Below are positions 1 to 53,977 of a DNA stretch of 53,977 nucleotides, piece after piece (the stretch's first letter is position 1; every line of letters begins with the position of its first letter). The notes under the pieces were generated by a model. The model ran no database searches, was not told where the DNA came from, and saw only the letters and a program-made list of their open reading frames with translations. This stretch comes from an uncultured bacterium (GTDB lineage: Bacteria; Patescibacteriota; Minisyncoccia; Phycocordibacterales; UBA9973), in assembly GCA_903907175.1 (NCBI GenBank), contig CAIVNB010000036.1, positions 1-53,977 on the forward strand, in the 5' to 3' direction. Both the position numbers and the translations under genes were made by a program.

Positions 1-141
1 ATTATGGAAGGTCTACTACGCAGAATACAAGACCCGTTGTGCCGAACAATGCACAAAATTATGGAAGGTCTACTACGCAGAATACAAGACCCGTTGTGCC
101 GAACAATGCACAAAATTATGGAAGGTCTACTACGCAGAATA
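1..141 (+). repeat. Perfect 57-nt tandem direct repeat. There are two full copies (1-57, 58-114) plus 27 nt of a third (115-141), and the array is cut by the window edge.
   Basis: The unit attatggaaggtctactacgcagaatacaagacccgttgtgccgaacaatgcacaaa reads twice without mismatch. 57 nt equals 19 codons, in frame with partial CDS 3-218. Confidence 0.9.
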
Positions 142-218
142 ATGCGTCAAGCTATGTAAGGCCGACGCAGAATAATGCCCCACGTTATAGCAATAGCGGT
201 AGGACATTATTACATTGA
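3..218 (+). CDS. 3' end of a CDS that enters from upstream of the window. The C-terminus is N/Q/T/R-rich with 19-aa tandem repeats (YGRSTTQNTRPVVPNNAQN).
   Basis: The frame starting at nt 3 is open to TGA at 216-218 and is followed by a hairpin plus T-run. The other two frames stop inside or just after the repeats (TAA 136-138, TAA 158-160) with no terminator immediately after. It is not in the ORF track because it has no start in the window. Confidence 0.4.
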   Translation, partial: YGRSTTQNTRPVVPNNAQNYGRSTTQNTRPVVPNNAQNYGRSTTQNNASSYVRPTQNNAPRYSNSGRTLLH

Positions 219-233
219 TTTTCAATATCTTAT

Positions 234-280
234 AAGGGATGACAATTTTTTTTGTCACCCCTTATTTTTTTTGTTTTTTA
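234..280 (+). terminator. Rho-independent terminator
   Basis: Arms aagggatgaca (234-244) and tgtcacccctt (253-263) form an 11-bp stem with one mismatch, followed by T8-G-T6. Confidence 0.6.
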
Positions 281-339
281 AATACATGTAAGTATTTCGT
301 CCTTAATACGTCGAAATTAATAGAGGTATTGTCAAGGTC

Positions 340-367
340 TTGACTTATATTTTTAATATGATATACT
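340..367 (+). promoter_or_regulatory. Sigma70-like promoter, cassette copy 1
   Basis: -35 TTGACT (340-345), 16-nt spacer, extended -10 TGaTATACT (-10 at 362-367). An almost identical block (cTTGACTTATA...aTGATATACTAC) recurs at 1531-1562. Confidence 0.5.
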
Positions 368-413
368 ACAGAAGACGTTAGAAAGATCTTTGAAAAAAAT
401 AGTTTTGGTTTTT

Positions 414-465
414 CTTCTATTGGTCTTCCCAGCTTTTTGAAAAAGGTTGAGAAGGCCAATAGAAG
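414..465 (+). promoter_or_regulatory. Long stem-loop in the 5' leader of the 475 gene
   Basis: cttctattggtcttc (414-428) pairs with gaaggccaatagaag (451-465), giving 15 bp with one G-U. An inner CTTTTT/AAAAAG pairing is present. gaaggc (451-456) can alternatively pair with gccttc (465-470), next to the start codons. Confidence 0.35.
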
Positions 466-474
466 CCTTCATGT

Positions 475-1368
475 ATGTTTAATTTAAAACCAAATCCTAT
501 TATGAAAAATTTAGTTTTAATGCTCGTTGTTGGTTTTATTTTTCTTGTAGGCTGCAAAGGGCCTAAGGAAATAACCAAATCAGCTTCAACTGAAAAGATT
601 GAAGCAGTACTGATGCCTTTTACTCAGGCATACCTACACGACCTCTCACCGGAGGATTCTGTAATTTGTTTGAATAATACTTATTTTCGTAACAGTTGCC
701 AGATTGTTATATCTTTAAGGATATTTCAGCCTCATAAGCCATTTAAAGTAGAAAATGGTATTCCCTGCAAACAGAACAATGACGTCATAGTCATAAGGAA
801 AGTCTTAAAAATGACGCCTGGGAACATCAAAGATGTGAAATTTTACAAAAGCAATCCAAAAGTGATGCTTGCCCTCCTTGTGTCTTTTGATCAAGGGGAT
901 GCAACCTATCAATTACAATTCTTCCGTCGGGAAGATGGGACATTCACCTTATCTGCAAAAGCAAAGATGTTATACGACGGCAAGTCGTATGATGTCGATG
1001 CCACAGTTTCTTCTTCTGAAGATTGCATTCTCGTATTTTATGGAGACGAGAAGAAGGATCCGAAAGTGGATGAAGATAATGCAAAAGGAATCAATGTTGG
1101 CTCAAGTGCTAATGCGAGTACAAGTACCAAAGAAAGTGTAGGTGCAAATACTGGCAGTTCACCCATTCCTGCGAATGGTCAGGAACCTAAGAAACAGTTA
1201 GATAATCATGAGTTTCTTTTTGGCACAACTTCTCCTACTCAGGTCGTTGAAAAAAAGACCGACGAGGTAAAAACTCCACCTTCTGCCCCGGCAGAGCAAA
1301 GCGTTGTGACGGATGTAAAAAATCCTCCCAACCCTCCTGTTCAAAAAAAGCAGGTGAAAAAAAAGTAA
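475..1368 (+). CDS. Hypothetical lipoprotein with a low-complexity P/K/T-rich C-terminus
   Basis: ORF track, 297 aa. A signal peptide ends in the lipobox LVGC. An alternative start is M10 at 502 (MKNLVLMLVVGFIFLVGC). I do not recognise a family. Confidence 0.7.
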   Translation: MFNLKPNPIMKNLVLMLVVGFIFLVGCKGPKEITKSASTEKIEAVLMPFTQAYLHDLSPEDSVICLNNTYFRNSCQIVISLRIFQPHKPFKVENGIPCKQNNDVIVIRKVLKMTPGNIKDVKFYKSNPKVMLALLVSFDQGDATYQLQFFRREDGTFTLSAKAKMLYDGKSYDVDATVSSSEDCILVFYGDEKKDPKVDEDNAKGINVGSSANASTSTKESVGANTGSSPIPANGQEPKKQLDNHEFLFGTTSPTQVVEKKTDEVKTPPSAPAEQSVVTDVKNPPNPPVQKKQVKKK

Positions 1369-1400
1369 TCGTGCAATTATAATAATAATGCATTTAACCA

Positions 1401-1435
1401 AAACCGGGACCAAAGGATTCCGGTTTTTTTCTTTT
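1401..1435 (+). terminator. Rho-independent terminator
   Basis: aaaccgg (1401-1407) pairs with ccggttt (1420-1426), followed by a T-run. Confidence 0.6.
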
Positions 1436-1531
1436 ATTTAGTTAGATAATTAGATATTTTTATTACATTTTATATATGAAATAATTTCATATCTGGTACG
1501 TCTAAGTTAATGAATTTAGGTAGTGTAGCAC

Positions 1532-1560
1532 TTGACTTATAAACCACGACATGATATACT
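1532..1560 (+). promoter_or_regulatory. Sigma70-like promoter, cassette copy 2
   Basis: -35 TTGACT (1532-1537), 17-nt spacer, extended -10 TGaTATACT (-10 at 1555-1560). This is a paralogue of the 340-367 promoter. Confidence 0.5.
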
Positions 1561-1607
1561 ACTGACGTTAAATAGCTCTTTAAAAACGTTTATTTTTAGC
1601 TTATTTT

Positions 1608-1653
1608 GATTAGTTTTCCTAGTATTTCTATAGGAATATTGGGATAACTAATC
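1608..1653 (+). promoter_or_regulatory. Long stem-loop in the 5' leader of the 1692 gene
   Basis: gattagtt (1608-1615) pairs with aactaatc (1646-1653). An inner pairing joins ttccta (1616-1621) and taggaa (1631-1636). Confidence 0.35.
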
Positions 1654-1691
1654 AAGATAAACAATAATAACGAAAAAATAAAAAAACGGGT

Positions 1692-2303
1692 ATGGTACAC
1701 AGGATTATTCTTTTTTTGGTTTTAACCATCGGGTTAACCCAGAACGGTCAAGGGCAGTCGACAGTGTCCTACGAAAGAACCAATTACGTCACAGTAGCCG
1801 ACGTAAAAAAATATGCCCTGGACAATAACAGCTGGGGGAAAAAACTTGTAAAAAACGTGAACCACGCATTATCTAATGCTGGGGAGAGTTTAGATCTGAC
1901 TGAGAGAGATATTCCTTGGATATTCAATCACATTTCTTATGAATATTCGGGAGAAGATATGGCTCCCGTTTTCCGTTATGGGAGATGTTCCTTCATTGTG
2001 TTTGAGACTAGAAATTCAAATCAGGTAAAACTGACTTGTTCAAACACATGGACGAAAAGTTCTCGCGAGAAAACCTATGCATCCAGAGAAAAAGAGTGGT
2101 CATATGAAGCTCCGAAGTTGGATCTTCAAAAAGAAGAAGGGAAAAAGAAGTTCCGCTTCGGTCCACTTATCATTTCTGCAAGTATCGCAACTTTTCTCGG
2201 ACAGGTTATAGGAGGATATTTTATCTGGAAAAATCAACAGCCAGGACCTTCTTCTCCTCCTGAAGATACAGGATCACCAGTAACTCCTCCTGGTGGACCA
2301 TGA
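1692..2303 (+). CDS. Hypothetical secreted protein with a C-terminal TM anchor and a Pro-rich tail
   Basis: ORF track, 203 aa. It has an N-terminal signal-like segment (IILFLVLTIGL), a C-terminal hydrophobic segment (LIISASIATFLGQVIGGYFIW) and a TGA stop. Confidence 0.7.
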   Translation: MVHRIILFLVLTIGLTQNGQGQSTVSYERTNYVTVADVKKYALDNNSWGKKLVKNVNHALSNAGESLDLTERDIPWIFNHISYEYSGEDMAPVFRYGRCSFIVFETRNSNQVKLTCSNTWTKSSREKTYASREKEWSYEAPKLDLQKEEGKKKFRFGPLIISASIATFLGQVIGGYFIWKNQQPGPSSPPEDTGSPVTPPGGP

Positions 2304-2311
2304 TATTTTTT

Positions 2312-2357
2312 GTGAAGCAAGCAGACGAATTTTATTTGTTTGCTTCACAACTTTTTT
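2312..2357 (+). terminator. Rho-independent terminator
   Basis: gtgaagcaagca (2312-2323) pairs with tgtttgcttcac (2337-2348), giving 12 bp with one G-U, followed by aacTTTTTT. Confidence 0.65.
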
Positions 2358-2445
2358 AAGTCTTGAACGTTTCGAAAACGTTAAAGGTTTAAAATTGTAA
2401 ATTTCCGCCAGGGGCGGATAAAAATTAAAAAAATTATTAGTAATT

Positions 2446-4698
2446 ATGAAAAATAATATGAAAAAAATAATAATATCGTTGTTTGCTTTTGCTTTCCTTT
2501 TTATGGGGAATAGTGTTTTTGCGTATGTGTCTTGGAATACAAGTTCAAACGACTGCCCAGGTAGTGGTATAGGGAATTACACTACGGGTGCAGGTATTCC
2601 ACCAACTGGTTCGAATAACTGCTGGAATCTTACAAACGTATCAGCAACTCCAGGACAGACAATCAACGTTCAATTGTATTATCACAACACAGGCAATCAA
2701 CCTGCCACAAATACTAAAGTTTATATATCAGTTTCTCCTGCAATAGGGACTGCATCTACTGTTCATACTTTCACAAGTAGTCTCACTGCTTCTCCATCAG
2801 GAACAGCTCTAGGCACTACAACTCTCACACTTCCAACTGCTCAGGCATTAACTTTTGGTTCTACTTACTGGTATCCAAATCAAAGTAGCACTCCTATCAT
2901 GAGTGGCAGTGAAATTATTACTTCAAACGGTCTTTATCTTGGAACAATAAATCAGGGATGGCCTTCACAAGGTTCTGTTGTTGTAAGTTTTCAAGTCAAC
3001 AATCCACCCCCTTGTTCTATAACAAATTTTAACGCAAATCCAAACCAAATTAATCTAGGAGGTTCTTCGACATTGTCTTGGGCCACCAATAATTGTGTTT
3101 CAGCAAGCATCTCTCCAGGTATCGGTAATGTAAATCCTTCCAGTGGTTCTCAGATAGTTTACCCAACTCAAACAACCACTTACACCTTAACTGCAACAGG
3201 AGCAAATGGGGGACCTATATATCAGACAAAAACAGTGACAGTTCTACAACCCAATTGTTCAATCACTAATTTTAATGCAAATCCAAATCAAATTAATTTA
3301 GGAGGTTCTTCGACATTGTCTTGGGCTACTAGTAATTGTTTATATACAAATATTTCAACAATTGGAAATGTTCCAACTTCAGGTTCTCAGGTAGTTTCTC
3401 CAACTATCACCACTACTTATGTATTAACAGCAACAGGAGCAAATGGAGCAAGTGTTACTCAGTCAAAAACGGTAACAGTAATTCAACCTAATTGTTCAAT
3501 CACTAATTTCAATGCAAGTCCTAATCAGATTAATTTAGGTCAGTCTTCAACATTATCTTGGGCTACCAATAATTGTGTTTCAGCAAGCATCTCTCCGGGT
3601 ATTGGAAATGTAAATCTTACTGGTTCACAAGTTGTGTATCCAACCCAAACCACTACTTACACATTAACTGCAACAGGAGCAAATGGTAGTTCTATTTATC
3701 AGACAAAGACAGTCATAGTTCTTCAACCTAATTGTTCAATCACTAATTTCAACGCAAGTCCTTCTTCTATAAATTTGGGCCAATCTTCAACATTGTCTTG
3801 GGCTACTAGTAATTGTACATATGTAAGTATCTCAACAATAGGGAATGTGAATCTTTCTGGCTCACAAATTGTGTATCCAATTCAAACTACTACTTATGTC
3901 CTAACAGCAACTGGAGCAAATGGATCAAGTGTTACTCAATCAAAAACTGTAACAGTAATTCAGCCAAATTGTTCAATCACTAATTTTAATGCAAGTCCTA
4001 ATCAGATTAATCTAGGTCAGTCATCAACTTTGTCTTGGGCTACTAGCAACTGTACATATATAAGCATCTCGGGTATTGGAAACGTAAATCCTACCGGTTC
4101 ACAAGTTGTGTATCCAACCCAAACCACTACCTACACACTAACTGCAACAGGTTCAAACGGATCATCTATTTACCAAACAGTTACTGTAACCGTTCTACAA
4201 TCAAATTGTTCAATCACTAACTTTATTGCAAGTCCAAACCAAATTACTTCAGGTCAACCTTCAACATTAACTTGGGCTACTAACAATTGTACTTCAGCAA
4301 GTATCACAGGAGTTGGAAGTGTTCCAGTAAATGGTTCACAAATAGTTTACCCAAGCGGGACTACTACCTACACTTTAACTGCATATGGATCAAATGGATC
4401 ACCAGTAACTCAATCTGTTACTGTGACCGTAAATCAATCTAGTTGTACAATCAATAGCTTTACTGCAAATCCAAATCAAATTACCCTAGGTCAATCTTCA
4501 ACATTGTCTTGGAACACAACTAATTGTATTTCAGTAAATATTTCAAATGTCGGAAACGTAAATCCTACCGGTTCACAAGTTGTGTATCCAAATCAATCGA
4601 CTACTTATATCTTAACTGCTTATGGTTCTAATGGGCTATCTATCTATCAAACAGTAAGAATTACAGTCAATAATTATAAATTAGACAGAGCACGTTAA
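2446..4698 (+). CDS. Secreted repeat protein: signal peptide, ~160-aa N-terminal domain, then 7 copies of a ~80-aa two-Cys Ig-like repeat, with no membrane anchor
   Basis: ORF track, 750 aa. The signal peptide reads FAFLFMGNSVFA/Y. Repeats begin CSITNFNA.PNQINLG.SSTLSWAT.NC. Confidence 0.9.
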   Translation: MKNNMKKIIISLFAFAFLFMGNSVFAYVSWNTSSNDCPGSGIGNYTTGAGIPPTGSNNCWNLTNVSATPGQTINVQLYYHNTGNQPATNTKVYISVSPAIGTASTVHTFTSSLTASPSGTALGTTTLTLPTAQALTFGSTYWYPNQSSTPIMSGSEIITSNGLYLGTINQGWPSQGSVVVSFQVNNPPPCSITNFNANPNQINLGGSSTLSWATNNCVSASISPGIGNVNPSSGSQIVYPTQTTTYTLTATGANGGPIYQTKTVTVLQPNCSITNFNANPNQINLGGSSTLSWATSNCLYTNISTIGNVPTSGSQVVSPTITTTYVLTATGANGASVTQSKTVTVIQPNCSITNFNASPNQINLGQSSTLSWATNNCVSASISPGIGNVNLTGSQVVYPTQTTTYTLTATGANGSSIYQTKTVIVLQPNCSITNFNASPSSINLGQSSTLSWATSNCTYVSISTIGNVNLSGSQIVYPIQTTTYVLTATGANGSSVTQSKTVTVIQPNCSITNFNASPNQINLGQSSTLSWATSNCTYISISGIGNVNPTGSQVVYPTQTTTYTLTATGSNGSSIYQTVTVTVLQSNCSITNFIASPNQITSGQPSTLTWATNNCTSASITGVGSVPVNGSQIVYPSGTTTYTLTAYGSNGSPVTQSVTVTVNQSSCTINSFTANPNQITLGQSSTLSWNTTNCISVNISNVGNVNPTGSQVVYPNQSTTYILTAYGSNGLSIYQTVRITVNNYKLDRAR
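3013..4695 (+). repeat. Coding tandem array, 7 x ~237-243 nt (79-81 aa)
   Basis: Repeat-initial TGT codons lie near 3013, 3256, 3493, 3733, 3970, 4207 and 4444. Odd and even copies alternate (..IYQT..LQPN versus ..VTQS..IQPN). Confidence 0.9.
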
Positions 4699-4719
4699 AA
4701 TTAATCATTTATTAATAAT

Positions 4720-7700
4720 ATGAAAAATTACATTACAAAAAAAACAATAATAATTCTAGGTCTTGCTTTCCTTCTTTTGGGAGGTAATGTTTTTGCCAAA
4801 AATCTTGCACCGCTAAGTTGTTCAATCACCAGTTTTAACGCAAATCAAACTACCATTTATCTAGGTCAATCTTCAACATTGTCTTGGAGTACGAATGATT
4901 GTGTGTTGGCAAATATTTCTCCGAACGTTGGTAACGTAAACACAACAGGAACTCAAGCTGTATATCCGACCAGTACAACTACCTACACCTTAACTGCATA
5001 TGGAGCAAATGGAACTTCAGTAACTCAATCTTTGATTATAAATGTTCTTCCGCAAGCTTGTTCGATTTCTAGTTTCAATGCATATCCAACTTCTATTAGT
5101 CCAGGTCAATCCTCAACACTATCTTGGAGTACAAATGATTGTGTATCAGCAAGTATTTCTCCGAACGTTGGTAACGTAAACACAACAGGAACTCAAGCTG
5201 TATATCCAATGACTACAACTACTTATACATTGACTGCATACGGAGCAAACGGAACTTCAGTAACTCAATCTTTAACCATAGCTGTTCAACAGTCAGCTTG
5301 TTCAATAGTAAATTTTAACGCAATTCCTTCTGTTATCAATTTAGGGCAATTCTCGACTTTATCTTGGGCTACTAATAATTGTACTTCAGTAACTATTTCA
5401 AATCTTAACTATCTTGTTCCTACCTCGGGATCTCAAGATGTATATCCAACTGCTACAACTACATATGTTTTGACTGCGTACGGAGTAAATGGGTCAACAG
5501 TTACTCAATCTAAAACTGTGACTGTAACTCAACAAAATTGTTCAATAGTAAATTTTAATGCAAACCCGAATACTATTACTTCAGGTCAATCTTCAACACT
5601 GACTTGGGTTACTAATAACTGTACCTCAGTAAGTATTTCAAATATTGGAAGTGTCTCAGTAAATGGTTCACAAACAGTATCTCCAATTATCACTACTACA
5701 TATGTTTTGACTGCTACAGGTTCTAGTGGAATCCCATTAACTCAATCTCAAACTGTGACTGTAAATCAGGTTCAAAATAATTGTTCAATTTCAAGTTTCT
5801 TGGCAAATCCAACCTCAATAAATTCAGGTGGATCTTCCACTCTAACTTGGGCTACTAATAATTGTACTTCTGTAACTATTTCAAATCTTGGATACAATGT
5901 TCCAACTTCAGGGACTCAAGTTATTTATCCAACTCAAACGACTACGTATTTGTTAACAGCATATGATGCAAATGGAACTTCAGTAACCCAATCTCAAACT
6001 GTAACTGTGAATCAAATTCAGAATTGTTCAATTTCAAGTTTTTCTGCAAACCCAACTTATTTAAATTCAAGTGGCTCCTCAACCCTAACTTGGGCTACTA
6101 GCAATTGTACTTCTGTAAATATCTCAAATATTGGAAGTGTTTCAGTTAGTGGTTCACAGGTAGTGTATCCAACAGTTACCACTACTTATGTTTTAACTGC
6201 ATATGGGGGAAGTGGAGCATCAGTAACACAATCTGTCACCGTAACAGTAAATCAAGTTCAGAATTGTTCTATTTCTTACTTTTCTGCAAGTCCAACATAT
6301 TTAAATTCAAGTGGTTCATCAACTCTCTCTTGGGCTACTAATAATTGTACTTCTGTAACTATTTCAAATCTTGGATACAATGTTCCAACTTCTGGAACTC
6401 AAGTTATTTATCCAACATATACAACTTCTTATACCTTAACTGCTTATGGATCAAATGGAACACCAGTAACGCAGTCTGTTACAATAACAGTAAATAATCA
6501 ATTCCAAAATTGTTCTATCACAAACTTTACAGTAAATGGTTCTTCAAGTGCTACAGTACAGTCAGGTAGTGCTGTAAATTTATACTGGAATACGACTGGC
6601 AATTGTTCTGTAAATATCTCTGGTCCTAATTTTAACAGTAGTAATGCAAGTGGAAGTCAAACAATATATCCAACATATTCTGGTACTTATACTTTAGTTG
6701 CATATGGTTCAGGTTCCGGAAATCAGACACAAAGTGTTTATGTGAATGTGAATAGTAATCAATATAATAATTGTACAATTTCAAGTTTTAGCGCAAGTCC
6801 AACTTCTATAAATTATGGCGGGCTCTCAACATTATCTTGGAGTACGAGCAATTGTTCATCTGTAAGTATTACAAATATTGGAAGTGTAAATAACTATGGT
6901 AGTCAGACAGTATATCCTACAAGTACTACGAATTACATCATCAATGCCTACGGTTCGAATGGTGGGATACCAGTTACTCAAACCATACAAATTTATGTAA
7001 ATAATTATGTCCCTCCTCCAACTCCAATTTACAATACTTGTGCAGTAACTGGAGTTGCTACAAATATTACAAAAAATAGTGTTACCTTAAATGGATTAAT
7101 TACAAATAATTTAAATTCATATGGTGCTAATACATATTTTGAATATGGTACGACAGTAGATCTAGGGCGACAAACAAATCCTCGATCAGCTAGTGGTAAT
7201 ACCACATTTAGTGAAACACTTACAGGTCTTTCCACGAACACGATATATTTTTATCGTTTAGTTTCAAATTGTAACAATAATATCTCGAGAGGAGCAATTG
7301 AAATATTTCAAACTTCTGGGTCAGCAACCACGACAACAATAATCAATCAAGGTACAACAATAATAGGAACAGAATCTCCTATTATGTTAAGAATTGAGAA
7401 TCGCTACCAGTCATTTAGAGTAGGTGATAGTGTTGATTATACAGTTACTTATAAAAATATAAGTAACAAGACATTGACTCGTCCAATCTTGCAGGTAATT
7501 ATCCCAAAAGGGATAACTTTCTTAAACTCTTCACGTGGTACATATTCAAATAATACATATACACTTACGGTTTCACTTGAAGATTTAACTCCAAACTTAG
7601 AAGGTGTAGTTTACGTACAAGGACGAGTTGATTCTATTGATTCTGGTAATGCTCAGATAGTAACAACAGCACTTCTTGTCTATACCAATAAAAATGGTGC

Positions 7701-7920
7701 TCAAGAAAACGCAATGGCTTATGTCTTAAATAATCCTATGGGGAATAATTCACTTACTGCAGCTGCGTTCTTCTCAGGATTTTGGGGGCTTGGAGTTATT
7801 GGGTGGTTGTTAGTTTTAATCATCATACTATTGTTGATTTTACTCTTCCGAAAATATTTATATCGAAGACCATTCAACACAACTACAACTACACACACAG
7901 ATACTCACGAACAATACTAA
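4720..7920 (+). CDS. Membrane-anchored repeat protein: signal peptide, 9 copies of the same ~80-aa two-Cys repeat, an FN3-like domain, a DUF11/CARDB-like domain, and a C-terminal TM anchor
   Basis: ORF track, 1066 aa. It starts 21 nt after the previous gene. The C-terminal segment is GLGVIGWLLVLIIILLLILLF followed by RKYLYRR. Confidence 0.9.
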   Translation: MKNYITKKTIIILGLAFLLLGGNVFAKNLAPLSCSITSFNANQTTIYLGQSSTLSWSTNDCVLANISPNVGNVNTTGTQAVYPTSTTTYTLTAYGANGTSVTQSLIINVLPQACSISSFNAYPTSISPGQSSTLSWSTNDCVSASISPNVGNVNTTGTQAVYPMTTTTYTLTAYGANGTSVTQSLTIAVQQSACSIVNFNAIPSVINLGQFSTLSWATNNCTSVTISNLNYLVPTSGSQDVYPTATTTYVLTAYGVNGSTVTQSKTVTVTQQNCSIVNFNANPNTITSGQSSTLTWVTNNCTSVSISNIGSVSVNGSQTVSPIITTTYVLTATGSSGIPLTQSQTVTVNQVQNNCSISSFLANPTSINSGGSSTLTWATNNCTSVTISNLGYNVPTSGTQVIYPTQTTTYLLTAYDANGTSVTQSQTVTVNQIQNCSISSFSANPTYLNSSGSSTLTWATSNCTSVNISNIGSVSVSGSQVVYPTVTTTYVLTAYGGSGASVTQSVTVTVNQVQNCSISYFSASPTYLNSSGSSTLSWATNNCTSVTISNLGYNVPTSGTQVIYPTYTTSYTLTAYGSNGTPVTQSVTITVNNQFQNCSITNFTVNGSSSATVQSGSAVNLYWNTTGNCSVNISGPNFNSSNASGSQTIYPTYSGTYTLVAYGSGSGNQTQSVYVNVNSNQYNNCTISSFSASPTSINYGGLSTLSWSTSNCSSVSITNIGSVNNYGSQTVYPTSTTNYIINAYGSNGGIPVTQTIQIYVNNYVPPPTPIYNTCAVTGVATNITKNSVTLNGLITNNLNSYGANTYFEYGTTVDLGRQTNPRSASGNTTFSETLTGLSTNTIYFYRLVSNCNNNISRGAIEIFQTSGSATTTTIINQGTTIIGTESPIMLRIENRYQSFRVGDSVDYTVTYKNISNKTLTRPILQVIIPKGITFLNSSRGTYSNNTYTLTVSLEDLTPNLEGVVYVQGRVDSIDSGNAQIVTTALLVYTNKNGAQENAMAYVLNNPMGNNSLTAAAFFSGFWGLGVIGWLLVLIIILLLILLFRKYLYRRPFNTTTTTHTDTHEQY
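4819..7000 (+). repeat. Coding tandem array, 9 x ~240 nt
   Basis: The 47-nt string ccgaacgttggtaacgtaaacacaacaggaactcaagctgtatatcc is identical at 4921-4967 and 5161-5207. A ~60-nt identical stretch occurs at 5848-5909 and 6331-6392, a two-repeat offset. Confidence 0.9.
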
Positions 7921-7934
7921 AATAATAAACAAAA

Positions 7935-7961
7935 AAACCCACGAATTGTGGGTTTTTTTGT
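7935..7961 (+). terminator. Rho-independent terminator
   Basis: aaacccac (7935-7942) pairs with gtgggttt (7948-7955), followed by a T-run. Confidence 0.7.
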
Positions 7962-8070
7962 TTTGGTATTTAAGGTATTTATGTTATTCTATTTTCAATA
8001 AATAGTTCATTGGTTATAAAAGGGCGGGAGTCTTTTTAGCCTTAATTAAAGACACGATAAATATTTTTAT

Positions 8071-8178
8071 ATGGAGACAAAGCGCTGGGTTGTTCTCGGT
8101 ATTTTAGCCGCTTTTGCAATAGGTATATATATCTTAAAAAAAATTAAGGAATCAAAAAAACCACGTTCAGGATGGTGA
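8071..8178 (+). CDS. Possible 35-aa single-TM micro-protein (METKRWVVLGILAAFAIGIYILKKIKESKKPRSGW)
   Basis: An ATG...TGA ORF below the track's length cut-off. It sits between two terminators and has a hydrophobic core plus a basic tail. I see no clear RBS. Confidence 0.3.
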   Translation: METKRWVVLGILAAFAIGIYILKKIKESKKPRSGW

Positions 8179-8192
8179 TAAAACGTAATCTA

Positions 8193-8221
8193 TCCCACAT
8201 GCGAGACATGTGGGAATTTTT
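8193..8221. terminator. Bidirectional rho-independent terminator
   Basis: tcccacatg (8193-8201) pairs with catgtggga (8207-8215) in a 9-bp perfect stem followed by a T-run. On the opposite strand it lies directly after the CDF gene stop. Confidence 0.7.
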
Positions 8222-9592
8222 TTATTCTTTTGGTTCGAGATGGACAACAACTCTAGCGATATTATCTATTTTTTGTTTTATTAGATACTCCAAATCTCCA
8301 GCTTCGTCATGTGCTTTTTCAAGCAGGACATTGCCAGGAGTATAAGCATGAAAAGAAATGAATATTTTTTCATTGATTTTTCTTGTTTCGATGTTATGTG
8401 GTTCGTGGATATCTTTAAAATTACTAGATATAATATTGATTTTTTTTATTATTTCTTCTCTTTCTTCTCTTTCTATTTTTTGACCTTCTAGAATATTCGA
8501 CCTCAAGGGTTCAATATGTGTATTTATTTCTATATCATCGCCGAATTCTTTTTTTATAGATTCTTCTAATTTTGATGCAATACTATGAGCTTCGAATACC
8601 GTAAGGTCATATTTTACTTCCAAATCAAAATTTATATATTTCTTTGTGTTTACCAAATGGATATTTATGTCATGTACAAATACATCATGAGTATGAGCAA
8701 GAATTTGGATGTTTTCAATTATAGTTTCATTATCAAGAGTAATTGGTACAACATGAACAGTTATATCTGATTCACCAATTTTTGTTTTTATTTGTTCTTC
8801 CACACTATTGCCAATCATTTTAGTTTTTTCTAAAGATATTTTTCTACTTACTTCTATGCTAATTTCTACAAATAAAGCAGCTCCTGCTGGTCGAACTCTT
8901 ACTTTGCTAACACCGACAACCCCTTCTACTTTTTTTGCTTCATTTTCTATTAATTCCGCGATCCCTGCGGGTGCGGTATCAATTAGAACATCAAAAGTAC
9001 GTTTACTTAATTTATATCCTGCGTGGATTACTACGACCGCAACCACAAGGGCAGCAATGGTATCAGCCATCGGAACTTTAAAATACGCACAAACAAGGCC
9101 GATAAGCACAGCTCCAGAACTCCAAATGTCTGAGCTGAAATGAAGTGCATCAGCTTCAAGTGCTTGGCTTTTTGTTTCTTTTGCGACCTTCATTAATGCA
9201 CGAGAACGAGAAATATCTACAAAAATAGAAATTATTATTACTACAAAAGCGTACCAAACAATCTCAACTTCAACTTTTTCAAAAAATAATCTTTTTATCG
9301 CTTCATAAATAATCCAACCTGAGGTAACAAAAAGTAAGGCGGATTCAATTAAAGCTGAAATGCTTTCTATTTTAGAATGACCATATGGATGACGCTCGTC
9401 AGCGGGTAGGTCTGCAACTCGTACTGAAAAAAAAGTCAAAAGTGCTGCCCCTAAATCAAGGGCCGAGTGCAGAGCTTCGGATAAGATACCCAAACTCCCA
9501 GTAATTAAACCAACAACACCCTTCATGAGTGTTAAGAATATGCTCCAGAACACAGAATTTAATGCTACTTTTACCTTTTTATTGTTTTTCAT
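8222..9592 (-). CDS. Cation diffusion facilitator (CDF) family metal efflux transporter with an extended cytoplasmic tail
   Basis: ORF track, 456 aa. CDF-type TM motifs are present (HSALDLGAALLTF, DERHPYGHSKIE, HFSSDIWSS). Three consecutive C-terminal-domain-like units end in ..TVHVVP, ..NTHIEP and ..VVHLEP. Confidence 0.85.
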   Translation of the reverse strand: MKNNKKVKVALNSVFWSIFLTLMKGVVGLITGSLGILSEALHSALDLGAALLTFFSVRVADLPADERHPYGHSKIESISALIESALLFVTSGWIIYEAIKRLFFEKVEVEIVWYAFVVIIISIFVDISRSRALMKVAKETKSQALEADALHFSSDIWSSGAVLIGLVCAYFKVPMADTIAALVVAVVVIHAGYKLSKRTFDVLIDTAPAGIAELIENEAKKVEGVVGVSKVRVRPAGAALFVEISIEVSRKISLEKTKMIGNSVEEQIKTKIGESDITVHVVPITLDNETIIENIQILAHTHDVFVHDINIHLVNTKKYINFDLEVKYDLTVFEAHSIASKLEESIKKEFGDDIEINTHIEPLRSNILEGQKIEREEREEIIKKINIISSNFKDIHEPHNIETRKINEKIFISFHAYTPGNVLLEKAHDEAGDLEYLIKQKIDNIARVVVHLEPKE

Positions 9593-9663
9593 ATTTGACT
9601 TTCATTTTAACATAAATAGTAATATAATATAAATAAATTTTTATTAATTACCGTTTTAGTACG

Positions 9664-10134
9664 ATGAAAAAGAAAGCAAAGAATTTAAAGAGAAAAGGAA
9701 AAATAGTAATGATAAGCGGAGGATTTGACCCTATCCACATAGGGCACGTTCGCTATATGCAGGAAGCAAAAAAACTTGGTGATAAATTGATTGTTGTTAT
9801 AAATAATGATAATTGGTTAAAACTAAAAAAGGGATATGCTTTTATGACAGAGAATGAACGAAAGGAGATTATCGAAGCGATTGGATGTGTCGATGAAGTA
9901 ATAATAACAAGCCACTCTGAAAATACTAAAGATATAACTGTTTGTGAAGAAATACGTAAAATTAAGCCGCATGTTTTTGCCAACGGTGGGGACAGAAAGC
10001 CAGACGGGGATCCTGTGCCTGAAGTAGCTCTTTGTGAGGAACTTGGCATTGAGATTGTTTATAACGTTGGACATGGTGGAAAGGTTAGAAGCTCCTCTGA
10101 ATTAGTAAAACAAGCACAAAAAATCAAAAAATAG
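9664..10134 (+). CDS. Cytidylyl/adenylyl-transferase family protein (HIGH-motif nucleotidyltransferase, RfaE domain II / TagD-like)
   Basis: ORF track, 156 aa. Motif GGFDPIHIGHVRYMQEAKKLGD. The substrate cannot be assigned from the sequence. Confidence 0.75.
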   Translation: MKKKAKNLKRKGKIVMISGGFDPIHIGHVRYMQEAKKLGDKLIVVINNDNWLKLKKGYAFMTENERKEIIEAIGCVDEVIITSHSENTKDITVCEEIRKIKPHVFANGGDRKPDGDPVPEVALCEELGIEIVYNVGHGGKVRSSSELVKQAQKIKK

Positions 10135-10172
10135 GCTAGTAAAACTTTTTATTTTAATGTATTATATTTGTA

Positions 10173-11402
10173 ATGGCTAAAGTTTTAAAGAAAGTAAAAA
10201 AACCTGCCGGTTCTAGTAAAAGGTCAAAAGCTAGTGTAAATAAAAAAGAAAGTAAACTTTTAAAGAAAAAAAGTGTTTTTACTCCTAGGAAAAAACTTAT
10301 TTTAAAAACTAAAAAAGTTTCTAAGGTAAAAAAAAATGTTAAGAAGATAATTTCCAAAAAAACTAAGAGAAAAATAATAATAAAAGATAAACCAAAAAAG
10401 GAGCTTAAGCGTTTTGTTGGTAACCCAATTATACATCCAGCAAGTAATATGTATTGGGAGTCAAAAGCAACTTTTAATCCAACCGCTTTCGTCCACGACG
10501 GCAAAGTACATGTGGTATATCGAGCAGTGGGGGTGAATGATATATCTACATTAGGATATGCGGGAAGCAAGGATGGGTATAATTTTTCTGAAAGAACCTT
10601 TAAACCAATATTCATTCACAAAAATTATTCGAGCAATACGGGGGAACCAATTTTTTATAGTTCTGGTGGCGGGTGGAACGGTGGGGCAGAAGATCCAAGA
10701 ATTACAAAAATCGATGATAGACTATACATGACGTATACCGCTTTCAATGGTTGGGGCTCAGTGCGTATTGGGCTCACTTCAATAAGCTTAGAGGATTTTT
10801 TAAATAAGAAGTGGAATTGGAAAAAATCAGTTTTAATTTCTCCTCCAGGAGAAGTTAATAAGAATTGGGTCATTTTCCCAGAGAAAATTAATGGTAAATA
10901 TGCTATATTTCATAGCTTTTATCCAAAAATTCTTATTAGTTATTTTAAGAGTTTAGACGAGTTAGATGGCAAGAAATTTATAAAAAGTAATAACACGAGA
11001 CCTGTAGATAAAAGTAGGGATTGGGATAGTTGGTTTCGGGGAGTAGGTCCAGCTCCTATTAAGACAAAATATGGTTGGCTTGTGTTATATCATGCGATGG
11101 ACCATAAAAATCCCGATAGATATAGGATGGGAGCGTTGTTGCTTGATTTAAAAGATCCAACAAAAATTCTCTATCGATCAAAAGAGCCAATTTTAGAACC
11201 AGAGGCATTTTATGAAAACCAAGGATATAAATGGGGTGTTGTTTATTCTTGTGGAGCAGTAGTAAAAAAAGGGGAACTTTTTATTTACTATGGAGGAGCA
11301 GACATGGTATCTTGTGTTGCTACTGCAAATTTGGAACTTTTTTTGAAAGAACTTATGACTACTGGTATTACAAAACTAAAGAAAGGAAGTAAGAAAAATT
11401 AA
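10173..11402 (+). CDS. GH130-family (PF04041-like) glycoside phosphorylase/hydrolase domain protein with an ~80-aa lysine-rich N-terminal extension
   Basis: ORF track, 409 aa. Motifs: WESKATFNPTA, AEDPRITK, KTKYGWLVLYHA, LFIYYGGAD. Confidence 0.8.
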   Translation: MAKVLKKVKKPAGSSKRSKASVNKKESKLLKKKSVFTPRKKLILKTKKVSKVKKNVKKIISKKTKRKIIIKDKPKKELKRFVGNPIIHPASNMYWESKATFNPTAFVHDGKVHVVYRAVGVNDISTLGYAGSKDGYNFSERTFKPIFIHKNYSSNTGEPIFYSSGGGWNGGAEDPRITKIDDRLYMTYTAFNGWGSVRIGLTSISLEDFLNKKWNWKKSVLISPPGEVNKNWVIFPEKINGKYAIFHSFYPKILISYFKSLDELDGKKFIKSNNTRPVDKSRDWDSWFRGVGPAPIKTKYGWLVLYHAMDHKNPDRYRMGALLLDLKDPTKILYRSKEPILEPEAFYENQGYKWGVVYSCGAVVKKGELFIYYGGADMVSCVATANLELFLKELMTTGITKLKKGSKKN

Positions 11403-11403
11403 T

Positions 11404-13335
11404 ATGTATGTAGTAAAAAGATCAGAACACAATCCATTTTTAATTCCAAATAGAGATCATTATTGGGAAGAGTTTGCAACTTTCAATATGTGTCCTATTA
11501 AGCATGGAAAAAGTATCTATGGTGTTTATCGTGCTATATCTGCAGTTGACGCTCTAAGGAATCCACACCAGACGTCAGTTGTCGGTATAGGTAAAAGTAA
11601 AGACGGGATTCATTTTAAAGATTGTGTTCAATTTATTACTCCAAAAGAAGAATGGGATCAGTTTGGCTGCGAAGATCCAAGAATTACACATTTCGAGGGT
11701 AATTTTTATACTTTTTATACTGCTCTTTCAAAGTATCCGCTTGGTCCAGAGGGGATTAAAATTGCAGTAGCAGTATCAAAGGATTTGAAAAAAATTGACG
11801 AACGTCATTTTGTTACTCCTTTCAATGCGAAAGCGATGACGCTTTTTCCTGATAGAATAAACGGCAAAGTAACTGTAATTTTCTCAGCACATACTGATTC
11901 TCCTCCAGCAAAGATAGTAATTGCACAAGTAGATAAAATAGAAGAATTGTGGAGGCCATCTTTTTGGGAAAAATGGAGTAAAAATATAGATGATTATGTA
12001 ATTGATCCAAGGCGTAATCAATATGATCATGTTGAAGTAGGAGCTCCACCAATAAAAACAAAATATGGTTGGCTCTTAGTTTACTCTCATATTCAAAATT
12101 ATTTTCAAAACCCGAACAACCAAGAAAGAATTTTTGGCATTGAAGCCTTACTTCTTGATCCAAATGATCCAAGAAAAATAATTGGTAGAACTCCAGGGCC
12201 TCTTCTTACTCCAGAAGAGCCTTATGAATTATCAGGATATATCCCAAATGTTATTTTCCCAAGCGGAGCGATTTTAGAGAAAGATACTCTTGCTATTTAT
12301 TATGGAGCAGCTGATACTACAGCTTGTTGTGCTCATGTTTCCTTAACAGACTTGATTTCAAGCATGCACCCAGACATTAAAGAAAAATGGCACTTTAAAA
12401 GATTTTCTGGGAACCCAATCATAACTCCCAAGCAAGAGCATCCATGGGAAGCAAAGGCTACTTTTAATCCAGCGGCGATTAGTATTGGAAACAAGACGCA
12501 TATTGTCTATCGGACGTCATCCCCAGACAATACTTCATATTTTGGTTATGCCATGACAAAAAATGGTACTGATATCATTGAAAGGATAGCTGACCCGATA
12601 TATGTTCCTCGCGAAGAGTTTGAAATGAAAAAAATAAATAATGCAAATTCTGGTTGTGAGGATCCAAGATTAACCAAAATAGGTAAAAATATTTATGTAT
12701 GTTATACCGCTTTTGACGGTATTGGCCCGCCAAGAGTTGCCATCTCATCTATCACAGAAAAAGATTTTATTGCACATAACTGGAAATGGGAAAAACCAGT
12801 GCTTGTAACTCCTGCTGGTTTTGACGACAAAGACACGTGTCTTTTCCCCGAGAAACTACCAGGTGGGTATTTTATTCTTCATCGAGTTGGTAATGAAATA
12901 TGTGGGGATTATTTTAAGACACTTGATTTTAAGAATGAATCAGTAAAAAAATGTATTCGTATTATTGGAGCAAGACCAAATTCTTGGGATAGTGCAAAAG
13001 TTGGAATTACCGCTCCGCCAATAAAAACAAAATATGGATGGTTGTTGTTATACCATGGTGTGTCAAAGAGTCATTCTTCATATAGAGTAGGAGCATTACT
13101 TCTTGATTTAAAAGATCCAGCCATAGTACTTGCACGATCCACAGACCCGATTTTTGAACCAGTTGAGCAATACGAGAAGGTTGGCATTGTAAATAATGTA
13201 GTTTTCCCTTGTGGAATGGTAGTTCGTGATAAATTACTTTATATTTACTATGGTGGAGCAGATACGGTAATAGGAGTGGCCACAATGGAATTAGATATTA
13301 TATTAAAAGCATTAGTTCGTAGTTTGAAGTTTTAG
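11404..13335 (+). CDS. Protein with two tandem GH130-family domains
   Basis: ORF track, 643 aa. The motif set (CEDPR(I/L)T, KTKYGWLL(V/L)Y, YYG(A/G)AD) appears twice. The gene starts 1 nt after the previous stop. Confidence 0.85.
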   Translation: MYVVKRSEHNPFLIPNRDHYWEEFATFNMCPIKHGKSIYGVYRAISAVDALRNPHQTSVVGIGKSKDGIHFKDCVQFITPKEEWDQFGCEDPRITHFEGNFYTFYTALSKYPLGPEGIKIAVAVSKDLKKIDERHFVTPFNAKAMTLFPDRINGKVTVIFSAHTDSPPAKIVIAQVDKIEELWRPSFWEKWSKNIDDYVIDPRRNQYDHVEVGAPPIKTKYGWLLVYSHIQNYFQNPNNQERIFGIEALLLDPNDPRKIIGRTPGPLLTPEEPYELSGYIPNVIFPSGAILEKDTLAIYYGAADTTACCAHVSLTDLISSMHPDIKEKWHFKRFSGNPIITPKQEHPWEAKATFNPAAISIGNKTHIVYRTSSPDNTSYFGYAMTKNGTDIIERIADPIYVPREEFEMKKINNANSGCEDPRLTKIGKNIYVCYTAFDGIGPPRVAISSITEKDFIAHNWKWEKPVLVTPAGFDDKDTCLFPEKLPGGYFILHRVGNEICGDYFKTLDFKNESVKKCIRIIGARPNSWDSAKVGITAPPIKTKYGWLLLYHGVSKSHSSYRVGALLLDLKDPAIVLARSTDPIFEPVEQYEKVGIVNNVVFPCGMVVRDKLLYIYYGGADTVIGVATMELDIILKALVRSLKF

Positions 13336-13359
13336 ATTATTAGATTAATTTTTTAAGAT

Positions 13360-13758
13360 ATGAAAATAAATTTTCAATCAAAAAATATAGAAATTACAGA
13401 AGCAATACATGATTATGTAGAGAAAAGAGTAACGAATTTAGGTAAATTACTAACTGAAATAGAGGAAAAAGATGGGGAAGTTATTGTTCTTTTTAGCATT
13501 TCAAAAACAACCCACCATCATAAAGGAGGTGAGGTTTTTCATGCTGATTGCTCAATAAATATAAAAGGAAAAAAGTTTTACGCTAGTGTAAACAGGCAAG
13601 ATATGTATGAAGCTATAGATGCTGTAAAAGAAGATTTGTTTACAGAAATAACAAAAAATAAAGATAAAAAAATGACTCTCTTTAAACGTGGAGCTTCTAG
13701 TGTAAAAAAAATGATGAAAGGACTTTCTAAAAGAAATCCTTTTACTTCCAAATACTAA
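13360..13758 (+). CDS. hpf: Ribosome hibernation promoting factor / RaiA family
   Basis: ORF track, 132 aa. The N-terminus MKINFQSKNIEITEAIHDYVEKRVTNLGKLL is typical of the S30AE/HPF family. Confidence 0.85.
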   Translation: MKINFQSKNIEITEAIHDYVEKRVTNLGKLLTEIEEKDGEVIVLFSISKTTHHHKGGEVFHADCSINIKGKKFYASVNRQDMYEAIDAVKEDLFTEITKNKDKKMTLFKRGASSVKKMMKGLSKRNPFTSKY

Positions 13759-13768
13759 TTTTTAAATA

Positions 13769-15487
13769 ATGAACAGAGAGAGTAAAATATGCCAGAATTG
13801 CAAGAAAGACTTTCAGATAGAGTCAGAAGATTTTAATTTTTATGAAAAAATAAAAGTTCCTCCGCCAACCTTTTGTTCAGAATGTCGTTTCCAGAGAAGG
13901 TTAATATGGAGGAATGAAAGGACTTTATATAAAAGATCTTGTAATTTATGTGAAAGAAATATTATTTCTATGTATAACAAAGATGTACCATTCCCAGTAT
14001 TTTGTCAGGACTGTTGGTGGGGGGATGATTGGGATCCTACTTTATATAAACAAGATTATCATTTTGATGAAATATTTTTTAATCAGATTAATGAATTGAT
14101 AAATAAAGTTCCACAATTTCCATTATTTAATTTACGTAATGTAAATAGTGAATATTGTAATGGCACTTATCAATCTAAAAATTGCTATCTAAATTTTGCA
14201 AGCGACTTAAATGAAGATACTGGTTATTTGTATCATTCAATTGAAAATAGAAATTGTTATGACATGTTAGGGTCTCGTAAAAATGAAAATAGTTACGAAT
14301 TGATTGATTGTGAGAGATGTTATGAGTCTACAAATTTAATGCTTTCAGAGGAATGTATAGATACTAAATATTGTTATGATTGTCGTAATTGTCAAAATTG
14401 TATAGGTTGTGTTGGTTTGAGAAATAAAAGATTTTTTATTTTAAATAAAAAATATGAGAAAGAAGAATATAATAAGAAATTAAATGAATGTGTATTTGGA
14501 ACCACTGAAGAGAAAAATAATTTTAAAATAGAATTTTCAAATTTATTAAAAAAATATCCTAGAAAGTCTTCTAATTCTAGGCACTCTGTTAATTCAATAG
14601 GAGATTATTTGAGTCATGTTAAAAAATGCGTGGATTGTTTTGATGTAGAAGGGCCGGCAGAAAATCTTCGTTTTGTTATTTATGGTGTTACAAATTTAAA
14701 AGATTTATATGATTCTTATGCAATTGGTATGGGATTGGAAAGTTCTTATGAAATGATGGGGGCAGGCGATGGTTTACAAGGTTCTGCTTTTTGTTATTAT
14801 GTTTGGTCTGGTTTTAATAATTTTTATTCTTTTTTATTAAAAAATTGTCAAAATTGTTTTGCCTGCATAGGTCTAAGAAACAAAAGCTACTGTATCCTCA
14901 ACAAACAATACACAAAGCAAGAATACGAAGAATTAGTACCTAAAATAATAAAGCATATGAACGATACGCCATATATAGATGCTAAAGGAAGGATATATAA
15001 ATATGGAGAGTTCTTTCCATCAGAATTAAGTCCATTTACTTATAATGAAACCATAGCTCAAGAATATTTTCCTTTAACAAAAGAACAAGCTATGTCACAA
15101 GGATATAAGTGGAAGGATAGAGAAGAAAGAAACTATACAATAGATATTAAGAATGAAGATATCCCAGATAACATAAAAGAAGCAAACAACGATATTATCG
15201 GAAAAGTAATAGAATGCAATCACAAAGGAACTTGCAATGAACAATGCACTGAAGCTTTTAAAATCATTCCAGAAGAACTGCAATTCTACCTGAGAATGAA
15301 TTTACCACTTCCTAGACTCTGTCCTAACTGTAGACACTACAATAGACTCTCGCAACGTAATCCTTTAAAGCTCTGGCATAGACATTGTATGAAACCAAAT
15401 TGTACTAATGAATTTGAGACTAGTTACTCACCAGATAGACCTGAAATCATCTATTGTGAACGTTGTTATCAACAGGAAGTGTATTAG
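13769..15487 (+). CDS. Cys-rich multi-zinc-ribbon protein of unknown function (paralogue A)
   Basis: ORF track, 572 aa. It has many CxxC pairs. The N- and C-terminal modules share F.I..E(D/E)F.FY...(V/L)P.P..C..CR. It is a paralogue of 39948-41642. Confidence 0.8.
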   Translation: MNRESKICQNCKKDFQIESEDFNFYEKIKVPPPTFCSECRFQRRLIWRNERTLYKRSCNLCERNIISMYNKDVPFPVFCQDCWWGDDWDPTLYKQDYHFDEIFFNQINELINKVPQFPLFNLRNVNSEYCNGTYQSKNCYLNFASDLNEDTGYLYHSIENRNCYDMLGSRKNENSYELIDCERCYESTNLMLSEECIDTKYCYDCRNCQNCIGCVGLRNKRFFILNKKYEKEEYNKKLNECVFGTTEEKNNFKIEFSNLLKKYPRKSSNSRHSVNSIGDYLSHVKKCVDCFDVEGPAENLRFVIYGVTNLKDLYDSYAIGMGLESSYEMMGAGDGLQGSAFCYYVWSGFNNFYSFLLKNCQNCFACIGLRNKSYCILNKQYTKQEYEELVPKIIKHMNDTPYIDAKGRIYKYGEFFPSELSPFTYNETIAQEYFPLTKEQAMSQGYKWKDREERNYTIDIKNEDIPDNIKEANNDIIGKVIECNHKGTCNEQCTEAFKIIPEELQFYLRMNLPLPRLCPNCRHYNRLSQRNPLKLWHRHCMKPNCTNEFETSYSPDRPEIIYCERCYQQEVY

Positions 15488-15519
15488 AAAATATATAATT
15501 TATCTGCTTAAATAGGAGT

Positions 15520-15555
15520 CTCCCGTTTAAGAGACGGCCGTCCATTAAGCGGGAG
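15520..15555. other. GC-rich imperfect palindrome between convergent genes; possibly a T-run-less bidirectional terminator or a REP-like element
   Basis: ctcccgtttaagagacgg / ccgtccattaagcgggag gives about 16 of 18 positions pairable, counting one G-U. It lies in a GC-rich island (15511-15572) within very AT-rich DNA. Confidence 0.35.
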
Positions 15556-15584
15556 CGGTGGATAGGTCGCGCAATTTAACTATT

Positions 15585-16412
15585 TTATGGTTTATAGTTT
15601 ATTTCTTTTCCGTTTTCAGGAATTATTTTTAGAATTTTGAATTCTCCATTTTCTATCTTTGCATCAGTGATAATTATTCTTTTATTATTTTCGAAAAAAA
15701 AGGTCCTAGGCCATGTGGCATAAGCACGGAATTTATTGTAATTTTTTATAGGGCTATCGTTTAAGTCTACCAATCCGTCTTCTTTTTTTATTTTTTTACA
15801 ATGAGTTGCTTTTAATTCATCTTGAGGGATAGGTTTTATTTTATTTTCTGTGAATTCTGGAAGTGTTTTTACTAAAAGTTCTCCGCCAATTTTTATTAAA
15901 CGAGCACGTAACTCTTGAGCCTTTTCATCTGAAAGTATTTTCACTATTTCTTGAGCGACAATTGGTCCTGTATCCATTTTAAATTCCATTTTTTGAATTG
16001 TGATTCCCGTTTCTTCATCACCAGCAAGAATTGCGGATTCAACAGGAGAAGCTCCACGATATTTTGGAAGAAGTGAATAATGGATATTTATTGAGCCAAA
16101 TTTTGTCATATTCAATAGCTCTTCCGGCATTATTTTCCCATAAGCGACAACAATGAAAAGTTGAAAGTTGAAAGTTGAAAGTTTTGAAATAAATTCATTA
16201 TCAAGTTTCTCCGGTTGCAAAAAAACTATGTTATTTTTTTCAGCCCAAACTTTTACTGGCGGGGGAGTTATTAGCATTTTTCGTCCCTGGGGGCGATCCG
16301 GAGATGTGATAATAAGCGATGGCATATAGCCATTTTCTTTTAGAATTTCCAGTGTCTCCGAAGCTACGTTTGGAGTACCAAAAAAAACAAATTTTAGATT
16401 TTTTTTATTCAC
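15585..16412 (-). CDS. fmt: Methionyl-tRNA formyltransferase
   Basis: ORF track, 275 aa. Motifs: FFGTP, HYSLLPKYRGASPVESAIL, TGITIQKM. It lies downstream of def. Confidence 0.9.
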   Translation of the reverse strand: MNKKNLKFVFFGTPNVASETLEILKENGYMPSLIITSPDRPQGRKMLITPPPVKVWAEKNNIVFLQPEKLDNEFISKLSTFNFQLFIVVAYGKIMPEELLNMTKFGSINIHYSLLPKYRGASPVESAILAGDEETGITIQKMEFKMDTGPIVAQEIVKILSDEKAQELRARLIKIGGELLVKTLPEFTENKIKPIPQDELKATHCKKIKKEDGLVDLNDSPIKNYNKFRAYATWPRTFFFENNKRIIITDAKIENGEFKILKIIPENGKEINYKP

Positions 16413-16444
16413 TTTGTAACTTGATAAAATTCCTACTTTATAAA

Positions 16445-16978
16445 CTATTTTTGTGGTTTTTCTTCTTTTATGTCTTCTGCGTGGTCGATAAAAAGAACAC
16501 CTTTTAGATGGTCTGTTTCATGTTGAAAAATTTGGGAAAGTAAGCCTGATGCACCACGAGTGAATTTTTTACCATTTTCGTCATATGCAGTGACAGAGGC
16601 CTTTTTTGATCTTAAGGTAATACCATAGAGCCATCTCACGGAAAGACAACCTTCAGGAACTTTATCTTTTTCACGAGACAGTTTTGAAATTATAGGATTT
16701 ATAAAAACTAAATCTTTTGGTACATCTTTTTTGTCTTTAGGTAAGCCTTTGCCTTTTAAGAAATCTTTATCAAAAATTTTTCCAGAAACAACAAATATTT
16801 TAAGAGAATATCCTATTTGAGGAGCAGCTATGGCTACTCCGTCATCTTGGCTAAGTAGTGCAACAGACATTTCTTTTAGAATTTTTTGGATCTTAGGTGT
16901 TTTGATCTCGTGTATTGGAATTTCGACGGCGATCTTCCGTAAGACCATATCTTCTTTTTGGACGATTTTTTTTGCCAT
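16445..16978 (-). CDS. def: Peptide deformylase
   Basis: ORF track, 177 aa. Motifs: GVAIAAPQIG, EGCLSV, QHETDHL. Confidence 0.92.
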   Translation of the reverse strand: MAKKIVQKEDMVLRKIAVEIPIHEIKTPKIQKILKEMSVALLSQDDGVAIAAPQIGYSLKIFVVSGKIFDKDFLKGKGLPKDKKDVPKDLVFINPIISKLSREKDKVPEGCLSVRWLYGITLRSKKASVTAYDENGKKFTRGASGLLSQIFQHETDHLKGVLFIDHAEDIKEEKPQK

Positions 16979-16984
16979 TTTTTT

Positions 16985-18289
16985 CTATTTTAATTCTTTT
17001 AAATAGTCTAATAGTTTACTTATTTTTATTGTATCTTGAGATCTATTGGACATATCACGTACTATTACAGAATCAGTCAGTGCTTCTTTTAATCCAAATA
17101 TTAGAACATAAGGTATAGCAAGTTTTTCAGCACTTGCTAATTGTGATCCGAGGTTGTCTTTTGAAAGTGATTGAGCTATTGGAATATGTGCTTTACGCAA
17201 TATTTCGATAACATTCAAACTTTTTAATTTTGCTTCAGACCCCAATTGTACGAAATATATTTTTGGTTTCTTTATTATGCGAGGACAGAGTTTCTTATAC
17301 CAAGAAGATGCGATAATTCTATCTACTCCAATTGAAAATCCAACAGCTGGAACATCTTTTTTACCACCAATTTGACGAGCAAGATAATCGTAACGTCCAC
17401 CTCCAGCAAGAGTGAGGGGAAGGCTACCATCTTCTTTTTTTTCTTCAATGATTTCAAAAACAGTGCGAGTATAATATGAGAGTCCTCGTACTAAATTTTT
17501 ATTTATATTATACCCAATTCCCATTTCTTCTAAGTATTCTAAAACTTCTGAGAAATGTTTTTTACAGGAAGGGCAAAGGAAACTCACGGAGTCTGGAGCA
17601 TTTTCATTTATCTCTATTGTTTTTGGATCTTTTGAATCAAGTATGCGTAGAGGGTTTGTTTTTAGGCGTTCACGATCAATTGCGGCAAGGCCATTTATAT
17701 TTTTTCGATAATAATTTGTAAGTTCTTTTATATATCCATGTCTACATTCTTTATCTCCGATTGAATTTATATCAACAGAAAGATTTTGCGCTCCCGCTTC
17801 CTCTAAAATATTCATTCCAACTTTTATTACAAGAGCATCCATAATACTTTTTCCACTTCCGAGAGAATCTAAGTCAAATTGATAAAATTGTCGATATCGT
17901 CCACGCTGAGGGTTGTCGTGACGGAACGTTGGTCCATATTGATAATACATTACTGGCTGTGGCATCGTTTGCATCCCATGTTCTATATATGCTCGCATTA
18001 AAGATGCAGTATGCTCAGGCCTCAAGGCCAAGACATCTTCGCCCTTTGTTTTTAGAGTGTACATTTCCTTATCTATTATGTCTGTTCCTTCTCCAATACC
18101 TGAAGTAAAAACTCTTTCATATTCTAACATTGGAGTTTCTATTGGTTTGAATCCGTAATATACAGCTATCTCTTGGGCCTTTTCAAAGAAGCCTTGAAAA
18201 TTATAGTATTCGTCATTCATGATATCCCTCATTCCTTTTGGAGATAAAATTTCCTTAGATTTACTTTTTTCTTGTTTATTTTTTTTCAT
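16985..18289 (-). CDS. hisS: Histidine--tRNA ligase
   Basis: ORF track, 434 aa. Motifs: PKGMRD, LRPEHTAS, FRHDNPQRGRYRQFYQFD, GGGRYD. Confidence 0.92.
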   Translation of the reverse strand: MKKNKQEKSKSKEILSPKGMRDIMNDEYYNFQGFFEKAQEIAVYYGFKPIETPMLEYERVFTSGIGEGTDIIDKEMYTLKTKGEDVLALRPEHTASLMRAYIEHGMQTMPQPVMYYQYGPTFRHDNPQRGRYRQFYQFDLDSLGSGKSIMDALVIKVGMNILEEAGAQNLSVDINSIGDKECRHGYIKELTNYYRKNINGLAAIDRERLKTNPLRILDSKDPKTIEINENAPDSVSFLCPSCKKHFSEVLEYLEEMGIGYNINKNLVRGLSYYTRTVFEIIEEKKEDGSLPLTLAGGGRYDYLARQIGGKKDVPAVGFSIGVDRIIASSWYKKLCPRIIKKPKIYFVQLGSEAKLKSLNVIEILRKAHIPIAQSLSKDNLGSQLASAEKLAIPYVLIFGLKEALTDSVIVRDMSNRSQDTIKISKLLDYLKELK

Positions 18290-18308
18290 ATTTTTATTTT
18301 GTAATTAA

Positions 18309-18878
18309 TTATTGAGACTGCTTGTAATCGCCAGGCATAAATCCTATCTTGTTTATTGGTAGTAATCGCAAGAGGGCTCTTCCCACTAAAAGTTTTTTTG
18401 GTACCACTCCCCAATATCTTGAATCAGAACTTGCTGGCCTATTGTCGCCCATTACGAAATATTCATTAGCTCCAAGTTCTTTGTGTGCATCTATCCCACC
18501 AGTATTCACTATAAATGGTTGATCAAGTTTAAAACCATTAGGATGTTCTTTGTTGATAATTGTGACTTCATTTATATCACTTTTTACATCAACTGTCTCA
18601 CCTGGGAGTCCAATTATTCTTTTAATAAAAAATATTTTTGTATTATTTGGATTTTTAAAAACTACGACGTCATCTCTCTTAGGGGTACCAACGATATAAG
18701 ATATTTCATCTACAACTAAATATTGCCCATCTGCAAAGGTTGGTACCATTGAAGATCCTGAGACAATAAACGGCTGAGCAATAAACATTCGGATAGGTAC
18801 AACGATTGCTATTGCAATCAATGCAAAACGAGCCAGTTCCCAAAACGACTGCCAATTAGACTTTTTTTGATTTTCCAT
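18309..18878 (-). CDS. lepB: Signal peptidase I
   Basis: ORF track, 189 aa. It has an N-terminal TM segment. Motifs: SGSSMVPTF, GDNRPASSDSRYWG. Confidence 0.9.
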   Translation of the reverse strand: MENQKKSNWQSFWELARFALIAIAIVVPIRMFIAQPFIVSGSSMVPTFADGQYLVVDEISYIVGTPKRDDVVVFKNPNNTKIFFIKRIIGLPGETVDVKSDINEVTIINKEHPNGFKLDQPFIVNTGGIDAHKELGANEYFVMGDNRPASSDSRYWGVVPKKLLVGRALLRLLPINKIGFMPGDYKQSQ

Positions 18879-18973
18879 TTGACTATTTTATCACAAATAT
18901 TCCTTGACACAATGGGGTCTTTTGTTGGGTAATATAATTGAGCACAAAGTTTTATTATGTTATTATCTTAATT

Positions 18974-19561
18974 ATGAAATTAGTCGCTGGTTTAGGGAAC
19001 CCAGGAAGTGAATACGAAGGAACAAGGCATAATACCGGATGGATTATGTTAGATTTTCTTTTGGGGAATAAAGTTGAATGGAAACCTGCCAATGGAACAA
19101 AATTACTTTTTTTTAAAGATTCAATCGGAGGGAAGCCGACTGAGTATATTAAGCCTACAACTTTTATGAATAATTCTGGTATTGCGGTAGCGCATGTTAA
19201 AGATAAACATAAATTAAATTTAAAAGATATTGTAATTATTTACGATGATGTTGATTTACCTATTGGCAAAATGAAAATTTCTTATAATAGAAGTTCTGGT
19301 GGACACAATGGCTTGGAATCAATAATCAAAAAATTAAAATCTCGTGAATTTGTACGTATTCGAGTTGGTATTGCACCTGCGACTCCGTCAGGGAAAATTA
19401 AAAAACCAAAAGGGGAGGAAGCAATGTTAAAATTTTTGCTGGGTAAATACAAAGAACCTGAATTGAAAGAACTTAAAAAACTTTCAAAAAAAGTATCCGA
19501 AGCACTTGAAACAATCTTTACCGAAGGTAAAGACAAAGCTATGTCTCTCTATAATCAATAG
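18974..19561 (+). CDS. pth: Peptidyl-tRNA hydrolase
   Basis: The ORF track entry 18938-19561 is trimmed to ATG 18974 (MKLVAGLGNPGSEYEGTRHNTGW), the canonical Pth N-terminus. Confidence 0.9.
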   Translation: MKLVAGLGNPGSEYEGTRHNTGWIMLDFLLGNKVEWKPANGTKLLFFKDSIGGKPTEYIKPTTFMNNSGIAVAHVKDKHKLNLKDIVIIYDDVDLPIGKMKISYNRSSGGHNGLESIIKKLKSREFVRIRVGIAPATPSGKIKKPKGEEAMLKFLLGKYKEPELKELKKLSKKVSEALETIFTEGKDKAMSLYNQ

Positions 19562-19757
19562 TAATGTCTGCCCGCCTTTGGTGGGAGGCTGTATAATTAA
19601 TTCCAGATTGGCTTTTTTTAATTATATGCTATCATGCAGACAATGAGAGTTCTTTGAAGTTGTATTTAGGTTGCATTAGTTGGATTGTTTTTGTTCCCAA
19701 GTTTTTAGAAATAAAGACAGTTCAATTAATGTTACAAATAATCTAAATTTTGAAAGT

Positions 19758-20039
19758 ATGCAGACACAAACAGTAGAAACAATATCAATCATTGATTGGT
19801 ATGTAGAAGAAGTTGAAAAGGAGTTGGGTGGACGTCCCGACAAAAGAGAAAAGTTCATAGAGGCGCTAAAAGAAAATCCTGAGACAGTTCAGGAAGAAAT
19901 CAAGGCTCACAGGAAGAGCAGTCTTGCAAGTGCATTCAGGTCTGGTAAGGTGAAGGGTTTTTGCAGCGATGTAATTAACCCTGATCAGTTTGCAGTAAAC
20001 ATCCTGCGTGCTCTCCAGGTAAGGCTTCTTAATAATTGA
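19758..20039 (+). CDS. Hypothetical 93-aa protein with G+C-richer composition than its neighbours
   Basis: The ORF track entry 19680-20039 is trimmed to the first ATG at 19758. A strong terminator follows. I do not recognise a family. Confidence 0.45.
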   Translation: MQTQTVETISIIDWYVEEVEKELGGRPDKREKFIEALKENPETVQEEIKAHRKSSLASAFRSGKVKGFCSDVINPDQFAVNILRALQVRLLNN

Positions 20040-20061
20040 GATTCCACCCAAAAAAGTTGGG

Positions 20062-20095
20062 CAGCTTGGGCAAATATTGCTCAAGCTGTTTTTTT
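20062..20095. terminator. Bidirectional rho-independent terminator
   Basis: cagcttgggca (20062-20072) pairs with tgctcaagctg (20078-20088), giving 11 bp with one G-U, followed by T7. It abuts the dnaE stop on the other strand. Confidence 0.7.
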
Positions 20096-23000
20096 AAACC
20101 TCTTTCACTCCTTCAATGATGATGCTCTTTTCGCCGTTGCGGAGGGAGACTTTGCCGGTTAGGGCAATACATTTTTCAGGTACAAAAGTTTCAATTGAAT
20201 TTTTAAATACACTTGGGAAGACAACTGCCTCTATAGAATCAGTTAAATCAGAAATTTTTATAAATGCCATACGTTCATTGTTCTTTGTGATTACTTGTCT
20301 TACTGTTTCAATTATTCCAGCTATTGTCACTGGCAATCCATTACCCATTTCTTCTTTTATTTTTTTAATATTTATATCTCGTTTTTCAAGTTTGTCTCTG
20401 ATCCTATCTAGAGGGTGGCCAGAAATATAAAGTCCCAATAATTCCTTTTCCCAAATTAACATATCTTTCTGTGTAGCATTTTCTCCTTTTTTCAGTTTAA
20501 AACCTGGAGCTTTGCTTTCTGTCATTCCACCAAAAAGGGAAGTCTGATTTTGTGCAAGTTTTCCAAGTTCTTTATTATATAAAAGCATATCTTCAAGATT
20601 TCCCAAAAGTATTCCTCGATCACACAAATCCTGCCCGCCGGCAGGCAGGTCATCCATTGCGCCGGACTTAATAAGCGCTTCCATTGATTTTTTATTTAAA
20701 TTTTTATGTTTGATTCTATCTAGGAAATCAGAAATAGACTTAAATTTTCCAGCTTGTTTCCTTTCAGCGATTATTGCATCAGAAATATCTGTTCCCATAT
20801 TTTTGATTGTATATAGTCCAAAGCGAATTTTCGCACTTACATTTTTACTACTTATTGGTTCGTCTAAATTATTAGGTAAACAAGTAAAGCCGCCAAAGCT
20901 TTCATTTATATTTGGGGGGAGAACTGGGATACTCATATTTTTACACTCATTAATTATTTCAGAAATTTTTTCAACATCACCAGATTCAGCGGTGAGAATG
21001 GCCGTCATATATTCTACCGGATAATTTGCTTTCATATAAGCAGTCTGATATGCGACTTTTCCATAAGAGGCTGCGTGGGCTTTGTTAAAACCATAAGCCT
21101 GGAATGGTTCAAAAAGTTTCCAAAGTTTCTCAGCAAATTCTGGGGTTTGTCCATTATCTATAATTCCTTTAGTGAATTTTTTATATTGAGCCGCCATTTC
21201 CGCTGGGATTTTTTTACCGACAGCTTTACGGAATTTGTCTGCTTCTTCCCAGTTATAGCCTGCCATTTCAAGTGCACAAAAAAGAAGGTCGTCTTGATAA
21301 ACAATTAAACCATAGGATTCGGTCAAGAATTTTTTCATTCTTGGGTCTAAGTATTTTACAAGTCTTGGGTTATGTTTACGTTTAATATATTCTGGTATCG
21401 ATTCCATAGGACCCGGTCGATAAAGAGCCACCATGGCGTTGATATCATGGATTGAAGTTGGTTTTAATTCTTTTAGATATCTTGTCATTCCGCTTCCGTT
21501 TAATTGGAAAAGCCCTTCAGTCTGTCCAGATGCCAAAAGTGCAAAAGTTTTCTTGTCATCAAGAGGGATACGTTCGATGTCGATATCTATGTTATAGAAT
21601 TTTTTAACTAAACTTACTGCGTCTCCCAATATTGCTAGGTTTCGAATTCCAAGAAAGTCGAATTTTAAAAGGCCAGCGTCTTCTATGCTATACATATCGT
21701 ATTGAGTGATGACTTTTCCACCCTTTGGGTCGAACTGAGTTGGGGTGTATTCGTAAAGTGGCTTTGGGGAAATAACCACTCCAGCAGCATGTACTGAAAT
21801 GTGTCTTACGCAACCTTCTAATTTTTTTGCTAAATCTATTATTTCTTTTGTATCTTTTTCTTCCTCATATGCTTTTTTTAATTCCGGAACTATTTCCATC
21901 GCATGGTCTATGGTCATAGGCATTCCTTGTGAACCCATTGGAATCATTTTTGAAATTCGGTCACCGATAGCATATGGATGTGCAAGTGCACGAGCGACAT
22001 CCCTAACTGCTCCACGAGCCATCATCGTACCGAAAGTACCAATTTGAGCCACCTTATCTTCGCCATATTTTTGTTTTGTATATTCAATCATTTCATCACG
22101 CCTATTGTCAGCGTAGTCCATATCTATGTCGGGAGGCGAAGGACGGAATGGGTTTAAGAATCTTTCAAAGGGGAGCTTGTATTCTATTGGATTTACTTTA
22201 GTGATACCCAAAAGATAAGTTACCATTGAACCTGCGACAGATCCTCTGATTGTGGTTAAAATGCCGTGTTCTTTTGCGTAATGAAGTAAGTCTCCAACTA
22301 CCAAGAAATACGGCGTGTATCCTTTATTAAAGATAATTGCAAGTTCATATTCTACACGTTCTTTTATTTCAGGACTTTCTTTAATCCCAAGTTTTTCATA
22401 ACCTTTTTCAATAAGTTCACGCATCTTTGTCTCATAAGATTTACCTTCTTCTATCTTATAATCAGGGAAAACCCATTTTCCAAGATCAATTTCTACATTA
22501 CACATATCTGCGATTTTTATGGTGTTAGAAACTGCCTCGGGTATATCTTTGAAAATTTCATAAGCTTTTTCTGGAGAAACAAAAGAATAATCATCATCAC
22601 CGAATGAGAATTTATTTTCGTCTTTTATATCAGAATTTGTTTGTATCGCGAGCAATGTTTCATGAGCTTTAGCATCTTCTTTGTGAGGGTAATGAGAGTC
22701 AAAAGTAGCAACGAGCGGAATATTAAATTTTTTACTCATCTTAATAATACTCTCTCGAGCGAGAGCATCGTCTGGGACAGTCTCATGTTTCATTATTTCC
22801 AAGAAATAGTTTTCTTTACCAAAAATTTCTTGATGTTCTTTTATTATCAACTCTCCCTTTTCCTCGTCTTTATTTATAAGTGCTTGGGAAAGTTCTCCGC
22901 CGAGACATCCCGAAAGACAAATAATTCCTTTCGAATATTTTCGCAATATTTCTTTGTCCATTCTTGGCTTGTAGTAATAACCTTCCAAGTTAGAGAGCGT

Positions 23001-23321
23001 TACAAGTTGAATTAAGTTTTTGTAACCTTCGTTGTTTTTTGCAAGTAATGTCAAATGATAACGTTTGCTATCTATGCCAGATTCTTTATCTAATCGTGAG
23101 CGTTCAGCAATATATGCCTCAACACCAATAATTGGCTTTATCCCTTCTTTTTTAGCAAGTTTATAGAATTCTATTGCGGCATACATATTGCCGTGATCTG
23201 TTATGGCAATTGCTGGCATTTTGTATTTTTTAGCAAGTTTTACCAAATCTTCAACCTTAGAAAGCCCATCTAGCAGGGAATAGTGTGAATGCGTATGCAA
23301 GTGGACGAATTTTGATTCCAT
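20094..23321 (-). CDS. dnaE: DNA polymerase III alpha subunit
   Basis: ORF track, 1075 aa. It has a PHP domain N-terminus ([15 protein letters not shown]) and the conserved polymerase core. Confidence 0.95.
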
Positions 23322-23353
23322 TTTACCTATATTAACATAAATTTAAAATAAAT

Positions 23354-24055
23354 TTATTCTAAATTTGAAATTAAATAAGTGGCGATGATAGCTGCTGTTT
23401 CACCGCGTAAAGTAAGAGAGCCAAGAGAGGCAATTTTGAAATTTAAATTTTTTGCTTCTATAATTTCTTTTTCCGTCCATCCACCTTCAGGGCCGATGAA
23501 AATATTAACATTTCCTGACTTGGCGGCTAAACTGCCAAGTGATTCTCCAGAAGAATCAAATAATATATTCAAATTATTTTTATTTGTTAACTCTAAGCTT
23601 TTATCAAAATTAATTGGTTCTAAAATTTCTGGAATATTTATACGACCACATTGTTCGCTTGCCTCCTTGGCTATTTTTTGTAGTCTCTCTATGTTCAAAC
23701 CTGTTTTTATTGTACGTTCTGAAATGATTGGAACTATTTTTGAGACACCACATTCTGTAGCTTTTTGTACCACTAACTCAAAGTTCTCTTTTTTTAATAC
23801 AGCACAGAAGAGAGCAACATTATTCTTTGGTTGATTTTTATTTTCCTCCTTTTCTTTAATTAAAACATCAATATTGTTTTTTTTCATATTACATATTTCA
23901 GCTATCACTGATATATGTTTTCCATCACACAACTCAACAAGCTCACCCTTTTTAAGTCTTAGGACATTTTTCATTTGGTTTACTATTTCTGTGTCTGTAA
24001 TTTGTAGGCTTTCTTTAGATAGATCAAAGGATCCAATAAATCTATGAATTTTCAT
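23354..24055 (-). CDS. rsmE: 16S rRNA (uracil1498-N3)-methyltransferase, RsmE family
   Basis: ORF track, 233 aa. N-terminus MKIHRF and C-terminal motif IGPEGGWTEKE. Confidence 0.8.
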   Translation of the reverse strand: MKIHRFIGSFDLSKESLQITDTEIVNQMKNVLRLKKGELVELCDGKHISVIAEICNMKKNNIDVLIKEKEENKNQPKNNVALFCAVLKKENFELVVQKATECGVSKIVPIISERTIKTGLNIERLQKIAKEASEQCGRINIPEILEPINFDKSLELTNKNNLNILFDSSGESLGSLAAKSGNVNIFIGPEGGWTEKEIIEAKNLNFKIASLGSLTLRGETAAIIATYLISNLE

Positions 24056-24093
24056 ATCTTGATTTTAGCACATTTTTTTATTTTTCCATGGAG

Positions 24094-24102
24094 TGATATA
24101 AT
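24094..24102 (+). promoter_or_regulatory. Extended -10 promoter element upstream of the gap operon
   Basis: TGaTATAAT at 24094-24102, 28 nt upstream of the gap ATG. The -35 region is only a T-run. Confidence 0.4.
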
Positions 24103-24130
24103 AAAAACATTAAAATCTAATTTTATAATT

Positions 24131-25156
24131 ATGAATACAATAAAAGTAGCAATAAATGGTTTCGGACGCATTGGAAGGGCATTTTTAAAGGTTTCTTGGG
24201 ACAAACCCGAAATTGAGATTGTGGCAGTTAATGATTTGGGTTCGATTGAAAGTTTGGCATATTTACTTCGTCACGATACTGTTTATCGAAATTGGGGACA
24301 TAAGGTAGAAGTATCTGGAACTGATTTAATTATTGACGGTAAGAAAGTAAAATTTGTTTCTGAAAAAGATACCACAAAACTTCCATGGAAAGATTTAGGT
24401 GTTGATGTTGTTGTTGAATCGACAGGGTTATTTACTTCATTTGATAAAGCAAAATTCCATCTTGATCAAGGTGCAAAAAAAGTAGTTATTAGTGCTCCGT
24501 CAAAAGGAGGAGACGGGACCGTAAAAGGTGAGACGATTTTACTTGGTATTAATGAAGAAAAATTTGGCACAGCAGATATCACCTCAAATGCATCTTGTAC
24601 AACAAATGCAACCTCACCACTTATCGCAATCTTACATGAAGCAATTGGAATTGAAAAAGCAATTTTAAATACAGTCCATGGATACACTGGTACTCAAGCT
24701 CTCGTCGATGGTCCAAGTAAAAAAGATTTAAGAGAAGGACGTGCTGCTGCACAAAATATCGTTCCTTCTTCAACTGGTGCTGCGATTGCGGTGACCTTAG
24801 CATTTCCTGAACTTAAAGGATTATTCGATGGTATTTCGATTCGTGTGCCAGTACCTGCTGGTTCAATAGTTGATGTTACTTTTATTGCAAAAAAGAATAC
24901 TACGAAAGAAGAAGTAAATGAAATCTTAACAAAAGCTTCAAATGACCCACGTTGGAAAAATATTTTTACAGTTACCAATGAACCACTTGTATCTTCAGAT
25001 ATACTTGGTAATTCTCATGCATCGATTGCGGATCTTGAAATGACAAGAGTTGTCGGAGGTAATCTTGTAAAAGTTCTTGGCTGGTATGATAATGAAATGG
25101 GGTATACATATACATTAGTAGATCATGTTATTAAAACAGGGAATACAATAAAATAA
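24131..25156 (+). CDS. gap: Glyceraldehyde-3-phosphate dehydrogenase
   Basis: The ORF track entry 24044-25156 is trimmed to ATG 24131 (MNTIKVAINGFGRIGR). The active-site motif SNASCTTN is present. Confidence 0.93.
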   Translation: MNTIKVAINGFGRIGRAFLKVSWDKPEIEIVAVNDLGSIESLAYLLRHDTVYRNWGHKVEVSGTDLIIDGKKVKFVSEKDTTKLPWKDLGVDVVVESTGLFTSFDKAKFHLDQGAKKVVISAPSKGGDGTVKGETILLGINEEKFGTADITSNASCTTNATSPLIAILHEAIGIEKAILNTVHGYTGTQALVDGPSKKDLREGRAAAQNIVPSSTGAAIAVTLAFPELKGLFDGISIRVPVPAGSIVDVTFIAKKNTTKEEVNEILTKASNDPRWKNIFTVTNEPLVSSDILGNSHASIADLEMTRVVGGNLVKVLGWYDNEMGYTYTLVDHVIKTGNTIK

Positions 25157-25157
25157 T

Positions 25158-25643
25158 ATGAAAATATACATAGGAAGTGACCATGTTGGATTTGAATTTA
25201 AAGAAAAATTAAAAAGTTATTTAGGAGATCTTGGGTACGAAGTAGAAGACAAAGGTGCTTTTAAATATGATGGTAATGATGATTATCCAGATTTCATAAG
25301 ACCTGTTGCAGAGGCTGTCGCAGGGAACGCAGAAAGTAAGGGAATTATCATAGGTGGAAGTGGTCAAGGTGAAGCAATTTGTGCCAATAAAACAAAGGGA
25401 ATACGAGCGGTTGTTTTTTATGGTCCAAAAGAAGCAGTAGAATCAGTTGACATAAGTGGACGAAAAAGTGCGGATACTTTTGAACTTATAAAATTAGCGA
25501 GAGAACACAATAATGCAAATATTTTATCTTTAGGTTTGCGATTCCAAACTATTGACGAAGCAAAATTTGCCGCTGAATTATTTTTGTCTTCAAAGTTTTC
25601 TGGAGAAGAAAGACATATTAGAAGAATAAATAAAATTGATTAA
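25158..25643 (+). CDS. rpiB: Ribose-5-phosphate isomerase B (RpiB/LacA/LacB family)
   Basis: ORF track, 161 aa. Motifs: MKIYIGSDHVGFEFK, GIIIGGSGQGEAICANK. Confidence 0.88.
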   Translation: MKIYIGSDHVGFEFKEKLKSYLGDLGYEVEDKGAFKYDGNDDYPDFIRPVAEAVAGNAESKGIIIGGSGQGEAICANKTKGIRAVVFYGPKEAVESVDISGRKSADTFELIKLAREHNNANILSLGLRFQTIDEAKFAAELFLSSKFSGEERHIRRINKID

Positions 25644-25645
25644 AA

Positions 25646-26344
25646 ATGATTGACATAATTCCTGCAATTTTAGAAAAAAGCTATGAAGGCATGAAAAACA
25701 AGATTTCACTTGTTCGAGGTATTACACCAGTTGTCCAGATTGATTTTTGTGATGGGATATATGTTCCTTCAAAAACTTGGCCATTTTCTACAGGTGGATT
25801 TGAAGATGAGAATTTTTTAAAAATTTTAGAAGAACAAGAAGGAATGCCATTTTGGGAAGACATTGAATTCGAATTAGACATGATGGTAGTTGATGCAGTT
25901 TCGAATTTTGATATCTACACAAAACTCGGGCCAAAAAGAATTATTTTTCATATTGGAGCAGTTGGAGACTTGAATGAATTTAAAGATTTTCTTGAAGGAA
26001 TGGATGTATATATTCGTGATTCTATTGAAATAGGGTTAGCCGTAAAACCAAGCACTGAGAATGAGAAGATTTTCCCATTAGTAAATCATGTTGATTTTAT
26101 TCAATGTATGGGGAACGACAAAATAGGTCAACAAGGAGTAGAATTAGACCCGAAAGTGTATGAGAAAATAAAAAGTTTAAGAGAAAAATATCCTGATTTA
26201 CCAATTGCAGTTGATATTGGGGTAAATGGCGAGACAGCACCATTGCTTATTGAAGCGGGAGTGACAAAGCTTGTTGCTGGATCGATGGTTTTTAGATCAG
26301 AAGATATACGAGAGACGATTAATTATTTGGAGAATTTAGGATAA
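25646..26344 (+). CDS. Ribulose-phosphate 3-epimerase-like TIM-barrel protein (divergent)
   Basis: ORF track, 232 aa. The motifs IIPAIL...VVQIDFCDGIYVP and IAVDIGVNG align by eye with Rpe motifs, and the gene sits between rpiB and tkt. The canonical His ligands appear to be substituted. Confidence 0.55.
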   Translation: MIDIIPAILEKSYEGMKNKISLVRGITPVVQIDFCDGIYVPSKTWPFSTGGFEDENFLKILEEQEGMPFWEDIEFELDMMVVDAVSNFDIYTKLGPKRIIFHIGAVGDLNEFKDFLEGMDVYIRDSIEIGLAVKPSTENEKIFPLVNHVDFIQCMGNDKIGQQGVELDPKVYEKIKSLREKYPDLPIAVDIGVNGETAPLLIEAGVTKLVAGSMVFRSEDIRETINYLENLG

Positions 26345-26362
26345 TAGAATATAATAACTTTA

Positions 26363-27205
26363 ATGGCATTTTTATCTGATAAAAAAAATGAAGAGCTAAA
26401 AATAAAAGCGAATGATATTCGTAAGAGTGTAATTCGAATGTTAGTTGAGGCAAAAAGTGGGCATACGGCAGGATCTCTCGGTATGGCTGATGTTTTTACT
26501 CTTTTTTATTTTCATGTTTTGAAACACGATCCAAAGAATCCTGGCTGGGAAGAACGTGATAGAGTAGTTCTTTCAAATGGTCACATTTGTCCTGTGCTTT
26601 ATGCTGCGATGGCACACTCTGGGTACTTACCAATTGAAGAATTAAAAACTTTACGAAAATTTGGCTCTCGTCTTCAAGGTCATCCACACCGAGAATTTTT
26701 ACCGTATTTAGAGACTTCATCAGGACCACTTGGTGAAGGGCTTTCGCAATCTGTTGGTATGGCATTGGCTGATAAAATTGATAAAAAAGATTCTGGAAGA
26801 TTTATTTATTGTTTCTTGGGTGATGGAGAACTCAATGAAGGAAATAATTGGGAGGCTATTATGCTCGCGGGGAAAAATAAATTAAATAATTTGATTGCTA
26901 TTGTTGATAGAAATAATATTCAAATAGATGGCAATACTGAAGACATAATGCCACTTGAACCACTTATAAAAAAATGGCAATCGTTTAATTGGCATGCTAT
27001 AGAAGTAAATGGACACGATTTTAAATCTTTAAATAGTGCAATAGAAAAAGCCCAAGAAATAAAAGATAAACCGATCGTAATTCTTGCAGAAACAGTTGCT
27101 AGTCGTGGGATAAAAGAATGGGAAGGAGATTATCGATGGCACGGTAAACCACCTTCAAAAGAAGAAGGCGAGATGGCATTAAGAGAGCTGGAAAGTAGAA
27201 AGTAG
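26363..27205 (+). CDS. tkt: Transketolase, N-terminal (TPP-binding) subunit of a split enzyme
   Basis: ORF track, 280 aa. Motifs: SGHTAGSLG, GHPH, GDGELNEGNNWEA. Confidence 0.9.
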   Translation: MAFLSDKKNEELKIKANDIRKSVIRMLVEAKSGHTAGSLGMADVFTLFYFHVLKHDPKNPGWEERDRVVLSNGHICPVLYAAMAHSGYLPIEELKTLRKFGSRLQGHPHREFLPYLETSSGPLGEGLSQSVGMALADKIDKKDSGRFIYCFLGDGELNEGNNWEAIMLAGKNKLNNLIAIVDRNNIQIDGNTEDIMPLEPLIKKWQSFNWHAIEVNGHDFKSLNSAIEKAQEIKDKPIVILAETVASRGIKEWEGDYRWHGKPPSKEEGEMALRELESRK

Positions 27206-27228
27206 AAATTTAAAAGTAGAAAATAAAA

Positions 27229-28227
27229 ATGTTAAATCCAAATTTAAAATTAAATCCGAAAATTTTTAATGATGATGTTGAACAAGTACCAATCCGAAAA
27301 GGCTTTGGGCAAGGTTTAGTTGTTGCTGGAGAGAAAGACAAAAACGTGGTTGCACTTTGTGCTGACCTTACCGAAAGTACTCAGATGCATTTATTTGCTG
27401 AAAAGTTCCCTGAGAGATTTATTGAAATGGGTATTGCAGAACAGAATTTAGTGGGAGTTGCTAGTGGAATGGCTGCAATGGGCAAGATTCCTTTCTGTTC
27501 TTCTTATGCGATGTTTTCTCCCGGAAGAAATTGGGAACAAATTAGAACGGCAATCTCATATAATGACAGAAAAGTAGTAGTTGTTGGAAGTCATGCTGGT
27601 ATTTCGGTAGGACCCGATGGTGGCACACATCAAGCGCTCGAAGATATTGCTTTAACACGTATAATCCCTAACATGGATGTCATTTCTCCTTGTGATGCAA
27701 TTGAAGCAAAAAAAGCAACGATTCTTTTGGCTAAGACAAAAGAGCCAGCATATCTACGTTTGGCGCGCGAGAAAACACCGATTATGACTACAGACGATAC
27801 CCCATTTGAAATAGGTAAAGCACAAATTTTTTGGATGCCTGATGTAGGTCTTGCCCAGGTTGGAATAATTGTTACAGGTGCTCTAACATATAAAGCTATA
27901 GTTGCAGCAAAAGAGTTAGAGAAAGAAGGAATAAAAATAAAAGTAATGAATCTGACTTCTATCAAGCCGATAGACAAAGATGAGATTATAAAACTTGCAA
28001 AAGAAGCTAAGTTGATTGTTACAGTAGAGGAACATCAAATTGCAGGTGGGCTCGGTGGAGCCGTAGCTGAAATTTTGGCACAAAACTATCCTGTGCCGAT
28101 AGAATTTGTTGGAGTAAAAGATTTATTTGGCCAATCGGGAACTCCAAACGAACTCATTGAACACTATGGTATGGGTAAAGATTCTATAAAGGAAGCAGTT
28201 AGAAAAGTATTAAAGAGAAAAGTTTAA
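27229..28227 (+). CDS. tkt: Transketolase, C-terminal (pyrimidine-binding) subunit
   Basis: ORF track, 332 aa. Motifs: ERFIEMGIAEQN, GPDGGTHQALEDIA. Confidence 0.9.
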   Translation: MLNPNLKLNPKIFNDDVEQVPIRKGFGQGLVVAGEKDKNVVALCADLTESTQMHLFAEKFPERFIEMGIAEQNLVGVASGMAAMGKIPFCSSYAMFSPGRNWEQIRTAISYNDRKVVVVGSHAGISVGPDGGTHQALEDIALTRIIPNMDVISPCDAIEAKKATILLAKTKEPAYLRLAREKTPIMTTDDTPFEIGKAQIFWMPDVGLAQVGIIVTGALTYKAIVAAKELEKEGIKIKVMNLTSIKPIDKDEIIKLAKEAKLIVTVEEHQIAGGLGGAVAEILAQNYPVPIEFVGVKDLFGQSGTPNELIEHYGMGKDSIKEAVRKVLKRKV

Positions 28228-28228
28228 A

Positions 28229-28669
28229 TTAATTATTTTCTGTTATATTTGGGTTTATGTATTGTTGTTTCAAATCTTTTACCAAGAGCTTTTCTAGCTC
28301 TTTTTTCTTATCTTCCATTTTATTCTTTAATATATTTTTCTCATTTTCGTTATCACTATTTTCTATTTCTATCTCAAGAGCATATAATTCATCTTCTAGT
28401 TTGTCTATTTTGTCCCATAAAATATCTGCTTGTTTCAATATAAGTTGTCTTTCAGCAAGAGAGGCTTCAGTTTCTGTTCCAATTCTTTTAAAGAAATTAT
28501 CAAGAGAATAAATGATATCTGGATATTTAGTAAATCTAAATTTTACATTTTCAAAATTTTTACCAATTTTATTTTTTATTTTTTGTATTTCTTCTTCAGA
28601 AAGGTCAGATTTCCAAACTTCTTGGCCTTCTTTTAGTCGTGTTCCATTTTTTCTTTCTCCTTCATTCAT
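28229..28669 (-). CDS. Hypothetical 146-aa charged coiled-coil protein
   Basis: The ORF track entry 28229-28927 is trimmed to the internal ATG at 28669, because the upstream part overlaps the PfkB kinase gene in another frame. The gene starts 5 nt after the PfkB stop. Confidence 0.5.
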   Translation of the reverse strand: MNEGERKNGTRLKEGQEVWKSDLSEEEIQKIKNKIGKNFENVKFRFTKYPDIIYSLDNFFKRIGTETEASLAERQLILKQADILWDKIDKLEDELYALEIEIENSDNENEKNILKNKMEDKKKELEKLLVKDLKQQYINPNITENN

Positions 28670-28674
28670 AATAT

Positions 28675-29706
28675 TTAATTTATTTTTGTTGCCTTGTAAT
28701 CTGCTGGAGCATTTTTCAAATATTCTTCTAGTTTTTCGCGAGTAAGCAATCCCGCTTGGGTGCCAATGTGTTGGATTACCGACATCGGGTTGATTAGACT
28801 CCAAGAAAGTGCCTCGAGGGGAGTTTTGCCAAGAGCAAGTGCTACGGTGAAAGTTGCAGAGAAAGCATCTCCAGCGCCAGTGATTTCGAGTGGAGGAGTA
28901 GCATCCGGATAAACTGGATGATGCCAAAGTTCATCGTTAAAGTAGAGATATGCTCCACTTGCTCCATCAGAAAGAGCAACCATTTTTGGTCCTAGCGCAT
29001 GAATATCCTTCATCAATTCTAAAATGTTTTTGTCTTCTCCGACTCTTTCTTTTCCTAAAATTCTTTCAGCCTCTTCGACATTTGAGAAAAATATTTCTGT
29101 ACGGGCATAAATATCTTTCAGTTTTTCTTTCCCGAACTTTATTTGATAAGTTCCTGGCTGGAAAGCGAGTTTCACTTCTTGGTGTTTGTTTAAATATTCT
29201 ACTACTTCGGCGTGGAAGGGCAGGGAATTTTCTCCCAATGAACTAAAATAAATCCAAAGAGGATTGCATTCTTTTGACCCATTTTCCTCGGGCCAATGTC
29301 TTTCGTAGTTTTGATGTTTAACTAAAATAGTGCGGTCAATATCATACCAAAGTACGTAATTATAATTTGTAAATTTATCTTTATTTTTTTTCACAAAATC
29401 AGTACTAATGTTTTCACTTTTTAGTGTTTCTAAACATTGATTTCCATTTTGGTCATCACCGATATTTGTCATTAGGGCGGTCGAAAGCCCTAGTCTTGAG
29501 GCACACACAGCGGCATTGCCACTATTACCACCAGCCGGGATGATCGTGACTCCCTCATAGGGGATTTTATCTCCGAAACGTAAGCATAACTCGCATCCAA
29601 TTTTATCAATATTACAATGCACGTGGGCATCTTTTAATTGAATAAATGCATCTATAACAATATCCCCAATTGCAAGAAAATCTATTTTTGTTCGTTCTTT
29701 TTCCAT
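28675..29706 (-). CDS. PfkB-family carbohydrate kinase (ribokinase-like)
   Basis: ORF track, 343 aa. Motifs: GGNSGNAAVCASRLG, TGAGDAFSATF. Confidence 0.85.
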   Translation of the reverse strand: MEKERTKIDFLAIGDIVIDAFIQLKDAHVHCNIDKIGCELCLRFGDKIPYEGVTIIPAGGNSGNAAVCASRLGLSTALMTNIGDDQNGNQCLETLKSENISTDFVKKNKDKFTNYNYVLWYDIDRTILVKHQNYERHWPEENGSKECNPLWIYFSSLGENSLPFHAEVVEYLNKHQEVKLAFQPGTYQIKFGKEKLKDIYARTEIFFSNVEEAERILGKERVGEDKNILELMKDIHALGPKMVALSDGASGAYLYFNDELWHHPVYPDATPPLEITGAGDAFSATFTVALALGKTPLEALSWSLINPMSVIQHIGTQAGLLTREKLEEYLKNAPADYKATKIN

Positions 29707-29748
29707 GATAAAATTATACCATATTATAAAATATTAAAAAATAATTTT

Positions 29749-31263
29749 ATGAAATTTAGAATAACATTTATTTTAGTGTTTTTTTCTTTATTTTTAGCAA
29801 CTAATTTTGCATATGCAGCAGTAATAATAAATGAAGTTAAAATAAAACCAACTGGAGAAAGTTTTATTGAGCTTTATAATTCAAACAACACAGCGCAAGA
29901 TTTAACTGGATGGTCAATTAAACGCAAAACTGCGAGTGGAACGGAATATCCTCTTGTCTCAGCAAGTAGGATGCAAGGAAAATCAATTTTAGCTAATAGC
30001 TATTTTTTATTAGCGAATGAAGGTAATTATACTGGTATTATTACACCAGATGTAGCATGGGCGACTTCTTATAATCTTGTAAATGACAATGCAATTGTTT
30101 TATATAATGGAGCTGAAATTATTTCAAAAGTTGGATGGGGAGAAGTAAATATAAATGATTGTGATGTTGTATGTGCTTCAAATCCAGACGAAGGAAAGAG
30201 TATTCAAAAAACTTCGAACGGGTGGGTGGTTTTAAATCCTACTCCCAAAATGATTAATGAAGATAACACAATAGTGGTGTCGCCCCCTATAAGCAGTGGT
30301 GGTGGAGGTGGTCCAAGTATTCCAGCTACTACTATCGAAATAAAACCAAAGATAATTGAAGTACCGAAAATAAAAACAAAGATTATTGCTAAGGATTTAG
30401 CTTTTATTGGAATTCCTCTTGAGCTTGAAGCAAGTACTATTGGTTATTCTGGTGAAATAAGAAATTATGGGAAATACTATTGGAATTTTGGTGATGGTGA
30501 TTCAAAAGAAATAAATGCAAATCAAAATCAAAAATTTACACATACATATTACTATGAAGGAGATTATGAAATAACACTCGAATATTATTCGAATTATTAC
30601 TCTGAAGTTTCAGATACCATTAATAAATTTTTTGTTAAGGTAATCCCAGCTACGGTTTTTATTTCAAAAATTGGTGATGAAAAAGATTTTTTCATTGAGT
30701 TATCAAATGATTCTCTATATGATATTGATGTTTCAAGATGGAAGATAACATCTTCTAATAAAACTTTCGTTTTACCAAAAAATACTAGCATTGGGACAAA
30801 AAGTAAAATGATTTTATCTCCTAAAATAACCAATTTTACGATAGAAGACAAGGATAGTTTGAAGCTTTCAACATCGACAGGTGAAATTGCTTTTAGTTAC
30901 AATCCTTCTCCGCAAATAAATACTTCTGTTGCAGAAATGGGTAAAGTTATTCCAGAAACACCTATCGAAAGAGAAAAACAAGAAACTTTAACTAATACAA
31001 ATTCGGATAATAATCAAATAGAAAAAGGAATATTGCCGACCACTCCGGATCAAGATTTACAGAATGGAAATAAAAATTCTGCACTTGATCTTGCGGCATC
31101 TCCAATGCCAAGTGATACAAAAGAAGAAAATACAAATAAGTCTTATTTCTTTTTTGGAAGTTTTGTTGTATTATTACTTGTCTCTGGTGGAGTAGTTTAT
31201 TATATTCGCCAAAGAAAAAATGTCTCAAAAGTCGGAGACGATTTTAAAATTATAGATGAATAA
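29749..31263 (+). CDS. Surface protein: signal peptide, lamin-tail domain (LTD), PKD-like domain, second LTD-like domain, low-complexity linker, and C-terminal TM anchor
   Basis: The ORF track entry 29638-31263 is trimmed to ATG 29749 (MKFRITFILVFFSLFLATNFAYA). Motifs: INEV..ESFIELYN..DLTGW, WNFGDGD, FFIELSN..DVSRW. TM segment: FFFGSFVVLLLVSGGVVYYI. Confidence 0.75.
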   Translation: MKFRITFILVFFSLFLATNFAYAAVIINEVKIKPTGESFIELYNSNNTAQDLTGWSIKRKTASGTEYPLVSASRMQGKSILANSYFLLANEGNYTGIITPDVAWATSYNLVNDNAIVLYNGAEIISKVGWGEVNINDCDVVCASNPDEGKSIQKTSNGWVVLNPTPKMINEDNTIVVSPPISSGGGGGPSIPATTIEIKPKIIEVPKIKTKIIAKDLAFIGIPLELEASTIGYSGEIRNYGKYYWNFGDGDSKEINANQNQKFTHTYYYEGDYEITLEYYSNYYSEVSDTINKFFVKVIPATVFISKIGDEKDFFIELSNDSLYDIDVSRWKITSSNKTFVLPKNTSIGTKSKMILSPKITNFTIEDKDSLKLSTSTGEIAFSYNPSPQINTSVAEMGKVIPETPIEREKQETLTNTNSDNNQIEKGILPTTPDQDLQNGNKNSALDLAASPMPSDTKEENTNKSYFFFGSFVVLLLVSGGVVYYIRQRKNVSKVGDDFKIIDE

Positions 31264-31265
31264 TT

Positions 31266-31481
31266 ATGTTTAAAAATTTTTTACTTAAAAAAATGCTTCG
31301 AACACAGGGTGTGCCTGAGGCACAAATAGATATGGTCATCAATATGATGGAGAAAAATCCAGAACTTTTTAAAAAAATAGCAGAAGAGATTCAAGCTAAG
31401 ATAAAAGGTGGAATGGACCAACAGTCTGCTTCGATGGAAGTAATGGGAAAATACCAAGAAGAACTAAAAAAACTTGTATAA
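31266..31481 (+). CDS. Hypothetical 71-aa helical protein
   Basis: ORF track. It starts 2 nt after the LTD gene stop. I do not recognise a family. Confidence 0.4.
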   Translation: MFKNFLLKKMLRTQGVPEAQIDMVINMMEKNPELFKKIAEEIQAKIKGGMDQQSASMEVMGKYQEELKKLV

Positions 31482-31569
31482 ATTTTAGTGTAATTTATTT
31501 TTGCTTTGTACGTCATTTATTAAGGTAACCAATTTTTTGGTTATTTTAATAATATGTTATAATCAAATT

Positions 31570-33102
31570 ATGAAGGAAAAATTATCATTTTTTAAAAAGA
31601 AGCGTTACATTTTTGGCATTATTGCCATAGTTCTTATTATAGCCGGATATTTTATTTTTTTTAATCACAAAACAACATATCAATTTGTAACCGTGAAGAG
31701 TGGTTCTATAACCGAATCAGTTTCTCTCACAGGGAACACCACTCCACAACAAAGTCTCTCTTTAACATTTGGCGGTAGTGGGGTAATTTCTCATACGTAT
31801 TCAGATTTGGGGAAGCAAGTATCAAAAGGACAAGTATTAGCAGAACTCAACACGAGCGATCTTCTTGCTCAATTACATCAAGTACAAGCTGCTTATTTAG
31901 TTGCACAAACATCTTATGACAAACTAGTAAATGGAGCTTCGACGTCTGATATAGAAATAGCTAAGGTTGCATTGAATAATGCACAAAATACTTATAACGA
32001 TACTGTATCTCAACAGAAAGTTTTAGTTGCAAATGCATTTTCCACAATGATTAATTCTGGGCTTGTTGCCTTGCCTACAATAAGTGGTTCAAACACGACA
32101 GGCTCACCTACAATTTCAGGCACATATTCTAGTACTGAAGAAGGTGTTTACACTGTTACTATATATGCAACAGGAAATGGGGAAGCTTATTTTTCTCTTT
32201 CTGGTCTTGAAAGTGGAAGCACTGGCAAAGTTAGCACCATAGCTACTCCTCTTGGGACTCGTGGACTATTTATACAATTTCCAAGCAACAATATTTCATT
32301 TTATAACAATACTACTTGGACGATTTCCATCCCAAATGTTAAATCTTCTACTTACTTAACTTACAATAATGCATATCAATCAGCACTACAGAGTCAATCT
32401 CAGGCTATCGCTTCTGCACAAGGTGCGGTAGATTCAGCAAAAGCCAACTTAGATCAAAAAAAATCGGGGGCTCGCCCTGAAGATCTAGCCATAGCTAAAG
32501 CTCAGATACAAGGGGCACAAGCAAACGTTGAAAGCATAAAAGCCAAATTGGAAAATGCCCAAATTGTCACACCTATTAGTGGTACAATTACGCAATTTGA
32601 TGCAAAAATAGGACAACTTGCATCTCCAAACGTGCCACTTGTATCTATTATGTCGGATGGTGGATATGAAGTAGATGCAGGTGCTTCTGAAACAGACATT
32701 GGTAAAATTTCAGTTGGCGACAAAGTTTCAATGACGCTTGATGCTTTCCAGAATGAAAAATTTTTAGGATCTGTATTTTATATTGCTCCAGCAGCAACAA
32801 ATACAGGAGGGGTTATTACTTACAAAGTCAAAATCTCATTTGATAAAATTGATTTACGATTAAAGAGTGGCCTTACTGCCAATATTGATATAGAAACAAA
32901 ACACAAAGATAATATTTTAGTTCTCCCGCAATATGCTATTTTGCAAAATGATCAAGGAACATTTGTAGAAACACTTTTGAATAACAAAGTAATACAAAAT
33001 CCTGTGACCCTTGGCATTATGGATCAGAAAGGAAATGTTGAAATAATTTCTGGAGCGACGCAAGGAGAACAAGTTCTAAATATTGGACTCAAAGCATCAT
33101 AA
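31570..33102 (+). CDS. HlyD/MacA-type periplasmic adaptor (membrane fusion protein) with a large insertion in the hairpin region
   Basis: The ORF track entry 31501-33102 (TTG start) is trimmed to ATG 31570 (MKEKLSFFKKKRYIFGIIAIVLII). The biotinyl-lipoyl-like and beta-barrel segments flank coiled-coil halves. Confidence 0.75.
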   Translation: MKEKLSFFKKKRYIFGIIAIVLIIAGYFIFFNHKTTYQFVTVKSGSITESVSLTGNTTPQQSLSLTFGGSGVISHTYSDLGKQVSKGQVLAELNTSDLLAQLHQVQAAYLVAQTSYDKLVNGASTSDIEIAKVALNNAQNTYNDTVSQQKVLVANAFSTMINSGLVALPTISGSNTTGSPTISGTYSSTEEGVYTVTIYATGNGEAYFSLSGLESGSTGKVSTIATPLGTRGLFIQFPSNNISFYNNTTWTISIPNVKSSTYLTYNNAYQSALQSQSQAIASAQGAVDSAKANLDQKKSGARPEDLAIAKAQIQGAQANVESIKAKLENAQIVTPISGTITQFDAKIGQLASPNVPLVSIMSDGGYEVDAGASETDIGKISVGDKVSMTLDAFQNEKFLGSVFYIAPAATNTGGVITYKVKISFDKIDLRLKSGLTANIDIETKHKDNILVLPQYAILQNDQGTFVETLLNNKVIQNPVTLGIMDQKGNVEIISGATQGEQVLNIGLKAS

Positions 33103-33105
33103 ATA

Positions 33106-33813
33106 ATGATTGAAGTAAACAATCTAAAAAAAGAATATTTTGAAGGGGAAACAACAACGAAAGCTTTAAGAGGTGTTACTTTTTCTATTAAAAAAGGGGA
33201 ATTTGTTTCCATTATGGGACCTTCTGGTTCTGGTAAATCCACGTTGCTTCATGTTTTAAGTTTTCTTGATAGACCAACCGGAGGCACATATGAATTTGAA
33301 AATAAGAGTATTGATAAAATGAGTGATCAAGAACTTGCTCAGGTTCGAAATAAAGATATGGGCTTTGTCTTTCAATCATTCAATTTACTCTCTCGTTTGT
33401 CTGTGCATGATAATGTTGAAATACCTCTTTTGTATTCAGATATTCCACCAAACAAACGTTTAAAGCTTATAGAAGAAGCTGTCCATGCTGTTGGGCTCGA
33501 AGAAAAATTACATACAGAAGCAGGTAGACTTTCTGGTGGTCAAAAACAACGAGTGGCTATTGCTCGAGCCCTTGTGACTGACCCAAATGTTATTTTTGCT
33601 GATGAGCCGACTGGTAATCTTGACTCAGAATCTGGATTACAAGTTATGGAAATACTTGAATCATTAAATGATAAAGGACGTACCGTAATATTGGTAACAC
33701 ACGAAACTCAGACTGCTGAATTTGCCAATCGTATTATTAGAATAAAAGATGGTATGGTCGAAAGTGATAAAAAAATTATCCCAAACCGTATTCATCGCGG
33801 AAATTTAAAATAA
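33106..33813 (+). CDS. ABC transporter ATP-binding protein (MacB/LolD/FtsE class)
   Basis: ORF track, 235 aa. Walker A GPSGSGKST, signature LSGGQKQR, Walker B IFADEPTGNLD. Confidence 0.92.
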   Translation: MIEVNNLKKEYFEGETTTKALRGVTFSIKKGEFVSIMGPSGSGKSTLLHVLSFLDRPTGGTYEFENKSIDKMSDQELAQVRNKDMGFVFQSFNLLSRLSVHDNVEIPLLYSDIPPNKRLKLIEEAVHAVGLEEKLHTEAGRLSGGQKQRVAIARALVTDPNVIFADEPTGNLDSESGLQVMEILESLNDKGRTVILVTHETQTAEFANRIIRIKDGMVESDKKIIPNRIHRGNLK

Positions 33814-33814
33814 C

Positions 33815-35062
33815 ATGCTCTTTAAAGATGCTTTTAAAACTTCAACTCGTAGCCTTATGCATGGAAAGATGCGTTCTATTTTAACAATGCTTGGTATTGT
33901 TATCGGCATAGCTTCTGTAATTATCTTAATGTCTATTGGTCAGTCAGCCCAAGATCTAATCCTAGGTCAAGTTCAAAGTGTTGGTTCGAACTTAATTATT
34001 ATTACTCCTGGTGCACCCAACAATGGTAAATTTTCTTCGCCAGCTTCAGCGCAAGGAATAGTAATAACCAGTTTACAGCAAAGAGATGTTGATTCTATTA
34101 GTAGAGAACCTTCTGTAAATGAAGCAGCATCGTTTGTTAGTGGCATAGCAGAAGTTGTTTTTGGAAATAATAATAAAACGGTAAGTTATCAAGGGGTTAC
34201 TTCTAATATGTTTTCAGTAAGGAATCTTACATTAGGCAAAGGATTTGTTTTTACAAAAGGGGATGTAGATTCTGGAAACCATGTTGTAGTTATTGGGCCT
34301 GATCTTGCAAATACTTTATTTGGAACTACCTTAAGTCCAATTGATAAAACAATACGAGTAAAAAATGTTTCATTCCGTGTTGTTGGAGTGTTGAGTAAAG
34401 GTGGCGTTGGAGCTTTTGGTGTTGATCAAGGAAATATTGTTATTATGCCGATAACAGTTGCTCAGAAGCAATTACTTGGAATTTCTTATTTAAATGTAAT
34501 CCTTGCACAAGCAAATCCTACCTATGATATCAATTTTGCAAAATCACGTATAACTTTTGCATTGCGCCAGAATCATGGCATAACTGATCCAAATAAAGAT
34601 GATTTTAATATACAAACGCAAGCAGATATATTGGCAATCTTAGGGACAATTACTTCTATTTTCACATTATTTTTAGCAGCGATAGCGTCGATTTCTCTGA
34701 TAGTTGGCGGTATTGGTATTATGAATATAATGCTTGTTTCTGTTACTGAAAGAACAAGGGAAATTGGGCTCCGTAAAGCCGTCGGTGCAACAAATGGTGA
34801 TATATTACAGCAATTTTTAATTGAGTCAGTTTTGTTAACCTTCACCGGTGGTGCTATTGGAATAGCTATTGGAGGAGGGGTTGTTGGTCTTATATACATT
34901 GTTCTTAAGAATTTTTCTTCTATTGGTTGGGTTTTTGCTTTTCCTATTTCATCTGTAATCCTTGGCTTGTTAGTGTCAGGGATAGCAGGTATCGCTTTTG
35001 GAATTTATCCAGCATATCAGGCTGGCAAAAAGAACCCAATTGATGCCTTAAGATATGAATAA
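33815..35062 (+). CDS. ABC transporter permease, MacB-like (periplasmic core domain plus FtsX domain)
   Basis: ORF track, 415 aa. Motifs: MRSILTMLGIVIGIASVI, TERTREIGLRKAVGA. Confidence 0.88.
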   Translation: MLFKDAFKTSTRSLMHGKMRSILTMLGIVIGIASVIILMSIGQSAQDLILGQVQSVGSNLIIITPGAPNNGKFSSPASAQGIVITSLQQRDVDSISREPSVNEAASFVSGIAEVVFGNNNKTVSYQGVTSNMFSVRNLTLGKGFVFTKGDVDSGNHVVVIGPDLANTLFGTTLSPIDKTIRVKNVSFRVVGVLSKGGVGAFGVDQGNIVIMPITVAQKQLLGISYLNVILAQANPTYDINFAKSRITFALRQNHGITDPNKDDFNIQTQADILAILGTITSIFTLFLAAIASISLIVGGIGIMNIMLVSVTERTREIGLRKAVGATNGDILQQFLIESVLLTFTGGAIGIAIGGGVVGLIYIVLKNFSSIGWVFAFPISSVILGLLVSGIAGIAFGIYPAYQAGKKNPIDALRYE

Positions 35063-35078
35063 TATTTAATGAAAATTA

Positions 35079-35107
35079 TTGACCTTTTTATAATATTTTG
35101 TTAGAAT
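35079..35107 (+). promoter_or_regulatory. Sigma70-like promoter ahead of infA
   Basis: -35 TTGACC (35079-35084), 17-nt spacer, -10 TAGAAT (35102-35107). The ATG at 35120 implies a very short leader. Confidence 0.4.
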
Positions 35108-35119
35108 AATAAGACATAA

Positions 35120-35359
35120 ATGAGTGATCCAAAAAATGAAAAATTGTTAACTGTTCGCGGTTTAATCACAGAGGCATTACCCAGTACTCTCTTTAGAGTT
35201 AATGTAGAAAATACAGAAAAACAAGAAGGTGAAAAAGAAATTTTAGCGTATCTTTCAGGAAAAATGAGAATGCATAGAATCAAAGTTTTAATTGGAGATC
35301 ATGTTGAAGTCGTACTCGATAAGTACGGTGGGAAAGGGAGAATTGTAAAAAGGTTGTAA
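35120..35359 (+). CDS. infA: Translation initiation factor IF-1
   Basis: ORF track, 79 aa. S1-like fold motifs are present: ALPSTLFRV, LSGKMRMHRIKVLIGD. Confidence 0.9.
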   Translation: MSDPKNEKLLTVRGLITEALPSTLFRVNVENTEKQEGEKEILAYLSGKMRMHRIKVLIGDHVEVVLDKYGGKGRIVKRL

Positions 35360-35472
35360 TTTTTTTAAGAATAGTGTATTATAGTACATACAGTTAGTAA
35401 ATATGAAAAAATATTGAAAAATAAGGGTTTTTCCCTTGTTTTTAGATTATTGTACGAAAAATTAATTTTTAT

Positions 35473-35583
35473 ATGAAAATAAAATCAACAGTAAAAAAAA
35501 TTTGTGATAATTGTAAAATGGTGAAAAGGAAGAGGCATTTACGAGTAATTTGTTCGAACCCTAAGCATAAGCAAAAGCAATAA
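35473..35583 (+). CDS. rpmJ: 50S ribosomal protein L36
   Basis: This gene is not in the ORF track because it is only 36 aa. My own translation is [36 protein letters not shown]. It sits in the canonical position between infA and rpsM. Confidence 0.9.
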
Positions 35584-35592
35584 AATAAATTT

Positions 35593-35973
35593 ATGAGAAT
35601 TTTTGGAATAACAGTACCAAACGAAAAAAGATTGGAAATAGGATTGACCTGCGTATATGGCATAGGTATTTCTACTGCTCGAAAGATTTTAGATCAGGTT
35701 GGGATAGATTATGGAAAGCATGCAAAAGACTTAAATCCGGAAGAAGAAAATAAAATAAGAACGATAGTGGAAGGAATGAAAATAGAGGGGAATCTAAAAA
35801 GAGAAGTTTCTGCAAATATAAAAAGACTGAAAGATATAAAGACATATAGAGGCATTAGACATATAAAAAGATTACCAGTACGAGGCCAGAGAACAAAGAC
35901 AAATTCTAGAACAATAAGAGGTAATGTACGAAAGACAATGGCTTCAGGTAAGAGAAAAGAAAGTAAGACATAA
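35593..35973 (+). CDS. rpsM: 30S ribosomal protein S13
   Basis: ORF track, 126 aa. Motif: MRIFGITVPNEKRLEIGLTCVYGIG. Confidence 0.95.
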   Translation: MRIFGITVPNEKRLEIGLTCVYGIGISTARKILDQVGIDYGKHAKDLNPEEENKIRTIVEGMKIEGNLKREVSANIKRLKDIKTYRGIRHIKRLPVRGQRTKTNSRTIRGNVRKTMASGKRKESKT

Positions 35974-35985
35974 AAATTAATTTAA

Positions 35986-36420
35986 ATGGGAAAAACAAAA
36001 ATTACAACAGAAAAAGAGGAAGTTTTAAAAGAAGGAGAAGTAAAAACTACTTCATCAAAAACTCCGAAGAAGAAGATTACTTCTGGTATTGTTTATGTTG
36101 ACGCTACTTTTAATAATACAAAAGTTCTTTTTGCAGACAAACTAGGCAATACTTTGTTTTGGTCAAGTTCCGGTTCCCTTGGTTTTAAGGGTGCTAAAAA
36201 AGGTACACCATTTGCTGCTTCGAAAGTTGGAGAAGTGATTGGCAGTAAAGCAAATATTTTGGGTGTTAAGGATGCTGATGTTGTAGTAAGGGGAGTTGGT
36301 TCAGGTAGAGAGCCAGCAATTAGAGCTTTTATGGGTTTTGGGATAGAGATTACTTCCATAAAAGATGCTACACCTGTTCCACATAATGGACCAAAGCCTA
36401 AAAAGCCACGAAGAGTATAA
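35986..36420 (+). CDS. rpsK: 30S ribosomal protein S11
   Basis: ORF track, 144 aa. Motifs: ATFNNT, GFKGAKKGTPFAA. Confidence 0.95.
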   Translation: MGKTKITTEKEEVLKEGEVKTTSSKTPKKKITSGIVYVDATFNNTKVLFADKLGNTLFWSSSGSLGFKGAKKGTPFAASKVGEVIGSKANILGVKDADVVVRGVGSGREPAIRAFMGFGIEITSIKDATPVPHNGPKPKKPRRV

Positions 36421-36446
36421 TTTTATAATTTTCAACTTTATTTTAT

Positions 36447-37052
36447 ATGATAACTAAACCAAAATTTAAAATTTGCAGAAGACTAGGTCCAGGCGTTTAT
36501 GATAAATGTCAGACAACTAAGTTTTCGACTACTTCAGGGAAATTTGCTTCTCCTGGTGCAAAGCGTCCAAAAGCTCTCTCAGAATATGGAGCACAACTTA
36601 TTGAAAAACAAAAAATTCGATTTTCTTATGGTATTACTGAACGTCAACTTTCAAACTATGTTAAAAAAGCTTCACATATAAAGGGAGCAGGAACTGCAGT
36701 AAAGTTTTATGAAGATCTTGAATCTCGTCTTGACAATGTAGTTTATCGAATGGGACTCGCACCAAGTAGACGAGGTAGCAGACAGATGGTTTCCCATGGA
36801 CATTTTATAGTTAATGATAAAAGAGTCACTATCCCTTCATACGAAGTAAAGCCTGGAGATATAATAAAAATTCGTGAAGGATCAAAGACAAAGAAAATTT
36901 TTGAAAATATGATTGATAAATTAAAAGATTATTCTGCGCCAGCTTGGGTATCGTATGACGCTACGAAAATGGAAGGTAAAGTTTTATCAAAACCAAAAAA
37001 TATTGAAACCTTCCTTGATTTAAACGCTGTACTTGAGTTTTACAGTCGTTAA
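36447..37052 (+). CDS. rpsD: 30S ribosomal protein S4
   Basis: ORF track, 201 aa. It has an S4 domain (RLDNVVYRMGLAPSRRGSRQMVSHGH). Confidence 0.95.
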   Translation: MITKPKFKICRRLGPGVYDKCQTTKFSTTSGKFASPGAKRPKALSEYGAQLIEKQKIRFSYGITERQLSNYVKKASHIKGAGTAVKFYEDLESRLDNVVYRMGLAPSRRGSRQMVSHGHFIVNDKRVTIPSYEVKPGDIIKIREGSKTKKIFENMIDKLKDYSAPAWVSYDATKMEGKVLSKPKNIETFLDLNAVLEFYSR

Positions 37053-37126
37053 ATTATTTTAAATTTGTTTATTTCCGCTTTAAGCGGATAAGTATTATCA
37101 AAATTAAGAATTAAAATTATAAAAAT

Positions 37127-38101
37127 ATGCCTGAATATAAAATAATTATGCCTTCTAAACCCCGAGTTGTTTTAGAGGAAGGAGACAAGGGAGTTTTTGA
37201 GATAGATGGTTTGTATCCTGGTTATGGTCATACTTTAGGAAATAGTCTTAGAAGGATTATTCTTTCTTCACTACCAGGAGCCAGCGTTACATCGATTAAA
37301 ATCGATGGTATTTCTCATGAATTTTCTACAATAGAGGGGATAAAGGAAGATGTGATTACAATGATTTTGAATATTAAAAAGCTTCGTTTTAAGATTGCAT
37401 CTGATGAACCACAGACTGTTACTCTTTCAGTAAAGGGTCCTAAAAAAATTACAGGTGAAGATATAAAAGTAGGTGGTCAAGTTGAAATTTTAAATAAAGA
37501 TCAATATATTACAGAAATTACAGGTAAAGTAGGTCTTGATATAGAAATAAAAATTGAAAAGGGATTGGGTTTTATTCCTAAAGAAATTTTACAAAAAGAG
37601 AAAGTAGATATTGGTACAATCGCAGTTGACGCAATATTTACTCCAATACGCCGTGTTTCTTATGAAGTAGAAAATATGCGTGTTGGCGATAAGACGAACC
37701 ACAATCGTCTAAGAATTTCAATCGAGACAGACGGGACCTTGATTCCTCGCGAAGCCTTAACTCGTTCAATAGAGATAATGATTAATCAGCTTAAGGCTAT
37801 TGTTGATTTTAAAGAAGAAGAAAAAATTATAATTGAAGAAAAAGAAATAAAAATTAAAGGAAAAGAAAAGGAAGAAGAGAAATCTGAAGATGATTTTTCA
37901 GATATATTAAAGACAAGAACAGATAATTTAGATTTATCAACAAGAACATTAAATGCTCTTACTGCAGCTAACATCAGGACGCTTGGAGGATTGGCAAGAA
38001 AGAGAAGAGAAGATTTACTTGAAGTAGAGGGTATAGGAGAAAAAGGTATTAATGAAATTAAAAAAGTTTTGGGTAAATACGGTTTTAATTTGAAAGAATA
38101 A
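37127..38101 (+). CDS. rpoA: DNA-directed RNA polymerase alpha subunit
   Basis: ORF track, 324 aa. It has an NTD and a CTD (LDLSTRTLNAL). The linker between them is an E/K-rich low-complexity stretch. Confidence 0.95.
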   Translation: MPEYKIIMPSKPRVVLEEGDKGVFEIDGLYPGYGHTLGNSLRRIILSSLPGASVTSIKIDGISHEFSTIEGIKEDVITMILNIKKLRFKIASDEPQTVTLSVKGPKKITGEDIKVGGQVEILNKDQYITEITGKVGLDIEIKIEKGLGFIPKEILQKEKVDIGTIAVDAIFTPIRRVSYEVENMRVGDKTNHNRLRISIETDGTLIPREALTRSIEIMINQLKAIVDFKEEEKIIIEEKEIKIKGKEKEEEKSEDDFSDILKTRTDNLDLSTRTLNALTAANIRTLGGLARKRREDLLEVEGIGEKGINEIKKVLGKYGFNLKE

Positions 38102-38110
38102 TATATATTT

Positions 38111-38464
38111 ATGAGACACCATAATACTAAAAGAAAATTTGGAAGAGAGAAAAATCAAAGGAATGCGTTGATGAATTCATTGGCATTAAATTTGATAGTG
38201 CGTGAAAAAATAAAAACTACAGAACCAAAAGCGAAAGAACTTAGGCCTTTTATTGAAAAAATAATTACTCGTGCAAAAAAGGGGGACCTCGCTTCTCGTA
38301 GGTTGGTAATTTCTAAACTTTCAAATCGTAAAAAAGAAGTGAAAAAAGTTTTTGAAAAAATTGCTCCAAAATATGCCGACAAAAACGGAGGATACACTAG
38401 AATTTTAAAATTGGGAGCAAGAAAATCAGACGGAGCAAAGATGGCTATTATTGAGTTTATATAA
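38111..38464 (+). CDS. rplQ: 50S ribosomal protein L17
   Basis: ORF track, 117 aa. Motif: MRHHNTKRKFGREKNQRNAL. Confidence 0.93.
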   Translation: MRHHNTKRKFGREKNQRNALMNSLALNLIVREKIKTTEPKAKELRPFIEKIITRAKKGDLASRRLVISKLSNRKKEVKKVFEKIAPKYADKNGGYTRILKLGARKSDGAKMAIIEFI

Positions 38465-38468
38465 AAAT

Positions 38469-38834
38469 ATGAAAAATACAAAAAAACAAGAAAATAAAAT
38501 AATAGATGCGAAAGATAAGACACTAGGAAGAGTGTCAACTGAGATAGCAATGTCTTTGATGGGCAAGACAAGCGCCAAATTTGAACGCAATACATATTGT
38601 GGATTTCCTGTAAAAGTTATAAATTCAGGCAAAATAAAAATTACAGCTAAAAAATTAGATGAAATAGTTCACAAGAGATACTCAGGCATGAGAGGTGGGC
38701 TTCGAATCTTAAAAGGCACAGAAACACGTGAGAAAAAAGGAATGAAAGAATTAGTAAGATTAGCAACTTATCAAATGCTACCAGATAATAAAATAAGGAG
38801 AGAGATGATGAAAAATTTAACAATTGAGGAATAA
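38469..38834 (+). CDS. rplM: 50S ribosomal protein L13
   Basis: The ORF track entry 38451-38834 (TTG start) is trimmed to ATG 38469. Motif: IDAKDKTLGRVSTEIAMSLMGK. Confidence 0.92.
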   Translation: MKNTKKQENKIIDAKDKTLGRVSTEIAMSLMGKTSAKFERNTYCGFPVKVINSGKIKITAKKLDEIVHKRYSGMRGGLRILKGTETREKKGMKELVRLATYQMLPDNKIRREMMKNLTIEE

Positions 38835-38842
38835 TTAATATT

Positions 38843-39259
38843 ATGGAAAAGGAAAAAAAGATAACTAAAGAAAAATTCATCGAAGCAGTTGGAAGAAGAA
38901 AAACTTCTACTGCTCGTGTACGCATCACAAGCTCTAGTAAACCAAGTTTCATCGTAAATGGGAAAGACGCAAAGGAATATTTTAAGACTGAAGAACAGCG
39001 TCGTTTAATACAAGACCCTATCGCTAAAGTTAAACCTGGGAGTAAATGGGAGGTGGAAGTAAGAGTAAAAGGTGGGGGAATACACTCACAGGCAGAAGCT
39101 GTACGACATGGCCTTGCTCGAGCTCTAGTCGGAGGAGAGTTAGAGTTAAGGGGAAAAATGAAGACATTGGGATATTTAAAGAGAGATCCAAGAGCAAAAG
39201 AACGAAGAAAGTTCGGATTGAAAAAAGCTCGCAAAGCTCCTCAGTGGTCTAAACGTTAA
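38843..39259 (+). CDS. rpsI: 30S ribosomal protein S9
   Basis: ORF track, 138 aa. Motif GRRKTSTARVRI and C-terminal ..QWSKR. Confidence 0.95.
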   Translation: MEKEKKITKEKFIEAVGRRKTSTARVRITSSSKPSFIVNGKDAKEYFKTEEQRRLIQDPIAKVKPGSKWEVEVRVKGGGIHSQAEAVRHGLARALVGGELELRGKMKTLGYLKRDPRAKERRKFGLKKARKAPQWSKR

Positions 39260-39266
39260 AATATAT

Positions 39267-39295
39267 AAAAATCCCCCTATTAGGGGGATTTTTTG
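39267..39295 (+). terminator. Rho-independent terminator of the r-protein operon
   Basis: aaaatccccct (39267-39278) pairs with agggggatttt (39282-39292) in a perfect stem with a T-run. Confidence 0.75.
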
Positions 39296-39319
39296 GATAT
39301 TTAATAAATATGTTAAAAT

Positions 39320-39964
39320 ATGAGTATGAAGAAAATGAATGATGAAATAGTAAAAAAAGATAAAAATAAAGAAAATGAACCTTCTCTAATTACAGAGGGC
39401 AGTCCTTCCGAAGTAGATAATTCTGAGGTTCTTGAATTTGAATTCAATGATGATGGAGAAGAAGACTTAAAAAAGACCATTAAAAAAATGCGTGCCGATT
39501 TAAATGCATGCAAGAAAGAAAAGGAAGAATATCTAATTGGTTGGCAAAAAGAACGAGCAGATTTTGTAAATTATAAAAAACAAGAAGAAGATAGAAAAGC
39601 TAACTTTTCGGAAAGCTTGCGTGAAAGAATCTTGACTCGGTTTTTGACCGTTGCGGATAGTTTCAATATGGCATTTGCAAATCGTGAAGCATGGGAGAAA
39701 GTAGATGAAAATTGGAGGAAAGGAGTGGAATATATTTATACTCAAATGAACACGATCTTTGAAGAATATGGGGTTAAAAGTATTGGTGAGACAGGGGAAA
39801 GCTTTGATCACAATATTCATCATTCTATAGAGATGGTTTTTACAGATAAAAAAGAAGATGATCATAAAATTGCAGAAGTTATTCAAAAAGGATATAAATT
39901 AGGGGATAGAGTAATTCGTCCCGCTCGAGTGAATGTATTTGAGTATCATGAATCAGGGAACTAA
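39320..39964 (+). CDS. grpE: Nucleotide exchange factor GrpE
   Basis: ORF track, 214 aa. It has an acidic N-terminus, a coiled coil and a C-terminal beta domain (VIQKGYKLGDRVIRPARV). Confidence 0.85.
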   Translation: MSMKKMNDEIVKKDKNKENEPSLITEGSPSEVDNSEVLEFEFNDDGEEDLKKTIKKMRADLNACKKEKEEYLIGWQKERADFVNYKKQEEDRKANFSESLRERILTRFLTVADSFNMAFANREAWEKVDENWRKGVEYIYTQMNTIFEEYGVKSIGETGESFDHNIHHSIEMVFTDKKEDDHKIAEVIQKGYKLGDRVIRPARVNVFEYHESGN

Positions 39965-41642
39965 AAGATGCAAGAATTGCGAACAGAACTTTCTCATAGA
40001 GACTGAAGATTTTAATTTTTACGAAAAAATAAAAGTTCCACCACCTACTTGGTGTCCGGATTGTCGTCAGCAACGACGTTATGCCTGGCGAAACGAGCGT
40101 ATTTTATATCGCAGAGATTGTGATCTTTGTGGTAAGAGTACCGTTACTATTTATTCACCGAATAAGAATTTAAAAGTATATTGTATAAATTGCTGGTGGG
40201 GAGATGGCTGGGACCCTGCTTCTTATGGTAGGGATTTTGATTTTTCGCGTACCTTTTTTGAACAATTTAAAGAGCTTCAAACTGATGTTCCTAGAATTGC
40301 AGTATTTAATAAAAATAATATAAATTCTGATTACACAAATCATTCTGGTGACAACAAGAACACTTATTTATCTTCTTGTGCCTTTCGCGATGAAGATGTC
40401 ATGTATTCAAATTGGATTATGAAATCAAGAAATTGTATGGATTGTAGTTATATTTATGAAAGCGGAGAAACGCTATATGAATGTATTGATTCAAGAAAAT
40501 CTTACGAATGTCAGTATGGATTTTTATTAGAAAATTGTATGAATAGTTTTTATTGCTACGATTGCCATAATTGCAATAATTGCTTTATGTCTTCTAATTT
40601 ACGTAATAAAAATTACGTCTTTAAGAATAAACAATATTCTCGTGAGGAATATATAGAAAAAGTGAAGGAATATAATTTAAGCTCATACAAAACTCGTGAA
40701 AAATTGTACAAAGAATTTATAGATCTAATGAAATATGATTCTGTGCATAGATATGTTGTAAGTGAAAGAAATGTAAATTGTGATGGTAGTATGCTTTTTA
40801 ATAGTAAGAATACAAAAATTTGTTTTGATTCAGACTATGTTGAAGATTCAAAATATATTTATTCAGTTACATCATTAAAATCTTCTATGGATTTATATCA
40901 TATAGGTTGGGGTACAGAACTTGCATATGAAATACATGGAAGTAAAGGTTATTACAATTGCCAATTTTGTAATCATAGTGCTGATAATACAAACATGATG
41001 TATTCTGATTCTTGCCAAAATTGTGAAAATCTTTTTGGTTGTATATCTGTTAAAAAAGGTAAGTATATGATCTTGAATAAAAAATATGAAAAAAAAGAGT
41101 ATGAAGTTTTAAGAGAAAAAATTATTGAACATATGAAAAATACCGGAGAATTTGGAGAATTTTTTCCACCAAATATTTCACCATTTTGTTACAATGAAAC
41201 TCAGGGGAATTATTATATGCCACTAACAAAAGAAGAAGTTTTGGAGCGTGGTTGGAAGTGGGAAGAAAAAATTCCTGGAGTATTTGGAAAGGAAAATATT
41301 AAGGGAGAAGATATCCCAGATAAGATTGAAGAAGTGGGTGAAGATGTATACAAAAAAATATTCAAATGTATTGATTGTACTAAAAATTATAATATTGTTC
41401 CTGATGAATTTTCTTTTTACAAAAGAGAAAAAATTCCGTTACCTAGACGTTGTCCTGAATGTAGATACAAAAAAAGATTTGCAATTCGAAGCCCACGCAA
41501 ACTTTGGCACAGAAGTTGTATGTGTGAAAAAAAGAATCATGATCACGCAGAAAAATGTAAAACAGAATTTGAAACTCCTTATTGTCCTGACAAGGAAGAG
41601 AAAGTATTTTGTGAAGAATGCTACAACAAAGAAATTTACTAA
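39948..41642 (+). CDS. Cys-rich multi-zinc-ribbon protein of unknown function (paralogue B)
   Basis: The ORF track entry 39933-41642 is trimmed to ATG 39948, because MNQGTKRCKNCEQNF aligns with MNRESKICQNCKKDF of paralogue A. It overlaps the grpE 3' end by 17 nt. Confidence 0.8.
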   Translation: MNQGTKRCKNCEQNFLIETEDFNFYEKIKVPPPTWCPDCRQQRRYAWRNERILYRRDCDLCGKSTVTIYSPNKNLKVYCINCWWGDGWDPASYGRDFDFSRTFFEQFKELQTDVPRIAVFNKNNINSDYTNHSGDNKNTYLSSCAFRDEDVMYSNWIMKSRNCMDCSYIYESGETLYECIDSRKSYECQYGFLLENCMNSFYCYDCHNCNNCFMSSNLRNKNYVFKNKQYSREEYIEKVKEYNLSSYKTREKLYKEFIDLMKYDSVHRYVVSERNVNCDGSMLFNSKNTKICFDSDYVEDSKYIYSVTSLKSSMDLYHIGWGTELAYEIHGSKGYYNCQFCNHSADNTNMMYSDSCQNCENLFGCISVKKGKYMILNKKYEKKEYEVLREKIIEHMKNTGEFGEFFPPNISPFCYNETQGNYYMPLTKEEVLERGWKWEEKIPGVFGKENIKGEDIPDKIEEVGEDVYKKIFKCIDCTKNYNIVPDEFSFYKREKIPLPRRCPECRYKKRFAIRSPRKLWHRSCMCEKKNHDHAEKCKTEFETPYCPDKEEKVFCEECYNKEIY

Positions 41643-41657
41643 AAACTATAAACAAAA

Positions 41658-41683
41658 AACCTGACAATTTTGTCAGGTTTTTT
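41658..41683. terminator. Bidirectional rho-independent terminator
   Basis: aacctgaca (41658-41666) pairs with tgtcaggtt (41671-41679) in a perfect 9-bp stem. A T-run follows and an A-run precedes it. Confidence 0.75.
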
Positions 41684-41691
41684 GATGTTTT

Positions 41692-41976
41692 CTAGTCGTT
41701 CATGTGGATAACTTTTAGTTTATAGAATTTTGGTTTTTCAGGCTCCACATTTGCCTTCTTTTTGGGGGCACGGATAGGCTTCTCTCCAGACTCGATTTGT
41801 TTGATAATTTTCTCTAAATCTTCAGCTAAGTAGACTCGATAATTGTTTATTGGGTGTCTTTTTGCAACTAGCTTTCCATCTCTATCCCAGTTGCGAAGAG
41901 TGAGTTTTGAGACTCCAAGCATAGCTCCCGCATCTTTTATATTTATAAATTTCTTCTCCATAAGGATAGTATACAT
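41692..41976 (-). CDS. Small MerR-type helix-turn-helix DNA-binding protein with no effector domain
   Basis: ORF track, 94 aa. The motif IKDAGAMLGVSKLTLRNWDRDGKLVAKRHPINNYRVYLAEDLEKI fits the MerR/excisionase-like HTH pattern. An alternative start is M6 at 41961. Confidence 0.65.
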   Translation of the reverse strand: MYTILMEKKFINIKDAGAMLGVSKLTLRNWDRDGKLVAKRHPINNYRVYLAEDLEKIIKQIESGEKPIRAPKKKANVEPEKPKFYKLKVIHMND

Positions 41977-42181
41977 TGATAAACATTACTAGACAAGTGG
42001 AAAACTTTTCAATCTTTATTAATGTTTCGAAAATATTTTGTTTTTTTAATTTTTATTTCCTTAAGTATGTTTTTTTAGGTTTCAAAATGAGTTTGAGAGT
42101 TATTCTAATAGAAATTGGAGAACTTTTGAGCCAGTATTTCTAACATAAAAATGAATATATTTTTCTATATATTTTATTTTA

Positions 42182-42213
42182 AAACACTCATAAATCACGA
42201 TTTATGAGTGTTT
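42182..42213. promoter_or_regulatory. Perfect 14-bp inverted repeat (candidate operator or RNA hairpin) upstream of the giant gene
   Basis: aaacactcataaat-cacg-atttatgagtgttt. There is no T-run after it. It lies 95 nt upstream of ATG 42308. Confidence 0.5.
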
Positions 42214-42266
42214 AGATTCCTCTTTTAATTTTTATTAAAAAACACCAAAATACCTGGGTTTTATTG

Positions 42267-42295
42267 TTGTTAAAGGTTTTTCGTTAGTTTATAAT
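42267..42295 (+). promoter_or_regulatory. Possible promoter of the giant gene
   Basis: TTGTTA (42267-42272), 17-nt spacer, TATAAT (42290-42295). This would give a nearly leaderless mRNA, so the call is weak. Confidence 0.25.
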
Positions 42296-42307
42296 ATATA
42301 GGTAAAT

Positions 42308-45300
42308 ATGAGAAAATTTCTCCACGAAAAAATTAAATTTTTAAAAAATTCTACTATTTGGTTAATCGATAAAACGAACCTCGATTTTTTCTATCGTAGG
42401 CGAGTGCGTGATAAATTAAAACTTCTAGAAAACTTTAAGAATCAAAAAATTATCAACTTTAAAAATAAATTAACAACTAGCAATTATAAAAAAATGGAAA
42501 ACTTATTAAAACAAATAAATAGAAAAAGAAAAAATATATCTCAGCTATTTCGAGAAGTCAAAAAAATAAAAAGAGCCCAAGTTTTAGTTAGTCTTGTTTT
42601 AATTTTTTCTCTAGTTTCTTTTTTTTATAATCCTAAACTAGTTGAGGCTGCGGGGACAGTTAATATAACATATAGCACGAGTCCAGCTAAAACAGGAGTG
42701 GTTACTATTACGGCTACTTATTCTAAAGCAGTACCCCAGACTCCAAATATAAGCATCAACCAACCTGGATCAATAGATATTTCAAATCAACCAATGACAG
42801 GAAGTGGAACAACTTGGACTTATGACTATACTGTTAATTCTGCTAATGGTAGTACTTATATTGATGGCACAACTACAGTAACTTTATCTAATGAGTTTAC
42901 TCCAGCTGTTAGTGCAACAGGAGGGACAATTACATACACAGATTCTTCAGGATTAAATCCGAGATCCTCGCCAGCTTATTCTGGTGGTTATACGGTGCAT
43001 ACATTTATTACAGGAGGAACTTTTTCTGTTGTTTCAGCAGGAATAGTCGATGCCTTAATTGTTGCTGGTGGAGGTGGAGGTGGATATTATAATGGTGGAG
43101 GAGGTGGTGCAGGAGGAGTAATCTATAATACATCGTATTCTACAACAACTGGGAATATTACTATTACCGTGGGAACTGGGGGAGATGGTGGGGTGTCTGG
43201 AAATAATACATCTGCATACGGTAAAAATGGAGGAAATTCAGTATTTGCATCTTTAACTGCTTATGGTGGTGGTGGTGGAGATAATGCATATTATGGTCTA
43301 GGAGCAGGTAATGCAGGAGGTTCAGGTGGCGGAGGAAATGGTGGGGGAAGCGGAGAAACTGGACAAGGATACAGAGGAGGAAATTTTGCTGGAGGAGCTG
43401 TTAACGGAGGAGGTGGAGGAGCAGGAGGAATTGGGGGACAAAGTAATGGAGGAACGGGTATTAGTAATTCAATTTTAGGTTCTTCTAATGATTATGCTGG
43501 TGGAGGTGGGGGAGGTCAACTTGGATCAGGAAGTTATGGCGGAGGAAGTGGAGGAGGACAAGCCAAAACTCTTGCTACTGCTGGAACTGATGGGACAGGA
43601 GGAGGTGGTGGTGGAGGAGGAGGAGGATATGATCCCTACGCTATTGGAAGAAAAGGCGGTTCTGGAATAGTAATTGTAAGATATCCTACAGATGCTCAAA
43701 CTTTTAACGCTTCAAATAATACATTCTCAATTGATACGACCAGCCCAGCTCTTTCTGGAGCTACAATAGCATCTGTTACCGCTGACACTACACCTGACTT
43801 TACGTTTACTTCAAGTGAAGCAGGAACGATAAGTTACGGTGGTTCATGTTCTTCTGCTATCACTAGCGCAATTTCAGGTTCTAATACTGTAACTTTTAAT
43901 ACCCTTACAAACGGTACTTATAGTAATTGTACTGTGACGGTGACCGATGTTGCCACAAATGCTTCTACTGCTCTTTCTGTGCCGACGTTTTTAGTGGACT
44001 CTACGGCTTTAATACTTTCTTCAGGTACTCATGCTTATAATGCATATACTTGGTCAAATTATGCAAACGTTTATATTATCGGAGCAGCAAGTTTCCAAGG
44101 AGGGGCAAATGCTTTTAATTTTGGAGCAGCAAACTTATCTATCAAAAGTGGTGGATCACTTATTACCTTACCTTCAGCTACAACTGGATCTGGTGCAGTG
44201 GGAGTTACAATAAGTACCACAGGAAATATTACGATTGACTCTGGAGGTTCCATTAATGGAGCCGGAAGAGGTTATGCTGGTGGTGCAACAAGCTCTTCAG
44301 GTAAAGGAGAAGGTGCTGGAGCTTATGGACAATGGGAAGGTTCTAACGGAGCTTCTCATGGTGGAACAGGAGGAAAAGGAATATCAAATGGCGCAGTTGC
44401 TGCAACTTATGGATCTTCAACAAGTCCAGTGACTCTCGGTTCTGGTGGTGGTGGTTATGGTAATGGAAGTGGTGGAGCTGGAGGTGGAGCAATAAAATTA
44501 AGTACAAGTGGAATAGTGACAGTGAATGGAACTATATCTACAAATGGATCTAATGGTTCAGGCGGAGGAGGTGCGGGAGGAAGTGTTTGGATAGTTGCTG
44601 GAACTTTAATCGGTAGTAATGATGCAATTATTTCTGCCAATGGTGGAACTGGTGGTGGTTACAATGGTGGAGGTGGAGCAGGTAGAATAAAATTAGAAAC
44701 TACTGGAGTAGATACTTATGCTGGGTCTGTTAAGGTTGAAGGATCTCGGGGTCTTACTGCAGGAAATTCGGGAAGCATAGAAAGAACTGTTGGTACTCCT
44801 GGTACTATTACTATAGCTGCAGGTAAAACTGTAATTTGGACAAAAGGAGATCATACTTTTAATAATGTAATTATTGAATCGACTGGAGTGCTTTCTGGAG
44901 GACTTGCTGAAGCAGGAGGAACTGGTGCTTCTTATATGAGTTATTATTATGGTGGTGGAACTGGGCCAGGACGTTCTGGATTTGATAGTTCTGGTGGAGC
45001 AGGTCACGGTGGTGTGGGTGCAAGTGGAAATACTAGCCATAGTAGTTATGGTGCTGGTGGATCGACTTACGATTCAGCTACGGCTCCAGCTCTGACAGGT
45101 TCAGGCGGAGGCGGAGGAGATGGTGGCATATATGGTGGCTCTGGAGGAGGAGCAATAAAATTAACTATTACAGGTACATTAACTAATAATGGAAGTATCT
45201 TGGCAAATGCTACAGCGGGTACTGGAGGTGGTGGAGGTTCAGGGGGAAGTGTTTGGATTAATGCTCCGGGTGCTACTGTTACTGGGGCTGGTGTATATTC

Positions 45301-48300
45301 TGCAACTGGAAGTTCTTCTAGCAATGGAGGAGGTGGAGGAGGCGGTAGGATATCTTTCACTGCAGGAACAAATTTAAATTTTTCTGGAACCCCTACTATT
45401 ACAGTTACAGCTGGATCAAGTGGGTCTGGTTCGCCTACTGCGGGAGTTGGAACAGTATATGGTATTATGTATTCTGGAGTAACTAGTCCTACTGCTGGGC
45501 AGACATTAAAAACACTTTCAACAGTTACAGGAACTTCCGGAGATTATAGTGGTGGTACTATTACTGGTGTTAAAGTTTCTATAAATAAAGGAGGTTTATG
45601 TTGGGGTGGAAGTAGTTTTAATCAAGCCTGTCCATATTTTACTTCCAACAGTGCAACAAATACTGGTACAAATTTTTCAACTTGGTCTTTTGCTTTTCCT
45701 TCATTCACAAGTTCACTAGCAGGAGATAGTATAACAATCCAATCACAAGCAACGTCTTCTACCTCAGGAACTGAAGCCGTAGGAGCCGGTGTCGCTTTTA
45801 CTTTCGATAATGTTGCACCAACAAATCAAGATACAGTTTTTAGCACAAACACAGAAAGGCAAAGTGGAGCTAACGTAACAGTAACCAGTGCAGCAGAGAC
45901 AGGTGGTGCAATATGGTTTGCACCAAATGGAACTTCAACATTTTCTGCTGGAGCAACTATGACTACTGCTAGTGGAACAGCGACATTGATTGCTGCACCA
46001 GCTACAGTAGGAGCTTATCGTCTATATATTATCGACGCAGCGGGTAACGTTTCTTCTGCATCGACAGCTATTTTAACTGTTGATAATACTGCACCGACAA
46101 TAACTTCTACTACACCAACAACGAATGCATATATTAGTACTTCAACAGTTAGTTATACTTTAACAGAAGCAAATACGGTAGCTTCCGGATCAGTAACTTG
46201 GACAAGAACAGGTGGGACAGCCGATGCCGGTTCACCACATATACAAGCTCTAACTGGTGCAGAATTAAATATTGGAGCCCATGCAAATATTACTCTAACA
46301 AATAATCCGACTCTCGTTGATGGAACTATATATGCGATTACATTTGATGCTACAGATAATTCTGGAAATGCTGCAACTCAAGTTTCAAGTACTGGAGTTA
46401 CTTACGATACAATTCCACCTGGAGTGACTCTCTCAACAACGGTCGTCGGAGGTTTAACGAATTTACCGATACCAGTCACTGTTACCTTTACAGAAGATGT
46501 AACAGGTTTTGACAGCACTGATATTACCCTTGGAAGTGGAACAGTATCTTCATTCTCTGGAACAGGTTCCGTTTATACATTTACCGCTAATCCAACTTCT
46601 CAAGGAACTGAAACAATTAACATCGCTGGAAGTAAGGCAGTAGACTTAGCGGGAAATAACAACACAGCTGCGACACAATTATCTATAACCTATGATACCC
46701 AAGCACCGACGGTGACCTATCCGACAAACGTTGCCCAAAGGTTAATGAGTACAAATACTTCGACTTCTACAGTTGCACTAGATGAAGCGGGAATAATTTA
46801 TTTAGTAAAAAATGGAACGGGTTCATTAACTGCTCAAGCAGATTCTGCTAACCTCACTGGTCTTGTAATCAGTGGCTCACCTTCGGGCTACACATTTTCA
46901 GGTGGTACATATATTTATAATGGAGTGACGACAGGATCAAGTAGTGTGACAGTAACTCCGACAGGTGCAGGAACGATCACAGTCAATGGTACAGTAGTCG
47001 CATCAGGAGTTGCCTCAAGTGCAATTGATTTAAGTGGTGGCACAGAACAGACGGTCACTGTGACGGTAGTAGAAACGAATAAAAATTTAAAAACTTACGT
47101 TGTTAAGATACTTAAAGTATTATCTTCAACTGGTGGAAATTTTGTAACAGAAAGTGGTGGTTATCGTACTCATGTATTTACTAGTAGTGGAACTTTTACT
47201 TCTAGTGGCTCTTTGACAGGAGAGGTTTTTCTTGTCGGAGGTGGAGGAGGTGCTGCAATATATTCTGGTAGAGGTGGAAATGGTGGTCAGGTAATTGATA
47301 ACGCTTCAGCTTCTATTTCTAGTGGTTCTACTACTGTTACAGTAGGTAGCAATGGTCTTGGAGCGGCAAATTGGCCAGCTCCTTGGAATGGACCAGCAGG
47401 GCAAAATGGAAGCTCTTCGTATTTTGGAGCATTAGTAGCTACGGGTGGAACTGGAGGATCTAGTGCTTGTTGTCAGAGAGGAGGTGATGGTGCTGGTGGT
47501 CAAGGAGGTTCGTATAATACTGGCACTACAAGAGGACTTGGCGGTCCTGGTGTTACTTATAATAACTTTTCTGGATCACCAGTGACCTACTTTGCAGCTG
47601 GTGGAAATAGTGGTGATGGAGGAGCAATTGGTGGAACAAATACTGGAACTGGTGGAGGTGCAATAAACTCAAGTGCCGGTGGACAAAATGGTGGTACTGG
47701 TATCGTTATAGTTAAAATACCTATTGGGGGGACTCAAACTCCAATGCAGACTATTCCAACTTTAAGTTCAACCTACGGAACAAACGTTTCAACAACAATT
47801 TCATCTTCAGGTGCAAATGCAATTTATTACACAACTGATGGAACAAACCCTACTGTAAGTAGTACTTTATATACAGGAGCAATTACTACAAGTAGTGCAA
47901 GAACAATAAAAGCAATTGCAGTGAGAACAGGATATGACAATAGTCCTATCGCAACTATTTCATACGTAGTTGATTGGAATAATGCAATTAATGTCGGGCA
48001 TACGGCATTTAGTGTTGCTAACCCTGCCACTGCGACGACTCCTTATCAGGCTACTTTACCAGCTGGTTTAATTGATGGAGCATATGATGCTGTCGCAATA
48101 GATACAATCGGAAATACATCCGCCCCACTTACTAGTTGGTTGACAGTAGACAATACTGCACCGACAATAACGGTAACTTCGAACGCGACTGGCTCAGGAT
48201 GGTTGAAGATTGGTGATACAATTGTTTTCACAATCACACCTACGACGACTGAAGCTGATGCTACAGTAAATGCAGTTACTTATAATGGTGAGGCTCTTAC

Positions 48301-51300
48301 TTGGAGTACGGCAGATAGTGGGGCACATTATACTGCCACCTATACAGTGATCCAAGGTCAGACTGACCAAGCATCTCCGCTTCAATTGACCGGAGTTACT
48401 TTAACTGATGTCGCAGGGAATGTCAGTACTTCGGCAGGTACCTCAGATGTCGCAAAAAAAATTGATGCAAATTTACCAACAAACCAAAATTCAGTTTTTC
48501 CTTCTAACTTTGCAACTCAAGGAGGTGGTACTGTTACAATAAATTCATCCGGGGATACGACAAATGGTGTTTGGTTTGCCCCAGCAGGTACGACTACTTT
48601 TGTCGAAGGAACTACGATGACGAAGACGACAAATGGTCTTGCTACTTCAATCCTTGCCCCAGTCACAGATGGAATATATAAATTATTTGTTATTGATGCA
48701 TCCGGAAATATTTCAAGTGCTTCAACTGTAACTCTAACCGTAGATGCAATTGCTCCGACTACTTCTGCTCCGATTAATGTTGCTCAAGTATTAAAAGGCG
48801 GAGCAGTGTCAACTTCTACGGTTCAAACAAATGAACAAGGAAAAATATATTTAATTAAAAATGGAGTGGCTGCGGCTACTCAAGCGAATCTAGATGCAGC
48901 AGTTAATACTAATCACAATGGATTCGTCGGTCAGACTACTGCTTCGGGAGGTATTGCTTATACGGTAACTTTACCGGCAGACTTAGTGGATGGAGTATAT
49001 GATATTGTCGGAGTAGACTTAGTCGGAAACATTTCGAGTCCACTTGCTGGTTGGCTAACAGTTGATAATACTGCACCGACATCTATCGTAACAAGCCCAA
49101 CAGACAATCAACTCGTCGGGGCTCTTACTTCTATTTCTGGAACTGCTACTGACACTCACTCCATCAGTGCTCAAAGTATTTCTATTAAAAATACCACAAC
49201 CAATAAATGGTATAACGGTACGAGTTTCACCGACGACACAGAAAATTTCTTAACTGTGACTCCGGGGGCAACTTGGACTTACTCTACTTCGGGAATTACC
49301 TGGTCTTCTAATACTTCTTATATTTTGAAAACCAAAGCTACTGATATTGCAGGAAACGTTGAGACTCCTGGTGCTGGTACAACATTCACTATAGATAGTA
49401 TTGCTCCAGTATCGGTAATTACTGCTCCTATAGATGCTTCTTTTAAAAATGCAGTAACTTCAATTTCTGGAACTGCGACAGATACGGGAACTGTTTCCTT
49501 GTCAGAAATATCAATAGAAAGATTATCGGATCATCAGTGGTACAGTAGCGGATCATTTTCATCGGGCACAGAAGTATTTTTAGCTGCTACCGGAACAACC
49601 GCTTGGTCTTATGCGATAACTTCTGATAAATTTACTACCAATACTGAGTACAAAATAAAATCTCGTTCTACGGACGATGCAAGTAATGTCGAAACTCCAG
49701 GAGCAGGAATTACGTTTACTTTTGATACGACCTTACCTACTTCTACCATTACTGCGATTTGTAGTGTAGGAGGAAATGGTTGTACTACTGTCGGCCAAGC
49801 ATCTAGTCCTCAAGAATCATTTAGCGTTCAATCAATTGCTGGTACTACTACCGATACGGCAGGAGGAGCAGGGGTTGCCTCAGTAGAAGTTTCAATAAAA
49901 GATACCACTACGAACAAATGGTACAGTGGAGCATCTTTTGTGGATAGCACAGAGACTTATCTTCCGGCCGTGGGTACTGATACTTGGAGTTACAATTCTT
50001 CAGCAATGTCTTTGGTGATCGGACATATTTATCTAATTCATGCAAAATCAATCGATAATGCTACTAACGTACAAAGTCCTGTTCAAGCTCTTTCTTTCCA
50101 ATTCACTAACTCTCCGCCGACTGTTTCCGCTGTGACTGCTTCGCAAGATTCAAATGGAGTAGTGAATATTACTTACAATGTTACTGATAATGAATCTTCT
50201 CAAACCACAAATTATCTTTTCTATGGGGTTTGGGCTACCTTGAGTGGCACAACCACAAGTGGAGCAACTTCATTCACTCTTTCAGATGCAACAAACTTTC
50301 CAGCTAGTGGAACGATTCTCATCGATGATGAAATAATAACTTACACGAGTAAGTCAGGAAATATTTTACAAGGACTTACTAGAGGAGCTTCTGGAACAAC
50401 TCCATTTGCGCACACAGATGGGGAAGTATATATAAAAGCTAATTCTGCCACTGGAAGTGGTATCGGATTATCAGACAAAGGAACAGGAAAAATCATAACT
50501 TGGCAAGCAAGTACGGATGCTGATGGTTATGAAAGTACTAGTGAAGTAATAAAAGTTGTTGCGAACGACGGGGCGACTGGTTCAATGATAGGCTCTGCTC
50601 CTTCTCCTCAATTTATTCTTGATGCGGCTAAACCTACTCTAACGGTTACCACTTTCTTAATAAACGATACTGATGCTGATGTCGTTGCAACTTCTCCGAA
50701 TGTAGTTTTCAAACTTCAAAATGTTGTGGGTCATCCAGCCAATGAAAATATTCATATAAAGTTTTCCAAAGATAGTGGAACTACTTGGTATGGAGCAAAT
50801 GCAGATCACTCTCTAACTCTAGGAGGAGCGGGTTCAGAATTTTCTTCTGATCCAGCAGTATTAAGTACTCTATATTGGAATTTTACAATGGCCTCAAGAT
50901 CAGAAATTTGGATTGTAAAAATGACAGACAGTTCGAGTAACGTATCGACAACCGATGACAACACCGTTGGTTATAACGCAAAACCGGAATTTGATGCAAG
51001 TTTCGGAACGGATGGATTAAGTGTTTCTCAAATATCTGACAAACTAGATCTAAATTGGGGTAAGGTAAAAATAGATTATAAAGTTCGTGATACAGACAAC
51101 ACTTCTGCAACTCCGACATTTAGTTTTGATGGAACTGGTGGGACAAATTTTACAACAATAAATCAAGCAGAAATATCTGGTATCTCAACAGACATAACCT
51201 CTACTTATACTTTACATACGGTGTACTGGACGCCTGTAGCAGAATCAGTTTCAACACTGAACGCTAGTTTTAAAGTTGAGATTAACGACGGAGAGCCAGT

Positions 51301-53977
51301 TGCTAACACTGCGTCAAAAACTATTTCATCTATTATAGTAGACGCAAAGAAGCCAGTAGTTGGAACTACTGTAACATTTGATGCAGGCGTAGCAGGGGTC
51401 GCAGAATCTGCAATTATAACAATCCCGAAACCTACTGACGATTCAGCTATTCAATATAGAATACAAGACAATGTTTCTAATTCTCCAGTAGTAGATACTG
51501 GATGGGTAAATCTCCTGTCTTCTACTACTATACCTTGGACTTTTGATTCCGATTCAGAAATAAAAACAATCAAATATGAATTTAGAGATGCATATGGGAA
51601 TATAACTTCCGAAACTTCCACCTCAACTCTCGCTCCAATAACATCAGGAACATTCTTAATACAAGATACGTCAAACATAAATGTTTCTCCTATGGTCAGT
51701 CAACTTTATATTAGTTGGCAACAATTAGATGCCCCAGCCACTGGTTTTAGCTCTTATAAATTAGAGTATGCTTATTCTACAAATGGCTCTTCGTATTCAA
51801 ATTATGCAGACGTACCAGACCCACTTAATTTATTGTCTAATTATTCTACGAATTATTATATTCACAAAGATTTAACTTCTACTTATTTCTACAAATATCG
51901 ATTAGGGGTAAAAGGTACAAATCAAAATATCTCGATGCGAGTAGGAGAATCTGTTATTGCAAAACCAGATGGTAGCCCTAACTATGGTGAAGGAGCAGGA
52001 GCTAGCATAAATTCTTCTACAGTAGAGAGTGTTGTACCTATTCAAAATGCTACAACAAAAAATGTAACTGTTACATACAAACTAACAGATGCTACAAATG
52101 ATAAAAAAACTTCACCGGCTTATGATGCACGAATATTTTATGATATTGGAGTTACTCTTGGGACAAATCCATATAATGGAACAACACTGAAAGTTTCAAG
52201 TACATCAAAATTAAAATCTTCGGGATATATACAAATAAATAATGAGGTTATTAAATACACGGGGAAAACAGATACTACTTTGACAGGACTTACGAGAGCC
52301 ACCTGGCCAACTGAAGACACTCGGGCTACGAGATCTAATGGTGTAAGTTTCTTGGCTGGTACTCCTGTTTGGGTCATGGCTTCAAATACCACGCCTACTA
52401 ATATTTCTGCTATTCCTGTAGACAACACTACTATCAAGAGTGGTTACAATGGAACAATTGCTTGGGACACATATTATGAATCTGCCCTAGCAGGTAGTAC
52501 TTATAGCGTTGTGCCTATTAGAGTTCTAGTTCATGATAACCAAGATGCTCTCTCGGGGCCTCTTTCAAGTCAGAGTGATTATTCAGAAAATGGTACATTA
52601 AGCGATTTTGATTTATCAGCTCCGACAATTTCTTTTAATGGTAGTACATCTTCTGGGTTGGAAAGTGTAACTCCAGCTACGTTTACTATCAATCTAAGTA
52701 GAGCTTATCCGATAAATTCTACGGTGCATTATGTTGTTACAGGGACTGCTCTCGGAAGTGGAGGAAATGCAGACTACAGCGGACTTGCATCAAGTGGTGA
52801 TATAACATTCACAGCAGGAGATACACAAAAGACTTTGATTGCAACAATAATAAATCATTCTCTTGTACGAGCAAATAAAACAATAATTGTAACATTATCA
52901 AGTCCTACAAATTCAACCCTAGGAACTAATCCAGTTTATACTTATACAATATTAAATCATGGAGCAGATACGACACCTCCAGTTGTGACATTAAGTGGAG
53001 ATGCTTCAATGCATGTTCTAAGTGGCACGACATTTTCAGATCCAGGGGCAACGGCGATAGATGATGTTGATGGAGATATAACTTCAAATATTGTTGTCAC
53101 AGGATTGCCTATCATGAATACTCCAAGCGCAACTCCTTATGTTGTTACTTATTCTTCAACAGATAGTTCAAATAATATTGGAACTGCAAATCGCGATGTT
53201 TATGTTGATGATGCAAATGCGGCAACTTTTGATATTACAGCAACTTCTGGCGCAAATGGTACAGTCACTCCAGATGGCGTGACAAATGTACTTGTTCATT
53301 CAAATAAAACTTACACCATTACTCCTTCCGATGGATATAAAGTTGCGACCATCACCGTAGATTCTGATTCTGTTACACCAACTGTTGGTATAAATCATTA
53401 TACTTTTACAAATATAACTGGACCTCATTCTATTACTGCAACATTCTCTGCATTGCCTGATACAACAAAACCTACAATTACACTTATTGGACTTGCAACT
53501 GTTCCAATCACTGTTGGTGATACGTATATTGATGCAGGTGCAACAGCTTCTGATACATACCTTGGAGTCACTACGGATTTAACTTCGAGTATTGAAGTTG
53601 TTAGTAGTGTAAATACATCAGTGTCTGGAACTTATAAAGTTAAATACACAGTTGCTGATGCAGCAGGAAATGTCGCAACAGCCACAAGAACTGTAAATGT
53701 TTCCTTAAATGCAACTTATACTATTACCGCAACAGCTGGTGCTCATGGAGCGATTTCTCCGATTGGTGCAACATCAATAACTACTGGGCATGACTCTACG
53801 TTTACCATCACCCCCGACGCAGGATATCAAACAGCAACTCTAACAATCGATGGCGTAGGTAGAGCAGTAGCATCTTCTTACACATTTACAAACGTAGTTG
53901 CTGATCATACAATTGCTGCTACATTTTCTGCAGCTGCTGATACTACAAAACCTACAATAACCATAATAGGACCAACC
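42308..53977 (+). CDS. 5'-complete, 3'-open giant ORF (at least 3,890 codons) encoding a modular cell-surface/adhesin-like protein
   Basis: My own translation gives an in-frame TAG at 42299-42301, ATG at 42308, and no stop seen through 53977. It is missing from the ORF track only because no stop lies inside the window. The translation has coherent domain structure throughout. Confidence 0.9.
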   Translation, partial: MRKFLHEKIKFLKNSTIWLIDKTNLDFFYRRRVRDKLKLLENFKNQKIINFKNKLTTSNYKKMENLLKQINRKRKNISQLFREVKKIKRAQVLVSLVLIFSLVSFFYNPKLVEAAGTVNITYSTSPAKTGVVTITATYSKAVPQTPNISINQPGSIDISNQPMTGSGTTWTYDYTVNSANGSTYIDGTTTVTLSNEFTPAVSATGGTITYTDSSGLNPRSSPAYSGGYTVHTFITGGTFSVVSAGIVDALIVAGGGGGGYYNGGGGGAGGVIYNTSYSTTTGNITITVGTGGDGGVSGNNTSAYGKNGGNSVFASLTAYGGGGGDNAYYGLGAGNAGGSGGGGNGGGSGETGQGYRGGNFAGGAVNGGGGGAGGIGGQSNGGTGISNSILGSSNDYAGGGGGGQLGSGSYGGGSGGGQAKTLATAGTDGTGGGGGGGGGGYDPYAIGRKGGSGIVIVRYPTDAQTFNASNNTFSIDTTSPALSGATIASVTADTTPDFTFTSSEAGTISYGGSCSSAITSAISGSNTVTFNTLTNGTYSNCTVTVTDVATNASTALSVPTFLVDSTALILSSGTHAYNAYTWSNYANVYIIGAASFQGGANAFNFGAANLSIKSGGSLITLPSATTGSGAVGVTISTTGNITIDSGGSINGAGRGYAGGATSSSGKGEGAGAYGQWEGSNGASHGGTGGKGISNGAVAATYGSSTSPVTLGSGGGGYGNGSGGAGGGAIKLSTSGIVTVNGTISTNGSNGSGGGGAGGSVWIVAGTLIGSNDAIISANGGTGGGYNGGGGAGRIKLETTGVDTYAGSVKVEGSRGLTAGNSGSIERTVGTPGTITIAAGKTVIWTKGDHTFNNVIIESTGVLSGGLAEAGGTGASYMSYYYGGGTGPGRSGFDSSGGAGHGGVGASGNTSHSSYGAGGSTYDSATAPALTGSGGGGGDGGIYGGSGGGAIKLTITGTLTNNGSILANATAGTGGGGGSGGSVWINAPGATVTGAGVYSATGSSSSNGGGGGGGRISFTAGTNLNFSGTPTITVTAGSSGSGSPTAGVGTVYGIMYSGVTSPTAGQTLKTLSTVTGTSGDYSGGTITGVKVSINKGGLCWGGSSFNQACPYFTSNSATNTGTNFSTWSFAFPSFTSSLAGDSITIQSQATSSTSGTEAVGAGVAFTFDNVAPTNQDTVFSTNTERQSGANVTVTSAAETGGAIWFAPNGTSTFSAGATMTTASGTATLIAAPATVGAYRLYIIDAAGNVSSASTAILTVDNTAPTITSTTPTTNAYISTSTVSYTLTEANTVASGSVTWTRTGGTADAGSPHIQALTGAELNIGAHANITLTNNPTLVDGTIYAITFDATDNSGNAATQVSSTGVTYDTIPPGVTLSTTVVGGLTNLPIPVTVTFTEDVTGFDSTDITLGSGTVSSFSGTGSVYTFTANPTSQGTETINIAGSKAVDLAGNNNTAATQLSITYDTQAPTVTYPTNVAQRLMSTNTSTSTVALDEAGIIYLVKNGTGSLTAQADSANLTGLVISGSPSGYTFSGGTYIYNGVTTGSSSVTVTPTGAGTITVNGTVVASGVASSAIDLSGGTEQTVTVTVVETNKNLKTYVVKILKVLSSTGGNFVTESGGYRTHVFTSSGTFTSSGSLTGEVFLVGGGGGAAIYSGRGGNGGQVIDNASASISSGSTTVTVGSNGLGAANWPAPWNGPAGQNGSSSYFGALVATGGTGGSSACCQRGGDGAGGQGGSYNTGTTRGLGGPGVTYNNFSGSPVTYFAAGGNSGDGGAIGGTNTGTGGGAINSSAGGQNGGTGIVIVKIPIGGTQTPMQTIPTLSSTYGTNVSTTISSSGANAIYYTTDGTNPTVSSTLYTGAITTSSARTIKAIAVRTGYDNSPIATISYVVDWNNAINVGHTAFSVANPATATTPYQATLPAGLIDGAYDAVAIDTIGNTSAPLTSWLTVDNTAPTITVTSNATGSGWLKIGDTIVFTITPTTTEADATVNAVTYNGEALTWSTADSGAHYTATYTVIQGQTDQASPLQLTGVTLTDVAGNVSTSAGTSDVAKKIDANLPTNQNSVFPSNFATQGGGTVTINSSGDTTNGVWFAPAGTTTFVEGTTMTKTTNGLATSILAPVTDGIYKLFVIDASGNISSASTVTLTVDAIAPTTSAPINVAQVLKGGAVSTSTVQTNEQGKIYLIKNGVAAATQANLDAAVNTNHNGFVGQTTASGGIAYTVTLPADLVDGVYDIVGVDLVGNISSPLAGWLTVDNTAPTSIVTSPTDNQLVGALTSISGTATDTHSISAQSISIKNTTTNKWYNGTSFTDDTENFLTVTPGATWTYSTSGITWSSNTSYILKTKATDIAGNVETPGAGTTFTIDSIAPVSVITAPIDASFKNAVTSISGTATDTGTVSLSEISIERLSDHQWYSSGSFSSGTEVFLAATGTTAWSYAITSDKFTTNTEYKIKSRSTDDASNVETPGAGITFTFDTTLPTSTITAICSVGGNGCTTVGQASSPQESFSVQSIAGTTTDTAGGAGVASVEVSIKDTTTNKWYSGASFVDSTETYLPAVGTDTWSYNSSAMSLVIGHIYLIHAKSIDNATNVQSPVQALSFQFTNSPPTVSAVTASQDSNGVVNITYNVTDNESSQTTNYLFYGVWATLSGTTTSGATSFTLSDATNFPASGTILIDDEIITYTSKSGNILQGLTRGASGTTPFAHTDGEVYIKANSATGSGIGLSDKGTGKIITWQASTDADGYESTSEVIKVVANDGATGSMIGSAPSPQFILDAAKPTLTVTTFLINDTDADVVATSPNVVFKLQNVVGHPANENIHIKFSKDSGTTWYGANADHSLTLGGAGSEFSSDPAVLSTLYWNFTMASRSEIWIVKMTDSSSNVSTTDDNTVGYNAKPEFDASFGTDGLSVSQISDKLDLNWGKVKIDYKVRDTDNTSATPTFSFDGTGGTNFTTINQAEISGISTDITSTYTLHTVYWTPVAESVSTLNASFKVEINDGEPVANTASKTISSIIVDAKKPVVGTTVTFDAGVAGVAESAIITIPKPTDDSAIQYRIQDNVSNSPVVDTGWVNLLSSTTIPWTFDSDSEIKTIKYEFRDAYGNITSETSTSTLAPITSGTFLIQDTSNINVSPMVSQLYISWQQLDAPATGFSSYKLEYAYSTNGSSYSNYADVPDPLNLLSNYSTNYYIHKDLTSTYFYKYRLGVKGTNQNISMRVGESVIAKPDGSPNYGEGAGASINSSTVESVVPIQNATTKNVTVTYKLTDATNDKKTSPAYDARIFYDIGVTLGTNPYNGTTLKVSSTSKLKSSGYIQINNEVIKYTGKTDTTLTGLTRATWPTEDTRATRSNGVSFLAGTPVWVMASNTTPTNISAIPVDNTTIKSGYNGTIAWDTYYESALAGSTYSVVPIRVLVHDNQDALSGPLSSQSDYSENGTLSDFDLSAPTISFNGSTSSGLESVTPATFTINLSRAYPINSTVHYVVTGTALGSGGNADYSGLASSGDITFTAGDTQKTLIATIINHSLVRANKTIIVTLSSPTNSTLGTNPVYTYTILNHGADTTPPVVTLSGDASMHVLSGTTFSDPGATAIDDVDGDITSNIVVTGLPIMNTPSATPYVVTYSSTDSSNNIGTANRDVYVDDANAATFDITATSGANGTVTPDGVTNVLVHSNKTYTITPSDGYKVATITVDSDSVTPTVGINHYTFTNITGPHSITATFSALPDTTKPTITLIGLATVPITVGDTYIDAGATASDTYLGVTTDLTSSIEVVSSVNTSVSGTYKVKYTVADAAGNVATATRTVNVSLNATYTITATAGAHGAISPIGATSITTGHDSTFTITPDAGYQTATLTIDGVGRAVASSYTFTNVVADHTIAATFSAAADTTKPTITIIGPT
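42575..42650 (+). other. Single N-terminal hydrophobic segment (signal-anchor or long signal peptide) of the giant protein
   Basis: AQVLVSLVLIFSLVSFFYNPKLVEA/AG follows a ~90-aa basic N-terminal extension. Confidence 0.6.
42983..43689 (+). other. Glycine-rich domain, copy 1
   Basis: GGYTVHTFITGGTFSVVSAGIVDALIVAGGGGGG ... poly-G/N/S ... GRKGGSGIVIVRYP. Confidence 0.6.
44020..45400 (+). repeat. Two ~230-aa glycine-rich beta-helix-like units
   Basis: GGAGGGAIKLSTSGIVTVNGTISTNGSNGSGGGGAGGSVWIVAG...GGGGAGRIKL matches GGSGGGAIKLTITGTLTNNGSILANATAGTGGGGGSGGSVWINAP...GGGGGGGRISF. Confidence 0.5.
46851..47117 (+). other. Cadherin-like beta-sandwich-type domain
   Basis: LTGLVISGSPSGYTFSGGTYIYNGVTTGSSSVTVTPTGAGTITVNG...TVTVTVVETNKNLKTYVVKILK matches the usual pattern of that family (L..L.vS.G.l.P.F......Y...V....s.v.vt......a.v.vnG). 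Confidence 0.45.
47155..47723 (+). other. Glycine-rich domain, copy 2
   Basis: GGYRTHVFTSSGTFTSSGSLTGEVFLVGGGGGAA ... GGQNGGTGIVIVKIP. Confidence 0.6.
47770..47965 (+). other. Chitobiase/beta-hexosaminidase C-terminal-like (FN3-associated) domain
   Basis: The IYYTTDGTNPTVSSTLYTGAITTSSARTIKAIAVRTGYDNSPIATISY pattern is typical of that domain. Confidence 0.5.
49061..50115 (+). repeat. Three tandem ~110-130-aa Ig-like modules
   Basis: Each has ..AP(T/V)S.(V/I)T.P.....(L/V)TSISGTATD....(S/V)....(I/V)SI.......(K/Q)WY.(G/S)..F......FL......(T/A)W(T/S)Y ... D.A(G/S)N(V)E(T)PGAG.TFT.D. Boundaries lie at 49061, 49391 and 49721. Confidence 0.7.
51700..51920 (+). other. Fibronectin type III-like module
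   Basis: SQLYISWQQLDAPATGFSSYKLEYAYSTNGSSYSNYADV...YYIHKDLTSTYFYKYRL. Confidence 0.4.
52615..52960 (+). other. Calx-beta-like domain
   Basis: ISFNGSTSSGLESVTPATFTINLSRAY..STVHYVVTGTA..GNADYSGLASSGDITFTAGDTQKTLIATIINHSLVRANKTIIVTLSSP. Confidence 0.5.
52965..53977 (+). repeat. Alternating Ig-like modules, open at the window end: a (DTT(P/K)P(V/T)(V/I)T(L/I).G) surface-protein Ig type alternates with an InlB-B-repeat-like type (Y.IT(A)T.GA.G.(V/I)(T/S)P.G.......(K/S).(Y/F)TITP..GY....(I/L)T(V/I)D)
   Basis: The module order reads A (52972-53210), B (53225-53460), A (53463-53705), B (53710-53935), then A starts again at 53940. Confidence 0.5.

Follow-up and report, generated by a model that had tools for sequence, protein, structure and literature searches.

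A giant modular gene for a candidate adhesin-like surface protein in a Paceibacteria-type CPR bacterium

What does a reading frame encode that stays open for 11,670 nt, up to the very edge of the sequence that contains it, and is it a gene at all? The question is raised by the last part of a 53,977-nucleotide stretch of DNA from an uncultured bacterium (the window), for which a preliminary description proposed a giant protein of adhesin-style modules, possibly used in attachment to a host. Most Paceibacteria are uncultured. The locus provides a concrete and conserved candidate for how they find and hold their hosts: a giant fibre that is predicted to be exported and varies in its outer part is combined there with a probable small regulator of its own, and the locus diverges much faster than its housekeeping neighbours. 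Giant surface proteins have already been reported in CPR bacteria, those of Vampirococcus reaching 4,163 aa (PMC8080830), and in other bacteria too (bioRxiv 10.1101/2023.11.21.568195; PMC12863079); giant membrane proteins have been proposed as CPR host-attachment factors (PMC8080830), and the epibiotic growth of Saccharibacteria requires adhesins (PMC10633639). The gene is a clearly bounded case of what CPR genomes were already expected to contain and does not establish a new principle.

Results

Machine translation of the frame gave 3,890 codons and no stop, as the preliminary description had read by eye, and the in-frame TAG at 42299-42301 and the ATG at 42308 are both where it had placed them; with this TAG just before the ATG, the ORF has no possible earlier start. 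Each of the other five frames carries 158-336 stops over the same region, their longest open run being 158 codons, and the chance of finding none in 3,890 codons, computed from the base composition, is ~1e-116. The frame had been said to be missing from the supplied ORF track only for lack of a stop within the window, and the tool indeed omits ORFs that run off the end; the sole ORF of at least 100 aa that it lists over 42308-53977 is antisense, 115 aa long and located at 44693-45040. The frame is coding, because residues 2601-3400 are homologous to the Nomurabacteria protein P0001 (54% identity, E = 4e-240), and the giant ORF is a real gene. We estimate that the window holds roughly the first 85% of it and that the full length would be about 4,300-4,650 codons, the relatives suggesting that about 440-750 aa lie beyond the edge. 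An exact 44-mer from the window end was unmatched in metagenome contigs, and a protein scan of such contigs for the 3' end returned distant relatives only, with at most 65% identity on short pieces.

Table 1. Features of the giant gene and its surroundings, in order of position; the hyphen in NPKLVEA-AG marks the candidate cleavage site.
Feature	Residues	Position	Strand	Evidence
Signal peptidase I gene		18309-18878	-	
MerR-superfamily HTH protein of 94 residues, divergent from the giant gene		41692..41976	-	Pfam MerR 2.4e-8
Divergent intergenic region, 331 bp		41977..42307	.	palindrome and promoter-like site
32-nt palindrome		42182-42213		
Promoter-like site		42267-42295		
Giant ORF, 3,890 codons, open at the window 3' edge	1-3890	42308..53977	+	stop-free; other frames stop-rich; orthologues
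Long basic leader	1-89	42308..42574	+	alignment of N-termini, 8 loci
Hydrophobic segment AQVLVSLVLIFSLVSFFY, then NPKLVEA-AG	90-114	42575..42649	+	Kyte-Doolittle scan and alignment
N-terminal Ig-like beta-sandwich module	115-235	42650..43012	+	reused in relatives at 45-69% identity
Gly_rich_2 (PF21722), copy 1	237-459	43016..43684	+	Pfam, PHROGs
Ig-like module	460-569	43685..44014	+	65% identical to L003 residues 680-773
Glycine-rich beta-solenoid	570-1060	44015..45487	+	AlphaFold2; collinear with L001 residues 160-793
Ig-like beta-sandwich chain	1061-1624	45488..47179	+	Big_12 (1367-1461), weak Cadherin-like match
Gly_rich_2 (PF21722), copy 2	1625-1803	47180..47716	+	
CHB_HEX_C_1 / Fn3_assoc domain	1820-1886	47765..47965	+	Pfam 9.7e-14 and 8.2e-13
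Ig-like chain	1887-2450	47966..49657	+	Big_12, Big_3_3, three Big_13-type repeats
Family-specific conserved core	2451-3437	49658..52618	+	all-beta Fn3/Ig-like string
Small module (..SGTILIDDEIITYTSKSGNILQGLTRG..)	2644-2700	50237..50407	+	common to phage virion proteins
Second phage-like module copy and its host domain	3262-3401	52091..52510	+	phrog_11439 'tail fiber protein' 2.5e-6
Calx-beta-like domain	3438-3536	52619..52915	+	Pfam 19.9 bits, cut-off 27
Alternating PF16403 (Bact_surface_Ig-like) and Flg_new_2-like beta-sandwich repeats	3554-3890	52967..53977	+	Pfam 4.2e-29

The protein begins, as the preliminary description had noted, with a strongly basic stretch (28 K+R against 7 D+E in residues 1-90), followed by a single hydrophobic segment, residues 90-108 being the only strongly hydrophobic stretch on the Kyte-Doolittle scale. 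The leader is conserved among relatives, the N-termini of eight loci sharing the patterns MRKFF.K.IKEN...DL.YFYN.RVK and MKxxLxKLNxK, and the MRKF... start is common to this protein and that of the relative L001. By sequence rules, the segment and the VEA-AG that follows it make up a predicted secretion signal: all eight aligned N-termini have small residues at -3 and -1 and a helix-breaking N, P or G a few residues earlier, and the cleavage-type sites of the relatives read VSA-A, ASA-L, AIA-A, VEA-V and AYA-A. Residues 90-114 would then be the H- and c-region of a signal peptide cleaved at an AxA-type site; the other option is a signal anchor.

Behind the leader, the body consists of about 30 Ig/Fn3-type beta-sandwich domains, one beta-solenoid, two Gly_rich_2 domains and two phage-like modules. 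Homology searches were run segment by segment, and internal protein repeats were mapped by windowed self-comparison. The composition is rich in T (15.7%), G (13.8%) and S (11.7%), and Pfam and NCBIfam revealed no enzymatic domain, in agreement with the beta-rich modular chain first described. They revealed no recognised adhesive (ligand-binding) domain either, and NCBIfam gave no matches at all. No LPXTG motif occurs in the 3,890 residues, and the searches turned up neither an SLH nor any known S-layer domain. A stalk of tandem Ig/Fn3-like domains is present (Big_12, Big_13, PF16403, Calx-beta, Fn3_assoc), a domain content common in extracellular stalks; a PDB sequence search of the protein returned one Ig-like domain only, 2kpn, in the region of residues 3554-3890.

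In the N-terminal two-thirds, the first Ig-like module has no Pfam match, and the three Big_13-type repeats further along share 37-45% mutual identity. The solenoid, which belongs to no Pfam family, comprises two units of about 220 residues with the motifs GGAGGGAIKL, GGGAGGSVWI and GGGGGGRI, and its AlphaFold2 model is confident (pLDDT 88.3, pTM 0.91). Sequence homologues are numerous, with 486 at E <= 0.001 from Bdellovibrio, Planctomycetes, Verrucomicrobia, Lentisphaerae and Patescibacteria. Foldseek against the PDB found no solved homologue at E <= 0.001; the weak best neighbours are the beta-helix adhesins Ag43, tapirin, EtpA, PfbA and HMW1 (E >= 0.026, TM 0.13-0.26).

Gly_rich_2 (Pfam E = 5.7e-24 for the whole protein) occurs as a pair, the second copy being 42% identical to the first over 84 residues, and among the fetched relatives only this protein carries it. 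Copy 1 matches the PHROGs families phrog_2295 (1.2e-32) and phrog_863 (9e-13); tblastn against phage genomes and a PDB search at E <= 10 gave no match for the domain, and nothing on PF21722 was found in the literature. The other phage-like element, the small module at residues 2644-2700, matches phrog_4406 'virion structural protein' (3.7e-8) and, by tblastn, a cyanophage virion structural protein and a pelagiphage 'tail tube B'; it repeats internally with residues 3300-3330.

The C-terminal third is the part that the family has in common. Residues 2451-3560 are collinear with the orthologues, at 42-59% identity to all 13 loci (about 50%). The core has no Pfam match and is predicted to fold as tandem Fn3/Ig domains, the AlphaFold2 model having a pLDDT of 77 and a pTM of 0.41. 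Foldseek with the core gave generic tandem Fn3/Ig matches only, and with matches either generic or nonsignificant, neither the core nor the solenoid indicates a specific function. The Calx-beta match is below the Pfam cut-off here and clear in orthologues, where PF03160 is precomputed. In the following array, the internal repeats are 40-56% identical, and the third PF16403 copy is severed by the window edge. Orthologues continue with four to six Fn3 domains and close with the tail ESIVDVIFKNFxETFNFIxNV(K/R), which, like the last Fn3 domain, is nearly invariant in 12 relatives. As a helix, the tail is amphipathic (muH 0.56) and insufficiently hydrophobic to span a membrane; it has no match in NCBIfam and fits no known sorting signal, and neither LPXTG nor a TM segment was found at the orthologue C-termini. 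None of the six window frames contains this motif, the window stopping short of the protein's C-terminus.

Orthologues were found in at least 13 Paceibacterota/Nomurabacteria-type genomes (13 GTDB species); seven of them are complete and measure 2,638-4,030 aa, and the best 150 matches form about 35 clusters at 50% identity. The close relatives are all Paceibacterota, Nomurabacteria or Azambacteria MAGs, which bears out the earlier assignment to a CPR-type genome, and sequence comparison places the giant protein in a lineage-specific, uncharacterised family of Paceibacteria-type CPR bacteria. Of the claim that it matches no characterised protein, it holds that the family has never been characterised; its collinear orthologues, however, are already public, and most of its domains are standard Pfam ones. 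The family is thus present in public genomes and is not a new kind of system. The orthologues (e.g., NTX85_02785 + NTX85_02790 of GCA_026396015.1, and those of L003, L008, L010, L011, L013 and L014) have in common the leader and signal peptide, the core, Calx-beta, PF16403 and a MerR neighbour; they differ in the N-terminal two-thirds, whose mosaic of modules changes from genome to genome. L008, the closest relative, keeps the upstream gene order rpoA-L17-L13-S9-grpE of the window, and its housekeeping neighbours are 77-93% identical (RpoA 86%), whereas the giant protein aligns over about 1,300 residues, at 38-59% identity, and has other N-terminal modules, with propeller-like GNGxFVAV repeats instead of Gly_rich_2. 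Such divergence is what one would expect of a protein whose interaction surface is under diversifying pressure.

The synteny of the MerR-HTH gene and the giant gene in related genomes, suggested earlier as a check, is kept in nine fetched loci (among them L001 and L004, which are the same contig), with MerR copies 55-83% identical, and the divergent MerR-type protein probably regulates the giant gene. The 32-nt palindrome between the two genes was considered as the MerR operator and rejected, as it is not kept in the intergenic regions of the relatives. No RNA families or tRNAs were found in the window. Downstream of the giant gene, the relatives encode a membrane protein, without a match in NCBIfam, and an ABC ATPase / FtsX-type permease pair.

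Discussion

We consider it rather probable that the product of the giant gene is exported as an adhesin-like fibre at the cell surface, its distal binding modules changing fast; its adhesion, surface location and cleavage are what we infer. The leader would act as an extended Sec signal peptide and be removed by signal peptidase I, a gene for which is present in the window. The conserved C-terminal third, made of the core, Calx-beta and PF16403 and, judging by the orthologues, of Fn3 domains and the tail, would then form the cell-proximal base; the tail could lie in the membrane's outer leaflet or dock to an envelope partner. As the C-terminus is outside the window, the anchoring argument rests on the orthologues. 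The variable N-terminal two-thirds, with the solenoid, Gly_rich_2 and Ig modules, could reach roughly 100 nm or more outward and bind a ligand on a host cell or another surface, and module shuffling might alter what it binds, in the way known from fibrillar adhesins and phage tail fibres.

The same parts can be read in the opposite orientation. The hydrophobic segment might be an anchor, an option that the preliminary description had named, and stay uncleaved as a type II signal anchor, with the conserved Fn3 array and tail as the distal tip that binds a conserved target and the variable modules serving as proximal spacers or shielding. The positive-inside rule does agree with such a segment, the only one of its kind, behind a leader that is strongly basic and of cytoplasmic type, and the orthologue tail lacks the hydrophobicity needed to cross a membrane; we nevertheless find this arrangement doubtful, as 8/8 relatives have the signal peptidase I signature of small residues at both -3 and -1 and an N, P or G shortly before, and known fibrillar adhesins carry their variable end distally. 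Somewhat less likely still is a structural role in the envelope, as a coat, S-layer-like tether or spacer that shapes the envelope or protects the cell, from phages or grazers for instance, and does not bind hosts. The conserved position of the locus, its C-terminal third and the partner genes across the family could be explained in this way, as could a protein made entirely of beta-sandwiches and a solenoid with no recognised adhesive domain; the other T/S/N-rich secreted proteins encoded in the window, at 2446-4698 and 4720-7920, suggest an elaborate surface in general. However, no SLH or known S-layer domain was detected, the modules in common with the phage receptor-binding apparatus point elsewhere, and the wholesale swapping of the N-terminal two-thirds between close relatives fits a specificity determinant better.

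That the protein is released, as a soluble or matrix component of biofilms or aggregates or as a phage decoy, seems improbable: the cleavable-looking signal peptide and the lack of LPXTG, a further TM segment or a known anchor are what one would expect of such a protein, but the near-invariant C-terminal domain and amphipathic tail of the orthologues point to conserved docking, and the conserved neighbouring membrane proteins of the relatives argue in the same direction. There is very little to recommend the idea of a dead gene or an assembly artefact, be it a chimera or collapsed repeats. The window does end inside the repeated PF16403 / Flg_new_2-like array, and in L001 a local duplication and a frameshift split the giant gene, a sign that genes of this type are easily misassembled. 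Against this stand the 11,670 stop-free nucleotides next to at least 158 stops in every other frame, and the collinearity of long segments with assemblies made independently (L001 over residues 1-226 and 587-1172, L003 over 2483-3565). Repeat collapse, in particular, is unlikely because the DNA repeats inside the ORF have diverged to 60-88% identity; the highest value, 88%, holds for 32 nt, and stretches of 95-136 nt are 73-74% identical.

More speculatively, and in our judgement quite unlikely, the gene could be part of a Paceibacteria-specific display system, a cellular 'tail fibre' of 4,000 residues, that combines the extended signal peptide and a new type of C-terminal docking tail on an invariant Fn3 domain, perhaps acting through the downstream membrane protein and the ABC ATPase/FtsX pair, with N-terminal cassettes, some of them phage-exchanged, that are swapped between strains and set the host range. 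If this were true, the giant gene would be a host-range determinant of these uncultured bacteria. Should the adhesin-like reading hold, host specificity could become predictable from a comparison of the N-terminal cassettes of different strains, and the conserved tail could reveal how monoderm CPR cells keep very large surface proteins without sortase signals.

Among known systems, one close in plan is that of the fibrillar adhesins of monoderm bacteria, with a Sec signal, an N-terminal binding region, an Ig/Fn3 stalk and a C-terminal anchor; they include Giant1-5 of Apilactobacillus kunkeei, in which the solenoid is N-terminal (PMC12863079). Both they and the protein described here are large (3,000-8,000 aa), place a beta-solenoid near the N-terminus ahead of a long beta-sandwich chain, evolve by exchange of modules or segments and are extracellular, the last presumed in our case. 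Unlike them, the giant protein lacks an LPXTG sortase signal, a YSIRK motif and a known adhesive domain; it starts with a basic extension of about 90 residues peculiar to its family, and the amphipathic tail of the orthologues corresponds to no known anchor. The giant membrane proteins of Vampirococcus lugosii (1,392-4,163 aa; PMC8080830) likewise belong to a CPR bacterium with a small genome, are predicted to be at the surface and have been proposed to recognise and hold the host; compared by description, they differ in being reported with WD40, TPR and PKD domains where we find a solenoid, Gly_rich_2, Big, Fn3 and Calx-beta. The beta-helix adhesins (Ag43, EtpA, HMW1, chlamydial Pmp) and the tapirins share the right-handed beta-solenoid with glycine-rich turns, and the GGA(I/L/V) motifs of chlamydial Pmp have a GGAI-like counterpart here, GGGAIKL; unlike the diderm representatives, the giant protein has no autotransporter barrel or TPS domain, and the organism is expected to be monoderm.

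Several more specific assignments were tried and rejected. An RTX or LapA-type T1SS adhesin does not fit a single chance GGxGxD in 3,890 residues, a Sec-type N-terminus and orthologue C-termini made of Fn3, not RTX. For an autotransporter or two-partner-secretion adhesin, no beta-barrel or TPS domain was found with Pfam, and the best Foldseek match had E = 0.026 and a TM below 0.3. A phage tail fibre within a prophage is at odds with neighbours that encode ribosomal proteins and include rpoA, grpE, dnaE and hisS, and only isolated modules match PHROGs. Those modules do connect the protein to phage tail fibre and virion proteins (phrog_863, phrog_11439, phrog_4406; cyanophage S-CAM1; pelagiphage 'tail tube B'), with which it has in common Gly_rich_2 and a ~60-residue module, G.I.I..E.I.Y..K.GN.L.GLTRG. 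Like phage tail fibres, it is modular and variable and may serve to recognise the surfaces of other cells; unlike theirs, its gene is chromosomal, surrounded by ribosomal and chaperone genes and by none from phages, and the parts shared with phages make up under 15% of the protein.

Results

Exact translation bears out the giant reading frame that the preliminary description had reported as missing from the ORF track: the frame at 42308-53977 (+) comprises 3,890 codons with zero stops. A TAG at 42299-42301 precedes the ATG at 42308 by two codons, making this ATG the earliest possible start. Over the same 11.67 kb, the remaining five frames contain 158-336 stops each, with a longest open run of 158 codons, and the probability of 3,890 stop-free codons, given the local base composition, is ~1e-116. 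The suspicion that the frame went unlisted for want of a stop inside the window was also correct, as the lister skips ORFs running off the sequence end; within 42308-53977 it shows a single ORF of 100 aa or more, which is antisense and 115 aa long. The giant ORF has a G+C content of 40%, against 35% for the window, and its product is rich in T (15.7%), G (13.8%), S (11.7%) and A (9.3%) with only eight Cys.

Residues 2601-3400 match a partial Candidatus Nomurabacteria MAG protein with 54% identity (E = 4e-240), as well as four other CPR proteins, and a profile of this region identified 13 loci with orthologues among the GTDB species representatives; the giant ORF is thus a real gene with orthologues. 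Most of these loci are labelled Paceibacterota, Nomurabacteria, Paceibacteria or Azambacteria. The record titles of three (L006, L007 and L012) instead name a Thermoplasmata archaeon, a Burkholderiales bacterium and a Clostridia bacterium, respectively; these contigs hold clear orthologues, C-terminal tail included, inside MAGs of unrelated taxa and are probably mis-binned CPR contigs. The gene is complete in seven of the 13 loci, at 4,030, 3,990, 3,392, 3,043, 2,911, 2,825 and 2,638 codons. An exhaustive profile search gave 13,279 matches, most of them owed to the widespread Calx-beta domain, and the family-specific core (residues ~2450-3560) was covered by ~35 of the best 150 representatives, 2,000-5,104 aa in length. 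At NCBI, the relatives are annotated as "hypothetical", "DUF5011 domain-containing" or "fibronectin type III domain-containing", and our literature search found no paper on the family. The Nomurabacteria orthologue (L001; GCA_026396015.1, JAPLXP010000007.1) is annotated as two genes, NTX85_02785 (849 aa) and NTX85_02790 (1,305 aa, partial). At L001:9800-10100, the segment encoding TSSDTNLSTTTISVDGGAFVA is locally duplicated, which throws the reading out of frame; the split is probably an artefact of assembly or sequencing within a single uninterrupted gene.

The Pfam domains of the giant protein are listed in the Table. As the preliminary description had held, no enzymatic domain is recognisable: the Pfam and NCBIfam searches detected none anywhere in the 3,890 residues. 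No NCBIfam model matches the protein, the sole match in a PDB sequence search is an Ig-like domain, and the protein contains neither RTX repeats nor LPXTG. Residues 570-1060, which have no Pfam family, are confidently modelled as a glycine-rich beta-solenoid (AlphaFold2 pLDDT 88.3, pTM 0.91). At E ≤ 0.001, a search recovered 486 homologues of this region, none of which has a name, in Bdellovibrio, Planctomycetes, Verrucomicrobia, Lentisphaerae and Patescibacteria; their alignment resolves two ~220-residue units with the motifs GGAGGGAIKL, GGGAGGSIWI and GGGGGGRI. Foldseek found nothing in the PDB at E ≤ 0.001 for this model, the weak best matches being beta-helix adhesins and tailspikes (Ag43, tapirin, EtpA, PfbA and HMW1). 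The Pfam-free part of the core, residues 2601-3440, is predicted as a string of beta-sandwiches (pLDDT 77, pTM 0.41); its PDB matches are confined to generic tandem Fn3/Ig proteins and its BFVD matches to Fn3-rich phage tail proteins.

Further phage matches come from sequence profiles. Both Gly_rich_2 regions match phrog_2295 (1.2e-32) and phrog_863, annotated "tail fiber assembly" (9e-13), while residues 2644-2700 match phrog_4406 "virion structural protein" (3.7e-8) and residues 3262-3401 phrog_11439 "tail fiber protein" (2.5e-6). By tblastn, the 2644-2700 module also occurs in pelagiphage "tail tube B" genes and in a virion structural protein of cyanophage S-CAM1. These are modules in common and no evidence for a prophage.

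The basic N-terminus (residues 1-89; 28 K+R, 7 D+E) is conserved in relatives at the protein level (MRKFF.K.IKEN...DL.YFYN.RVK, then MKxxLxKLNxK) and is therefore translated. It is followed by the only strongly hydrophobic segment of the protein (residues 90-108) and by NPKLVEA|AG. Positions -3 and -1 are occupied by small residues in each of the eight aligned relatives (VSA|A, ASA|L, AIA|A, VEA|V, AYA|A, VYA|A, ASA|V). Such a pattern is the hallmark of signal peptidase I, whose gene lies in the window. On these grounds taken together, we interpret the first 112 residues as a Sec signal peptide of extended length. Very large autotransporters bear extended signal peptides and Gram-positive surface proteins bear YSIRK leaders; the likeness is one of function, and neither of the corresponding Pfam families matches the giant protein.

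At the other end, complete relatives continue for 760-1,080 residues after the core, with PF16403 repeats and then four to six Fn3 / Pur_ac_phosph_N domains. Since the window covers 330 residues past the core, ~440-750 residues (1.3-2.3 kb) are probably missing. All 12 relatives (L003-L015) end in a near-invariant stretch of ~125 residues (e.g., L008:14004-14378), consisting of an Fn3 domain and the tail ESIVDVIFKNFxETFNFIxNV(K/R). As a helix, the tail would be strongly amphipathic (muH 0.56, mean hydrophobicity 0.12); it matched no NCBIfam sorting signal and may serve C-terminal anchoring or sorting in Paceibacteria as an element that has yet to be described.

Every relative aligns to the core with 42-59% identity; alignment of the N-terminal two-thirds is limited to scattered modules in reshuffled order. 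In the Nomurabacteria orthologue, the signal peptide leads directly to the solenoid (window residues 587-1172) and then to the core, residues 115-570 and 1172-2315 being absent. Gly_rich_2 is absent from all fetched relatives, and in L008 (MAG ELA281), the closest relative by housekeeping genes, propeller-like GNGxFVAV...MTSxDGxTW repeats stand in place of the solenoid and Gly_rich_2. L008 shares the order rpoA-L17-L13-S9-grpE-HTH-giant with the window, at identities of 86.5% for RpoA, 93% for L17, 83% for S9, 77% for L13, 79% for GrpE and 83% for the HTH protein, whereas the giant proteins are only 38-59% identical over ~1,300 alignable residues. The contrast is sharp: together with the swapped modules, it indicates that the giant gene evolves much faster than its neighbours, mainly by gain, loss and exchange of modules in the N-terminal part.

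The window is ordinary bacterial chromosome, with dnaE, hisS, def, fmt, lepB, pth, gap, rpiB, rpe, a cation-efflux gene, two GH130 genes and a hibernation factor. The MacAB-like trio, in a presumably monoderm CPR genome, is followed by S13-S11-S4-rpoA-L17 and grpE, and the two ORFs between L17 and grpE are L13 and S9, judged by their homologues in L008. The suggested synteny of the MerR-type and giant genes holds: the HTH gene lies upstream of the orthologue in nine fetched loci, with 55-83% identity (L001 and L004 being one contig). In the window, 331 bp separate the two divergent genes. This interval contains a 32-nt near-perfect palindrome (AAACACTCATAAATC-ACG-ATTTATGAGTGTTT) at 42182-42213; its absence from the relatives' intergenic regions rules it out as a conserved operator. 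On the 3′ side, relatives encode an ABC ATPase (~450 aa), which has a long extension at its C-terminus, and a ~405-aa MacB_PCD/FtsX permease, preceded in L003 and L008 by a ~600-aa membrane protein with a CarboxypepD_reg domain; this may reflect a functional partnership or merely conserved gene order. The corresponding part of this genome falls outside the window. The ATPase of the window's trio is ~40% identical to these ATPases.

Table. Positions of domains in the giant protein and of genes and other elements in the window and related loci
Feature	Position	Strand	Remarks
Gly_rich_2 (PF21722)	residues 237-459 and 1625-1803		Pfam
Big_12	residues 1367-1461 and ~1948-2046		Pfam
CHB_HEX_C_1 / Fn3_assoc	residues 1820-1886		Pfam
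Big_13-type repeats	between residues 2260 and 2600		Pfam; three copies
Calx-beta	residues 3438-3536		Pfam, sub-threshold
PF16403	residues ~3556-3635 and 3724-3798; third copy from 3880		Pfam
T/S/N-rich protein, 750 aa	2446-4698	+	short ordinary signal peptide (..VFA|); no Pfam match
T/S/N-rich protein, 1,066 aa	4720-7920	+	short ordinary signal peptide (..VFA|), C-terminal transmembrane anchor; no Pfam match
Tandem GH130 genes	10173-13335	+	two genes; beta-mannoside phosphorylase family
Cys-rich paralogue, 572 aa	13769-15487	+	many CxxC pairs
MacAB-like trio	31501-35062	+	HlyD-type membrane-fusion protein, ABC ATPase, MacB_PCD/FtsX permease
Cys-rich protein, 569 aa	39933-41642	+	many CxxC pairs
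Hairpin	41653-41684		perfect 14-bp stem, A/T runs both sides; between convergent Cys-rich and MerR-type genes
MerR-superfamily HTH gene, 94 aa	41692-41976	-
Genes downstream of orthologues	L003:17460-22430; L008:14391-17364		also L005, L010, L011, L013, L014

Discussion

Our analyses describe an exported-looking, all-beta, nonenzymatic protein from a CPR lineage. Its C-terminal third is conserved, its N-terminal two-thirds changes fast, and its gene has a small HTH gene as a dedicated neighbour. It belongs to the known class of giant fibrillar surface proteins, in a family that is uncharacterised but already sequenced; the earlier interpretation of the gene is supported in part. We propose that the leader would be cleaved off and that the conserved C-terminal module would form the base next to the cell, retained there by either the amphipathic tail or a partner, with the variable N-terminal modules placed distally and binding a host or surface ligand. 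From general domain dimensions, ~30 sandwich domains of ~4 nm each plus the solenoid would give a fibre of at least 100 nm. Fibrillar adhesins follow the same logic, and the plan matches that of the Apilactobacillus giant proteins, with their N-terminal solenoid and long stalk (PMC12863079). Within CPR, holding of the host has been proposed as the role of giant membrane proteins in the predator Vampirococcus (PMC8080830), and adhesins are essential for the epibiotic growth of Saccharibacteria (PMC10633639).

Alternatively, the protein may be a structural coat, may be released, or may have the opposite topology, with an N-terminal anchor. That the giant frame is an assembly artefact is, on the other hand, very unlikely. 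The ORF does contain repeats, but these are diverged at the DNA level (at most 88% identity over 32 nt and 73-74% over 95-136 nt) and only 35-56% identical at the protein level, making collapse of near-identical repeats unlikely. The conserved, extended leader is of moderate interest, as are the orthologues' invariant amphipathic tail, the phage-shared modules and the divergence contrast with the neighbouring genes.

Several smaller features of the window deserve mention. The second GH130 gene encodes 643 aa with two GH130 matches. The sole Pfam match of the Cys-rich paralogues is a weak treble-clef zinc-finger; the 569-aa gene shares 32 nt with the end of grpE, a place where one might expect dnaK, and L011 has a homologue with 40% identity at 18199-19926. 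The hairpin at 41653-41684 looks like a bidirectional intrinsic terminator. Finally, the two T/S/N-rich genes adjoin each other, and their products are further candidate surface proteins, with an export and anchoring layout unlike that of the giant protein.
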